Source: Amphiscolops sp. MND2022 (Eukaryota). From it: DNA of 64,000 nucleotides. The stretch is taken from positions 8,434,001 through 8,498,000 of the forward strand of contig OZ076409.1 in the NCBI GenBank assembly GCA_964187785.1, given 5' to 3'. This document shows, one piece after another, positions 1 to 64,000 of this stretch; position 1 is the first letter of the stretch; every line of letters starts with the position of its first letter. The position numbers and the translations under genes are program-made. The notes beneath the pieces were generated by a model. It did not search any database and had not been told where the DNA came from. It worked only from the letters and a program-made list of their open reading frames with translations.

Positions 1-10
1 GCAGCAGCAG

Positions 11-3000
11 ATGGCCGACGCCCGCAGAGAAACCCAATATATCATTCACAGTGATCACCCATACCTATATCGACGGAATAGCAATTACAACGACTCCGAA
101 ACTCAATTTAGACCCTTACAAACTGTCGAAGATTATAACCCTCAATACTATGACCCCGAGTATGGCAAAGACCCGTACTGGGACGAAGAACTATATGACA
201 AAACCAATTTACAATTTCGAAATGAAGATTACCCTCCAACTGACGACGAGGACGACCCAGACATTAAAGACAACACACTGTCTCGGGCCCTCATTGATCT
301 TTGGCAGCCGAACTTTGAGGCAACTATACAAGAAGTAGACGCCATACACACACAGGAGGACCACAAGGCTCCTAATAGTCTTTTAGACGAGACAGCCTTC
401 TTACACCTCCTAGTGACCAAAGAAGGAGAATTACCATACGTTCCCCTTTCAACAAACCTTGGACTTAAATTCAAACGACGAATGCTCTATTTCCCAATGG
501 ACTTTGGGGAATTAACTATAGATGGCCTGATAGACACTGGAGCTCACTCCAGTGCAATCCCGGAGGCAGACCTCAGGAAAATACGCCTGTTGGCCCCCCA
601 ATCCATTGTAAAAGAAGGTCCTGCCCCATCCTTTCAAATAATGGTCGCAAATGGAGACTTAGAAACCCCAAAGAGCACAGTCGAACTAAAATTCGAAGTG
701 GGCGACATAGAATTTCACGAAATTTTCATTGTAATGGAAAAACTGTCAAGCCCCATAATTGGACTAATGTTCCTTCAAAGGAACCACACTGTCCTGGACA
801 TGCGCCAAGGTATACTCAACTTTCCCTACTTCTCGATGCAACTCAAGACGGCTGACCATAAATACTCAAATGTTTTGGAACCCATCCTCAACCCTGAGGA
901 TGTCACAATCTCGCCCAATGACCATGTGGTCATACCCATTCAATCACAAATTTACGCAGAAAATGCAGTTACGGGCATATTGCAACCTAGCGATCTTCTG
1001 CACGAGGAAGGCGACATAACCTTCTGTGCCGCCATAGTCACACTACATGAAGGGGCTATGAGAATACACGTCAACAATTTCACTGATCAACCCTATAAAA
1101 TAAAGAAAGGGATGCACATTGCAAACTTTTCAGTGATGACCCCTGAACAGATGAAACACGTCAGGCCAATAGACCCAGTGTCCACCTGGCACTTACTGAA
1201 TGAAAATGAAGACGACGCTATTTATTATATTAGTAGCCTTCTTAAAGCTAACAGAAATAATGACCAATACGAACAATATTGGTTCCCGACGCCTGAAAAC
1301 CCAGGGGACGAAACGACCCATACCCCAATACAACAAAGAATTCTCAAAGAATTACGAAACCTGCAAAGTTTAGAACAACTCAACCCGCACGACGATGCGG
1401 AATCTCGTCGAAAATTCCTCAACAATTTTGATTGGAAGGACTCAATGTTACAACAACATGAAATCAGACAAATAGAAACTCTATTAGTGGAATTCCATGA
1501 CATCTTTGCACGCCATAGATTTGACATTGGCGTCAATGAGGAATTTACGGTCAAACTGACCCCAAAAGACGAATCACCTGCCTACAGTCAGAGCCTACCT
1601 GCCCCGGTCAACCTCAAAGAAGACATATTGGTTGAACTGGCGTTACTCCATAAATATGGGATTATAACAACACTACCATTCTCGAAGTACGCCAGTCCAA
1701 TATTTGCGCAGAAAAAACCCAATGGAAAACTGAGACTGTTGGTGGATTTGCGAAAGATCAATAATCTGATTTCAGATGACTACGTCAATAACAACCACCC
1801 AGTCAGCACCTTGACGGATGCGGCGCAACATATGGCAGGCAAAAAGCTCTTTTGCAAACTCGACTGTTCCCAAGCTTATCATTGCCTTCCTATGGCAGAC
1901 CAGAAATCGATTGAAATGCTAGCTTTAAACTTCGCCAGCAGGACATTTGCATATAGAAGATTGGCCCAAGGACTCAGTAGAGCCCTGTCGGCCTTCTCCA
2001 GTTTCATGAGGGAATACTTGGATCGTGTTATAAAAGCAGACCAATGTGCTCAATATGTGGACGATATCGGTGTCGCGGCGATAGACGCTAACCAGCTCAT
2101 CGTCAACTTAAGAGCAACGTTCCAATGTATCAGGGAAGCAGGATTGAAATTGTCCATGCACAAGTGCCATTTCGGCGCTACTGAAATTGACTTTCTTGGG
2201 AGAACCATTACACCTGAAGGCGTAAAACCCCAAAAAGAAAGAATCACTAATTTCCTGGAAAAGACGAAATTCCCGAAGTCCAAAAAGGCCCTACAACGTT
2301 ATCTTGGTTTCCTCAACTACTACAGGAATTATATACCCAGATTATCGGAAAAATTAGTTCCCTTCTTCCAACTGCTCAAGAAGGATGAGAAAGTCCTAGT
2401 GACAACCGAACTAGTTGAACAGTTCAATCAAATCAACAGAGATTTAGACAGGTGCAGTCAACTAGCGCTGAAACAACCACTGCCCAACAAACAGCTAGTC
2501 CTCATGACTGACGCAAATTTTACGGCAGCCGGTTACGCCATACTGACCGAAGATGACCCAAATCAAAAATACACCTCTGTCAAGAAATCATATGCGCCAA
2601 TTGCTTACGGATCAAAAACCTTTACTCCCTCTCAGCTCAAAATGTCGATATACGCAAAGGAATTCCTAGCCATATATTATGCGTTTAAAGAATTTGGACA
2701 TATCTTCTGGGGAACCCCTCAACCTGTGATCATTCTCACAGATAACAAATCGGTCACGAGGTTCTTCCAGACGAAAATAATCCCACCGCCACTCTGGAAT
2801 GCTTGCGATTTTGTCATTCAATTCAACTTTGTCATAGCGCACATTCCAGGCAATAATAACACAGCGGCGGACTACCTGTCACGTATGGAAATGGACCCTA
2901 CTGAAAAGTTAGTCCTGAAAATACGTGAAGACGTCGAAACCCGACCGATTGAGGTCAATGTTCAATCAGCGGGAGTATCTGAAGAAGAGCAGGTCTTCTT

Positions 3001-3971
3001 TACTGAGGCAGACGATGAGACAGAGCAACAAATTTGGGAACGGAAACAACAATCCAAAAAGGGCCTCATAGTCCCTGAGACAGTAATCCAAATTGACGCT
3101 ATATCAGAAAATACCGTCGAAGAGATTACTAATTTCACGCAGAAATTAAGAAGAACAAATCAGATACTGCTTGAACAATTCAGAGACCCGATTCTCCTCC
3201 AATTGAGGGCGAAACTTCAAAAAGAAGAATACTCTGAAGAAATCCTTCAACAGGATATTCGGTACAAGTATTACTTGAACAACATAGACCGAATAATCCT
3301 CAAAGACGAGATAGTGACGCGGCAGTACTACGATGAAACCGGACAGGTCAAATATCATCAAATCTTATTGCCAAAGCATTTACTCAAAGAATTATTACAA
3401 GCACTACATGGCACGGCACATCGACACCCGGGCATTTCTAAGATGCTACAGGAAATTCGCCAAAAATACTACTACCCCGGAATTGCAAAACACGTCAAGA
3501 AATGGGTAGAAGGCTGCGAAACATGTGCCAAGGACAAAAGGGTCCCCAACACGGTAATCACCCCAGAATTACTGAATTTACCTGAATGGGACCTAGGCCC
3601 AGAAGATGCCATGCAAATCGATTTACTGCCAAATTTACCAACTAGCGGCGGATACCAAACGGTGATGACGGCAATAGATGTATTTTCAAGATATTTATTC
3701 GCCTACCCACTAATTGAGGCAACAGCCGCAAACGTAGCCAAGGTGATAATTGACATCATGACGAAACATTCGTATTTGCCAACAACACTCATCACGGACA
3801 AGGGATCCGCATTTACATCAAAAATTTTAGAAGAAATTACTGCAATACTGGGGATCACATTGAAGTGTGCCACTACTAAACATCCGCAAACTATTGGTAA
3901 ACTTGAAAGGACACACGCCTCTTTAAAAACCAACCTAAAGATGGCCTCAGGGGAATACCGTCGTCAATGGC
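11..3971 (+). CDS. pol: Element A Pol, N-terminal part (aspartic protease, dUTPase-like spacer, RT, RNase H, integrase HHCC and DDE core)
   Basis: LIDTGA protease; VDLRKIN/KLDCSQAY/YVDD RT; MTDAN...EFLA...LTDNK RNase H; H-x5-H...CETC and QIDL/ITDKG/KLERTH integrase. Frame is open from the window edge and cut at ...YRRQW by element B. Confidence 0.95.
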
Positions 3972-6127
3972 TGTCGCAGGCTGCCGCCTGCAATGGAACA
4001 ATCATCACAACATCAGCAGACGGACAAAACATCGCACCAGGAACGCTTCCTACATTCTAATGTTAAAACTGAAAATTAACCAATCACAGTGCAGTATAGC
4101 TAGTATTATCTCTCAGCAATACATTATTTGGCCGGTTATGGCCGCTTGCCTTAATCTAACTACTATGCTCGCACACGCTGGTCCAATGGCCGGTTCCGGC
4201 CTATTTAGCTTTCATCAAGTATTATGTGCTATTTAATCAGTAGTGCTGTGTATTTTCTTGGAAAGTACTTGAAACTGTCTTAATACGTCAGATGCAATGA
4301 TTAAAGGTGTTAGGAGAAGAATTGCTAATTGTTTTAATTATAGTTGCTATTGATAAAATCCTGTACCAGAAACGTCACTTGAGCACGCGGCCTTGTCCAA
4401 TCAAATTACTCCATTTGCTACGCAGTTAATACTTCCATTCATTAATGGCCGAATAAGGCTTGTGGACATAACTTCGCTGCTTTTAATAAATATTCAGTCA
4501 AACGGCCGGTTCCGGCCATTTCACATAAAGCGCAATTGTGATGCTAATTGTTCTCACACTTAACCAGGATTCACGTGCTTGTACTCTTAGGCTAAATAAC
4601 CCCTCTAGTGCAGTATTACCTAACTATATCCCAAACTTAGCTCTTTCAGACGGTTAAGGCCGTTTGACCAGTATTTAATATTGATTACTTAGTACGGGGC
4701 AATTAGCCTATTCAGGCCAGATTGTGTAAAGCGCTGTACACATTTTTGATTGATTGGCCGTATATGGCCACTTGACATTATATTAGATTGGTAATGCAGG
4801 ACAAAATGCAAATGGCCGGTTTAGGCCATTTTGCTTATTATCATTAGAGATGCTTTTAAGCATGAATGAGTTTGTTTTACAGTCATGTAAGATTATATTT
4901 ATATACTTGAAGATGTTAATGAGCTTTCTAAATCCAATTAGTGCTATAATAACGACCAGTAGTAGCAATCCGAATACCCGTCACCTGTCCTATTCCGGCC
5001 TTCGCTAATGGCCAGTTTCCAAGTCCAATGGCCGTATCGGGCCATATTACTATATTATGTTCATTTCTATTGCATGAAACTGTGTCTTTGTTTTGTTGAT
5101 TCTACGCACGTGTGTAGGCACGTGTCGCTAAATAGTTTTCATTCCTCTCACTGTAAACAATTTGAAAGTATTAGTTTTGATGTTTGGTCAAAGTGTTGTT
5201 TGCCTAATATAATAAAGCTAAATTCCTCCGCTCCCCTTTGATGATAGTATTTGCAGTTAGAAAATGCATTTGAGTGCATTCCATATTTTATGTAAACTTT
5301 AAATGATGTTGCTGCGAATGAACTAGGTATGAATGTCCTTTGACCCTAACGGGACAAATTCCTAAAGTGCTTTGATGTAGTTGGCGCCGCTAAAAACGGA
5401 TGGATGTTAGTGGTCACCCGCCATAGTCATGTGCCCTTTATGGAATCTGTAAATAGATTGTTATGCAAGGAATTTGAGTGTCACCCTCTCAGGGGTATAT
5501 ATTTTAGTATTTTTCCCAAGAGGGACACAATTGTATTTTGCTTCTCCAAGTTTAGTTTGACATACCTGTTTACGATACAACGTACAAAATCCTAATTTCC
5601 GAACAAGATAATTCACTATTTTCGCTCGGACTTTCTTCAATGCATATTCAAAGAAAGAGGAGAAAGCTTAGACAGGAATCTTGCTAGAAGGCCCGAAAAT
5701 GCCATTAGCAATAACTTTGGAAATGACGATGAAAACATGTACTCAAGTCTACGAGTTGTCAGTACAGGGATAAATGCCGATTACGGCCAGAATTCAGTCG
5801 GGACTAGTTCTAATGCTGAGATTAACAGGTTGTTGAGCGAGTTGAACTCGAGGTTATCTAGAGAAGTAGATGGGATGATGAGTAGTGTCAATGCCCAGAT
5901 CCACAGGGCAATTAGTGATGCAATTGATAGTCAAATATTGCCTCAGATTCAAACTGCCCTATATTCCGGATCGGGCCATTTGACACAAAATAGATGGAAC
6001 GTTCCGTCCGAGAGACCGGAAATCATACCCGAAGAAAACTGCTCTAATAAAACTAGGAAAAACTCAAGAAGTGAGCAATTCCGTGATCGTCCAATTGACG
6101 GAACCACAAATGCTAGTGCTTACGACA
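3972..6127 (+). repeat. Element B 5' LTR
   Basis: Direct repeat of 12031-14186; six substitutions seen by eye (4707, 5055, 5469, 5911, 6026-6027); TG...CA termini with a TGTCG/CGACA inverted repeat. Confidence 0.96.
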
Positions 6128-6651
6128 TGGTGACAGGAGAAAACGAATCTCCAATCGATGTTCCTGAGTTTCTCACTGGACGAATGCCATCAAGAAGTCA
6201 TCTACACGGATCCCATGATGACCTCAATCCCTTGCTCGACACGACAATCCCAGCACAAGAAACGACCGTTCCGGCCCTAGAACAACTGATGACATCTTCA
6301 ACCACCAAAGCAAAAACTGTTCCTTCAAATGTGCAAATGAGTGACATTACGTGCAACTATTGCAAACAAAAGGGCCACATGGTCAAGGATTGTGAAAAAA
6401 TGAAAAAGGAAAAAGAGAAAATTGCCCAACGAGGCAAATCGACCCAGAAAAAGGTTTACCGTAAAAGTGGTACTTGTGGCAAGACAAACCATCCCGAAGA
6501 GAGATGCTGGCAAGGGGCTGGCGCGCATCTCAAGCCCAAGCGCACCAGCCCAGAGGACCCGTCGGACAACGATCCTGACTCCAAAGCCTCAAAACCCCAT
6601 TACAAACCAGCATCATCCGGTTCCCAATCTTCATCAAGCAAGGATGATTAA
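5737..6651 (+). pseudogene. gag: Element B gag remnant (begins inside the LTR, capsid region apparently deleted, CCHC knuckles kept)
   Basis: ORF crosses the LTR end and PBS (AYD|MVTG); CNYCKQKGHMVKDC knuckle plus a degenerate second knuckle SGTCGKTNHPEERC; too short for a full gag. Confidence 0.85.
6128..6139 (+). promoter_or_regulatory. Primer-binding site of element B
   Basis: TGGTGACAGGAG immediately follows the LTR-terminal CA (TGG complements the tRNA CCA end); primer tRNA not determined. Confidence 0.8.
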
Positions 6652-6657
6652 AAAAAC
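6651..6657 (+). promoter_or_regulatory. Putative -1 gag-pol frameshift heptamer A AAA AAC
   Basis: Lies at the gag end; its -1 frame is that of ORF 6759 (WQQQM), homologous to the start of A's pol. Confidence 0.6.
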
Positions 6658-9587
6658 TAGCGTCGCCACGACTCCAATAAAACCAACTAGTCTCTGTCCG
6701 ACAGTGCAACAAATCGGACCCTCCAAATAAAAACTTTCATGATTACAAACAACAATCGATGGGCTATCCTTCTGTTGTGTGGCAGCAGCAGATGGAAAAA
6801 GCTATCATTATTACTTACAATATTACCCATTTGTTCCAAAAACCAATTCCTGTTTGGAATCCTGATTACACCACTGCCTTCACTACCCGATTCAGACCCA
6901 TTCCCTTTGTAGACGACTACAATCCGACATATATCGACCAAGATTAAGGAAGAGATCCGTATTGGGACACAGAACTCTACAAACAGGACATATTGCAATT
7001 TCAATACGTCCTAGACGACATCGACCACTACAACAAGACAGTCCACAAGAACCCTCCAATTACCCATAACAAGAAAACCAGAGCGCTAATTGAAAAATGG
7101 CAAATGAATGATGGTACACACCATCCGGTGTTCCCAAACCCCTTGGGAACCGAGAATACCGAAAATAGTGCCGAATCAATACCACAATCGCTACTAGATA
7201 GATTGTTCTCATTACCAAAGATGATGAACCAGACTCTATACCCCTGTCAACCAACATCAACCTCAAATGCAAGAAACGCATGCTTTATTTCCCAAAAGAC
7301 TTTGGGGAACTGACCATTGATGGACTTATAGACACTGGGGCACTGTCCAGTGCAATCCCTGAAATGGACCTCCGGAAAATTCGCCTTCTATCTCCACAAT
7401 CTGTTATCCGGGAAGGCCCGCCTCCGAACTTCCAGATCATGGTCGCTAATGGGCAACTGGAAACTCCTAAGAGTACCAAAGAGCTCAAATTCGAAGTTGG
7501 TGACATTGAGTTCCATGAAATTTTCATAGTAATGGAACATTTGACAGGACCGATCATTGGACTAATGTTCCTTCAGAGAAATCATACAGTCTTGGACATA
7601 AGACAAGGAATCCTGAATTTCCCGTTTTTTTCAATGCAGCTTAAAACAGCTGACCACAGATATTCCAACGTACTAGAACCGATTCTCGACCCCACCAAAG
7701 ATAACGAATCTCGTGCAAAATTTCTAGAAAACTTCGACTGGAAAGATTCCACTCTTACTCCTGAAGAAAAGGAGAAAATTGAAGAATTACTAGTGGAATT
7801 CCATGATATATTTGCACGACAACGATTCGATATAGGCATGAACGAGGAATTCAAGGTGAAATTGACACCTAAGGACGATTCCCCAGCCTATAGCCAGAGT
7901 CTCCCAGCCCCTTTCAACCTGAAGGAGGACATCTTAGTCGAATTGGCCATGTTACACAAATATGGCATAATCACCACCCTACCATTTTCGAAATATGCGA
8001 GTCCCAGATTTAAACAAAAGAAACCGAATGGGAAACCCCGACTCTGGGTTGACTTGAGAAAAATCAACAACCTCATCTCGGATGCTTATATCAACAATAA
8101 TCACTCCGTTAGTACACTAGTCGATGCTGCCCAACACTTGGCAGGCAAAAAACTGTTCTGTAAATTAGACTGTTCGCAGGCATACCAGTGCCTGCCGATG
8201 GCTGACCAACGTTCAATCGAAATGTTGGCTTTCAATTTTGCCAGTCGCACATTCGCCTACAGACGTTTGGCACAAGGCCTTAGCCGGGCGCTGTCCGCTT
8301 TCTCGAGCTTTATGAGAGAATACCTTGATAAAGTTATTAAGGCGGATCAGTGCGCCCAGTATGTGGACGATATCGGCATCGCAGCCAATGATGCTGACCA
8401 CCTCATAGCGAATTTAAGAGCTACGTTCAAATGCATTCAGGAAGCAGGCCTTAAGTTGACAATGCACAAATGTCACTTCGGTGCAAAAGAAATTGATTTT
8501 CTTGGACAGACAATTACCCCACAAGGCGTCAAACCCCAGAAACAAATTGTACAAAACTTTCTGGAGAAAACCAAATTCCCGAAGTCGAAAAAGGCTTTAC
8601 AGCGCAATTTGGGATTCTTGAACTACAACAGAAATTATGTCCCAAGACTTTCAGAACGCCTTGCCCCATTCTACAAGATGCTGAAAAGTGACGAAAAGGT
8701 CCTGGTATCGAAAGAATTAGTCCAACAATTTGAAGAAATCAATAGAGCACTCGACAAATGTTGCGATTTGGCCCTACAACAATCTATCCCGAACAAGCAA
8801 ATTGCACTAATGACTGATGCAAGTTTTGGTGCAGCTGGATATGCGGTCTTAATTGAAGACGATCCGAATCAGAAATTTACCTCACTCAGAAAATCATATG
8901 CACCAGTGGCATATGGATCAAAAACCTTCAACCCAGCGCAGATCAAGATGTCAATTTATGCCAAGGAACTTCTTGCAATTTATTTTGCATTCAAAGAATT
9001 TGGCCATATTTTTTGGGGTGCGCCCAAACCGTTCATTATACTCACTGACAACAAAGCTGTAACCAGATTTTTCCAGACGAAAATTGTGCTGTCATAATAC
9101 AAACTCTCTCTACAAATTTGGTTGAACAACAACCTGAGATACAACTCCGAGTACGACAGAAGCGAACGCAGGTGATGCAAGCGAGAATGCAGCGGATGAG
9201 GTAATCACGACTGACTGTCCGAATGACGTCAATGATGCAGTGCACAGCCGAGATAAAAGAATGAAAAGTGACGTCAGCAATACAAATGAAGCTAGTGAAG
9301 CTGCTAGAAATGCAAACTCTGATTGGCCGGATTCGGCCGTTTACCACAAAAATCAAGAAAAATCTTTGCCGGATCTGTCCGAAAGACAGGAAGATGAAGC
9401 AAATTTTTCAGAAAGAAATTCTACTACAGAAACCGATGCATAAAATTCTCCAAAAAGGGGGGATGATATTATCGTGCCCGAAATATCGCGAAATTATGAA
9501 GGAATTGATAATCTGAGTCCTAGAGGTGGAAGATATAATCTCAGGCCCAACCCTAATCCAAACTACTCAGAAGATCTCAGATACTAA
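6657..9587 (+). pseudogene. pol: Element B pol, with stops, frameshifts and large deletions (dUTPase-like spacer, RNase H end and integrase core missing)
   Basis: ORF 7280-9097 is highly similar to A pol (DTGA, YVDD); jumps from RFFQTKI to the acidic tail ending YNLRPNPNPNYSEDLRY* at 9587. Confidence 0.9.
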
Positions 9588-9845
9588 CGAAAAGATTGAA
9601 TTGCATCTCGAAACGAACGCTGCTCTCTTTTTCCTTTTATCTTGCATTTTTTGAGACACAGAAGACACTATTTTCTGAATAAATATGGGGACTTTCTTTC
9701 GGCAATAATCCCTTTCAAGAAAATACAGGGATTAGGAAATCAACACTAGATGACAATGAATAAATACAAGACAACATCAAAAAAATCGAAATAAAGAAAT
9801 CAACAGAATATACAGTTTGAAGAGTACACAAATACATATGTACAT

Positions 9846-10214
9846 TTAGTTCTTAGATCTGAACACTGCCGTTTCCTCCACGAGTGATGAAGAAGCCGAG
9901 CCAACTCCACTACTACCGGACCGTTTCCTTTTGAATGCACTTGGAATTTGAACTGCTGATTTTCCGATTATACCAGAAAACTCTGATGTTTCAATTCGTA
10001 CAGCACCCACTTTTGGTCCGGCCTTAACGACATTGTATGACAACAACAAAGACTTGTAGGTCAGAGACCGACTGAAAACGTCAACATGTGTCCACGGGTC
10101 AAAGTCGGGCTCAAAAGCTGATTGACCGTAATCAGCAGATAGAACAGAGAACATGGGCAAGATTGGCAGTAGAACCAGGATCTGGTGTTTGATCATTCTC
10201 GGAACGATATTTAT
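9846..10214 (-). pseudogene. Element B remnant of the antisense accessory gene (5' end fused to the C-terminus by deletion)
   Basis: DPWTHVDVFSRSLTYKSL matches DPWVHVDTFGRADFYKTL of A's antisense gene; same position and orientation; same TAAATGTACATATGTA after the stop. Confidence 0.8.
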
Positions 10215-11321
10215 CTAAACAAAAGGGAATGAAATTTGGCGGTCAGCTTCCTTCAAAGAAATCCATTTTGCCGCATTAGAAGCCTTCTAGAAGCATTTTG
10301 AAAATTTGAACGAAGCGTGTTATCACGCGTTCAGTGATGGAAATAGGAAGCACTTTGAGAACAAAATTTAGCCCTGATCAAGTTAAACCAGTTCAAAATA
10401 AAAATCCAGACCAACCTGTGTTCGAAGACATTCTGCTGTGATGAGATTGCCTCCTGGGATTCAGTCCTTGTCCGGTTGACAAAACTGGGGAAATTGGTAG
10501 AGTTGGGCTGAAGAAAGGAAAGAAGATTCGGAATGCTCCGAGAAGGAAGGAATCAGCAACAACAGTTGAAGACAGACAACCAATGTAAAGGAGGTTACAG
10601 AAGAAGTCAAATGCAATGAATACAAATGGTAAAAGGAAATGAATCATGTACCTGTCAAAAAACTTCAAAGTTGGACTTCGTGGCTGGAGAAACTATCAGA
10701 CTAATATTTTATGGCTATTTACGAATTTAAAACTGGGCATGGAGTCTGCCAGCGAAAAGTACAGAAGATTGATCATTATTTACAAATTAGTTAGTTAGAA
10801 GCCGATTATGGCCATTTACCTTGTTCCGTTTTTCCGTTTTGTTCCGTTTCCCTTTTTACCATTTAGTTAAATTTTCCGCCATTCTGGATTATTTCAGCTA
10901 TTATTTTCGCCATTTTACTATCCAATTTGCATTATATCGAAAGTCAATTTCGATTGGATAAAGCCATTTTGAGAGAAACCTTTGGCGCGTGCCGTTAATT
11001 GCCTCCAAGCGACTCGTTAGTTACCCACTTGAAACGAGTGTATTTAATATTAACATCTTGAGTGTTGTTCACACCCTTTCTGATGACGGGAGTGATGAGG
11101 GGTAAACACCAGAATATCAAGGGCCGCTGACCATTGATGGAATTCCATTCAGAAAAGTTACGCCGACTTCGGAAGATTAACCGAACTTTTGACCGCCGAA
11201 GTGAAAATCCCGGAAAACGGCCTGACTTGGCCTGAAGTAAAAGGATCAACAAAATCATTCCTCTCAGAAATTCAACACTGAATAATTGCCCTTTCTAGCT
11301 CAAAATTGCGAAAAACTCATA

Positions 11322-12119
11322 ATGGAAAAGAATATAGCAAGGAGACTCTTCGAAGAGGATGACTTCGACTCTGAGACTACGAGTGATTCTGTGATCTACA
11401 TCTCCACTGATGAGAGCGAAGGGATGTCAGAAGAATGGGACTCGGACTGGTCAACTAACACCTAGGACATGATCAAGAGGATCGAGACAGAGGTGGTGTC
11501 CAGCCCTAAGCTGATAGCTGGGAGAATAGTGACTTCTAACAGTCATGAGGACTTGATTATGATCCCAGGGCCCAGCTCTAGTAGGACAGATGTGGAATCG
11601 ACCCCTAAACTGGGTGAGCAGTATTTTGATAAAACTCTTTGTTACGCCCCCGCCAAAGAATATGCCAAGAAGAGGATCGAACTCTGTAAGACGGTCATAC
11701 CTGTGGATGACTCGCCCATGTCGCCACCTGCCCATGCGAGAGGGCCTGTGTTGGAAACGATGTTGGCCCCGTTGCCACAACCGGCTAATTCTGGGTTCCG
11801 TGTTTCTTAAAATGTGCAAGACACGGTGCCTTACGAGAACGTCAGCAAGAAGATGTACACAAGCTGCATCGTTTGTGGGAGATCAGCTGACGCTATCAAG
11901 AGGGAGAAGGCAGATGACTATATAGGGAGATCAACACCAAGAGGTGAGCCGGCCTACGTCACAGCAATGAGGAAGGAAGCTTATTTGAATGGACTGAATG
12001 CAGGGTCGTTTTCATTTATTCCACCCGCAGTGTCGCAGGCTGCCGCCTGCAATGGAACAATCATCACAACATCAGCAGACGGACAAAACATCGCACCAGG
12101 AACGCTTCCTACATTCTAA
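11322..12119 (+). pseudogene. Element B 3' accessory ORF (ORF3), two in-frame stops, runs into U3
   Basis: Single frame from ATG 11322, broken by TAG 11463 and TAA 11808; shares IYIS-acidic, GEQYFD, SPMSPP, CxxCG and AAAC motifs with A ORF3. Confidence 0.8.
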
Positions 12120-14186
12120 TGTTAAAACTGAAAATTAACCAATCACAGTGCAGTATAGCTAGTATTATCTCTCAGCAATACATTATTTGGCCGGTTATGG
12201 CCGCTTGCCTTAATCTAACTACTATGCTCGCACACGCTGGTCCAATGGCCGGTTCCGGCCTATTTAGCTTTCATCAAGTATTATGTGCTATTTAATCAGT
12301 AGTGCTGTGTATTTTCTTGGAAAGTACTTGAAACTGTCTTAATACGTCAGATGCAATGATTAAAGGTGTTAGGAGAAGAATTGCTAATTGTTTTAATTAT
12401 AGTTGCTATTGATAAAATCCTGTACCAGAAACGTCACTTGAGCACGCGGCCTTGTCCAATCAAATTACTCCATTTGCTACGCAGTTAATACTTCCATTCA
12501 TTAATGGCCGAATAAGGCTTGTGGACATAACTTCGCTGCTTTTAATAAATATTCAGTCAAACGGCCGGTTCCGGCCATTTCACATAAAGCGCAATTGTGA
12601 TGCTAATTGTTCTCACACTTAACCAGGATTCACGTGCTTGTACTCTTAGGCTAAATAACCCCTCTAGTGCAGTATTACCTAACTATATCCCAAACTTAGC
12701 TCTTTCAGACGGTTAAGGCCGTTTGACCAGTATTTAATATTGATTACTTAGTACGGGGCAATTAGTCTATTCAGGCCAGATTGTGTAAAGCGCTGTACAC
12801 ATTTTTGATTGATTGGCCGTATATGGCCACTTGACATTATATTAGATTGGTAATGCAGGACAAAATGCAAATGGCCGGTTTAGGCCATTTTGCTTATTAT
12901 CATTAGAGATGCTTTTAAGCATGAATGAGTTTGTTTTACAGTCATGTAAGATTATATTTATATACTTGAAGATGTTAATGAGCTTTCTAAATCCAATTAG
13001 TGCTATAATAACGACCAGTAGTAGCAATCCGAATACCCGTCACCTGTCCTATTCCGGCCTTCGCTAATGGCCAGTTTCCAAGTCCAATGGCCGTATCGGG
13101 CCATATTACTATACTATGTTCATTTCTATTGCATGAAACTGTGTCTTTGTTTTGTTGATTCTACGCACGTGTGTAGGCACGTGTCGCTAAATAGTTTTCA
13201 TTCCTCTCACTGTAAACAATTTGAAAGTATTAGTTTTGATGTTTGGTCAAAGTGTTGTTTGCCTAATATAATAAAGCTAAATTCCTCCGCTCCCCTTTGA
13301 TGATAGTATTTGCAGTTAGAAAATGCATTTGAGTGCATTCCATATTTTATGTAAACTTTAAATGATGTTGCTGCGAATGAACTAGGTATGAATGTCCTTT
13401 GACCCTAACGGGACAAATTCCTAAAGTGCTTTGATGTAGTTGGCGCCGCTAAAAACGGATGGATGTTAGTGGTCACCCGCCATAGTCATGTGCCCTTTAT
13501 GGAATCTGTAAATAGATTGTTATGCAAAGAATTTGAGTGTCACCCTCTCAGGGGTATATATTTTAGTATTTTTCCCAAGAGGGACACAATTGTATTTTGC
13601 TTCTCCAAGTTTAGTTTGACATACCTGTTTACGATACAACGTACAAAATCCTAATTTCCGAACAAGATAATTCACTATTTTCGCTCGGACTTTCTTCAAT
13701 GCATATTCAAAGAAAGAGGAGAAAGCTTAGACAGGAATCTTGCTAGAAGGCCCGAAAATGCCATTAGCAATAACTTTGGAAATGACGATGAAAACATGTA
13801 CTCAAGTCTACGAGTTGTCAGTACAGGGATAAATGCCGATTACGGCCAGAATTCAGTCGGGACTAGTTCTAATGCTGAGATTAACAGGTTGTTGAGCGAG
13901 TTGAACTCGAGGTTATCTAGAGAAGTAGATGGGATGATGAGTAGTGTCAATGCCCAGATCCACAGGGCATTTAGTGATGCAATTGATAGTCAAATATTGC
14001 CTCAGATTCAAACTGCCCTATATTCCGGATCGGGCCATTTGACACAAAATAGATGGAACGTTCCGTCCGAGAGACCGGAAATCAATCCCGAAGAAAACTG
14101 CTCTAATAAAACTAGGAAAAACTCAAGAAGTGAGCAATTCCGTGATCGTCCAATTGACGGAACCACAAATGCTAGTGCTTACGACA
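12031..14186 (+). repeat. Element B 3' LTR
   Basis: About 99.7% identical to 3972-6127; followed by the ATGGC TSD. Confidence 0.96.
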
Positions 14187-14191
14187 ATGGC

Positions 14192-15198
14192 ACAAATATT
14201 TACCATTAGCTGTGCTTAACTATAACACTACTTATCACGCTAGTATTGGTTGTGAGCCTAGCAAAGTCTTTCATGGCCGAATTCCCTATAACGTCCTGGA
14301 TCACAAATTAGGGAATAATCCTAACAAAAATTTCCTACCGACGACTGAATTCGCGGAAGAATTGCAGCAGAGGACGCAAATCCTCATTGATCAAACCAAA
14401 AGGAACATTATGCAGTCGTATTTAAAGTACAAGGAGTACTACGACCGCAAGGCCAAAGCAGCTCCGCTACAAGAGAAAGACTACTGTTTTGTTCTTCAAC
14501 CGAAAGCGGATAGTCAAGGCTCTAAGATACCATTTAGGGACTTCCGATGGATTGGTCCCTTTGTCGTTCAAAAAACCTTACCAAATAACAATTACATAGT
14601 GCGTCGTTTAAATACGAATAAAACGCAGATCTTGCACAGGATCAGGCTCAAAAAATTTGTTCCAAATACCCCATTAGAGGACAACTACAAAGAAGAGAAA
14701 TTACAGCCTGATGAAGAAATAATAATACCGCAAGATGATTTGTATACCATTTCATGGGAAGCGGACTTTGAGTACGAGCTGTTTGAGCAGAAGAAAAATG
14801 ATTGGCCAGACACGGCCATGCGTCTGCCGCAAGACGCCACAAACAACGAAGTCGACTATTACGTCACCGAGAATGAAAGCAGCAGCGCAACCGAAAGTGA
14901 GCGCAGCAGCGAAAGAATGAATGATAATGACGTCAACACGAATGAAGTACGGCCGAGATCGGCCAGCAACCGTGACGCGTCGTCCCCGCTGAGCGAAACG
15001 CCACGTGGGACGGAAAATCAAAATGACGTCACAAATGATTTAGAGAATGCGGAAATTGCTTCAGAAAGGGGCGTAGATATTACCGTGCCCGGAATATCGG
15101 AAAAAGGAAAAAATGAAGAAAATTCTAGCCCTAGAGGAGGGAAATATAATCTTCGACCTAACCCCACCCCCAACTTCACTGATGAATACAGATACTAG
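14192..15198 (+). CDS. pol: Element A Pol, C-terminal part (integrase end, GPY/F motif, acidic tail)
   Basis: Removing element B and one ATGGC copy restores the frame RRQW-HKYLPLAVLNYNTTYH; WIGPF motif; ends YNLRPNPTPNFTDEYRY*. Confidence 0.93.
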
Positions 15199-15423
15199 TC
15201 AGACATGTAAATTAAAGTCACATAAGTCTCTTGGACTAAATTAATATTTTTTACTGGGACTACTCTGACTCTGAACTTTTCAAATAAATACAATAAAAAA
15301 CAATAAAAGAGACCCAATGGTCAACAAGCAATCCACAAAACGCTTCAACAAATAAAAGGAAGATCAGTTGGTTCACGTTAAATACAAAATAACAGACTAA
15401 AGAACAAAAGTACATATGTACAT

Positions 15424-18400
15424 TTAAGATTTAGTGGCCTTCTGTCCAGCTTCTTGACCGTCTGTGGTATCCTTCACAGCATTGGAGCCATCAAAAGAAA
15501 CTTTCTTTTTTACTTTCCTAGGAGAAGATTTACGCCGACCACCTGCAGCAGGAGAATTAGAACGCGAACCAGTCTTACTCGAGGAAGCTGACCTCGGCAC
15601 TCGGACCACAGATTCGTAAGCGGCATGGAGAGTCTTATAAAAATCAGCTCGCCCAAAAGTGTCGACGTGGACCCAAGGGTCACCAGCCACATTGCCAGAA
15701 TTGAATTGCTGCTCAACCTCACGATATTTACACAAAGAGACATCGTTAGTGCAAACCGAGATGGCGTCAGGGGCTCGTGCTAGGAAAGACTGAGCAGGAA
15801 GCAACACGTCACCCAATCTACACCGAGGACTCTGTGCGTCAACATCCTGGAAACGAATAGTTGGAAGCAAAGGAGTGTCCTCTGTCAAGCACAAGCAGCA
15901 CAATCGAAATAAACGATACAAATGAGGTCGACTTCGGAGCTCAGTCATATTTGACAACAATTCCAGCATATCAGTAAAACCATCAGGCGAATCTTCCAGG
16001 GTAGCATACTTTTCGCGAAATAAGTCGACAAATTCGAGGTACTCGTCCCGACAGTCGTCTTCCAACGAGGATCCTTCCAACCATCCACGGAGATTGAAGC
16101 TGTTATACAGTGCCCGGTAACAATAGGTCGCCTGGTCTCGAGGCAGACTCAAGAGGATGTGCGGGTCAAAACTGGCCATTCCCTTCACAATCTCAGCATT
16201 GATGCTGTGATGCGCTAGCAGCTTCTCAAGAAGGTAGACGACGTAACCCCTTGCTTTTCCAGCGAACTTCTCCTTGCATTCCTCAACGAGTTTGGGGAAA
16301 TTGGGTATTGGCCCTTCCTTGTCACTGTAGTCCCGCTTGACCTTAGAATTAGCAGCTCCATCTAGATCTTCTTTCAATTTCAAGCGGTGAAGAAAGTCCC
16401 TGGAGGAGAGTTGTCGCAATTCAGCAGTTCGCAGAATGGGAAATTGAGTCCAATCAGTTTCGCTAGGATGGTGCTTGGGGAGCAAAGAGCGATAGCATAG
16501 CTTGCGGGCAAAATTGTTCAACTGCCCAAAGGTGAAGAAACCAGCGTCCCTGTATCCAACTAGACTTCTCTCAAAGCAACGAATATCTAAACAGAGAAAT
16601 GGACCTCTGAGCACAAAGCCTTACCCAGTGAGTCCCTGCAAAGAAACTACGTGAACGATCACGAGTAAATTCCCTCTGAAACAAAAGCAATACTCACAAT
16701 CATAGATGATCTTTCCAAAGAATTCCAACTTGACTAAGAAGAAGTCATCGGTGATGATAGTCCACTCAAGACTCTGCGGCTAAAAGGGAACTCAAGCAAT
16801 TAATGGATAGTGATCCTGGGGTCGTACGTCATGAGGAGAAAACCAAAACAGGTACAAGGAAAATTGAAACCTTATTTTTAACTCCTCGCATTTCGTAGCC
16901 AGGGGCAAGTCTAGTCAGGTGGTCAAGAAGAGGCTGCCAGTTGCTGATCAGTTCAGTACAAATAGTCGGAATGCACCGTATCTTCAAGTCGAAGTTGATT
17001 ATAGCCTAAAAGGAACACTCTGTGCTGTGAGATGCACAAACAATGTGCAAACATGTGAGTCCAGCAATATTAATTCAAACCTTGGTCAGTTCTGGGCAAG
17101 AAGACATCCAAGGCTCATCTAGACTGTTGTTGAGGAAGGCCAGAAGGTACTTCAGCTGTGTGAAGAAGTCAATTCGTCCAAACACGCTCCCTTCAAGCTG
17201 ATGCATTAGCTTGGGAAGAGAAAAGGCATTGAAGCGGAATGGGTACTCGATGCCCTTCTTGAACAGCCCGGAACGCTCAACTGATCGCAACACCTCAGAA
17301 GTACAACCAGATAGACAGGCAATTTGTGGTAGCGTGGAAAGAAAGGACAGTAGGCGTGAAATCATCAGCAACTGACTGGGGCCCGGGTCCGAAGGCAGAG
17401 GGTACTTACACAATTGAACCTTGGCCAGGGTACTCGCCTTCCAGTATCTGATTGAAAGGATGCACTGATTTCCGTGTGGTTCAAACTCCAGAGAGTATGC
17501 GCCGCAGGAATTCACGGACTGGGCTATATCCTCCATTCCGCGCAAAAAGACGTGGTGAAACATGGCCTAGAACAAAACGAAATCACCAAAAATTGGAAAG
17601 GCCAAACTATGGCTCAACGGACTTAGCGGATTAAGGTACACCTTCAAAAATCATACGCTTGGTGGTCCTAACTTGTAGAAAGAATGAAAAGACTTACAGT
17701 GAGCGTGAGCGAACTCCAATCAAGCTGTCGGAAAGAGTCTTGATGATTGGTGAAATTCCCAACCTCGGCCCACAGTCTCTCCAGTATAGTCAAATTGCCG
17801 AAATGTGGGACCGCTCGTCCAATCAAAGAAAGTTGAGTACCCAGTCTCAAATCTTCAGGGCATGCAATTCCCCCAGCACTGGCCATATAGTCGTCGTAAA
17901 AGGGAAATCTAGGGCCAATATCCACTAATGGAGCCGATTCGAAACGTGGCTTCTCCTTCTCTAGTTCTAGAGCGGAAAGGAGATGTCCGTCCTTCCCTCT
18001 AACTGCATGGACGGTCTGTCCACTGATTTTGTCCACCCTACTAAGGTGTTCGTAGCGCCATCGTTGGTCTTTGCGCAGATGGGTCTCACTCTGGTAGTGT
18101 CTCACGATTTCTCTGGCCCCTTTGGAATAGATCGACACGTTCGCCTTGCAAATTTGGCAGTAGAATTTGTGCTTGTTATGCACAGGATCTAGTGGTCCAG
18201 TTACGAAAACTTTGGTCCACTGAATACTTTTGAAATAGGCAGCCTTCATGACTTTGCCAGGTCTGCCTACGTACCTCCGCTTCTTGCGTGGCGGACTGCC
18301 TCCAGGTCGTCGTGGTTGGTCTTCTACCCGTATGGCACTTAGAGGTTGATAGTCCCCCTCACTGTAGCCTGGACTAGGGACTGTGGTATGGCTGGTACTA

Positions 18401-19428
18401 GGAGTCCTGTCCATCTCTTCATCGGAAGTATTTGGGTAGCCAGAACGTTCTCTTGGTAGTGGCGTCCCACAGCGTGGCCTGGCTGCAACAACGAGCTCAT
18501 CATCAGAGGTGAGGGCTCCGCTCGTATAATCATCTGTCATTCCTCCCTCACTTTCTGTATCAGCACCTGAGCTATTGGGACCGCCTCGTGTAGGGACCAC
18601 GCCTCGAACCATTGATTTCCGGAACTATCCAGGAGTTTGTTTTCCTGCCCCATAAACAGCATGTAGGACAAGGGAGCGCATGGCATGGATGGATGATTTC
18701 ACAGTTTCATCCGATATGGTTTTGAGGACGGCATGTATTTGCGGCTCACTGAATGAAACAGTACTGTGACCTTTGGGCAATTCAATTGGGGCAGATGAGG
18801 AAAAGTGTTTCCTTAAAACAGCCTGTCCATTAGCCGAAAATCGTTCTGATAATTTCACCTCTCGGGACCCAGACTTTGCGACTCCAGACGTAGCACCATC
18901 TGTATCTTGTCCGGCAGCACCTTCGGTTGCAGATGGTAATTCGGAACAGGTAACGCTTGAGGTAGGCCGTTTACGTGTTCCTTCCGTACCCATCTCGTCA
19001 AGCAGCTCGCCAGCCTCGCTAGTATCAGTGGCAAAGTACTCCTTGCTCTTGTCTCGTGACTCAATGTAGCTGCCAGTCTCTTTAGAGGCCCCTGGTTGCA
19101 TTCCGTCGAGTGAGAAGGCTTCCTTTCCTAGACGTTCAAAACCTATCGACTGAGAAACCTTTATGGGCCCTGCTGTTCCATCTTCAGGTTGTGCCGGTGC
19201 CGGGAGAAATGAAATATCCAGAGAAGGATTATCACTAGCCAGTGTTCGTAAAGTTTTCTCCGCATATGTGGTTTTGCTCTCTTCAGTGTTTCCACTACTG
19301 GATGACTGGTTGGAGTCAGGACGCGTTATCACTACTGGCTCCTTTGGTGCTGTATTGGTCTCTTCGGCAACCCCAGGATTCTCTGATGTTGGAAGAATTG
19401 TGTTGGTGACTTGTTCTTCAGACGCCAT
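15424..19428 (-). CDS. Antisense spliced accessory gene of element A; BED-type zinc finger, hAT-transposase-like, apparently non-catalytic (about 1198 codons, one internal TAG)
   Basis: Exons 19428-17698, 17566-17081, 17005-16871, 16779-16698 and 16586-15424 join by GT-AG introns (131, 75, 91, 111 nt) with matching phases; finger FYCQIC...GAREIVRHYQSETH. Confidence 0.8.
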
Positions 19429-20638
19429 GTCTAAATAGAAAGAAATGAATTCAAGCGGCAAGCTTCCTGAGTTAAAATCCATTAGCCGCGTTAAAAAATC
19501 TTCCGGAAGTAGATTAAATTGAACACTTGTGAACACTTGTGTTACGTGGACAGGAAGTACTTGAACGAAAAGAGTGCCCTGATCAAGCCTCAAATTAGTT
19601 CAAAAATCTAGCCTAGCTAATGAAAATGTATGAAGAACAACTGACCTGTTAGTATTCCAATGCGGGGGAGTTGGTAAGTGATATTTGTGACAGTAGGTCG
19701 TGCCGAACTGACAGCTAAATGGGGACGTCCAAAGTTGGGACTGGATGTCGATTTTCCGGGAGAAGCTGAGGAAACCCACGGGGATGAGGACGAATGGACA
19801 CTGAGTCCTGTGTTGAAGACGAGTGGAAAATATAAATAAAAATGACTCAAAGACTAAATAATTGGCTAAATATACGTTGAGTAAATACGTTGGTGATTAA
19901 ATACTGGATAATACGAGAAGTGAATAGTACAACTAAATGATAAAGAATTGAAAGAAGAATTGGCGATGTGACAAGATGTCAAGATTGGAGTTCGTGGCTA
20001 TACAGTTTGGTGTCCAATTTATAAGTATTTACAATTTATGGTAATACGTGGATAAAGTCTGCCAGCGATATCTACACTTTCCATTTATTTCGAAAACTTC
20101 GTTATTTTACAAAATTATTTCATTATTTTATGTTATTTTATTTTATTTTATTTTCAAGGTCATTTTATATCATTCCTTATATGGATTCACGACCTTGAGA
20201 GGCCATTTTAACTTGGGAGAAATTTTGCTGCAATCTTATTGGTTGATCATATTGATGAAGGCCGGCGTGGCTGACTGCCATAACTTTACCTCCTTGAGTC
20301 TCTCAAGTACCTGATGAGTGTTAATAAACACTTGAGGTAACTCTCCCAACTTAGAAGTATTAGCCTAGCTGATGATAGTCAATAAAACTGATGTCGGCAA
20401 TTACAAAGTGTCTTGGCGACATGATAAAAGAACTAGAGAAGCGGAATCTGTTATTGAAGAATTACTTGCCGGGAAATGTGAAAACCCGGGAAAGGAGAAA
20501 CGAAGAGACTCGCAGTCGAAGGAAACTGAGATCGCCATAATCTCAATTTCTCTGCTAAAAATCAGTTGATTTCAACAACACCTAAATTCCAATAGGAAAA
20601 TAATCAAAATTGCAAAGAAAATCATCAAAATCCGAGCT

Positions 20639-21452
20639 ATGTCAGACATCTCCGAGACTTTCCCGATGGACTTCATCGGAGCAGCAAGATCAGAAGGGGA
20701 ACCGGCAATCATATACATCTCTAGTGACGAAGAGGAAGGACTCGAATTGTGGGTGGTCTGTGGATGACTTGTACTTGTCGTCCGAAGACGAATCAGACGA
20801 GATTAGGCTCATGGCCAAATGCATTGAGAGACAACTTGCAGAGCCCATATCAATTCCTTCAACCTCAGCCGGTCAGACGCAGAAAAGACCTGTGACGCCC
20901 AGGCCAAATGTGCCACCATTTCCTACCTTTGGGGAGAAGTACTTCGACTTGGCAAAGGGAAATGGGCCTGTAAGTCGGGACAACAGGATCAAATCTAATC
21001 ACCCCATAAATATCTGCCGAAATCTAGTACCGCAAGTGGACACCCCGCTATCTCCGCCTGAACAGGACAGAGGACTTCAATACCTATGTGAACCTCATGA
21101 CGACTCACCATCCCCCATGAACACGTCAATGGAAGCGGTGGCAAGCCATTTCGACGAGATGGTCCTTGCCGAGCCACCCTCCTTAGTCAACTACTCAGAC
21201 TGCGTAGTATGCGGGAAATCAGTCAAACAAATTCAAGAAGAGACCGTCAACGAATACCTGGACAGAACAGTAACTGTAGGAGAGACTTTAGCTGAGACTC
21301 AGGCAAGGAGGAGGGCATTCCTAGATGGCATGAACGCAAACGCTTTTCTACTTATGCCAGGGGGAGTGTCGCGGGCTGCCGCCTGCGACGGCAATTGGTA
21401 CTCAGTCGGATACAACTACAATACTCTCCCTGGTACCCTCCCAATGAACTGA
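20639..21452 (+). CDS. Element A 3' accessory ORF3 (unknown protein; one frameshift near 20738) overlapping the PPT and U3
   Basis: Homologous to B 11322-12119; last about 28 codons lie inside the LTR and are also conserved in solo LTR 44612-46135. Confidence 0.75.
21359..21366 (+). promoter_or_regulatory. Polypurine tract of element A
   Basis: AGGGGGAG directly 5' of the LTR-initial TG. Confidence 0.7.
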
Positions 21453-23115
21453 GGAATGGACTATTAGTCCATAAGTCTAAGAAGACAAACTACAAACTTA
21501 TCTTATTATGATTGATTTCGCATATGTTTATATAAGTATATCATTTTATTCGGGGGTTTTATATTAATGAAATTTGAAATGCTTTGGAATAATTATCCGG
21601 AATTAGCCATGTAAAGTATGTAGTTGAAAGTTGAATATAGTGTATCAATACATGTATAACAGTGATAGATATATACCACGGTTGAGAATTTGGACACCAA
21701 GGCGTACAGGTAAAGGAAACGAGTTCAAATGTTTCCTTTCCTGTCTCGCTAGACGCGCTGTCCGTCCAATTTCTCAACCAATCACAGTGCATTGTTCATT
21801 TAGTCGCTTATTCACTCCTGTGCTGTATTCTAAATTAAAGGACTCAAGGGCCACACGCCACCACAACGACGCTACTTTTGTATTAAATAAAGGCGCGTGG
21901 ACACTGAGTCCAAAGTAGAATAAAAGAAGTGCGTATATTGAAATTGATAATGTACTATCTCAGAAGCGGTATATTTACTCTGATTGGAGATCTGTCACCT
22001 TGATTACAAAAGGACCATTAGTCCTTTCCCCCCCTTTTTTGTGTTCTCTTATTTTCCAGAACTTCCTGGATAGAAAGCCAAAACGAGCTGTTTGTATCTT
22101 AAGAAGCCACAAAGGACAGCTCAATGTTCACACACCATCTTTGCATGTATTTATTTCATATGATTTAGCATGTATTGTTTTACATGAAGTGTTGCTACTG
22201 AAACTCAATTGGATGGCCTGAAGGGGCACATGTACATCTTTGAATGTAACTACTTCATATATGTAGAAGCACGTAAATTAATTACGTCATGGTTGTTGTA
22301 TTTTTAGTATTACGATAATATACTTGTAAAGACACGTTGTATGTTGTGTCTATTTTTAGAATACCTGTTACTAAAATTAGACTGATGACTACCACTATTA
22401 TGCATGTCATGTTTGGTTGATTATAAATAACCGGGACCCGTGGTCCCGGGGACATAATCTTCCTATGACAAGTCACAGTCAGTTCGCTGTTAAAATACCG
22501 AATACAATACTGTTTGCAAGCTTAAAGATTCCAATTCAAATTCTTTCCTCTTGCAACAATCTCTTATGCCTTCTACGAGACGTCAAAAGGCGAAAGCTAG
22601 GAAATCTAGAGAAATGGACATGCTGTCCGACATAGAAAATATGGACGTGATGCTAGGCAATGCGAATAATAACCCCATAGAAAGGGAATTAGTCGATGCC
22701 ATTGAACAATCATCAGTACAAGGAGATATTGAGACGAGTGAATACCTGGAGAATCAGTATACTAATTTTCCTCATGAAAATAATCTTCCTAGACAAGATG
22801 ACATAAGGCAATCCCTTGAGACCTTTTCAAACGAGTTCAACCTTAGACTGGCACAGGAAATGGATTCAATGATGTCTATGGTGCATAGTCAGATAAACAG
22901 GGCGATTAGCAATGCTATCTCTGAGAGAGTCATTCCTGAAATCCAGAACATTGTGAGTTCTATGTCTTCCACAGGAAATAGGGACACTGAGGCTAGTGTT
23001 TCCCCGAATAGCCAGGAAAACAGGGAATGTTCATCCGGGTTTAAATCAAAATTTGCAAAGAAGGACTCACAGTCTGCATGTGATTTAAGAGACATTGCAG
23101 GTCGTAGTCATTACA
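21367..23115 (+). repeat. Element A 3' LTR (about 1.75 kb), containing the gag N-terminal coding region from ATG 22566
   Basis: Starts like the B LTRs (TGTCGCGGGCTGCCGCCTGC); ends TTACA at the point homologous to the end of solo LTR 44612-46135. Confidence 0.88.
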
Positions 23116-23341
23116 ATGTCTGCATCCTGCGAAATTCTAGATCTCTGTTCGTCTGTCTTCTTGCTGAAGGCATGTTGAGAATAGTGTTTTTATCTGAACA
23201 AAACTATTGTAATGCCCTAAAGCGTTGAAACATATAAAAATTGGCATAGGAAGACAGAGGAAGTGTTCTGGGAAAGATGTGATTAAAATTGATGTCTTCT
23301 GAATTAATGAGAGGTTTCTACACTGGTATGTGCATTACAAC

Positions 23342-23747
23342 CAGGGGTTGAACAAATATATCTGAAAATTATTTTCACAAAAAAATATTTATATTTTTAA
23401 GTCTTGAACTAAATACTTGCAAACATTTTGCTGTGTTATTGAATAGAAACAACGATTATTGCAAATTTGTTTAAGCAGTAATTTGCTGATTTACAATTGA
23501 AATATCCCAAAAACTGCGTTTTACCGCTAGAAAAAGTTGGCACTCAAGATAAAAAGGAATTAGAGCCTTCTGATAGTCTGAAAGTACAAATTTTGCGCGG
23601 CTAAAAACCACTCGACGACATCAAATGGAACCCAATCCAGAAATAATTGTTATTCGAAAAGAAATTATTATTTTGAAAATCTCAAAAAATGTTGTATCGT
23701 ACTTTATTGCCATTATTTCAAAATAAATAATTTATTGGTAACCCCTG
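23342..23747. mobile_element. Possible MITE with CAGGGGTT... terminal inverted repeats
   Basis: CAGGGGTTGAACAAATA and TTTATTGGTAACCCCTG; no clean TSD. Confidence 0.4.
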
Positions 23748-23858
23748 CTAGTCAACGGTCGTTTGAAATGACTCAAAGTTCCCGCGAAAAACCGTGCATT
23801 TTGTTTGGCTTTATGCGACATTTTCATTTCAAATAAAAACCTTGTTCTTAATGATGAA

Positions 23859-26174
23859 TGTCACGTCCCGCTCCCGGATGTGGTTGTGATTTCTGCTACG
23901 TATTGGGAAGAGGCAGAGGACGAGGGTACTGCAAGTACCATTAGAACCAAACTGCCAAACAACCAGACTAACGATAACGAGTAAGCTAATTTAATTCTAC
24001 TAACAGTACAGCTAAATTATTTGTAGATAATTTTCAGTTACAAAATACGACGTAAACGCCACGGAATATTTTCAGAAACGATTTTGGACTAACTAAAACT
24101 TCCGGTCTAATGTTTTCACGCGCAACGCTATTTCTAATTTCCGCTTTCATCTTCCGGTTTTTCCATACCAATCTAAATACTAAAACAAGGACATTTTCTA
24201 AAACGAGATCATTTTCTTTTCTGCTCCACACTAAAATGAAAACATTAACAATAAAATTTAACTCCGAGATCCCAACGGAATTCATACGATCTGAAACGAA
24301 AGAACATACAAAGTATAGTGGAATTGTTTTTCCAGTATTAAAGTAGTTGTCAAAATCCACTTACAACCTCAGTCAAGTGATTTTAAGCAAATGTTTACAA
24401 CGTTATGACAGCGTCAAACAACTAAAATAGTAATGGGTGTTTCTATTTTTACGGACCAATAGCGTTGCTTCTCAACTGAAATATTTGAGCTCATGCCGAT
24501 AGAATTACGCTTGGTTGCCCTAGCAACGCCAATTAGCTAAGAGAAAAAGAATGAAATCGCCTACGCCCTCCGCTTTCTTTCCATCAGCCACCGCTGCTCA
24601 GCTGTAACCAACCTTAATACGTACGGAGCAAGTACGGAGCGAATTGTAAAATTGTTTTCCGCCGCTCAGCTATAACCAATCTTAATACGTACGGAGCATC
24701 AACGGAGCGAACTGTAAAATCGTAGTTATGAAGTATTGATATAAATGAATTTCAAACGAAGTTTTTCCTGAATCGACGCATCTAAAAGAATATCAGAAGT
24801 AAATCTTCATGCCAGAAAAGCTGTACTGTAGAGAAGAATTAAAAACTACGTTTTAAATATCAATGATATTGTGCTATTACATTAGTCCCATAGTCACGTT
24901 TACCTTACGTTACACTAGGATTTTTCTTCCACTTAGTAGTAACTAATCAACCATAGAGATATTCCACAGAATGTAACGTAAGATCAACTTCAACTCAGAA
25001 CCAAGCGCCATCTCTGTAGCCAAATTACCCTAATGGTTGAAGCTAGCACTCTAAAGTTCAATTGACATCTGGATCGAATATTATTCTGTTTGTTTGTGCA
25101 TTAAAAAACCGATGTTTGCGAAGTATATTACCCTACTCATTTGTAATTCGAATTTTGAACTTTTGCATTCACTTCGGTATGGCCACGTATAGGTCAAAGT
25201 TGAGTTCTGATGTAAATGTATTCGGTTAAATGATGCAATTAGTTGTCGGTCATCATTATGTCTTTCTAGCATCGTTTGTTCCCCGGAGTATCTAAATATT
25301 CACATTCTCAAATTTTCTTTGCTCCGTTTCAATTTCCGTCACAATTTTGGCGAGTCATTCTTTCGCTTCAAATCTCAACTTGGAAATTGACTAATTGATC
25401 ACGCCGGCGTGCCTACGCTGATGAAAATGCCAACTAGACTTTTATTTTGCAGCAATTTTGAAGAGCAAACAGGAAAAGGAATTGCCTGAACAAAAGTGAT
25501 TTCAACAAAGTCTCCAGAATAGCGACGCAACTAGGAATTTAGGTACCTGATTTTTTGACGCAGAACTGAAATAATTTGAATCATAAGCGCTGTTTGATGA
25601 ACAAACCTGATTTTTATGATACCTAGGAATTTTTAGGTGAGGAACAAATAATGCTGGAAAAGTTAATATAGGTTGATAAATGTATGTAGTCAATTTTGTA
25701 ACTGTTTTGTGTTCAACCGTTCCGTTACAATAACGAAAAACTTTTCTTTGAAGAATTCACCGATCCTAAAGATCTCATTTTCTTTCAATTAAAAATGACC
25801 ACTAGAAGTCAGACGATGAGGGCTCTAGCAGAACTAGTTTCTGGAGATTTTGAAGCTTCCATAGCTGAAAGTAACCCGTCTGAGAATCTTGTAGCTGGAC
25901 CTAGTAAAATTCCTAGAGTAGAACCTGAGAATCTCGAGGAAATGAAAAACATCTTTGAGAAAAGAAATTATGTCAGACCTGACAAAAATACTCGCTGAAA
26001 ATCAAAAGGAAATGCTCAAATTAATAGCACCTTTGAATAAAAAACAGCCTACCTGTTCGAATGTTCAAGACTCTGACTCTGAACCAGAAAACATCTCTGT
26101 AGCGAGAACGTCCACACCCGTGAAAGCATACACTGCGACTAGTTCTAAAACAACACCGAACAATAGTCGTAACA
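23859..26174 (+). mobile_element. Solo LTR of a second Gypsy-like family (2316 bp)
   Basis: TGTCACG...CGTAACA termini; exact 5-bp TSD ATGAA (23854-23858 and 26175-26179); gag-like N-terminus MTTRSQ... (25795, frameshifted) runs to the LTR end; internal about 65-bp tandem duplication at 24592-24720. Confidence 0.88.
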
Positions 26175-28128
26175 ATGAAAATTTTCAATAAGATGAGCTG
26201 ATTTTGCTTGAATTGTAGAACTTTGAACAACTACTTTGACGAGGCGATTCACACAAAACACCAAAACCTAATCGATTCATACTCTTGTGTTACATGGAAG
26301 CAGCGACTAAACCCCTCCAGATCTTGAGCTTCTAAAATCTGCAAAAGAAATTGATATTGCACTGTTTGAGCTGTTAAGTGCCATTTCGTGTTGTTCCTAG
26401 TTCCGTTTTAGTCAGACTTTTCATAAAAAAAGCATGACTTTCAAAGTGACGTCTTTTTTCAACAGTAGCTTTGATCGGTCCACTTTTACGGAGCACTGTT
26501 GGAGCAATGATTCATATGGCCGCCTTGACCCAGCACGTTATTTCCGAACTTTTGACGTTTGTGTTTTACTGAGGAGTAGGAGGATCGAATTGTGTCAGTT
26601 TTCGGCACAATGCGAAATAGCGAAGATTGTTAAAAAAAACTTCCATAGAACTTTTTTTTGAATCATTTTTTTCTTTTTTGTTTAGAATTCCTCTATGAAG
26701 GACCTTTTGAGTCCTAAAGGTGACCTGATTGAACCTTTTTTGGTCCTGTGGAGCTGATGAGGGTTTTCTCATTAAGTCTTAACGTATTTGTTGGCACTGC
26801 GTGACATTTTTCGGAGAATTTTTGTTTGGTCAAATTGTATCCTCCATTTTCATAAGCTTTTGGCAATAGCAAAGCTTAATGCGAGCCTAAAGCTCCATTT
26901 TTCGAGTTATTTTTCAAAAAAATTCTAAAGAAATTAACTGTTCATAAAAATGGGTTCTTGTTGTTTCCGATTGGGGGAAAATTGGTTTTCGAGACTTATG
27001 TGTATCCCTCGTGTCTTTTTCGGCATTGTAAAATTCATCAAGTTTTGACAATATTGTCCTTTGCATAGTTGTGAAGCTTGGGTATTTGAAACTTCTGAAT
27101 CTTGGGCCGCTATTGGCTTGTTCGGATTTAAATTTGATCACTGAGTTTTGTTGTCTTTTTTTGTTTCACGAAAATTACGAAAAAATAATTTGTTCACTTG
27201 CACACGAAAAACTAATATATTTGAAAGTATAAAATCAAATTCTCTGACCACTATGAAGTATATAGCCTTTAGTTTCATGAAATACACTTGGGTACCAAAA
27301 AGCTAAAATTACTCTAATTCAAACAAGAAATTCAAAGCGCAAAACCTTATACATATTCAAGTGACACAAAAGTCCCAGAACAAAAATGTTTGCAAATTTT
27401 AATTAGAATTACAGGTGTAGTTTTTGTTTTGATATAAAAAAATAACAGAACCTATTTTTTACTTTCGTAATTTGCCGAAAAGTATCATGCAAAATCTCGA
27501 GATTCGCTTTTCGAAACAAACATTGTTTGCCACAAACGATCTACGTTTGATTTCGTTATCTAACTTTTTCTAGAAACGACGCCTTCTCAAGAAATTTACT
27601 CCCCAAAATGATCACAAATTTAGGTCTCACACAACAAAGTGATACCAAAATGCCGACTTAACTCTGTGAAAATACCGATTAGGTAGAAGTTCAACTGCTC
27701 ATTTTCCAAGAAAACGTTTTTCTGAAAAGTTTCAAATTAAAAGTTGAAAAACGGTTTAAAGGCTACAAAAATCATCAAACGAGGTGTTCTTTCTGACTAC
27801 GTATTGTTGGGATAATACATAATGGTTTCGGAGATTTTAAAATCGCAAAACCCATGTATTATAATTTTTGAAATTTTACTCGACTTTGAAACAAAACACA
27901 CTGCTGTAATTCCGATTAAAGTTTGAGAGACTTTTGCACCTGAGATTTGTTTGTAAAATGAATAAGTTAAAAGGTAGAAAAAGCACGACTTTTACAGTGA
28001 CTAGTTTTGTATCCAGTAGCTTTGATCAGTCCACTTTTACGGAGCTCAGTGATTCATACGGCCGCCTTGACCCAGCACGCCATATCCGATATCCGAACTT
28101 TTGAAGTTATATCCGAACTAAATTGTGT

Positions 28129-28335
28129 GGATCTTTCCTGTTAATTCCCCCCACAGTAAGCGCGGAAATTTTAATTCCCCACCACTATCAGCGATGAGTT
28201 TCAGTTGCAGTTAGAGTTATAAAATATTGCAATTTGATTGGTTGTTACTATTAATTCAATGATAATTTCTCTTGGCCGCTTAACTGGGGGGAATTAAATT
28301 GGTGGGGGAGGGGTGTAAATTAACAGAAAAGATCC
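28129..28335. mobile_element. MITE with GGATCTTT... TIRs and 8-bp TSD
   Basis: GGATCTTTCCTGTTAATT and AATTAACAGAAAAGATCC; TSD AATTGTGT on both sides. Confidence 0.8.
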
Positions 28336-28433
28336 AATTGTGTTTTACTAAGAATGAGGAGGTTCAAATTGCGTCAGTTTTCGGCACAATGCGAACTGGA
28401 CTTGTTTCGAATACAAAAGTTGAAACTGTTTCA

Positions 28434-28633
28434 AGATGTTTTCTGTTAATTCAGCGCCGCCAATTTAATTCCCCCCCCCCCAGTTAAACAGTCAAGTGAA
28501 ATTATCATTGAATTAATAGTAACAACCAGTCAAACTGCTGTATTTTTAACTCTAACTTTAACTGAGACCCATCGCTCATATTGGGGGAATAAAATTTTTC
28601 GCGCTTACTGTGGGGAATTCACAGAAAAGATCC
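28434..28633. mobile_element. Second, inverted copy of the same MITE
   Basis: Reverse-complement homolog of 28129-28335; TSD CTGTTTCA/CTGTTTAA. Confidence 0.72.
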
Positions 28634-29684
28634 CTGTTTAAAAAAATGAACCCAAAAAGGTCAAGCTCGAATTTTTATCTCCAGCTACGGCTTGCTATTA
28701 AAATGGTTCGACTTTTATGAAGACTTTTATGAAGCTCAGCTGATGCTGTCTAAAGAACAAGTGGAGACATTGGTATGGATTACATAATGTGTGATGACGT
28801 AACTAAGTCTTCACGGTTTTGTGAACCTGTCTGAAAGAAGTGATAAGTACATACTCTCTAAATACGACGTTGATCTATCTACATCTGCGTTTGTTCACAT
28901 CGCAAGTTCACTTAACCATTTTTCCACATTTCCCTGGCATTCCGGTAACATCTGTATTTAGTATCTTGGCATACTTTTGTGCCACATAATATGGTACATA
29001 GTAAACCACAGTTCACAAGGTTTCACGTTTCGTTCAACACGTAAATTCGTCGTCTGTATTTTAGCTTTTTCTAAAATCCTTCCACACCGCAGTGAAAAAC
29101 GTTTGTGTTTTTTCATGCAAAACGTGAAAATTGCGTGACTGTACTAACTAAATACCGCGTTCAGGACTGGATTTGGTAATGGTGCTTCGAAACAACATTG
29201 CGGTGGAGTTGGAATCTTGAGGAAAACGAAAACGAAAACGAAGGGAAAACAGGAATAGAGCAAGCATGGATATTATTAACATGCAACCATTATCGCGTGC
29301 GATGTCCTCCTCACACGGATTCGAAAGACATCGTGTAAGTATTTTAGAAAATTTTAGAAAATTCATACATAATCCAGTCATGTAACAATCAAATTCCCTT
29401 TCAACCAGAAACTATTTGCACGCCAGTTATTTTCGCTCCGCAAAAGACGTTTTATTTCAGGCGTGACGAGAAACAAGCCATTTAGGTATGATGGCTATCA
29501 AATAACTAGTTCATTGCCTTTAGATAACTTTTTAAAAAGTTTACTTGCATTTTTTCATTATAATATATTACTTTTTCCAGTACTTGTTCATTCACTTGAA
29601 AAAAAAACATTTTGATGCAATCTAAACTTTGAGCCGGGTTTCAATTCAAAAATCGAACAGCTATTTTGTTTTTGCCAGCACTTA

Positions 29685-30075
29685 CTGTTTTTTTTGCTAT
29701 TATAAGGCATGTCTTCTTGTAATTGTAGGGTGATTTACAGACAGTTAAATTGCCTTGTAACACTTATATTTCGCTTAAATTTACCTCTTATAAACGGGGA
29801 CGCTTTACATTAGAGGACTGTCTTACGTACCACAATTTAGGGAAGTCGTTCGAAAAAGATTTATCAGCAATTTCAGATTCAATATCCACCTATTATAAGC
29901 TTCTCTTCTAAAACTAAACGCAGATTAATCAAAAATCAAGACGTCAATGGATTTTCAACAGTTGACTCACCTCATTCTTCCATAGGGTACGGTTTTTTGG
30001 CTGTGGAAAAATTACGCCTCATATCTAGGGGTAGTACTTACTTTTGGAGCATGCCTTATAATAGCAAAAACACGG
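29685..30075. mobile_element. Tc1/mariner-type MITE
   Basis: About 26-bp TIRs (CTGTTTTTTTTGCTATTATAAGGCATG and CATGCCTTATAATAGCAAAAACACGG) flanked by TA. Confidence 0.7.
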
Positions 30076-30153
30076 TAGGTTTTCAGTGATTCACGATGCC
30101 AAGATATTGGACCACTTATTACTCAAACAAAGCAAGTTATTCAACTGTTCAAT

Positions 30154-30466
30154 CAGAGTTTTGACACCGCTAATTAGCGATTAAGCGGCCGCGCAGGAAT
30201 TTTATAAGCGGTTTTATTAGCGATTCGAATCAGCGGCAACTGAAAAAAATGTCCAAAATCTCAAACTCTTACCCTTGTGAAACCCACACAATATGAAAGA
30301 TAACAGTCTATTTTTCTTGTAAAACTAAATTAGGTTATCAATAATTTTTGAAAGATACTTGAAGTCAAACATTCAATAGTTTGGAGGAAAACTTTTTCAG
30401 CGAAATAGCGATTTTTAAATTAGCCGTTAAGCGATTAGCGGAAGAATTAGCGATGTCAAAACCCTG
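30154..30466. mobile_element. hAT-type MITE, copy 1
   Basis: TIRs CAGAGTTTTGACACCGCTAAT and ATTAGCGATGTCAAAACCCTG; 8-bp TSD TGTTCAAT. Confidence 0.88.
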
Positions 30467-31689
30467 TGTTCAATGGATTTTCATTATTAGTAAATGAAGT
30501 TATGACTGATTAAAGTTTAATTCGTTAAATAATTTTAGCTGGAGCCCAGAACGCTTACGGAATCCGATTTGATGCGGTCAGTCTCAGTTTTGAGTGAGTA
30601 ATTTGTTAAATGTTCTTCAATTTTTTAAAAAGTTCAATTAAACTCGTTCTTTCTTTCATGTTTTCTAGCAGCGACATTTTTTTCATCAAAAATGTATTGA
30701 ACCTAAAAGTATTTTTCAAGTCAATTGATCACTGCACGAAATTTCTTAAAATACAAAATTTGCTTTCTCTCTAAATGAACTCGAATGAGCTCAAACTTCC
30801 TGGAAAATTTTTCACACTGAACGCTATAGAAGCAGGGAGTCAAAAGTACAAAAACAGTTGAAAGTCGAGATTTTAGGAGTAGTTTTCGAAAAACAAAAGC
30901 TTAGGTGATTCGATATTTTGACACGTTTTTGTATCAAGAAGTTTTTGATCTAATAGAGAACTATTACTAGTTGATATCCAAATTAATTGTCAGTTTTTAT
31001 TAAATGTCGGAACATCTTTATTTGGAAGGTGATCTCTTACCTTTAGTCGAAAGCACCTTTTTACAAGTTTCTTGCTTAAATGTTTATTATTGTAAATGTT
31101 ACTTACAAGGTTAGCATATGAGTAACAAGTGAACATTGGAGTTACGGCAATTATCTCTGCATGACGCGAAATATTCCATTTCTGACAACCACAATTTTTT
31201 TCTTTAGTTTTCCATATTTGTGATTGTTTTCATGTTCTTTCAAAAAATGGCTCTCGCTAAGACCCTACTGTGGAATAAAAATTGCATCACAATCAGTTGG
31301 GAGTACCCTAATCAAAAGTTTTAATTGGTTGCTCCAATTAATATGATACCTGTTGGTATCGAAACCATGTCTCAGGGACAAATCAAAACTTACCTGAAAA
31401 ACTTTGCTAAACTATATATTCCGGATAGTAGTGGAATTTTCACGTTTTTTTCCATTGAAAAGTTTGGTCGCCACCCAAGGAAACCCGTAGTATCTTTCAT
31501 GTTAGAAACTAATAAGAAATATAATTCTAGTGTGTAATAATTAGAGGTTGTTGATGACTACTGAATCAATATGACTTGATCTGACTTTTGGTTCACTCTT
31601 GTGCCGGGGCAGAAACTCGAAGAGTTGATCATGCTTTTTTTCTTTTTGAACGATTTTAAATTTCGTTATGATGAGTATCAAGCTTGTTT

Positions 31690-32064
31690 TTAGTCGTCGC
31701 ATTTTAGTAAAAAATGTGCCCGACTCTTACAGTGGGTAGTTTTTTTAGACACGAAAGGTCCACTTTTTTGTTCAGTTCATTTGTTCAACAACTTGGGAAG
31801 GGTTCAAAACGCGGAAGTTCAAAACACTCGAAATCTCAAAACCTTGTTTTCAGTTCACGCTGATTGGTTCATTTTTGTTCATTTGTTCAACTTTTTAGCC
31901 GAGATATTTTAGTTCCGATACAACGTTTCAAAGTTCGGATATGACGTTTTGAAAGTTCGGATATAACGTTTTCTTTTCTCGTATAGCATTATCGATTTTT
32001 CCCTAAACATCACAACTTGTTGAACCTTGGATATGGCGCCGACTTGGGCCGGTCCCGGCTTGTT
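31690..32064 (+). mobile_element. Helentron/DINE-1-like non-autonomous repeat
   Basis: 5' sub-TIR AGTCGTCGC with partial inverted copy CCGACT; 3' sub-TIR GCGCCGACT then hairpin GCCGGTCCCGGC and TTGTT; T-rich flanks. Confidence 0.65.
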
Positions 32065-33729
32065 ATATAAATATATAAACGTATGTATAAATATATAAAT
32101 ATATATAAACGTTCAACGAAATGGAAACTTTTAACTTTCGTGTAATGATTTCTTCAAAAAAGAGTCCACTGAGTATGACACCGAGTTTTTCGACAGACTA
32201 TTTAACTTGTAACACATAGGATCAAAGTTACAGGGGTTTTTCTCAAACTTGGAGACTTCGTTCACTTTAATCTGATTTTGCCAGAAACATTGTCTGAAAC
32301 ATCTTGTCTAAATATAAATAGCCTTTAACGTGGTTCTTGTAAGTTTTCCAACTTTGTCAGGATACAAAAACAATTAAAAGACCAAGTTGTACTAAAAACG
32401 TCACTGCCTTCTTCAATTAATTCAATTAATGTCTTCATTCAATACGGTTCATTTATATAGAGCTCTGAAGCTATTTGAATGAACTCAGTTTTCTCTCTCG
32501 AAACAGTTCTCATTATCTTTCAGCTGACAATCGAAAATCGGGTAACCTCAAAGGAATTTTCTACAACTCAATAAAGGAGATAACTGATGAAAGCTATCTC
32601 GAGTTTAATGTGCGTCGTCAATTAATGTTTTTTTAACAATGTTTCCGATAATTTTCAGCTGACGGGGTCTGAAAGTCTACACAACCTCTTTTCGTCAGTG
32701 TCACCTGTTTATGTCGGTCAAAATATATGAAGCGAAGTGTGAAATTTTGGATTCTTTTCGCATATGCTGAGCTTTTTGATGGCATAATAACCGACGCTAC
32801 TTATTGTTCTAATCTATGGATAAGGTAAGGAAAAACATAAATCAATAAGTATAGTTTTCTTTGTATCGAATTAAGCATGATCAAAAAAAATACAAAAATT
32901 GAGAAAAAAATCACTTTATGGATATTTTTGATAACGAGTAGGTTGTTTTTCGTTGAGTTCTGTGGGTCTGCGAAAACATTCAAAAAAATATATTAAACTT
33001 GTATAAACGACCAAAATTCAACAAGTTTCAGCGTTTTTAGGTTCTTCTTGGCGCATTGAAGATATTTTTTTTCATAAACGTTTCAGAATTTGGATGTATA
33101 GATGATATCTATTTTAACTAATAAATTCATGTTTTTATGTTACTGTGTTTTCGATTTTTTTTGAAAGTTCATTTCATGAATGTTTACAACTGGGTTTGAA
33201 AATACTCTGAAAAAAGCCTCGAATTGGTTAAAGCAACACATTCTCATACCGATGAATATAGCAAAAATGACGAAAGCTCAAATTGATACACATTCGAAGA
33301 AAAAGATAGTCTCGACGTATTTGATGGGTTGGAGTTACGGAATCTTTTTTCGAGAGACAATCACCTGATGTGAATAAATTAGACCAAATGTTCAGAGAGT
33401 TTAAAAATCAAATGTTTGAGAATAAAAATCAAAACACCATTTAATTCATTCAATACTGTCCTCACAAATGAACTGTAAAATGTCCTCTCCCTCAAATTTT
33501 GATTGTACTTTCAAAATGACTGGTTCCATGAGACAGAGACTCGAAGAGCTTACAAGCTCATTCTCTGTCCCAACTGAGTGGTTGTATGTGTTTCATTTTT
33601 ATTTTCCGCCCTACAATTTTATTTGTGTATGGGGGAAGAAAATCATAATCTGTGTTGCGTTTTTTTAACCAATTCTGCCAAATCTCCACGATCTCCATCC
33701 ACTTCAGTTAGTACTTAATTTAGTTATTT

Positions 33730-33875
33730 TGGCTCAGTTGGTAGTGCATCCGTCTATCAGGCAGTAGATCGTGGGTTCGACTCTCACTTTCGGCTGACTT
33801 TTTTTATGAAAACAGAAAATGTCCCGGTACTTAGCGGGCAACGTTTTTTTCAATAAATGTTACATACAGCCCTTC
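33730..33875 (+). mobile_element. tRNA-derived SINE
   Basis: A-box TGGCTCAGTTGG, B-box GGTTCGACTC; tail CCCGGTACTTAGCGGGC shared with copies at 52709 and 53036. Confidence 0.65.
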
Positions 33876-33907
33876 TGTTGAATGAATCACACTTTCTATG
33901 GTTTCAG

Positions 33908-34241
33908 GTGCTGAAGGGGACTTGGGGGGTTCAGAGTACTTCCTCTTCCCAGGGGCCAACGGGGAGAACCTGTTCGTCAAGGTCGTTGACGACATGGCCC
34001 TGGAGCCGAAAAGAAAAGAACTGGAGGCCCGAAAGAAGGCCGCTGCCGGAACCGCGGGGTCAAGAGGTCGAGCTCCGAGCAAAGGGTCAAGTTCAGGTTC
34101 GGGTTCTGATCAGAGTGACAAAAACAGGAGGTCAAGGTCAGCTGGGAGCATTTACTCGAACAAGAGGTCACGCAACTCTCTTCATCACCCCTCACCGGTG
34201 GCCAGTTATATCAACCAATCAGATTCGGGCAGGGGGTCACG
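33908..34241 (+). CDS. Isolated internal coding exon of an unidentified host gene (Ser/Gly/Arg-rich)
   Basis: GC-rich open frame bounded by TTTCAG| and |GTAAGC (phase 1 in, phase 2 out): GAEGDLGGSEYFLFPGANGENLFVKVVDD...SGRGSR. Confidence 0.65.
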
Positions 34242-34262
34242 GTAAGCACGAACTGTTATTTG

Positions 34263-34522
34263 TTTTTAGTCGGCGCTTTTTTGAGAAAAGAGTCGACTGT
34301 AGTCATGGCTTTTCGTCAGTGTTTTTTTTCGATACACCTGGAATGACCAAAATAGTTCTACCAAAATTTTTCCTAGTAACATACAATTCCGCACGAGACT
34401 AAAGGGTTCCCCTTTCAGTTTTTTTGGCTTTCCGATACTTTTTTCGGAAAAAAATTCCTCAAAGGGTCCCCAATTCCTCAATATTTTAACACTGTGAAGT
34501 CCTTTTGCTATTTTTGAGCCTT
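34263..34522 (+). mobile_element. Helentron/DINE-like repeat, 3'-truncated
   Basis: TTTTTAGTCGGCGC start; internal similarity to 46739-47336 (reverse). Confidence 0.55.
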
Positions 34523-35055
34523 GTGAATTTATATGTCTTGGATTGAACTTTCTCGGCCTTTCAATTCACCTTTTGTTACTTTTAAAGGTCCTTTTTTGAT
34601 AATCCATTAACTATTTTCAACTCCATTTAACAAGCGGCTTGTTTTTCTTTGCTGAAGGAAGAACATCATTTGACTGCTCAATGTTTAATAGTGTGGGCGG
34701 AAAGAAAGTGCTATCCCAAGGTTCTTCTCTTCATTAAAACCTTTTCGATAATTGCAACTCAAATTTCGTAAATGTTGGCGGTTTTCCAAGGTTTTTCCTT
34801 TATTAAAATCCGTTTGCAACTAGACACTCGGATATCGTAATTTGACATTATAAGGGACGTTCTTCTGATGTAACAGGAGATAATGAATGACAAACTTGGT
34901 AATTTTGTACCATCAATAGAATTTCCAGTCAAATGTCACCACAAGCCGCCATGGTCATTACGAGACCAGTTAGAGGTGATATAATTTAGAGAGAAAAAAG
35001 AAATCAGAAAAGAATGCTCCCATTAAGGCAACTGCGTCCATAATATAGGTCAAAA

Positions 35056-35500
35056 CAGGGGTGTTCAATATTTTATTCGAATATTATTATTACCGAAAAA
35101 TAAATAATTTTATTTTCAGGGTGGAAAAGTAAATAATTTTACTACTTTTTTGCTAAAATAATTATTTTTATTCTCAGCGAAAAACGGATATCAACAAAAA
35201 CTTAAATTAGTCATCCATAATCAGGCCAAAACGCGGCGACATGGCTTTTTTAATGGACTTTTCGACCTTCTGAGTCAGTAGCCCAAGGTACTGGACAAAG
35301 GTATTTCAGATTTGTACAAGATTTGTGTATTTTCGAATTTAATTGGCTAAAGATATGTTAAATTAAACGCTCAAGAAGAATTATTTTCATTTTAACAGGT
35401 CCAAAAATAATTATTTTTATTCAATTGAGTGTAAAAATAAATCATTTTATTTTATTTATTATAATCATTCTTACCCATAATTATTTATTGAACACGCCTG
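35056..35500. mobile_element. hAT-type MITE (different family)
   Basis: TIRs CAGGGGTGTTCAAT and ATTGAACACGCCTG; TSD GGTCAAAA/GGTCAGAA. Confidence 0.75.
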
Positions 35501-35792
35501 GGTCAGAACCTATGTCCCAGGAAAACTTGTCAAACCAGTGCTTTCATTTCCTTGAATGGAAAAAATTCTAACTTCCTCACAACTTTCATTTTCTCGTAAC
35601 GAGATTTTGACGTCATTTTAATGCACGTCATGGTCTCAAAAAATCTATATACTCATGCTAACATTATCCTTCTCTGGAAAGCGATCGTTTTCATGATTGA
35701 AGTTTCGAACATCAATTTGAAATCTCAAAATTCTGTATGTTACAAAACCCATAATTTTTTATAGACGCCATGAAAAAATTTTTCAAAAGGGT

Positions 35793-38700
35793 TGTTAAGA
35801 TCGCTAAATCTAAGTTTAAAACAGGTTAGGTATGGTAGTATCTCTTCAGCTGTATTGTATCTATCTCAAATACATAATGGTAGAGTAATGTATCTTTTTC
35901 ACCATATCAACTAAAAATAAATAGAGCAGTAGCTAAGTCAGTTGTGACAACAACACTGTTGCTCTTTTTGGATTGTGACATTCGTATGTCACATTCCCCC
36001 CTCTTCATGTGGGTTTGTGGTTTGGGGGTTTTGTGGTGTTGATCCCGTATAATACGGTTGACTTCTTCTTTTGTCCGTATATTACGGTCTTCCTCTTCTT
36101 CAATGTTTTGTAGTGGTGTCGTCCGTTTTTGCTGTAACAAATTATGGTATATTTATTTCTTTTACGGTTATTATTGGTTTGGTAGGAGATACCGCCTAGT
36201 TTATCGGTTTGTTTTGCAAATGGTAGTCTTCTAGACCTTCTTACGGGTGTTGTTGGTTTAGTTATTATGTGGTCGTGTTTTATACCTGTCTCCGGCGATA
36301 GTCTCGTTTCTTTCGGGTGGATTTGTAGTTCGTCGTCTACATTCACGCTTATTGGTCTGCCTTCGCTGTTGTTGTAGCAGTTAAATTCGTCATCTGAGAC
36401 GATGCTCAGGTCTAGGCCCGTCATGTTGCCGGTATTCTTTTGTGGGGAAGTAAATTGTCCCTTCTCATTTCTCGGTTGATCTTTCCTGCGGATCCAGTCT
36501 TCACTGTTGTCGTGGTTGTTTGGTTTTGGTGGTTCTTTCCTTCTGTAGACACAAGTTGTTTGTGGCTCAGTTGATTTGGAGCAAGACGGTTGTTCCGCAG
36601 TCGTTTGTCGCGTGATTACCTGTTGTATTGTTCTGAAATGGTAATGGGTTGGATATTAGTTTTCTGTGTATTACTTTTTTTATCGGTGGTAACTGTATGT
36701 TTGGTACCCAAAATAGCTGTTTGTTGTTTGTTACTAAATTTGCTGCCCAGTGAATTCGTTTTGTAGTTCTTTTCGTAAAAAGAGAACGGGTATTTATTCG
36801 TACTGACCGTATTTGGCGGTTTTTTCGTCTGGGAGAAAGTCATCCCCCGTCTGTATTTTGGGTCGGTCGTCTTCTTCTTGGACATCACCAAGTGGTTGGT
36901 GATTTCGCCCGTAGAGCTTCGGGTTATGTACACAGACAAGTCTTTTGAATCGGCTGAAATAGCATTTTTTAAGTTGGTTAGTTTCATTCTGGGTATTCGT
37001 CCAAAATGGAGTTCAAAAGGTGTTTTTTGTAGTTCAGAATGGGTTGTAAATCTAAGCACATGTAGTGTTTTGTCTAAACTATTTCTAAGATCGGTTCCGT
37101 CCTCTAAATTGGCTTTTAGTAGATTCTTCATGGATTGGATGGTTCTCTCAGCCAATCCCGTTCCAGTATGTAAATTTGCTGTACCGTTTTTACGGGTAAT
37201 ATTGTTTTCATTACAATATTTGATAAATTCTTTTGATATGAAGGCGCTTCCTTTGTCTGTTTTAATTGATTTCGGAACGCCGTAAATATTGGTATATTCC
37301 TTTAGGAATGTTATAACGGATTCATGGTTCGTATTTTTGCAAATTTTTGCTACCGGCCATCGGCTATTGCTATCGACGGCGATTAGTATGAAGGGGGAGT
37401 GTTCAAAATGTTTACTATTTAGATTTCCGGTGAAATCCATTTGAATTTCTTCGCCTGGGTTTTCTGGCGGTTCTATTTTTTTTTCGGTACTGGGTGTTTG
37501 ACATTTCAAATTCTTACCGGCGTTCAGGCAGGCAGAGCAGGTTTTTGCTTTTTTCTCAATGTCGGCCCGCATGTTCGGCCACCAGAATATGGCTGCATCG
37601 CCACACATCTTGTTGATTCCGGGATGCCCGAAGTGGAGTGCGTTCAGTGCTGCGTATCTGAGGCTTCTTGGGACGATAATTCTGTCGTCGACCATGGTGA
37701 TTCCCCAGCGGTGCGTTAATCTCTTTATGATTGGTTTGTAGGCTTCTGGGGCCTGGCTGAGGTTGTTGTCTTCGATGCAGCATTGTAGTTCAATCAAGTC
37801 CGGATCTGCGGCGGTTTCTTTGATTAGGGTTTCAAGATCGAGCATGAAGTCTAATTCTGCCGCTCTAACGTTATCTTCTTGCTTTTTGTTTCTTGTGGCT
37901 TTGTTTTCTATTACGCGGTTGATGCGTACGTAGCGTACCGCGATTTCCTCAATTGGCCCGTCTCTAAATTCTTGTACCGGGATAGCCGGGTATGCACCGG
38001 GTTCTTGAGTTATGACAGGTTCTTCAGGGGTAGAGGAAACCGTCGACTCGGTTTCTCTATTGGTTTCCATTGGTGTTTCTGTCGATGTGCCGTGTTCTTG
38101 GTGTTCTTGTGACGATTGGTCGCCAAAGTTTTTGAAATATCCTCCGCCGATATGAGTTATTCGGTGTTCTTCTGTCCGCTTTAGTCGGAGGTCGATTCGT
38201 TTCACTTCTTTTCGTTCTTCTTCGTCCGGTCTTCTCGGTACTAGAATTTGTCTTTCTAGTTTCTTGTTCTAGTGGTGGCGCATGTTCCCGGGTTTTGTTA
38301 GTGCGATCCGTTGTCTCACTAAGTCTTTGGTTTCCGGCGAATTGTCTCTTCTTTTTATGATTTTCATGATTGTATCATCCGCACCCCAGTGGTATTTCAG
38401 TCTCCCCTCTTCGTCTCTGGGGTATCTCTCCGGTTCTTGTGTATCTTCGTTGTTGTTGTTATCCATTGTCTGGTTCTTTTCTAAGTTCAAATGATAATTG
38501 TCTGTCACGGTATGATTAATGTAATTAGCGGTCGTTTGAAAGTTTGAATGATTGTTTGTTTTATTGCAGCGCGTACCAGTCTGAATGCGTCGCGTATCAT
38601 GCATGACTGCCGTGTTGGAGTGATTTGATTGGTTGAAAATTCGGCCGATGCGGTAATTTGCCGTTACAAGTTGCGCGATGGCGTTAATCACGAATTCTTC

Positions 38701-40815
38701 TTCGTAATTTTCTTCCGGTTCCGCTATTTCGGTGGGATTTCTACTGATAAAATCCGTGAATTTGATTTCTTTTCCCGCGGTGTATTTTAATGTGATGTCG
38801 AAATGATTGAGTCTGTCAAGCCACCGGGTTAATCGGGCACTATAATGTTTATTTGATTTATTCTTCTTCAAAAGCGGTTCCAGGGCTTGGTGGTCGGAGA
38901 ATAATTGAACTTGTTTTCCGTATAGGTGAAATCTGAACCGTTCTAATCCCCATACTACCGCCAATAGTTCTAGTTCCCCGACTGAATATTTTTTTTCTGC
39001 GTCGTTAAGGTATCGGCTGGCGAATGCGATTGGTTTTAGGTCTCCACTGCTTTGTTTCTGCCATAATGCTATTCCAAGGCCGGTACCGCAAGCGTCGGTG
39101 GTTACAATATTTTCTTTGTTTCGGTTGTAGTGTGCAAGGCATGGTTGTGAAGTTAGTTCTTTCTTGATTTTGTTGAAATCGGTGTTTCGTTCTTCTGTCC
39201 ACTCCCATTTCGTATTTTTCTTGGGTAATTGTCTCATGTTGTCGGTTTTTTCGGATAGGTTTGGAATGAATATTGCAAAGTATTGGATCGCCCCCAAAAA
39301 GGATTTGAGTGTTTTTGTGTTGGTCGGTGGGTTTAGTTTGTTTATGGCTTCCCGTCTTTTCTTTGTTTGGTCTTATTCCATCCTGGGCAATAGTGTGTCC
39401 CAGCCAGACTGTCTCTTTTAAGTAAAATTTTGACTTTTTCTTGCTCGCCTTGTAGTTTTCGTTTTCGAGTTTTGTGAGTACTGATTCTAATTTTTGGGTG
39501 TGTTTTTCTTTTGTGCCCCGTGTGACCACTATGATATCGTCTAGCCATACGGGTGTTTCGTGTCCGAGCGTACGGTCTATCTTCTCTTGGAATATTGTGG
39601 GTATGTCTGCTGGTCCGTAAAATCCTTTTCGGAAACGGTAATATCCATTGATTTTTTCTCCTGTGATTGCGAAGTTGCAATGTTTGCTTGTTTCGGGCGC
39701 TAATTTCATTTGGCCGTATGCATAGTCCAGGTTTATTACGGATATCCAAATTGGGTCGGTATCGTTTTTTGATAAATCCGCGGATATTTGGTTGAGCAGT
39801 TCATCCATGTTCGGCATGTCTGGTCTTTTCTTTATGCAGCTATCGTTCAGTTTTCTGGCGTCTAATGCGATTTTGACAGATTTGTCTTTCTTTACCGTAA
39901 TTACTACGGGTGATACGAAGCAATCATCTTCGATTGTTTCTAGTCTTTCTAAGTGTCCGGATTCTATTAGTCGGTCCCGTTCGTTTTTTACATCTTCTTG
40001 CAAATGGTAGGGTATCCGTCCTGCTTTTTGTTGTATTGGGTAGCATCCCGGTTTTATTTGTATTTTGACTTCGGCGTCTTTTATCGTGTGGTTGGTGTTG
40101 AAGAGTTTGTGGTATTTTTTGTATACGCTTTCTGATTGGTTGGTTTCGTTGTTCAATGAGATTTTGTTTATTGTTATTGGCAGTTGTTTTAACCAATTTA
40201 CTCCCAGTAGTGGTGTGATATCGTTTCTTTTGGCGATTAGCATCGGTAGTTTGGTTGATACCCCGTTGTATTCCGCGGTTACCCATGTTTTTCCCATGAA
40301 TTTGATTTCGTTTTTGTTTACGTCCTGATATCTTTTTTTCATTGGTTTGATTTCTTTTGTTTTGTGTATTTTCTGGTCTTATGGCATGATGGTGACCGGA
40401 GATCCGGTGTCGATGATAAATTTTTGCTTTTTCCCGTTTATTATCATTTCGACGCCGTAGTGGTCCTTGTTGTCGGGTAGTATTTTGTTTATTGGTGTTA
40501 TTTGGCGGATTTCTTCGGGTTCGCTTTCTTCTTCTTCTGAACTTGTTTCTTCCAGATAGTTGATTCTTCTTTGGTCGTTTCTATCTTGCTGACTGCGCCA
40601 TGTTAAGATCGCTAAATCTAAGTTTAAAACAGGTTAGGTATGGTAGTATCTCTTCAGCTGTATTGTATCTATCTCAAATACATAATGGTAGAGTAATGTA
40701 TCTTTTTCACCATATCAACTAATAATAAATAGAGCAGTAGCTTAGTCAGTTGTTTATGAGTTTGTTTGACAACAACACTGTTGCTCTTTTTGGGTTGTGA
40801 CCTTCGTATGTCACA
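35793..40815 (-). mobile_element. Ty3/Gypsy LTR retrotransposon, element C; short LTRs, gag deleted, degraded pol
   Basis: LTRs 40601-40815 and 35793-35993 (TG...CA, 14-bp indel); TSD AGGGT; PBS TGGCGCAGTC; PPT AAGAGGGGGGAA. Confidence 0.93.
36005..40590 (-). pseudogene. pol: Element C pol (protease, RT, RNase H, integrase) with stops and frameshifts
   Basis: FIIDTGSPVTIMP* near 40400; ALDARKLN/WLDD RT; TTDAC...ELELLAVVW...FSDHQAL RNase H; HFGHPG...CSAC and QMDF/KTDKG/LAERT integrase. Confidence 0.92.
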
Positions 40816-40969
40816 AGGGTAAGTCTTGGAAAATTGCCAAAGGGAAATTTTTTTTACATTCTTTTCTTTCTTCGAAAATTAAATATTGAAATTAAATATT
40901 GAAAATTATATCTTGAAAATTTTATTACATCAAAAGTGTTCTCAAAATTTCCAACATGAGCCTAATTTC

Positions 40970-41432
40970 GGACCATGTCATCTATCTCCCCCCTAAATTG
41001 CGGCGAGGGGGAAATAAGACACAAGGTTCAAATACGATTATGTCGACATCGTTTGCGTTGAAATTTTGGTCCAATAAAATGATTGATGTCGGCATAATAC
41101 TAATCATTACATTGACTGTCAGTTAAAAGTTGCTCATTGGATTTTATAGCGGGCAAAAGTTGCACTGAAATAGGGGCCTTTTTATACAATTCTAACTTGT
41201 TCCAAACGCGAATTTCTGCTATTTTGGACACTTAGTCTTAGGCTAATATCAAAAAATTATGGTAATTTTCTACCTGAAGTGTCCAAACAGTTGTACAGAC
41301 AATCCTCTAAGTATAATACATTCATATAATATTCTCTTATTAGTGAAATATTTTTATTCAAGAACAAAATGTGCTTTGGTGTTGGGGGATTCCCAGCAAG
41401 GTGCACATGGGGGGAAATAAATGACATGGTCC
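40970..41432. mobile_element. MITE-like element with GGACCATGTCAT TIRs
   Basis: GGACCATGTCATCTATCTCCCCC and GGGGGAAATAAATGACATGGTCC; imperfect AATTTC flanks. Confidence 0.6.
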
Positions 41433-42428
41433 GAATTTCCCCTAAGTGAAATAAAAGTTTCTTTGGATTGAATCTATTGAAGGCTGTATATACAATTACA
41501 TCAAAACTACCTCAAAGAGCATTAAGTTTGGCGGAACGTCAAAGAACTATTTAGATGACAAATTTAGCATTTTATCAAACGCACGTGCGCAAACAGTTGC
41601 GCGCCAGTTAAGTTCCAAGTACATTCAAGTTCGTTCTGTTATTTTGCATGGCAAAGCGGCGTTTTTGTGTTACTTTACAATCTTGGTCTGAAAGAGGGAG
41701 TTTAAATGGTGGATTCCCAAATGAAATAAGAGCAAATAACATAAAAATTAAATTTAATTAATTAAATTAAATTAATTAAATTAAATTAATAACAAAAATG
41801 GGTATCAAAATCAAGAAAGTTGATTAAGAAGATAACGACAACAAAGTCGGCACAGAAACCTAATTCGAACTGAAGCTTGGAGAAATTTACAAAGAAACTG
41901 TTTATTTATGATTGATACTCAACAATTTATCAAAGATATTACAATGAGATTTACAAAATATGGATTATTAATTCATTAATTTCCTCATTGCCTAATGAAC
42001 AATTTATAATTTACCATGGAATGGGTTTCACTAAACATAGAAATAAAATTGTCCACGAGAAAGTTTTAGTGGTCAAAAGCATTCACAATTCGAAAGATTC
42101 ACCTAAAAAGGTCTAAAAATTATAGATAAAATTTCGTGAGTTCGATTGTCTAATCGGCTATTCGGTTTTATTTTCATGTTGTATGAAACTAATTTCATTT
42201 TTATGTTAATTGGGTCTAATTTCGTTTCTTTTTAAATGTTATTTGCTCCTATGTTATTTGGTACGTCGTTTAAATGAGAACCATGGACGCAGAGGAACAA
42301 TTGGAACAGATTTTATTAGATGGGTTTCGGCTGCGAAAATCCAACACTTATATCATCAAAAAAGGCTCATCAACGTCAACTCAATACCCTGGAAAGTGTC
42401 AAAATATCTAAAATTTTACACCTATAAC

Positions 42429-42789
42429 CAGAGTTTTGACACCGCTAATCAGCAATTCAGCGAATTAGCGGCCGCGCAGGAATTTTTCTGCGATTTTATT
42501 AGCGATTCAAATTAGCGGTAACTAACAGACCCTCCAAATTCAAAATTTCTTCTGGGTATAGACGGTGTTTCAAAATGAATTTCGGAAAAATTCCAACTCT
42601 TACCCGTGTAAAACACGCAGAGTACAAAAAACTAGAGTCTTTTTTCTTCCAAAAACCGAATAAGTTATTTTGAAACATACTTGAAGCTAAACATTTGATA
42701 GTTTGGAGAAAAAGCTTTTCAGCGAAATAGCGATTTTCAAATTAGCGGTTTAGCGATTAGCGGAAAAAATTAGTGATGTCAAAACCCTG
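42429..42789. mobile_element. hAT-type MITE, copy 2
   Basis: Same TIRs as 30154; exact 8-bp TSD CCTATAAC. Confidence 0.88.
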
Positions 42790-44611
42790 CCTATAACCCT
42801 AATTAGCATTGTGGTACGTTTTTGCAACACTTAGGATCTGCAAACTTCTAAAGGCACCAGCTGACCGGATGGTTTAGAAAACTCATGAATTAAATTTTCA
42901 GACAATAACTCATAGTATCGCACGCATTTCCAAGGATTGTTGACTTGATCTCTCCAAAATCAAGAAAACAGAACCAAAAAATCAAAACAAAATTGAGCGC
43001 AAAATTTCGTTTTTCCTGTTTTCTTTTGTGGCCACGTTATACCACTGGGGATAAGAATGGGTCAAAGTGGCTCTAGCATGTTTTGAAACCTGCTGAAATG
43101 CAGTCAGAGACAGGACCTGTGCAAAGTTTGGGCGCAAAGTCCGGACCCAGTGCGGCAAAGCCCCCAGCCCAGCAGTTCAAAAATCACATAGAAAGCATTG
43201 ATTTTATTTTTTCGAACGCGCTAAAAGTCGTTTGTCGGACTTGAATAGTTCAAGAGATATTGCGTTTTGAAGTATAAGCACCCCATTTTTGGATAGATCC
43301 GGAAAATTCCACCTCTATTCCGGGTTAATCATATTGATCGCAAACCTCCTAAAATTCACACAAGTCTGAGGAAAAACCTTCTTTAAACAAAATATAAATA
43401 TGTTTAAGCCGAAAAAGGAATCGTACCATTATGACAGAGTCTATCAGTACTTTATGGGACATCTGTTGGCTTTGGTAACTTTTTCTATTCGTTTTGGAAT
43501 TAAATCAAATAAAGACTTGATATATTCGTTGGGAATTAGGTAAAATGCTGGTTCAATCATTATGATAAATGTCCGAAAGTCGTCTGTAATATGAAATTCT
43601 TGGTCGTTTGTCTTTCTTTCAAGATGTGCCGTAAAGTGTCTCTGATATTCAAGTCCAGAAATATCGTTTGTCGCAATTCCATCGATAAATTTTGAAATTG
43701 TCGTAACTGCATGCTAATATTGGTCGCTTAACGTGTTAACTCAGGTGGCGGAACCTGCAGAAAGTGGTGTATCGCAAGGACAAGGTATCGCCCATCACCA
43801 CAGATCCATTTTTCTTCCAGGGTTGAAATACGTCCCGTGGGTGCTTCGACAAATATTGTCCAACCGGTCCTAGCCTTTGATTGCCATTAATAACGGGCAT
43901 CTTCTTGACTCTCTAAAGACCAACCCCTAACTAGCACAGATGTGAATTTTGACAATCGACTGATTTTGCTTTACCAGAGTTTGCCTTTTCATATCTTTAC
44001 TCTCATTTCTAGGGGTGAATTTTTGGCACCCAGATCTCTACAGAACATGTCATTATCATTATGAAACAGAACGTTGAACTTTGCAAAATTCAGCCAATTC
44101 TTCCTGCGATCTATATGATTAAGGGTATGAGGTAAATTCTCGGGTTAGAAGTTTGAAAATCAAATTGAATATGCGTTTGTGTTGGATGTTTTCTGTAAGT
44201 AAGGAATAATTGTTCGGTCAAAGTCAAGTTCAACAAAAACCATGCAAGTTTCCATTTTCTTTGACTGTCGTTGTGAGAAATGATACTCTGTCGAAAAAAT
44301 CATTCTGTCATTCCTAAAATTAAAGTTTATATTTTAAAAAAAAACGTTTTTAGAGCCTGTTTCACAGTGAGTTTACCAGTAAACGTGAAAATGTCAGATG
44401 AATTCGTAATGAAAATTATCAAAAAAATTGTCATGATCAATGTTGAGGTTTGACACTTTTTTCCGTTTTATACAATTTTTTCCGAAAATTATTTTTTGTC
44501 CAAAACATCATGTTTGTTTTTGTTTCTCATTGTTTGCTTCATAGAAATGCGGAAAATAACTGCAGACGTCAAATAAAACACAGTCAAATATTTTCACTTC
44601 ATTTTCAATTT

Positions 44612-46135
44612 TGTAAGGACTATGATCCTTGTTGTTTCTAAGATCACAGGCAGACCGCGAGTCCTTTTTTGTAATTTTAGATTTGAACCCATTGTTCCTT
44701 CCAGTGTTCTCCTGACTATCAGGGGACAAACTGGCCTCAGTGTCCCGATTCCCTGAAGATGACATTGAACTAACATAATTCTGAATCTCTGGAATCTTCA
44801 TCTCAGCTATTGCTGTACTGATTGCTCTATTTATTTGTCTATGCATCATAGACATCATTGAGTCCATCTCTTGAGAGAGTCTCATGTTAAATTCGCTTAT
44901 GAAAGTTTCCATCGTCTCTTGAAAGCTATCCTGTCTAGGGATCATGTTTTCATGGACGTAGTGTCCAAGGTCATTTTCGTCAGAATCATTCTCTCTAGAT
45001 TGCAAGTTAGACTCATTGTCACAGTGACTTCCTGAATTCTCAATTACATTTGAAAGCTCTCGGTCAATTGGATTGACATTGTCATTCCCGAGTATAACGT
45101 ACTTATTTTCAAAATCGGACATCATGACCATCTCTCTCGACTTTCTAGCTTTTGCTTTTTGTCGTCTTGTGGAAGGCATAAGAGACTATTGCAAGAGGTA
45201 AGAATTAAATTTATTTAGGCTTGCAAATCAAATTTTGTAACAAAGAATATTAAACAAACTGCAACAAACTTGTTTCATCAAAATAAATTTTTGTCCCCAA
45301 GACGACGTGTCCCGGTTATTTATAATGAACGTTGCATGACTCGCAAAATATTTCCAATCATGTGTCTAAAAATATATTATATCAGCGCTAAAAATAGCTC
45401 CGTCGTCATGTCTTCAAAGGCAATATTTACCGAAAATGACGGGTAAGGCGCCAAACTGCAAGGCTTAAATATAACCTCATAGGACAAGCAGCATTACATG
45501 CATTATATTTTACATGAAGTATATACGTATCCATGCGTTTGTATACATTGGAAAATAGAGGGGGATAGCATGTCCATTTACACATATGAACATATGCTCA
45601 TCATCAATTCGCTTTATTTACAAAGTTGGACTCAGTGTCCATTTGCCAATCTTTGCCAAGCATACTACAGTTGTATAGGTGCGTGGCCGTGCTCGGCCTT
45701 TAAATAAACAAGCACATCTGTAGCAAATGAGCGCATCTGACTGGTCAATAAACTAATTGGACCGGCTATCCAAGGCGACAGGCAAAGAAACATTTGAACA
45801 CGTTTCCTTTGCCTGTACGCCTTGGTGTCCAATTACTAATAAATCACTGTTATTTTACATGTATAAATATAGTATAGCAACGTTGTATCAATTTAATTTC
45901 CTCAATTTGAACCAAATGAGAACTAGTTTGATCTCAGGTCCCATTATTAATTGCTTACTAGGGAACGGTACAAAATATTAACATTCGATAAAAAATGAGT
46001 TTAACAGTTCCATTACAGTTCCTTTTGGACGGCATGTCCATTTTCCTCAGTGAAGCGGGATTGTCCCAGGGAGAGTGTTGTAGTGGTTATAAGAGATTGA
46101 ATACCAGTTCCCATCGCATGCGGCAGTCTGCGACA
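44612..46135 (-). mobile_element. Solo LTR of the element A family (1524 bp)
   Basis: TGTCGCAGACTGCCGC...CCTTACA on the minus strand; exact TSD AATTT (44607-44611 and 46136-46140); encodes the ORF3 tail and the gag N-terminus MPSTRRQKAKARKSRE (ATG 45179). Confidence 0.93.
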
Positions 46136-46424
46136 AATTTAACATCAATAAATGAGTTGTATGAGTTGTAATGAAATTTCGCCAAATCTCGTCCTTCTGT
46201 CGGGGAGTTTCAATTGAAATCTGAAAAAGAAAAACTCATGTAACACTGTAATCTGTAACGTTCTAATCACTGATCTTACAAAAACTGTATTAGAAAAAAA
46301 ATAAAAATGATTTTTTTTCAATGCTGTTTTAAAGCTTATTCTTTTACTCTTGTTTAAAACAGCTGTTTAAAACAATGCCAAGGTTGCTTAAGACTTTACA
46401 GAGTGCTCTATTTATCTTGACAAG

Positions 46425-46725
46425 ACTGTCGACACTTTTCAAACGCGTAACTATTGCGATGGCAGATTCGTTGGTTGGTACTGAGAATAGTGCCACAGAC
46501 ACACACAGTAGTTTGCACACCAGTAGAAGAGTTTCCATAAACCTGCCTCCTATTACGTCATCCGGAGAGAGCCAATGTGCTCCACTGTCATCGGCCAGAA
46601 GTGCCAAAAGAAGACTGGACACTTATGCCAAGAGACACAAGGTCTTCCGGTTCAGGAAACCGTTAGTGTTGCTACTGCGTGACATATACCTAAGCAAAAC
46701 TCACATACAGTTGAATGGAAGATAG
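46425..46725 (+). CDS. Possible terminal exon of the host gene with exon 33908-34241
   Basis: Open coding-like frame ending TAG, AATAAA at 46736; a phase-2 but weak AAG acceptor at 46424 would join in frame. Confidence 0.3.
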
Positions 46726-46738
46726 AATGTTCTAGAAT

Positions 46739-47336
46739 AAACAAGCAGGGAACGGCCCAGTTCGACGCCGTATCTAAGGCTCAAAAATAGCAAAAGCACT
46801 TCAAAGTGTCAAAGTCTTCTCTTCCACAGTACCTGAAAAACCCAAAAAGTTGAACCGAATTGGCGCGCCTGGGGCCCCCGGTGCGCTAAAAGAGGGGCCC
46901 TTTCGCAATTTTCTAACATCCATTGTTGCAAAACATCAAAAAATTGAAGGGGGCCGCCCTTTGTTGAAACTTTTTTTTTCGAAAAAAAGTCTCACAATGC
47001 CGAAAAAAACTGAAAGGGGGGACCCTTTCGGATTTTTCAACATCCATTCTGTCGCAAAAGATTAAAAATTGAAGGGGGACCCTTTGGAGAATTTTTTTTT
47101 GAAAAAAGTTTTACAACGCCAAAAAAACTGAAAGGGGAGACCCTTTAGTCTCGCCTGGTTTTGTATGATAAGCGGAAACTTTTTGGTTCAGTTCCCTGGG
47201 CCGAAAGGTACAATATAAAATTTTGTAGAACTTTTGGTAGAACTATTTTGGTCAATTCAGGTGTATCGAAAAAAAACACTGACGAAAACCCATCACTATA
47301 GTTGATTCTTTTCTCAAGAAAAGCGCCGACTAAAAA
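46739..47336 (-). mobile_element. Helentron/DINE-like non-autonomous repeat
   Basis: AACAAG...GTTCGACGCC at one end, AAGCGCCGACTAAAAA at the other; internal GAAGGGGGACCC repeats. Confidence 0.65.
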
Positions 47337-48202
47337 GCATTGGTTTGATAAAAATGAAAATAGTAGATACCTTATAGATTTCACAAATCTGTGCAAAAGA
47401 TTTATGATTTAGTTTCTCTCCCTTTATAATATTGTAAATTTTCTCTGACGTTTTCCAAAAAAAAACGATTAGTTTTAGAGACTCAATCTAATATATAACT
47501 AGATATATCCAGTATACCTCCAAAAATGAACACGCTTCGGTTTTAAAAACAAAAATTTTAAATTTGGAAACATGTGAATTGTTATATGGCCATTTTTAAA
47601 GTCACCAGAGTTTAGGCATACCAGAGTATTCATTCAAAATGGAGAACCGGCACCGCGAAAAGCTCAAAAGCCAAAAATGCATAAAGAAAAACGACTAATA
47701 CAGAAAATCAGCGACGGATTTAGAAGCTTTTCTTTTAAACACCTGCTTGTCTTAACTGTATTATAACCTAAAGCTCAGTCACTAACCATGGTGCATTTGG
47801 TACAAATTTACTTCCATGCGTTTTCCTACATGAACGCACGTGTTCTAATTACGATACACCTCTACACATTGGGAAGGGGAACTTAGCTTACCTCAAAATT
47901 CCTATCAGTGCCCTTGGTTTGCGCAACTGACATTTTTTTCTATAATTTTCGAAGTTCTCATTTCACAGCAATGGGACTTTTTACCCCAAAAGCATTTTTT
48001 GTTCTGTACAACGCTGAAACCAAGCCAACACTTTCGCGTTTGAGTTCTTTTTCAAAGTCTTCAGCTTAACCTTAATAATCTCTGCGAATTTACTCAATCG
48101 CATTGTTAGCTACAAAAAGTTTTGACATCGCCAAACACTCAATAGCTTTAGAAATAACAATACCTTACCCGGCCATTTATATACTTATAATAATTAATTA
48201 CC

Positions 48203-51200
48203 ATGGATTGCCGCAATGTTAGCACCGAAAACCAGGAAAACGTTGACACCCAGGACGAAAAGGGTGACGTAACTGTTAATGGGAGCATTCTGTCTGATGG
48301 TCACCATCCCCCCGAAGACCCAGGTCACGTGACTCATAATCACGTGACTCATAATCACGTGACTCATAATCACGTGACTCATAATCACGTGATGTTCGGG
48401 GAGGTGGTTGATATAGGCGCGGAGGGGGAGGGCTTGGATGGGTTTGTAGATGACGTCAGAGATAAAGTGGGTTTTGTTTCAACCGCCGCCGACGACAGAA
48501 CGAGTTTCATGTCGACAGACTCTAGTGAAGACACCGCCTTGCCCAGCAATGACTCAACCGATAACGTCAGTGTGGTTGTCAGGTCAGTACCAATGCATGC
48601 ATGATTATTTCTTCGGCTCTTCCACCATTATCGAAATTTTCAAAATGATCTATTTTTAAAAATTCAAACTATTTTGGAAATCAACAGCTTCCTGTTTTTA
48701 GTCACAAAAAGACAGTTATTTCTATCTAACAATCACAGTTGAAATGTGTGAAACAAGTTTTGTTCAAACAAAAAACTATCACAAGAGAAGTTAGTTTCCT
48801 GTTTTGGAAGAAGATTTCACTTTTAATTACGTAATTAAAAGTGAAATCTTCTTCCAGAACAGGAAACCAACGTCTCTTGTGATAATTTTTTCTTTGAACA
48901 AAACTTTTTTCACACATTTCAACTGTGATTATTTTAGATAGAAATAACTGTCTTTTTTGTGACTCAAAACAGGAAGCTGTTGATTTCCTAATAAAAAATG
49001 CGTGACTTCTTAGGAAAAAATAGTGAAAGTTTGTACTGGGATTCTAAGTTGTCTCCTTGAAATCAAATTCAAATTTAGAGGTTTTTGATGCGGTTTTCAG
49101 TCTTTTTAATGTAATAGTTTCACTAGATTTCCAAAAAAACTAAAAACTGGCGGGGGGGCAGAAAAGACCCTAAATTTGCAGCAAACAAGTAACAATGGAA
49201 TGAAGTGGTCTGAACTGGAATTTGTGATTATCAGAGTCCGGCCTCTGGTGGACCAAGAAGTCCGGAGGGGCGATGAACACGTGGTACAAAATCTGGGCAG
49301 CGGAAGTCTCTTGGTAAGGTCATGATCTAGAAGAGATTCAAACAAATTCTTTATTAGATTGTGGAATTTTTTAGATTTGACGTTTTTATAAAAATCCCAT
49401 TGTTTTGCGCGAAGCCCAGACATCAGACAGAACAAGGTTTATCACGTTTCTAGACCGTCGCATTAGTAAAAGCAGCTGAAATTGCTGACTATAGCGTGTT
49501 TTGTTAAAACAGTTTTCGCAAACTTGGTATTTGCTTAGTAGATAATGTTTTTCGACAATCAAACAACCTTTGAACTGACGTCAGCGATGTAATTGTTCGA
49601 ATCTGTTAGGACCGCGTAGATTGCTTAGAGCGAATTTTACTAACTGTCATTTTTGTGCAAAAATGTTCTAGGCTCCATATTTGGGGAAACATAGGGGGAC
49701 TAATCTTCCGGCCGATTATATATGGAATGGATAGTCCGAAGATTATAGAGCATGTAAAGCACTGTCATTTGTGTGACAATCCTTGCATTTCGATTAGGCG
49801 AAAAAATTCAGGATGAAACGCGTCCACTATGATGGAAATGTACCCTCCACGTGTAGAGAAAGTATAAAATTTGTGAGCCTAGGTCATTGATCGTTTTTCT
49901 CTACTTCCGAATTATCCTGATAGACTTAAGTTATAATGCAATGTGCACTTCAGTTAGACTGTTGAACTATTTGTCATTGGTGACAGAGAATGCTTACTTG
50001 GAGTAAAACCAGAGGATATGTAAACATGAAAGTTACCGCATGCCAATTTGAGATGCCGACACCCAATAATGTAAGTGTGTGTAAATGATCACGGAACGTG
50101 AGGTTGTGGTCACTAGAAATACTTGGGATGATTAAAATTAAGTGAGGTGGAATCGGAATATACTGGAAAAGACAACAACGAACTAAACGCAGGTTGATCC
50201 TCGAGACGGAGAGGCAAGAAACTCCAAACTTACTTTTGCCTGGAGAGTTGGTTCGTTGGCAGCTAGATATAGATTTTGTGTAAGTTCGGAACTTCGCTTT
50301 GACCTAGCTGTCTGAACTGTGAATTTTCGTTGGTTAGTGAATATTTTCAAAGATTGAGATTTGCCTCCCTTTGGAAAAGTAATTCAATTATTGTTTTCGC
50401 TTTCTTGGTAAATTCAATTGAGCCGAAAGAGCTGTTATTGGAGAGAATCCTAGCAGTACTAGTCTGTTGAAAAGAACCTCACCCACCAAAGCTGATTTGG
50501 CAATCTATTTCTGTTAAACTTAGATTCTTGAGAACTTCTCTCCGCCCTTGAAATCTGAATTTTCCACAGATGTAAACGTACAGTTTTGTTCGCAAATTAT
50601 GTGGACGTTAATTTTTTTCTCGATTCTGTAGATTGACAACGGATGCAGCAAGCCATTCACGTTCAACGCAGTGTTTGACGAGCACACGAGTCAGTCGGAG
50701 TTCTTCGAGAACTGTGGAGTGATGCGATTGGTGGACAAGGCTCTGGAGGGATTCTCTTGCACAGTGTTCGCTTATGGCCCCACTGGCTCCGGAAAAACAC
50801 ACACCATCACTGGACCTGTCGGACATGTAAGTCACCTACAAACATTCTGCACCTGAAGGGGAACTTTTTTTGTGCTCGCAAAACCAACCCCCCCCCCAAA
50901 AAAACACAGTTACCGTTTTAGATGAATATTCGATTTAAAAAAACACTGAATTCTTTCTGAAGTATCTTGAAACAAGGACACAATATAAAAAAGGCAGTGT
51001 ACATTCAATTATTAGAAAACAGGAATTTTAAGAAAAACAATTGTAATTAAGGTCATTACATAGAATCAGGTAAAACTAAAATTGCTCCAGCATTTCGCAT
51101 TTCATACCTATAGCTGCTATTTGATGGTCATTTTTGACTTTATTGATAAAAATGGTTTTTTGATAGTGGGATAGCTACAACTTTTTTCTTTCAATTCGGA

Positions 51201-54200
51201 AGGCAGACTATTCCAAAACTTATTTTTGAAAAAAAACTTTTTTTGGTAGAAACTACTTTTTAACTGTGCATTGAAAGTCAGTTTATTGGTTCTAAGATTT
51301 TTTTCTTACATGAGAAGCCTTTTTAATTTTCACATTTCCTTGAAATGCAGAAAGTGGGTAGTTTTCAAGACAAATCAAGGAGTACGAACTCTTCATATGA
51401 GATACTTTTTGATGACGAAATTTCACAACCGGCTCTAGGATTCAATTAGATCATTAGATCGCGTTTCCAAATTTCCATGGGATCGCGTTTTGAGAACCTG
51501 GGTACATTACAAAGTTTTTTTATTAAAAACATACTTTTCGAAATATATAGTTCAATCATGAGTAAGCAAAAAAGAATGAAAGAATTACATAGCAATCAAA
51601 ACACTAATTCCAAAAACTATAATTGGAAAGATTAGCTAGCTTTTAACATAATAAATAAAAAACATCAAAGTGATGTAGAAATCGAAACTTTAAGTTTTGA
51701 TTGATCTAAGGTGTATGATAACTTTTTTTAATAGTATGAGCTCGTTAACGATAAATTAGTTATGTTTTTATCGTTTTGTTTTCATTTTAAAAATCAATTG
51801 ATTTAAAAATGAAAACAAAACGATGAAAAGTTGACCAATTAATCATCCAAAGTAATGTATGTGTTGTTTTCAGCTGGAAAACGTGAAGGCAGACCAGTTC
51901 GGATTAATCCAGAGGTCGTTCATGTACCTTTTCAACCAGATCAACGCCCAGAGTGATGTCTTCTATTATCTCAAGGTCTCCTATCTCGAGGTCTACAACG
52001 AAAAGGTGAGTAACTATCCTTTGTGATGATCTGCTTCTTTTTAGTAGGCGCATTTTAGTAGAAAATGTGCCCCGACTCTTACAGTGGGTAGTTTTTTTTA
52101 GACACGAAAGGTCCACTTTTTTGTTCATTTGTTCAACAACGTCAAACCTCAACAACTTCAAACCTCAACAACTCCAACCTCAGAAGCGCGTCCAAAACGA
52201 AAAGAAAAAACAAAACAGACGTCCAGAACCTCGAAAACACACTAAAGATCCCACCTTAGCCCCACTTTTTTTCGTCACTATGCGACTTTTTTTGAAGTTT
52301 TTTGGATTGCACCAGAGGGTCCCCGCTTCATTTGTTTCGATATTTTGCAACACAATGGATGTTAAAAAATCGCAAAGGGTCCCCCTTTTACATTTTTCGG
52401 CACTGTGACACTGTTCAAAAATCTCATTTTAAAAAAAATTTTGGAAAATTTTTTCATGTTCCCAAAAAGTCCCTCCCCCCTTCAATTTTTTTTTCATTTT
52501 TTGCAACCAGCTGGAGTTTCACAAAGCCCGAAGGGTCCCCCCTTTTCAATTTTGAGCTTTAGATATGGCGCCGACTTTGGCCGTTCACGGCTTGTTTTTT
52601 GAAATTTTTTGTGTAGGGGGATGACAATCATCATCTCTATAGCGTTTTGTACAAATTCTGCCAAATCTCCTGTACTGTATTACTCCATTTAGTATGTGGA
52701 TGTTTTTGTCGCCGTGACCCAGTTGGTAGTGCGTCCTCCGGGCAGACAGGAGGTTGTGGGTTCGAATCCCGGCCGGAGCCTGAAACTTTTGTGGCGAGAA
52801 TACGCTGGTGCTTATCAGGCCTCTTGTAACATTGCCATGTGTCTTCTGGTTCTTAGGGGTTTAAATACACGCTAGACAACGTTGCCTTCTTTTCAATATA
52901 ATATAAAAACCAAAAGACAGCGATAGTTTGTGAGTTGCAATAGCATTTCTTCTGAATCATGACTGATTGAACATGCGATCGGCGGATTCTTTGGTAAAAA
53001 TACAAAAATACCATCTTCGACTAAAATACTATATTCAACAAGACGCCCGCTAAGCACCGGGATATTTTCCGCCCCTTTCGCCTTCAGCAACTGAGCCATA
53101 GCTATTTTGGGAGGGGGAATAGGATCTAAAGAATAAGATCTAAAATTGAGCGATTCTAGATCTTATTCCCTTTAGATCTTATTCCCGTCTGAAATTTTCG
53201 ATCTTATTCCTTTTTTTGACTTTAGATATTATTCCCCTTTCTGCGCTAGCTTTCAGCTTCTAAGCTAGCTTTTCCCCTTCTAAGCGATTAGGAGATAGTC
53301 AAGTGGATGGAGTAGTCAAGTGGAGTTTTGGCAGATTTTGGAAAAAAAATGCATCACAGATCATGAATTTGCTATCTCAAAACTCTGTTTGATAATATTA
53401 ATAAACAACCTTTTTGCTTTTGTTGATTTTGTTAGTTTATACGATGCGATCACTGTTGTTTTCATGGACAATTACCAACACAATAAAGACAATATGATCC
53501 CTTCCTGTCTTTTCAACCCGAATTGTATAAAGGCGATTGTAGAACTTTTTTGCTAGAGGGTTGGAGAGGAATCCCAATGCTCGATTCTAACAGAAAGGTT
53601 TAGTTTTTGGCGAGTAAGTTTCGTTCACGTATCGCGTACTCTTTTCACAAGGTCTCCCCAGTGCTCAAGTTTCGACTCCAAAACACTGTGGAAAAGTTAC
53701 TTGCAATTAATACTCTAATTCAGGAATTATCTGGATAATACAAGTCGAAGATTTCCACAATATATAAACTCTCAATCAAATAACAATAGCACAGCGGGCG
53801 AATGAATTATATACAATAACTCGACAAGACTGTGCCAGAATCACGATTCACACTAAGATTTCCAAGTCCCGGACTTGTAACTAATTCGCTGCTCTCACAA
53901 AGCAGTTAAGTCAAATTCGATATCGAGTAGGTTTCTTGCCCGCACACGGCTCAACTTACTCATAACTTCGTAATCGTTCTTCTGTGTCTATTCGGTCTCT
54001 TTTTCCCTCCCTGAGATGTTTATTCATCAGCCGCATTTTTGTTGTACCGGTGTCGCTCTTTTATTTGCTTGCTTTTGACTTCATTGCATGCTTTATTCCT
54101 TTTATGGCATGACAGCTCCCTAGTTATGTTTCGGCCAGACATACTTCGCCGCCAACGACAAATACTTCAACAAAGATTGTACAAAGTTCACATTTCAATA

Positions 54201-57200
54201 ATAATTCAAGTCAACCAAGATATTTCCAATATCGAGCCAATCGTTTAGTGACTTTCAATTACATGGTTTACATGCTCTCTACGTGTGAGGGTTACGTTTC
54301 CGTCCTTTTGGGTGCAATGCATCGCGAATCGTTCTGCCTGGCTGAATTGCATAAATTATCACTTAAAGACGCTGATTTACATGTTTTATCATAAGTTTCT
54401 CTATTTGTTCCTAGGTTGCATCTAAAATGACCTTGAGGTCCATCGGTGACCTTGAAGTTAATTGCCCTCATCCAGTGTTGCTACATGCCAAGTTATATCA
54501 TCCTAGGGTCAATAGTCTTCGAGTTACATGATATGCGTATGGTTTGTTTACTTCAGGCGGTTACCCCCGCATGGGTTACAAATATGGTTCCCTTCACGTT
54601 ATTAATCGACTACATTCATCATTCTGGTTCGTTTGAGGTATTACAAGCCAAAGTCAAATGTCTTTTATCGGTTGGGCCCGCGTGCGGTCCTGCGTGCCTT
54701 AAACAAACATTACTCCGCGCGTGGGGGACCGATTCATGTATCTTTCCAGTATATTAGTTAGGGTTACTAGGTGAACATCGTGGGTAAGTTTCATGATCTT
54801 AGGGTCATCCGGTGGCTATTTACACAACGTTCCGGGTTTATTTACTTAGGGTCCGTGCTCCTCCTACGCGCGTCGTAGGGTTCCCAAAACATTCGCAAAC
54901 GGCTTAATATCATATGGGCTATCGATCCTATATATAATACGACTCATTCCGTGCTTGGCCGACAAGTTCATAGGGGGGTCGACCTAGGTCACTTCCGGTG
55001 CTAATAGCCCGGGACTGGGGGGTCTCGGCTCGGTTCCGTTTTCATAGGCGAGTAGCATAACACCTCAGGTATACGTGTGCCAAATTTCAGCGGGATCGGT
55101 TCAGTAGTTCGCCGGGACGGGGGAGTGGTGTTTTTTCCCTCAGATCTCTTTTTCCGTCTTAAATAAAGACTTAGTAAATTTCGCTCGCGGGGATCGATTC
55201 TAACTTAGCTAACTCGGATCGTTTCGTTGTTGGTGTCAATTCTATCTTGCTCAAACAATCAAATTTACTCTTTCTACATTCCGTTTGCCAAATAAGCCAG
55301 ATCGAAACATGCTATTGTCAGCCTGTTCAGCTGTTTTCACTATTACGACGGTCTAAAAACGTGATTAATATATTTCTGTCGATCGTATGCACTTCGCGCA
55401 ACGCAATGGGTTTTCGTAGACGCCAAAAACTAAAATTTCCACAGCGATTACAGTTTCTCTAGTGCCCGACTATTACAGTGCGAAATTTTTTTCGTCAGAT
55501 CACATTATCACCTTGTATGGTTCACTTTTACAACGCAAATTGTGTTTTAGTAAGTAGGAAGCGAAGGTTCGAAATGATTGCTCTATATTCAAATTTTTGA
55601 CCTTAGATCCGAAGTAAATGTCGCTTTACTTGGGAGGAGGCGGAGGTTGGAATCTCATCTGTTTTCTGCACTAAGCGACTTTTTTTCAGAAGCTTTTTCA
55701 ATCGAAATGCCCTGTTTTGATTTTGAGACACAGTTTTAGTAAAATAGAGGGCCATTTCAAGTTTTTCCGGTAATTACCGAAGATTTTCTTAAAATTTTGA
55801 GAAAACTTTTTCGAAAGTTGTTTTTTCTAATTGTTTATTTTTTTGGGAGGGGGTTGTGTTTCTGAAAGGAAAACCCTTTCCGAGTCCAAGGGTGATCTCA
55901 TCCGTTCTTTTTTTGGTCCTGCGGAGCTGATGAGAGTGTTCTCAATAATTGTATAAAGGACCTACGTATTGTTTTAGCACTGGGCGAATTTTCTTTGAAA
56001 TGAATTTTTGTTTGGTGAAATTGTACCCCCATCTTTTTCATGAATGTTTTCGGCTTGAAAAAAGCGCTTTTTGCAATTTAAAACCTCTTTTAGGCACTAT
56101 GAGAGAAATTAATTTCAAAAAACGGTTTTTTATTGTTTCCAGTGGGGGATAAGTTAGTTTTCGGGTCTTTTGGGTATCCCTTCGAACTTTTTTTAAAAAC
56201 CTTGAGCCGACTTGGACCGTTCCCGGCTTGTTTCTGTTTCAGATGAAATCAAGTTACTATTTGCTCTCGAATAATTTGCAGTAATGTTCACTTTGAAGAA
56301 TAGCAATCTAACTCCGCGATTGTGAATAGATTGGTTCATAAAATGACTGACAGCGTACGATTAGATTTTGAAAATTACTAGGAACTCTCTCGAAAAATCA
56401 ATTCGAACCAACGAATTGGAAGCCTCTCAAAAGTTGAAACACCCATCTTACTTATACGCTCAAAAGAGAACAAGAGTTATTTGAAGTGCAATCGATTTGA
56501 TTGATACATGTTACCACAGAAATGACATTCTTGCGGAATTAGATACAAAGTCAAATGAATTGAGATCAAAAATAATTGGAACCTCTGATGCCCGTTAGAT
56601 GTTGGATCGAAGGCTAAGGATTATCTTAATGTAAGTTCAAGAGACAAGAAACACAACTTGAAAGGCCAGGAACGGGAAATGAAATTGAAGTCGCCGCTTT
56701 TAATCTATTTGATGGCCATGTCAGTTTCTTTTTCAACATTCTTTGTGTTTTAGGTCAAAGATCTCTTGAACCCTGCGGGTCCCGATTCCCTCAAAATCCG
56801 CTGGACCAAAAACAAAGGATTTCACGTGGAGAACTTGTTCACAGTCGAGTGTGAAACAATTAATGACATCATGATCATTCTGGAGGAAGGTATAACAACC
56901 ATCAGTCAACTCAAATTACAACTGAATTGGGAAAATTTGAACCTGGGAGGATATACATGTAGAATAGTTGGAAAAGATTTAAAATTACTTTGGAATGTAA
57001 TTCATGCCATAATTTCATGCTTTGGCTGGCAATGAAGAAAGCATATGTGATTTTTTGAAAATTCAACTCAAATGAAATTTTTAAATCGAGAAAATATTTT
57101 ACTGTTAGTTGGAAATCGGAAATGAGAGGAAAAACTATTTTTTGTTTCATAAAGGATAAAACATGTTCTTATATACTCTTAGTAGTTTTGATGAATTTTA

Positions 57201-58990
57201 TTTTTCCCTCAATGTTTAACTGAAAACTGTACCCGCCAAAAAGAGCACAAGAATCAGTTTTCAGGTTTTTAAATGAAGTTTTCTCATATGGCAGTATTTG
57301 AAAGAAGAAACATCAATTTTTGAAGGCTTTCATAAAATTCAATCATAAATTTGAGAGGCCTAAAACAACTAGTTTCACTCCTAAACAACATGAAACTAAT
57401 TCCATGACAAACTTTTCCCGTTTTTTGCTTATTTGTGTTTTTTTGCCCGCTATGCTCAAACTCCACTAATGTGATTTGTTTTTGAGCATTTCTCCAATTG
57501 ACTTTTTCAGAACAAAATAGGAGCAAAATTTCGCGAGGAAAATTTTGTGATTAAAGTCTTATGGGCGTATTTTGTCATTGTTTAGAATTGAAACAGCTTT
57601 TGCGATTTAGATTTCCGAACTTTCTTATGATTGAATTTTTAGCCGCCTTCCAAAGTTTCACGTCTTCACCTCTGGATTGACGCTACTAATTCTTTTTTGA
57701 CCAACCAAATACTACCATATGGAAAAACTTCATTTAAAAACCTAAAAACTGATTCTTGTGCTCGTTTTCGGCGCTCTGTAAGGCAGAGTTTTGACACCGC
57801 TAATCAGCGATTTAGCGAATTAGCGGCCGCGCATCAATATTTCAGCGATTTCAATAGCGATTCAAATCAGCAGCAGCTAATAGGCTGTCCAAAATCAAAA
57901 TTTCCTCAGGGTATACTCGGAATGTTAAAATGAATTTCAAAAAACTCAAACCCTTACCCTTCGTAAAACCCACACAATGTAAACAAAAAACAATCTGTTT
58001 TTCTTGCAAAACTTAATTAAGTCATCAATCAATTTTGCTAAAAAACGTTTTCTCCAAACTATTAATTGTTGATTAAAGCAAACATTTAATAGTTTTGAGA
58101 AACTTTTTTTTTCAAAAAAGAGATTTGGAAATTTGCGGTTTAGCGATTAGCGGAAAAAGTGAAACCCTTGCTGTGAGGTTGATAAGTGGGTGCAGGGATG
58201 AAAAAAACTATATTGTATTTAAATACAATGACAATAAATAATATGATATATTTATTTTTAGTTTTCAAGTTGTACAATACAATATATTTGATCTTGGTTC
58301 CAATTCATTCGTGTTCTGGGCTAATATATTTTGATATTCATTTTAATTTTAGCAAGCTCGAGAACAAATGTATTATTTTGGTTTTTACACGAAATACACG
58401 AAACTCGATTCAATTTCAAACATTCGGAATTAGTTACTAGTTGTGTAGAAAAATAGATTTAGTAAGTTTGGTAAAAATAATGGTGGTTATAAATACAGTT
58501 CAAGAAATGTACAAACGAAATCTTTGTTCGAACAATATATTTTTCTCCTCACACAATATTGGCACCATATTTATAAAATTTATTGCAAGCCAGCAACAAA
58601 TAAATATATTTATTTTTTAAAATTTTTGTAACATCATCATCAGCCGCAGTAAATTAGTCTACGTAAATATTTAACAAGTACCTGTCATAATACAGCGTGA
58701 GAAAGTTTGTTTCACAGTTATTGCCATTCTCTATCGATTCGCCAATACTGTTGCTATTGCCACTTTCTTTCATTCTGCCAGTCTTAGATAAAACGTTAAC
58801 TGGGTGGGTGGGTGATTGGTGAGTCATTTAGGGATCAACCACCGGCAGATGGGGGTGTCTAACAGCAACGAGCACTCGAGTCGAAGTCACTGTCTCCTGC
58901 TCTGTGAGGTGTTGAGCGAGAGTGTGAGTCCAGACGACAACACCATGTACATACACAAGAACGGAAACCTCACCTTTGTTGACCTCGCAG
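48203..58990 (+). CDS. KIF12: Kinesin motor-domain gene, KIF12-like; first six exons, continues past the window
   Basis: Exons 48203-48582, 49235-49313, 50632-50826, 51874-52005, 56754-56889 and 58832-58990 join in phase via GT-AG: NVSVVVRVRP, FTFNAVF, GFSCTVFAYGPTGSGKTHT (P-loop), SYLEVYNEKVKDLLN, NEHSSRSH (switch I), FVDLAG (switch II). The KIF12 label rests on remembered similarity (CGV...LEGFSCTVF, RW...GF.VENL). Confidence 0.9.
48326..48392 (+). repeat. Coding 15-nt tandem repeat (CACGTGACTCATAAT x4.5, HVTHN)
   Basis: Four perfect units plus a partial unit in kinesin exon 1. Confidence 0.95.
48676..48988. repeat. Spacer-less foldback palindrome (about 313 bp) in kinesin intron 1
   Basis: Arms are reverse-complementary around TTAC|GTAA (48830/48831), with scattered mismatches. 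Confidence 0.92.
51770..51824. repeat. Short near-perfect palindrome upstream of kinesin exon 4
   Basis: ATCGTTTTGTTTTCATTTT...TCAATTGA...AAAATGAAAACAAAACGAT. Confidence 0.8.
52038..52596 (+). mobile_element. Helentron/DINE-like non-autonomous repeat
   Basis: First about 100 bp nearly identical to the 31690 copy; 3' GGCGCCGACTT, hairpin GCCGTTCACGGC, TTGTT. Confidence 0.68.
52708..52828 (+). mobile_element. tRNA-derived SINE
   Basis: A-box TGACCCAGTTGG, B-box GGTTCGAATCC; tail similar to the 33730 copy; a deleted minus-strand copy lies at about 53036-53103. Confidence 0.6.
53554..55461. mobile_element. Unclassified 1.9-kb putative DNA transposon (TAGAG...CTCTA ends, asymmetric sub-terminal IR)
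   Basis: Perfect 14-bp IR TTTAGTTTTTGGCG (53599) and CGCCAAAAACTAAA (55421); flanks TTGC/GTGC; GC-richer interior. Confidence 0.4.
57784..58170. mobile_element. hAT-type MITE, copy 3 (degraded right end)
   Basis: Same left TIR as 30154; TSD CTGTAAGG/CTGTGAGG. Confidence 0.8.
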
Positions 58991-59027
58991 GTCAGTTCAT
59001 TTAAAAAAAAACAAAATATGGGAGTGA

Positions 59028-59965
59028 AACAAGACGGAAACGTCTAAAGTCGGCGCTTTATCTAAGGCTCAATACCATTCACTTTGCTGCAAATTATCAA
59101 GAAAGTTCCAGGGAAAAGCCTTTGAAGACGTTAGAAAATTTTCGTAAAAAAGTCTCACAGTGCCGAAAAAATTGAAGGGGGAACCCTTTAGTCTCGTCCG
59201 GTTTTGTACGTTACGTTTAAAAAGTAAAAAAAAATGAAAGGGGGACCCTTTGCAATAACGTAGATACGTCTCCCAACTATTCGTTTAGATCGACAAACCG
59301 AGTAAAAATTTCGTCGCATTCGAGTCTGTCTTAAAGAAATAAGACGGGAACGTCTAAAGTCGGCGCTATATCTAAGGCTCAAAAAACGCAAAGTTTTTAG
59401 AACTGTAAAAGAGAGACCCTACGGGGTTTTTGAAAATCCAGTTTGTTGCGAAATATCAAAAAATTGAAGAGGGAAGCTTTTGGAGACAAAAAATTCGATT
59501 TTTTCAATTTTCGAAAAAAAAACGAAAAATGCGAATTTTGAACAGTCTCATAGGGCCGAAAGACTTGAAAGGGGAGACTTTTTGGGCGTTTTGACACTTT
59601 TGTTTGCTGCAAAAGATCAAAAAAAACTTGAATTGAAGGCAAAAAAAATCGAAAAAAAATTCGCACAGTGCCGAAAAAAAAATTGGAAGAAGGGACCTTT
59701 CAGTCTAGTCCGCTTTCGCAAATGATCGAAAAAGTTTCTGGCTAAAGCAAGGACTCGAACGCGTGACCGCTGGGTTCACCTTGAACCGAGAAAAGTCTGT
59801 ACGAAAAGTGGTACATACACGATAAGGTCTGTGGTCTGACGAAAACAATAGAAAAAAACTTGCCACTGTAATAGTCGGATTCTTTTCACTAGAAAAGCGC
59901 CGACTAAAAATCGAGAGACTGTAATAGTCGGGCATTTTTGTCATATAAAAGCGCCGAATGAAAAT
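59028..59965 (-). mobile_element. Tandem or nested Helentron/DINE-like repeats
   Basis: Two AAGACGG(G/A)AACGTCTAAAGTCGGCGC ends (59028, 59340) and two AAGCGCCGA ends (about 59900 and 59955). Confidence 0.65.
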
Positions 59966-62270
59966 TTTGAACAGTTGAAAATCGTAAGATTTTGAACGTG
60001 CAGATGCTAAAAAAACACCGTATTTCATTGACTGACAGCTTGTTGTAGTCGGAGCTTTTTGTGGAACAAAGATGCCCGACTCTTACAGTGACCTTTTGTT
60101 CCAGACCACAGACCTCACATTGAACAGTCCAATTCTTAAAGAATTTCTCTAGGTCTTCCTACATTACCAAAAAGCAATCTCGGGTAATTCCAAAGGGTAC
60201 TACTTTTGGCTACAATAGTTTTAAAAGTTTTTTTTTTGATACTAAGCAACACAGAAAGTTTGGTTTTACTGTTTTTGTCGGCATTATGAGATTTTTCCGG
60301 CATTATGAGAATTTTTTATGACAAATGATCCCTTCCTTGGTTGTTTTGATTTTCTTTTGCACCCAACTGGATGATAAAAAGTCCAAAGGCTCCCATCTTT
60401 TGCGTTTTTTGGCTATATGAGACTTTTTTGAAGTTTTTCGATCCTGTGGAACTGATGAGTTTTCTCAATGACTGTGGAAACGATCGACAGTTCTTTTCGA
60501 CACTATGCGACTTTTAAAAAACCCTTTTCACTTGGCCAAAGGGTTCACTTTGATAAGTGTTGTCGGCCTGAAAAAAGCGTTTGACGAGCGTAAAGTTTCT
60601 TTCTCGGCACTATGAGACGTTTTTGGATATCAGTTTTTGGATGTTTCAAGTTGGAGAAAAGCGGCGTTCAAGACTCATGCGTATCCCTTCTGGTGTTTTT
60701 CGGCACTGTATATTTGATAAAATTTTGACTGAACTTTCCCTTGCAAATTTGAAAAACTTCACTCTTTTGAACCTCAAGCGAGGCGCCGATATGGAGACCA
60801 ATCAAATGTGAGACAAAAAAAAAGAGAATAGCTTCAAAAACAAACATAGAGACGACGAACTATCGCGCTGGGCTTCAATTTTGTTGATGTTGCTCTAGAA
60901 ATCCTCAGCATATTAGATTAGAAGATAGTCTAATTGAATCCGGTCTCAGCTGAGTATGCTTGAAGTTTTTCAATTGCTTTTTTTTGTAAAAAAACAATGA
61001 AGACAAAACTTAGCTTGAGTTTTTGTTTTACTGTATAAACAAACATGGGCAATATACGAGTTTGCTATTTTCAGATACAGGAATTCTAAGCAAAAAATGA
61101 TGGAAAGTAATTTTTCATGTCGTTCTCGAAAGCAAAATCAACGGGACATTTTTTTTCGATTTTTTTTCAAGAAAATTTGAGCCCAGGGACTTGCCGAACT
61201 TCCAATGAAGTTTTTGTTCTCGTCACAATTTCGAGACAAATGTTTAAAATTTAGAAATTTTGATACTAGAATCAAGAAAAAAAGAAAAAAAATGTCGAAT
61301 ATTTTTGGCAAAAAAGCGAAGGCGTCATATTTGATGACGAAATTTTGATGGGAAACGCCTACATCCTTGCCATAGTTTTTAAAGTAGGTTGGTTTCATAT
61401 CCATTTTCAGTTCTGAGAAATATGAGCTGCAAATGGAAAAAATTTCAGACATCCTTTTTCATCCTTGTGTCGCGAAAAAGACAAGAATGTCTCTTTTTTT
61501 TTTCGAGAAAAATATCAACGTCATTTTTAGGCAAACACGTAGCCAGCGAAACTCTTGTACAATTCACGAAACCATCGACTCCGTGTTTGTTTTCTGTTCT
61601 AAAATAAAGATCAATGATGAGAAACACCCAAAAACTGCACTTTTTCAGATCATTTTCGTAAACAAAAACGTAGTAGAATGACTTATGTACAAAAAATTTC
61701 ATAAATAAATAAAGTTTCAAGAGTGTACGCAAAACATCTTGCCGCGTCAATGAATTACTCTTATGGACAGAATGTTATAAAAAGAATTTTCCTCTGCGCG
61801 GTTTTTTTAGCTTCAAAAAAAAGTTCCAGAAATTGTGTAGGAAATTTCCGAATTTTGGACGCCTATTTTGCTGTGAAACAAATTCGCATAATAACGAAAT
61901 TGTCAATACTCTACAGAAAATGTGTTCATGCATCGTTAGTACCTTTTTGGGTCACTTTCAGGTCTTGCTAGAAGTGAAATTAGGCAAAATTAGCTAACAT
62001 CCTACCATTTTTGGAAGTTTTCGTTCTCGAAGCTAATATAACTGCGGTGGAAAATTTTTTGAATATTTTTTTGTCATTAGAGAGAGCATTTAGTTGCGGA
62101 AAATCAAGCTGCCAAAGTGGATAGTCTGGGATGAAAAGGTTTCTAGAAACTAGGTTTCAAAGATTTCAATTGCAGAGGGTATGTCTCGCGAAAATCAAAC
62201 CAAAAATCCAAATGCTTGTAAAAATGGAACTATAGAGACTTCTCGCTAAGTTCGATGCCTCGGAAAAAAC

Positions 62271-62768
62271 TAACAAGACGGGAACGTCTAAAGTCGGCGA
62301 CATATCTAAGGCTCGAAAGCGCAGTTCTTAAAATTTGCGTAGGACGTTTTCTTGAAAAACGCTTGTTTTCGAACCTCCGCCTCCTTATCAATAAAACGCA
62401 ATATAGTTCGGATATAGTGTTAAAAGTTTGGAAATAGCGCTTCAATTCGGAAATTACGAGGGGAGACTTCATTAAAGTCGAAGGGGGACCCTATGGAGAC
62501 AAAAAAATTCTCGAAAAAAAGTCTCCAAGTGCCGACAAAATTGAAAGGGGGCCTTTCGTCTCGTCCGGTTGTGTGGGTAACGTTAAAAAGTAAAAAAGTA
62601 AAAAAGGACCCTTTGCACCAAGTTTCCGCTGGCCGGACTTGGCTTCAGTAGTTTTAGTAGTTTCTGTAAAAAGTGGACCGATCAGCGTTAGGTCTGTGGG
62701 CTGGAGAAAATAAGGTCACTGTAAGAGTCGGGCATTTTCTTTTTAAACGAAAATGCGCCGACTAAAAA
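62271..62768 (-). mobile_element. Helentron/DINE-like non-autonomous repeat
   Basis: AACAAGACGGGAACGTCTAAAGTCGGCG ... CACTGTAAGAGTCGGGC ... GCGCCGACTAAAAA. Confidence 0.68.
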
Positions 62769-64000
62769 TCAACATACAAAAAACATTTGTACATGAGGAA
62801 AAAATGTTTTTGACTCTAACTACAATTCAGTTCAAGAGAAGTCATGTTCAATACTAAATTCATGCTTAAAATTCCAACAAAAAATAAAATTCAAACCCTC
62901 ACCTTTTATGGTTTTGATTTGTGTAATCATCTAACTGTTTTCTATGTGTAATATATACACAAAGCTATACGTGTACTAATATACTTTTATACAAATTAGA
63001 AGACGCTATTCGTATGTTTCACTTGGGAACTGAAAAAACTATGGTCTTGAACGGGACTCGAACCCACGTGCTTCTGTTACAAATCAAGCCCGGGAATCTC
63101 TAGAATCAAGTAGACTGTACTTGTTAGTAGTTGAATAGCAAAAATGGGTTGAAACAATTCAACGAAGAAGCTCAATGGAGCTGCGGTTTTCGTTTTCTTT
63201 TGAAATCGACAAATGAAAAATTTCTCTTTACATCCGGTTGTGAAGTTTCAAAATTTAAACCAATTTTCTCAATTGTTTTCAATAGGACGTCCAAATATGG
63301 TAATTCTCTTGAGTTAATCGGAATAATAGATCACGCTGACATCACGCTGAGAGTTGTGTAAGCATCAGACAAATGCTTGAATAATGATTTTTCCAGCCAA
63401 CCAGAAACTGTGCACAAAAGAAATTAGTGTGAAAAGCAGAAGAAAAATGCTTGCCAAAGGTGAGGTAGTCAGCTAGGATTGATTTCGGGTCAGTCGATTC
63501 TGTCCAATTGAGCTTCCAATGGTTTGCAGCTCTTCTTAATTGGCAAGGATTTGGATTGACGTTTGTCGGTTATGAAATTGGAAGAAAAAATGAAAAAGAA
63601 TAAATCTTTTCTTCATGAAACTAGCGTGACTTTGTAAATTTGAGTTTTCTTGCATTTACTAATTACTTTCAGGGCTGCGTGTAATCGTCTTTTGGAAAAA
63701 TGTTTTTTTTTGCTTATATATATTGAAGTTTTCGGTAACTATCAAAAAGCAATTGATCTTATATTCCAAATAAAATGAAGTTTCCGTGTTTTTAGATTAT
63801 ACATAAAAACCACGTTGAAATTAATAGTTTGGTTCTCTGAATTCCCTTTTTTTATATCAGTCCACAAAATTTGTCACCCAGAATTGCAATGCCAAGAGTT
63901 TAAGTCGTGAAAAACAATTCTCTAATAATCTCTAACAGTGTGGCCTTGCTTTCGTCACTTTTAACCCAACAAGCGCGAGGCATCTACCGAAACTAAAGAT

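Follow-up and report, generated by a model that had tools for sequence, protein, structure and literature searches.

The window, i.e. the whole 64,000-nucleotide stretch analysed here, carries a dead copy of a ~15.9-kb Ty3/Gypsy LTR retrotransposon, hereafter element A, in an animal genome (seven Wnt matches in the genome, the best with an E-value of 3e-45, identify it as metazoan). Between its two LTRs, the family of element A has, in this order, gag, pol (PR-dUTPase-RT-RH-INT), a five-exon gene read from the opposite strand and a small plus-strand ORF (ORF3); the components retained in the window are collected in Table 1. Element A is truncated by the window start, with its 5′ LTR and gag missing; its pol is interrupted by a nested relative (element B), and its accessory gene bears one nonsense codon. 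The Pfam domains of pol follow the order gag-asp_proteas, RVT_1, RT_RNaseH, Integrase_H2C2 and rve, with a dUTPase between the protease and RT, while Integrase_p58_C matched the second part of pol under the curated cut-off. Compared with the complete copy c2, the first part of pol is 99.4% identical to positions 5295–9265, and the 3′ LTR is 99.3% identical to the 1752-bp LTR of that copy.

Table 1. Coordinates of the nested elements, the antisense gene and the neighbouring features in the window.
Feature	Position	Strand	Description
Element A, pol part 1	2..3971	+	Protease, dUTPase, RT, RNase H, integrase zinc finger and core; Pfam
Element B	3972..14190	+	Related Gypsy element nested in the integrase of element A
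Antisense-gene remnant in element B	10011..10100	-	30 residues of the last exon (exon 5 residues 302–331)
Element A, pol part 2	14191..15198	+	Integrase C-terminal region to the end of pol; colinear with c2
Exon 5	15424..16586	-	Stop codon 15426–15424; all-alpha domain, then low-confidence Ser/Lys-rich tail
Intron 4	16587..16697	-	Phase 1; GTGAGT...TTTAG
Exon 4	16698..16779	-	82 nt; the same 82 nt in 6/6 copies tested
Intron 3	16780..16870	-	Phase 0
Exon 3	16871..17005	-	Joined frame; copies colinear
Intron 2	17006..17080	-	Phase 0; GT...AG in 8/8 copies, 66–75 nt
Exon 2	17081..17566	-	Predicted RNase H-like domain (beta1-beta2-beta3-alpha1-beta4-alpha2)
Intron 1	17567..17697	-	Phase 0; GT...AG in 8/8 copies, 77–140 nt
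Exon 1	17698..19482	-	Opens with the conserved start peptide MDFNSGSLPLEFISFYLD
C-x2-C-x16-H-x5-H zinc finger	18079..18159	-	Sequence pattern
PPRKKRR basic patch, NLS-like	18274..18294	-	Sequence reading; basic patches at the matching place in homologues
In-frame TAG	18625..18627	-	Nonsense codon private to the window copy; codon 268 counting from 19428
Spacer	19483..20603		Separates the antisense gene start from plus-strand ORF3; no long ORF
ORF3	20604..21452	+	Stop to stop; second accessory frame; enters the 3′ LTR by 86 nt
3′ LTR, element A	21367..23115	+	TG...CA; polypurine tract ...CCAGGGGGAG just before

Element B has LTRs of 2155 bp and the 5-bp target-site duplication ATGGC, and is bounded by a direct repeat of 2160 bp that is 99.7% identical. 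It is internally deleted, lacks an integrase and has nearly lost the antisense gene; the remnant of this gene that the initial annotation placed at 9846–10214 is indeed present, but is confined to a short stretch (Table 1; 47% identity, tblastn E-value 9e-5). Flanking direct repeats were found in all eight fetched copies that carry the antisense gene, with paired-LTR identities of 90.9–100%, six of these at 98.7–100%. Five complete copies (c2–c6) and element B have in common a PBS after the 5′ LTR (TGGTGACAGGAG...) and a polypurine tract (...CCAGGGGGAG), and exhibit 5-bp target-site duplications, namely GGTTT, AATGG, GTGTT, ATATC, CTACT and ATGGC, respectively, among which no target-site consensus was found. 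Together with TG...CA paired LTRs and the pol domain order, these are the features of a Ty3/Gypsy element, and the family is young, abundant, recently active, high-copy and autonomous, with many subfamilies. ORF3 was matched by tblastn in all eight copies and in element B as well, and no Pfam family was matched by it.

Downstream of pol, the minus strand holds four long ORFs (18625–19599, 17668–18624, 17075–17566 and 15424–16620), just as initially annotated, and the four GT-AG introns proposed to join them (Table 1) do so in frame with phases 0/0/0/1, each beginning with GT and ending with a pyrimidine tract and AG. The frame of about 1198 codons read from an ATG at 19428 has that length (3597 nt, 1198 codons plus stop), but is broken by the in-frame TAG, the position of which is a sense codon in all eight other copies. 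That ATG is not the start: the real one lies 18 codons upstream, at 19482, and the start peptide MD.F.GS.P..FI opens 45 of the 120 homologous exon-1 ORFs. Since this conserved start is at 19482, the TTTAG preceding 19428, formerly taken for a splice acceptor, falls in conserved coding sequence. The gene was also described as lying between pol and the 3′ LTR, and it does follow pol, but ORF3 intervenes before the LTR.

In the other genomic copies the exons are colinear (8/8, protein identity 42–99%), and in all eight the introns stay at their positions with intact splice sites, while their lengths vary. The spliced frame is unbroken in four of the eight copies and comprises 1214–1232 codons. 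Furthermore, intron 1 is missing at the exact predicted joint in P0181 and P0220, two homologues from other assemblies, and intron 3 likewise in the homologue P0070, in which exons 3 and 4 are contiguous. We conclude that the antisense gene is genuine and shared throughout the element family. With its opposite strand, its location downstream of pol and the same place in 8/8 copies, the gene has the attributes of the aORF-3R class.

The antisense gene is under purifying selection. Between two subfamilies, dN/dS values of 0.17, 0.05, 0.11 and 0.13 were determined for exons 1, 2, 3 and 5, respectively, and more distant pairs had saturated dS with dN of 0.11–0.41. The last exon has 108 listed genome matches, of which 86 have no stop, i.e. 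more open frames than chance would give. Nucleotide identities of introns versus exons in two subfamilies (85–88% versus 89–91%) present too small a contrast to use. Being at the same place in all eight copies, with at least 108 genome matches listed, the gene is, as had been proposed, a family trait and not a single-copy cassette; nor does it have terminal inverted repeats or an 8-bp duplication of its own, its flanks holding only chance-sized AT-rich 14-mer inverted repeats. The mobile unit is the LTR element with its 5-bp, not hAT-type 8-bp, duplications. Relatives in public data form 278 clusters at 50% identity. All database relatives found (73 + 197 + 278) are unnamed, and a search for longer annotated full-length proteins containing the last exon found none.

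The product, of about 1,215–1,230 residues, begins with a disordered N-terminal region, which is followed by a basic NLS-like patch and a CCHH zinc finger; a helical linker then leads to an RNase H-like domain, and a large all-alpha domain comes after it. Its N-terminal region is long and mostly disordered, with one small conserved helical module, and the strings singled out in the initial annotation, i.e. PPRKKRR, FYCQICKANVSIYSKGAREIVRHYQSETH, YSLEFE...LSIRYW, NWQPLLDHL and RPHLYRLFRLCCLCL, were all found. Judged from sequence, the PPRKKRR patch may direct nuclear import. The finger pattern is conserved in 113 of 120 exon-1 homologues, confirming a CxxC...H finger, but its proposed BED type was not matched by Pfam zf-BED; only sub-threshold matches to other C2H2 models were obtained in Pfam, and zf-BED families are among the Atlas rows (0.87). 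The family alignment used had many sequences across exon 2 and few across the finger. AlphaFold predicted exon 5 residues 10–233 to be helical (block-mean pLDDT 70–96); its N-terminal model, made for part of the length of the homologue P0220 and not for the window protein, showed an RNase H topology at residues 440–550 (block-mean pLDDT 75–93, about 90 over 450–540). Exon 2 is predicted on this basis to encode the RNase H-like domain.

The derivation from a hAT transposase drew weak support from fold and architecture, but every sequence-based test of it was negative. Compared by Foldseek, the P0220 model gave Hermes at rank one, although this match was weak: chain 8edg_A had an E-value of 4.9e-3, above the tool's 0.001 line, a probability of 0.87 and 333 aligned columns, and the TM-scores for Hermes were low (0.15–0.17). 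Nine Hermes chains were among the ranks listed to 26, with alignments of 200–333 columns versus about 70–120 for other RNase H folds. The Atlas feature neighbours of the region from the finger to exon 2 were DUF4371, FAM200-ZBED5_RNase-like, ZBED1_RNase-like, DUF659 and zf-BED (0.87–0.91), and that of the last exon was Dimer_Tnp_hAT (0.90), while Pfam gave no hAT dimerisation match (PF05699). No Pfam family was matched by the five exon pieces, or by 20 last-exon, 14 longer and 94 exon-2 relatives, and no transposase was retrieved by profile or single-sequence searches of the full set of PDB sequences. Weak PDB matches to MORC2/Taq polymerase and to Kelch were taken as noise.

When the family was compared by hhalign with six bona fide hAT transposases from this genome, which are recognised by Pfam, the probabilities were 0.7, 0.2 and 0.2%; the best local pairing set the family S-G-C on the hAT G-C..H block, colinear and without statistical weight. 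In VIA searches with the N-terminal model, Hermes was absent among the best 50 rows, and for the RNase H-like domain VIA-align ranked kinases, Pelota and retroviral integrases above Hermes. The D.W block in strand 1, the DNA.N block following strand 4 and the C..H, RW and SER.FS blocks are invariant in the six local hAT transposases; neither these blocks nor the DDE triad were seen in the family consensus, which has E-F-E and S-G-C instead and no RW or SER, the residues being mapped to the hAT blocks by predicted topology and not by superposition. Weighing these results, and with the structural predictions in mind, we regard the protein as probably an old, strongly diverged hAT-type transposase from which the signature and catalytic motifs of hAT have disappeared.

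A different origin of the RNase H-like domain would leave the accessory protein real and selected, and not hAT-derived: the domain could stem from a DDE transposase superfamily other than hAT, from a retroelement integrase or RNase H that was duplicated and then diverged, or from a protein of the host, and the Hermes resemblance would then reflect the common fold and a helical domain only. The uniformly negative sequence and profile tests against hAT, the VIA-align order with kinases, Pelota and retroviral integrases ahead of Hermes, and the signature blocks invariant in the local transposases and not seen in the family consensus all speak for such an origin. We nevertheless judge it rather unlikely, as Foldseek ranks Hermes first, with nine chains and with alignments far longer than those of other RNase H folds, both halves of the protein independently point to hAT families in a language-model search, and the succession of finger, RNase H-like domain and long helical domain fits hAT.

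The protein might still be an active transposase or nuclease, providing a second, DNA-level mobility or cutting target DNA, as its predicted RNase H-like fold and the conserved acidic residues of the first strand (E-F-E, invariant in 7/7) could suggest. This is very improbable: no conserved acidic residue was seen after the fourth strand, where S-G-C stands by predicted-topology mapping, the region near the C-terminus holds no conserved SER-type motif, terminal inverted repeats are lacking, and the duplications are of the integrase-type 5 bp, not 8 bp. Consistently, the catalytic D and SxAxxERxFS motifs, already thought lost in the initial annotation, do not appear in the family consensus when positions are mapped in this way. 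Likewise very improbable, and disfavoured, is a mere passenger, whether a DNA transposon that inserted here long ago or a host gene acquired by transduction, for which nested insertions are common enough (element B lies inside element A here) and the window gene copy is broken, but against which stand a dN/dS of 0.05–0.17, frames open across subfamilies with saturated synonymous sites, intron positions and splice sites kept in 8/8 copies, a cassette without flanking terminal inverted repeats, the presence of the gene in every subfamily sampled, and the 278 clusters formed by relatives in public data.

On balance, we favour a Gypsy family with its own selected antisense gene of hAT-type derivation. 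The antisense gene is part of the element and is copied along with it. Introns antisense to the genomic RNA of a retroelement escape splicing, and the four short introns would persist through copying of the element because the genomic RNA is the complementary strand, without splice signals there. The gene would be transcribed from its own internal promoter, presumably placed in the spacer, and then spliced; the spacer holds a 10-nt direct repeat at 19520–19541, and a search of spacer and LTR for candidate binding-site repeats returned trivial repeats only. The protein would enter the nucleus and bind DNA through its finger and a dead transposase core, serving the element in trans as an LTR regulator or as a tether of the integration complex to DNA. 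A function as DNA-binding regulator or tether is put forward tentatively, and we would not call it probable.

LTR retrotransposons have few accessory genes, most of them of obscure function. An antisense gene, brtn, was reportedly described in Boty-like Gypsy elements of Botrytis cinerea by Zhao et al. in 2011, which would likewise be an extra opposite-strand gene in a Gypsy element. HBZ of HTLV-1 is a spliced minus-strand retroelement gene for a nuclear regulator and is transcribed from the 3′ LTR; the present gene resembles it in being a spliced minus-strand gene in a retroelement, although the HBZ protein type is unrelated, and unlike HBZ it is separated from the LTR by ORF3. The antisense protein shares with hAT transposases (Hermes, PDB 8edg/4d1q/2bw3) a predicted order of CCHH finger, RNase H-like domain and large helical domain, but differs from them in having no detectable sequence similarity, no Pfam dimerisation motif and no terminal inverted repeats or 8-bp duplications. 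Like the domesticated hAT genes ZBED, FAM200 and DAYSLEEPER, it has apparently retained the fold and given up catalysis; unlike these host genes, its keeper is a retrotransposon and not the organism.

Among plant Ty3/Gypsy elements, antisense ORFs between pol and the 3′ LTR (aORF-3R) are described in the available portion of PMC7264820 for maize Grande (gene23), rice RIRE2 and Silene Retand (ORF4), the last with a Transposase_28 domain, and that review also compares antisense ORFs with retroviral antisense proteins. As far as this portion of PMC7264820 extends, the present gene is like them in position, orientation, family-wide conservation, the want of clear database relatives and a suspected nuclear or regulatory role, and unlike them in its animal host, four conserved introns, about 1,215 residues, predicted RNase H-like and hAT-like architecture and the extra sense ORF. 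Coe1 of Beta vulgaris, according to the accessible text of PMC2426827, is an eight-exon Tnp2 (En/Spm-type) transposase gene within putative LTRs, aligning with En/Spm-type transposons at a locus that includes a reverse-transcriptase pseudogene. On that account it is similarly an intron-containing DNA-transposase-type gene between LTR-like repeats; unlike this plant locus, the elements here make up a Gypsy family of many copies and subfamilies that is autonomous and was recently active.

Full-text literature searches returned no account of a hAT-like gene lying antisense within a Gypsy element of an animal. To our knowledge, antisense accessory genes of LTR retrotransposons, including those of Gypsy elements that bear introns, have been known from plants and fungi, and domestication of hAT transposases only from host genomes. 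An antisense Gypsy gene in an animal, encoding about 1,215 residues and a transposase-like fold, appears to be new. It is a large and selected antisense gene in a recently active, high-copy animal element, and its recognisable fold allows a concrete hypothesis, namely DNA binding by a dead transposase core. That an animal Gypsy lineage domesticated a hAT DNA transposase as a nuclear DNA-binding factor and has long kept it spliced and antisense is a possibility we place just short of even; a factor so domesticated could, for example, choose integration sites or control the LTRs.

Should the hAT ancestry be true, one class of mobile element would have co-opted the enzyme of another, and the family would exemplify in nature the antisense-intron principle on which engineered retrotransposition reporters rely. 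In animal genomes such genes are mis-annotated as 'uncharacterized proteins' of the host or as exon-sized ORFs. With hundreds of clusters of relatives in public assemblies, composite mobile elements of this kind would, if domestication by the element is true, be widespread and overlooked.

Self-comparison of the window revealed 2160 bp repeated in direct orientation, at 3972 and again at 12031 (99.7% identity), and alignment to c2, a complete genomic copy of the same Gypsy family, matched window 1-3971 to c2 5295-9265 and window 14182-23115 to c2 9256-18192 at 99.1-99.4% identity. The intervening segment is therefore a related Gypsy element (element B) nested in the interrupted one (element A); element B is internally deleted, and its LTRs exceed those of A-type copies by ~400 bp. 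Complete copies of the family measure ~15.9 kb, with LTRs of ~1.6-1.75 kb ending in TG...CA, a common primer-binding site and a polypurine tract, and are flanked by target-site duplications of 5 bp (GGTTT, AATGG, GTGTT, ATATC and CTACT). By Pfam, pol is ordered protease, dUTPase, RT, RNase H and integrase. The dUTPase between protease and RT spans 893-1141 of the window, which corresponds to residues 298-380 in the pol ORF (2-4060), its match (PF00692, E 3.1e-5) being barely over the cut-off. The paired LTRs of eight fetched copies were 90.9-100% identical, with six copies reaching 98.7-100%, and this near-identity indicates that the family has been recently active. The 1.07-Gb host genome is metazoan, with 7 Wnt matches (best E 3e-45).

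Features of the two nested Gypsy elements and of the antisense gene in the window
Feature	Position	Strand	Remarks
Element B	3972-14190		LTRs 2155 bp, 99.7% identical; 5-bp duplication ATGGC; inside integrase of element A
Long ORF	15424-16620	minus	between pol end (15198) and ~19600
Long ORF	17075-17566	minus	same region
Long ORF	17668-18624	minus	same region
Long ORF	18625-19599	minus	same region
ORF3	20604-21452	plus	between antisense gene and 3' LTR; enters 3' LTR by 86 nt
3' LTR of element A	21367-23115		from c2 alignment

The four long minus-strand ORFs are overlapped by no plus-strand ORF of comparable size from 15198 to ~19600. Each of the four introns predicted in this antisense gene begins with GT and ends with a pyrimidine tract and AG, and joining the exons from 19428 to 15424 gave a 3597-nt frame with intron phases 0/0/0/1, just as the initial annotation had described. 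That account was largely right in its observations, except on three points. The frame contains one internal stop in the window copy, a TAG at 18627-18625, which had been overlooked. The true start is not at 19428 but at the ATG at 19482, which opens the conserved peptide MD.F.GS.P..FI found at the head of 45 of 120 homologous exon-1 ORFs, so that the TTTAG read as an acceptor ahead of 19428 is coding sequence. Finally, the gene does not directly adjoin the 3' LTR, since ORF3 intervenes. At 19520-19541, 40-60 nt before the start codon of the antisense gene, 2.2 repeats of the 10-nt unit TGAACACTTG form a possible 5' UTR or promoter element.

ORF3, the second accessory reading frame of the element, was found in all eight copies, has a counterpart in element B at 11286-12119, and matched no Pfam family; in several copies its first 45 codons fall in a different frame, pointing to an intron, to a frameshift or to a start further on. 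Relative to the window, copy c6 is 94% identical in ORF3 and only ~65% in the antisense gene, while copy c3 is 55% identical in ORF3 and 93% in the antisense gene; these sequence comparisons point to separate histories of the element's modules through recombination between subfamilies.

The antisense gene proved to be a family trait, as had been proposed, its exons being colinear in all eight copies at 42-99% identity. A genome search with the last exon listed 108 matches, from 7472 first-look candidates, that fell into identity classes near 98, 93, 72, 65 and 56%, and 86 of those listed were stop-free by hand count of the table. GT...AG was kept for introns 1 and 2 in 8/8 copies with varying lengths (77-140 and 66-75 nt, respectively); exon 4, with the splice sites on either side, was recognisable in all eight and measured 82 nt in each of the six copies tested. 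At the site of the window's TAG, 8/8 other copies read a sense codon, and in four of them the spliced frame runs unbroken for 1214-1232 codons; of the rest, two are affected solely near the N-terminus and two are frameshifted. Between c1 and c3, representing two subfamilies, dN/dS was 0.17, 0.05, 0.11 and 0.13 for exons 1, 2, 3 and 5, respectively; in more distant pairs synonymous sites were saturated, with dN of 0.11-0.41. Purifying selection of this strength, maintained across subfamilies, shows the antisense gene to matter to the element.

Homologues from other assemblies lend independent sequence support to the predicted splice joints: exon 1 continues into exon 2 in P0181 and P0220, and exon 3 into exon 4 in P0070, with zero inserted residues, and in P0120 and P0340 the reading frame continues through an intron located at the same sites. 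Intron presence thus differs among relatives, intron 1 being absent in P0181 and P0220 and intron 3 in P0070. Database searches gave 73 relatives of the last exon, 197 of the finger region and, for exon 2, 278 representative clusters; all were unnamed, and the majority were exon-sized ORFs.

The gene had been interpreted as derived from a hAT transposase, a reading that our analyses partly support. The finger pattern C-x2-C-x16-H-x5-H recurred in 113 of 120 homologues, and in the AlphaFold model of P0220 (from an alignment of 53 sequences that is deepest in exon 2), whose overall mean pLDDT was 57, residues 440-550 reached block means of 75-93 (~90 over 450-540) and folded as helix, three strands, helix, strand and helix, the topology of an RNase H-like core; such a domain is a well-supported prediction of the model. 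Foldseek ranked the Hermes hAT transposase 8edg_A first (E 4.9e-3, probability 0.87, 333 columns, TM 0.15-0.17), with eight further Hermes chains among the matches listed, to rank 26. A protein-language-model search returned hAT families for each half of the protein, placing the last exon near Dimer_Tnp_hAT (0.90) and the finger-to-exon-2 part near DUF4371, FAM200-ZBED5, ZBED1 RNase-like, DUF659 and zf-BED (0.87-0.91). Sequence tests, however, were uniformly negative: no Pfam family was found for the five exon pieces or among 20 last-exon, 14 longer and 94 exon-2 relatives, PDB sequence searches returned noise alone, and when six intact hAT transposases of this genome were compared, profile to profile, with the alignments of exon 2 and of the last exon, the probabilities were 0.7, 0.2 and 0.2%. 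As a positive control, Pfam recognised Dimer_Tnp_hAT in all six transposases, DUF659 in four and zf-BED in two. Because several weak leads concur and the domain order fits, we consider hAT ancestry rather probable, an attractive hypothesis that is unproven. Ordinary hAT elements are plentiful in this genome, with intact transposase ORFs of 468-690 residues (e.g. C7:12941800-12944500 and C1:77181000-77183700) and, among 2215 candidates, at least 150 scored matches to Dimer_Tnp_hAT.

The blocks invariant in the six local transposases (D.W, D after strand 4, C..H, RW and SER) have no counterpart in the antisense-gene family, where, on a mapping drawn from predicted topology, strand 1 carries E-F-E and S-G-C follows strand 4; this is in keeping with the proposed loss of the catalytic D and SxAxxERxFS. 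The cassette has no terminal inverted repeats on either side, and the duplications around the copies are integrase-type and 5 bp, not 8 bp, long. For these reasons the protein is probably not an active transposase.

Elsewhere in the window, at 36005-40580, several minus-strand ORFs of 216-550 codons follow one another where AT skew is strong and G+C raised; this run, flanked by a ~200-bp direct repeat (35793-35993 and 40601-40815, 91.6% identical), is probably another mobile element.

The antisense gene would most likely be transcribed from its own promoter, located within the spacer of 1.1 kb or farther off, and the transcript then spliced. By an established principle, introns of an antisense gene outlast retrotransposition, since the genomic RNA represents the opposite strand. 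Equipped with a basic patch and a finger, the protein would enter the nucleus and bind DNA, serving the element as an LTR regulator or as a tether for integration.

Botrytis Boty elements reportedly carry an antisense gene, brtn. Our full-text literature search returned no account of the present family, nor of any animal Gypsy element with a hAT-like antisense gene. Grande, RIRE2 and Retand, which are Gypsy elements of plants, are described with antisense ORFs in the same place as the animal gene here, between pol and the 3' LTR, that of Retand (ORF4) having a Transposase_28 domain and the plant functions being given as unknown (PMC7264820); a paper on annelid LTR elements mentions antisense ORFs of this sort in general terms alone (PMC8220671), and beet Coe1 is a transposase gene inside putative LTRs (PMC2426827). 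The antisense gene is a retrotransposon accessory gene of a known kind, in a new form.

Follow-up and report, generated by a model that had tools for sequence, protein, structure and literature searches.

ORF3, a third open reading frame carried by a large clade of gypsy-type LTR retrotransposons in an animal genome of 1.07 Gb, was confirmed by sequence comparison as a real accessory gene of that clade. The reading that we favour, tentatively and with somewhat less than even confidence, is that its product, expressed separately, may act in trans as a nuclear regulator, a disordered phospho-adaptor combining a motif that resembles a SUMO-interacting motif (SIM) and a small metal-binding module, by analogy with Tas of foamy viruses. 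The promoter, start codon, location and function proposed below for ORF3 were all deduced from sequence. The window that was analysed is a stretch of 64,000 nucleotides of contig OZ076409.1 from Amphiscolops sp. MND2022. It holds most of element A, a gypsy-type LTR element of ~14.1 kb whose 5' LTR lies before the window, a second element B nested in A, and a solo LTR, with the following features:

3972..6127, plus strand: 5' LTR of element B; B lies nested within the integrase of A.
11322..12119, plus strand: ORF3 of nested element B from ATG 11322, with stops at 11463-11465 and 11808-11810.
12031..14186, plus strand: 3' LTR of element B, 99.7% identical to the B 5' LTR.
15424..19599, minus strand: antisense ORFs of element A, in head-to-head orientation to ORF3.
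20639..21452, plus strand: ORF3 of element A from its first ATG, with one frameshift at ~20740-20746 and a stop ending at 21452; 272 aa in intact siblings.
21357..21366, plus strand: polypurine tract (PPT) of element A, read as P-G-G in ORF3.
21367..23115, plus strand: 3' LTR of element A, with TATA box at 22422 and gag start at 22566; carries the last 28 codons of ORF3.
~44612..46135, minus strand: solo LTR of a related family, bearing an ORF3 tail and a gag head and flanked by a 5-bp duplication.

Both window copies of ORF3 are broken, at the places where an earlier note on this DNA, made from the letters alone, had put them. All motifs that it quoted for A and B were found, and the homology that it claimed between the two proteins was borne out, intact relatives of both clades being 30% identical over 258 aa (E 8e-30). 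The end of ORF3 does lie in U3, and the solo LTR with the ORF3 tail is genuine. Read-through of the PPT, also claimed, held for the non-B families, which have a purine tract before the LTR, but not for nine B-clade families, which have a C-rich stretch there. This stretch, with no purine tract, was seen just before the 3' LTR in 9/9 B-clade families (window 12021-12030; L081-L090, L205, L206, L211), some of which still have LTR pairs >99.8% alike.

The host element shows LTR ends of the form TG...CA, a target duplication (5 bp for A), a PBS and the order gag, then PR-RT-RH-IN, as expected of Ty3/gypsy elements; the LTR pair of A is 99.2% identical and the LTR promoter is of TATA type. About 185 gag codons lie inside the LTR (window 22566-23115). 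Because gag start and ORF3 end both fall within the LTR, solo LTRs bear both an ORF3 tail and a gag head, and a placement of ORF3 upstream of gag was rejected since gag starts inside the LTR. The gag head was found to be swapped separately from ORF3 and U3 (74% vs 96-98%). MEF2-type sites (consensus YTAWWWWTAR) numbered 2-6 per U3 in 13/15 U3 regions, against ~0.4 in shuffles (window 22350-22380), with only 0-1 in B-clade U3; they may point to muscle-linked expression. Also observed were tandem elements with a common LTR and a period of ~14.1 kb (L034-L037, G000:C3:67.63-67.66 Mb; like spacings occur in the search results), one element whose 5' end carries an inverted piece of the antisense gene fused to a truncated ORF3 (L031:902-3264), a separate gypsy-type element with 153-nt direct repeats and matches to RT and integrase at 35793-40753 on the minus strand of the window, and large tandem histone arrays with a period of ~3.63 kb (L255-L284).

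ORF3 was collected at 240 loci, which gave 153 open frames, 134 of them distinct, in 33 families at 90% identity. The frames were picked for being open and the figures describe active lineages; the families are mutually related and family counts are not independent. In long stretches of sequence, the order gag, pol, antisense ORFs, ORF3, LTR was complete at 21/23 places (one lacked pol, one was rearranged), and homologs of the antisense ORFs lay directly upstream of ORF3, head to head, at 23/23. ORF3 is an additional sense ORF (aORF-3S) in that it lies between pol and the 3' LTR and is kept under selection. RT is 87-100% identical across elements (the broken pieces of one copy excepted) and 87-91% identical between clades, where ORF3 is only ~30% identical.

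The dN/dS check proposed in the earlier note found purifying selection. Five of five disjoint pairs had pN/pS of 0.15-0.23 (Fisher p <1e-20), with 0 stops in the ORF3 frame against 11-25 in the five other frames of the same pairs. Among 24 young copies pN/pS was 0.148, and distance-corrected dN/dS was 0.05-0.17 in measurable pairs of >60% identity. By segment, the lowest pN/pS values were those of the SIM-like stretch (0.07) and a CxxC-helix module (0.10); the linkers had the highest (0.31-0.36). It would be scarcely credible that the frame has no protein function and owes its conservation to DNA constraints at the PPT and LTR end plus recent copying. Silent sites are indeed conserved around the LTR junction (pS 0.25-0.27 vs ~0.65 in the ORF3 body), ORF3 is broken in both window copies, and the spread of subfamily B took place without it; every segment upstream of the PPT nevertheless has pN/pS of 0.07-0.36, with silent sites near saturation. 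That reading is refuted for the body of ORF3 and holds only for residues 237-254. The AAAC tail (V-S-Q/R-A-A-A-C) singled out earlier is conserved as stated, but it is a weak sign of protein function: the underlying LTR end is near-invariant even at silent sites, and the low pS makes the tail partly a DNA constraint.

A profile search of 1.84 billion representatives returned 557 proteins at E 0.001, the best 150 of the 557 all being of 283 aa or less. Six full-length divergent members, on contigs of <4 kb, were 36-46% identical to the nearest of the copies collected here, so the ORF3 family likely spans other species too.

Upstream of the first ATG of element A, three features were predicted:

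20535..20541, plus strand: initiator-like (Inr) element, with predicted +1 at 20537, from the Inr+DPE match in the window.
20564..20568, plus strand: DPE-like element, +28 to +32.
20609..20638, plus strand: predicted ATT start and basic 10-codon extension, beginning I/M-A-K-K.

The motif YCATW followed by RGWY at exactly +28 was present in 23/32 families, and RGWY at each other offset from +18 to +39 was present in at most two; the region further upstream gave 0. In 1000 shuffles the pair was found on average in 0.37 families and never in more than 3. The Inr pattern was picked after the alignment had been viewed, whereas the DPE pattern and offset came from the literature, Inr+DPE promoters being described in PMC1538597 as having an RGWYV consensus at a strict +28 spacing from the initiator A. 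The exact pair is absent in 9/32 families, in some by a C at +30. Four of the 23 families with the pair have GG at +28, which excludes a splice acceptor in those four. The predicted promoter has no TATA box, and ORF3 is likely, on this sequence pattern, to have a TATA-less Inr+DPE promoter of its own. A minus-strand ATG 47-74 nt upstream was considered as the start of the antisense gene and rejected: its peptides are not conserved and the initiator explains the ATG better.

ATG 20639 had been taken as the start of ORF3 in the earlier note, which missed the likely internal promoter and non-AUG start. The ATG was confirmed, but coding constraint was found already from ATT 20609, 10 codons upstream. 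I-A-K-K or a near variant lies in frame upstream of the first ATG in 32/33 families, 6-13 codons before it in 29. The conserved Ile codon is ATT in 19, ATA in 12 and ATC in 1 of 32 families, never ATG, Val or Leu, and hydrophobic positions near it vary freely. In 28/28 families tabulated it is flanked by a purine at -3 and by G at +4, a context described as favouring non-AUG starts (PMC5666671), and AAG is avoided in the codon before it (2:24 vs 20:42, p 0.016). The extension has pN/pS of 0.28, against 1.03 for the leader (14 pairs; leader ungapped, same frame). An in-frame stop lies within 15 codons upstream of the Ile codon in 15/32 families, in six of these with no intervening AG, and the last 60 nt before the start hold 1 ATG where 19.6 were expected. 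That sole AUG among the 32 families belongs to L102, two codons before the conserved ATT. Exceptions among the 134 distinct copies were nine in which the start was unlocated by pattern, two with a stop between motif and ORF and one at TTG. We infer that ORF3 starts at a non-AUG (AUU/AUA) codon. The downstream ATG is retained in 29/32 families, so that long and short isoforms are likely. Host start contexts were collected from seven genes only, too few for a host consensus.

Two other sources of the extension were rejected. A splice acceptor would have no common phase, and of the 11 families in which a stop occurs 10 or fewer codons upstream, six lack any AG after it; a spliced leader donating an AUG is made less likely by the leader reported for S. 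roscoffensis, which has no ATG (PMC9911081). A non-AUG start kept across families only ~30% alike is notable in its own right. B-clade N-termini (e.g. L084:998-1040) have, after the AUG, a second basic head of N-L-A-K-R-L-F type, which we take to resemble a cyclin-binding RxL motif.

The encoded protein is acidic (net charge -11 to -22), and the following parts of it recur below:

20708..20737, plus strand: SIM-like motif with CK2-type serines, IIYISSDEEE.
21015..21059, plus strand: Cys128 to a P-x-S-P-P motif; C128 in 40/41 rows, P138 in 40/41, S140 in 41/41, P141 in 40/41 and P142 in 39/41.
21192..21341, plus strand: CxxC (21201-21212) and two helices, the sole confidently folded part.

A phospho-SIM consists of a hydrophobic core psi-psi-x-psi followed by Ser and acidic residues. 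By pattern, this core directly precedes S-S-acidic in 24/32 families; in L201 a SIM-like core at a shifted place was missed by the pattern. The SIM-like motif noted earlier thus lies in a strongly conserved stretch, but its hydrophobic core is altered in seven families, the K clade, which have S/T-Y/F-L/Q at the core position and keep only S-S-acidic in place; an alternative core, L-V-S-L, is possible three residues earlier in their sequences. S28 and S29 are kept in 40/41 rows, and the core also recurs in seven divergent database proteins. Such a motif arose by chance in 89/20000 shuffles. A psi-K-x-E SUMO attachment site was found in only 13/33 families, and the P-x-S-P-P motif is presumably a proline-directed kinase-type site. 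The host encodes SUMO, the named relatives coming from convolutid acoels (80-83% identity), which makes an acoel host likely. A modelled complex of host SUMO with ORF3 residues 12-56 scored 0.05 against a mark of 0.34 with controls not folded, and speaks neither for nor against binding.

These features could also belong to a cytoplasmic or particle-associated accessory protein that acts, in the manner of Nef, Vpr or Bet, against a host restriction or small-RNA pathway. Its basic head would direct it to a membrane or organelle; its acidic serine motif would be a kinase or docking site unrelated to SUMO. It is S-S-acidic and not the hydrophobic core that stays in place when rows of the K clade are included, ORF3 has diverged to ~30% identity where RT remains at 87-91%, as in host-conflict proteins, and action in trans would fit equally well. 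Retention of the core in most families and in the divergent proteins argues against this, as do the absence of a hydrophobic anchor and selection that is purifying, not diversifying, between related families; we rate it as somewhat unlikely.

In two AlphaFold models most of ORF3 was of low confidence (mean pLDDT 53 and 65). The second had 34 residues at pLDDT of at least 90, the CxxC and two helices forming a folded module. The 'Cys cluster' of the earlier note is this one CxxC; the other residues, C128, H172 and C251, are dispersed. C190, C193 and C251 are invariant in 41 diverse rows, C128 is present in 40 and H172 in 38, and the CxxC could possibly form a zinc site with H172 and C128 or C251. 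Profile searches and structure prediction, suggested earlier as a check, thus yielded one confidently folded module, but no family or fold match. Pfam gave nothing above cut-off for the window pieces or 83 members; the only recurring match, the Spin-doc zinc finger (PF18658; 20/83 members, ~12 bits vs a 27.3 cut-off), was set aside. In follow-up it scored 11.5-13.4 bits in 7/11 proteins, mostly limited to the CxxC stretch, and a search of the genome for the Spin-doc family found no match, its controls being likewise unmatched. A PDB sequence profile gave 0 matches at E 10. In the ESM Atlas the whole protein had no usable match and the C-terminal part matched only hypothetical clusters with low shared-feature counts. 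Fold searches gave generic helix-hairpin rows only for the whole model (best Z 5.2, rmsd 3.1, 45 aligned) and, for the C-terminal model in viral and PDB libraries, nothing at E <0.001, with only one row at or above Z 2 (Z 2.2) on a second look. A likeness to RPB10 / RNA polymerase subunit N was dropped (weak Foldseek rows, E 1.7-8.8; 0.6 bits vs host RPB10 exon 1). The Pfam and fold searches found no convincing DNA-binding domain.

An env-like or other structural protein made from spliced RNA would suit a sense-strand ORF with conserved cysteines between pol and the 3' LTR. The earlier note had argued that ORF3 is not env, and a 19-residue hydropathy scan of 15 copies agreed, with maxima of 0.84-1.42 and no env-like signal or transmembrane segment; Pfam and PDB sequence searches gave no match. 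Upstream of the conserved head, no splice acceptor occurs in a common phase either, though splicing of a non-coding leader would still fit. The env-like reading is largely refuted and now very improbable.

Action in trans is suggested by the history of subfamily B. Among 30 loci near element B, 28 cover the site of the first ORF3 stop, which is common to 25 of them; 13 have both stops. Together with recent insertion (the near-identical B LTRs), this indicates that subfamily B spread after the loss of ORF3, which was therefore dispensable in cis for this subfamily. The pattern suggests that ORF3 may act in trans, as a diffusible factor supplied by intact relatives.

The constant head-to-head neighbour of ORF3 raises a different arrangement, a two-gene module in which the antisense protein, bound to element DNA, is a docking platform from which ORF3 alters chromatin or the integration site. 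The presence of the antisense ORFs at all 23 places speaks for it, but the two genes have been exchanged independently: one pair of elements shares 99-100% of the antisense gene and 65% of ORF3, another 97% of ORF3 and ~60% of the antisense gene, and among 11 close elements ORF3 and antisense-gene distances were uncorrelated (Mantel r 0.13 and -0.18). We consider such a module quite unlikely. ORF3 tends to travel with U3 and not with the antisense gene: its distance correlated with that of U3 (r 0.70), barely more than with that of RT (0.66), in 11 elements with close RT. Physical overlap explains the link to U3 without co-evolution, and family G breaks it.

Under the favoured reading of ORF3 as a nuclear regulator, the Inr+DPE promoter would give a short-leader ORF3 RNA apart from the TATA-type LTR promoter, a step with good sequence support. 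Weak initiation at AUU/AUA would add a basic head of 6-13 residues, and ribosomes that scanned past that codon would begin at the AUG, so that two isoforms arise. More weakly, we infer that the protein, acidic and largely disordered, may serve as a phospho-regulated adaptor that binds SUMO-modified chromatin factors through its SIM-like motif and a partner through its CxxC-helix module. Docked in this way, ORF3 could raise LTR output or blunt silencing, along the lines of foamy virus Tas or of herpesviral IE2. A counter-silencing or transactivating factor had been proposed in the earlier note as well; that role and the SUMO partner are still hypotheses. A bolder version, which we regard as unlikely, is that an env-less gypsy clade independently built a complex-retrovirus-style circuit, with an early Inr+DPE gene, a dose-limiting AUU/AUA start and a hijack of SUMO that lifts LTR silencing in trans and mobilises relatives lacking ORF3.

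ORF3 is in any case a mapped gene open to testing, for which a promoter and start codon are predicted and which has short motifs and a natural loss subfamily. Were the regulator reading true, it would be an animal retrotransposon-encoded, SUMO-engaging counter-silencing or activating factor, of which none was found in the literature searched, and could help to account for LTR elements making up about half of acoel genomes (PMC9911081). That literature, with few subscription papers and no supplements, held no description of the ORF3 protein family or of an Inr+DPE promoter, AUU/AUA start and U3 overlap combined.

Extra ORFs at this position were already known (PMC7264820, PMC5408684), as was an internal promoter for a third ORF (PMC4402516), and what extra ORFs do in LTR retrotransposons is described as an open question (PMC7264820). 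Plant gypsy elements have a sense, env-like aORF-3S between pol and the 3' LTR and an antisense aORF-3R (PMC7264820), and rotifer LTR elements have several ORF3 types (PMC5408684); the present ORF3 resembles these as an extra ORF at the same position, conserved family-wide. Maize Grande gene23, in the same comparison (PMC7264820, PMC5408684), has its own promoter and a nuclear product. Spliced RNA is the usual source of the known sense ORF products, which are mostly membrane proteins or enzymes (GDSL, DEDDy; PMC7264820, PMC5408684), whereas the present product is acidic and mostly disordered and its gene runs into U3, paired head to head with an antisense gene. The env of Oikopleura Tor3b/4b, likewise the third ORF of an invertebrate LTR element, has an internal promoter, as predicted for ORF3, but Tor Env is a transmembrane glycoprotein (PMC4402516) and ORF3 has no membrane segment. 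At the level of motifs, the SIM of HCMV IE2 is regulated by CK2, phosphorylation raising SUMO affinity ~8-fold and also transactivation (10.1101/655282), and phospho-SIM proteins also include PML, Daxx and PIAS1 (PMC4276917). ORF3 shares with them a hydrophobic core of four residues with CK2-type serines and acidic residues behind it, a likeness of motif and not of homology, with the core altered in one ORF3 clade. Foamy viruses carry accessory ORFs, tas/bel2, before the 3' LTR; an internal promoter drives them, and Tas activates this promoter and then U3 (PMC3798896). The searches run gave no significant family or fold match that would make ORF3 a homolog of Tas, and ORF3 differs in sitting in an env-less gypsy retrotransposon with a predicted Inr+DPE promoter and non-AUG start and a putative transactivation; it is like tas/bel2 in lying between the main genes and the 3' LTR, behind a predicted internal promoter.
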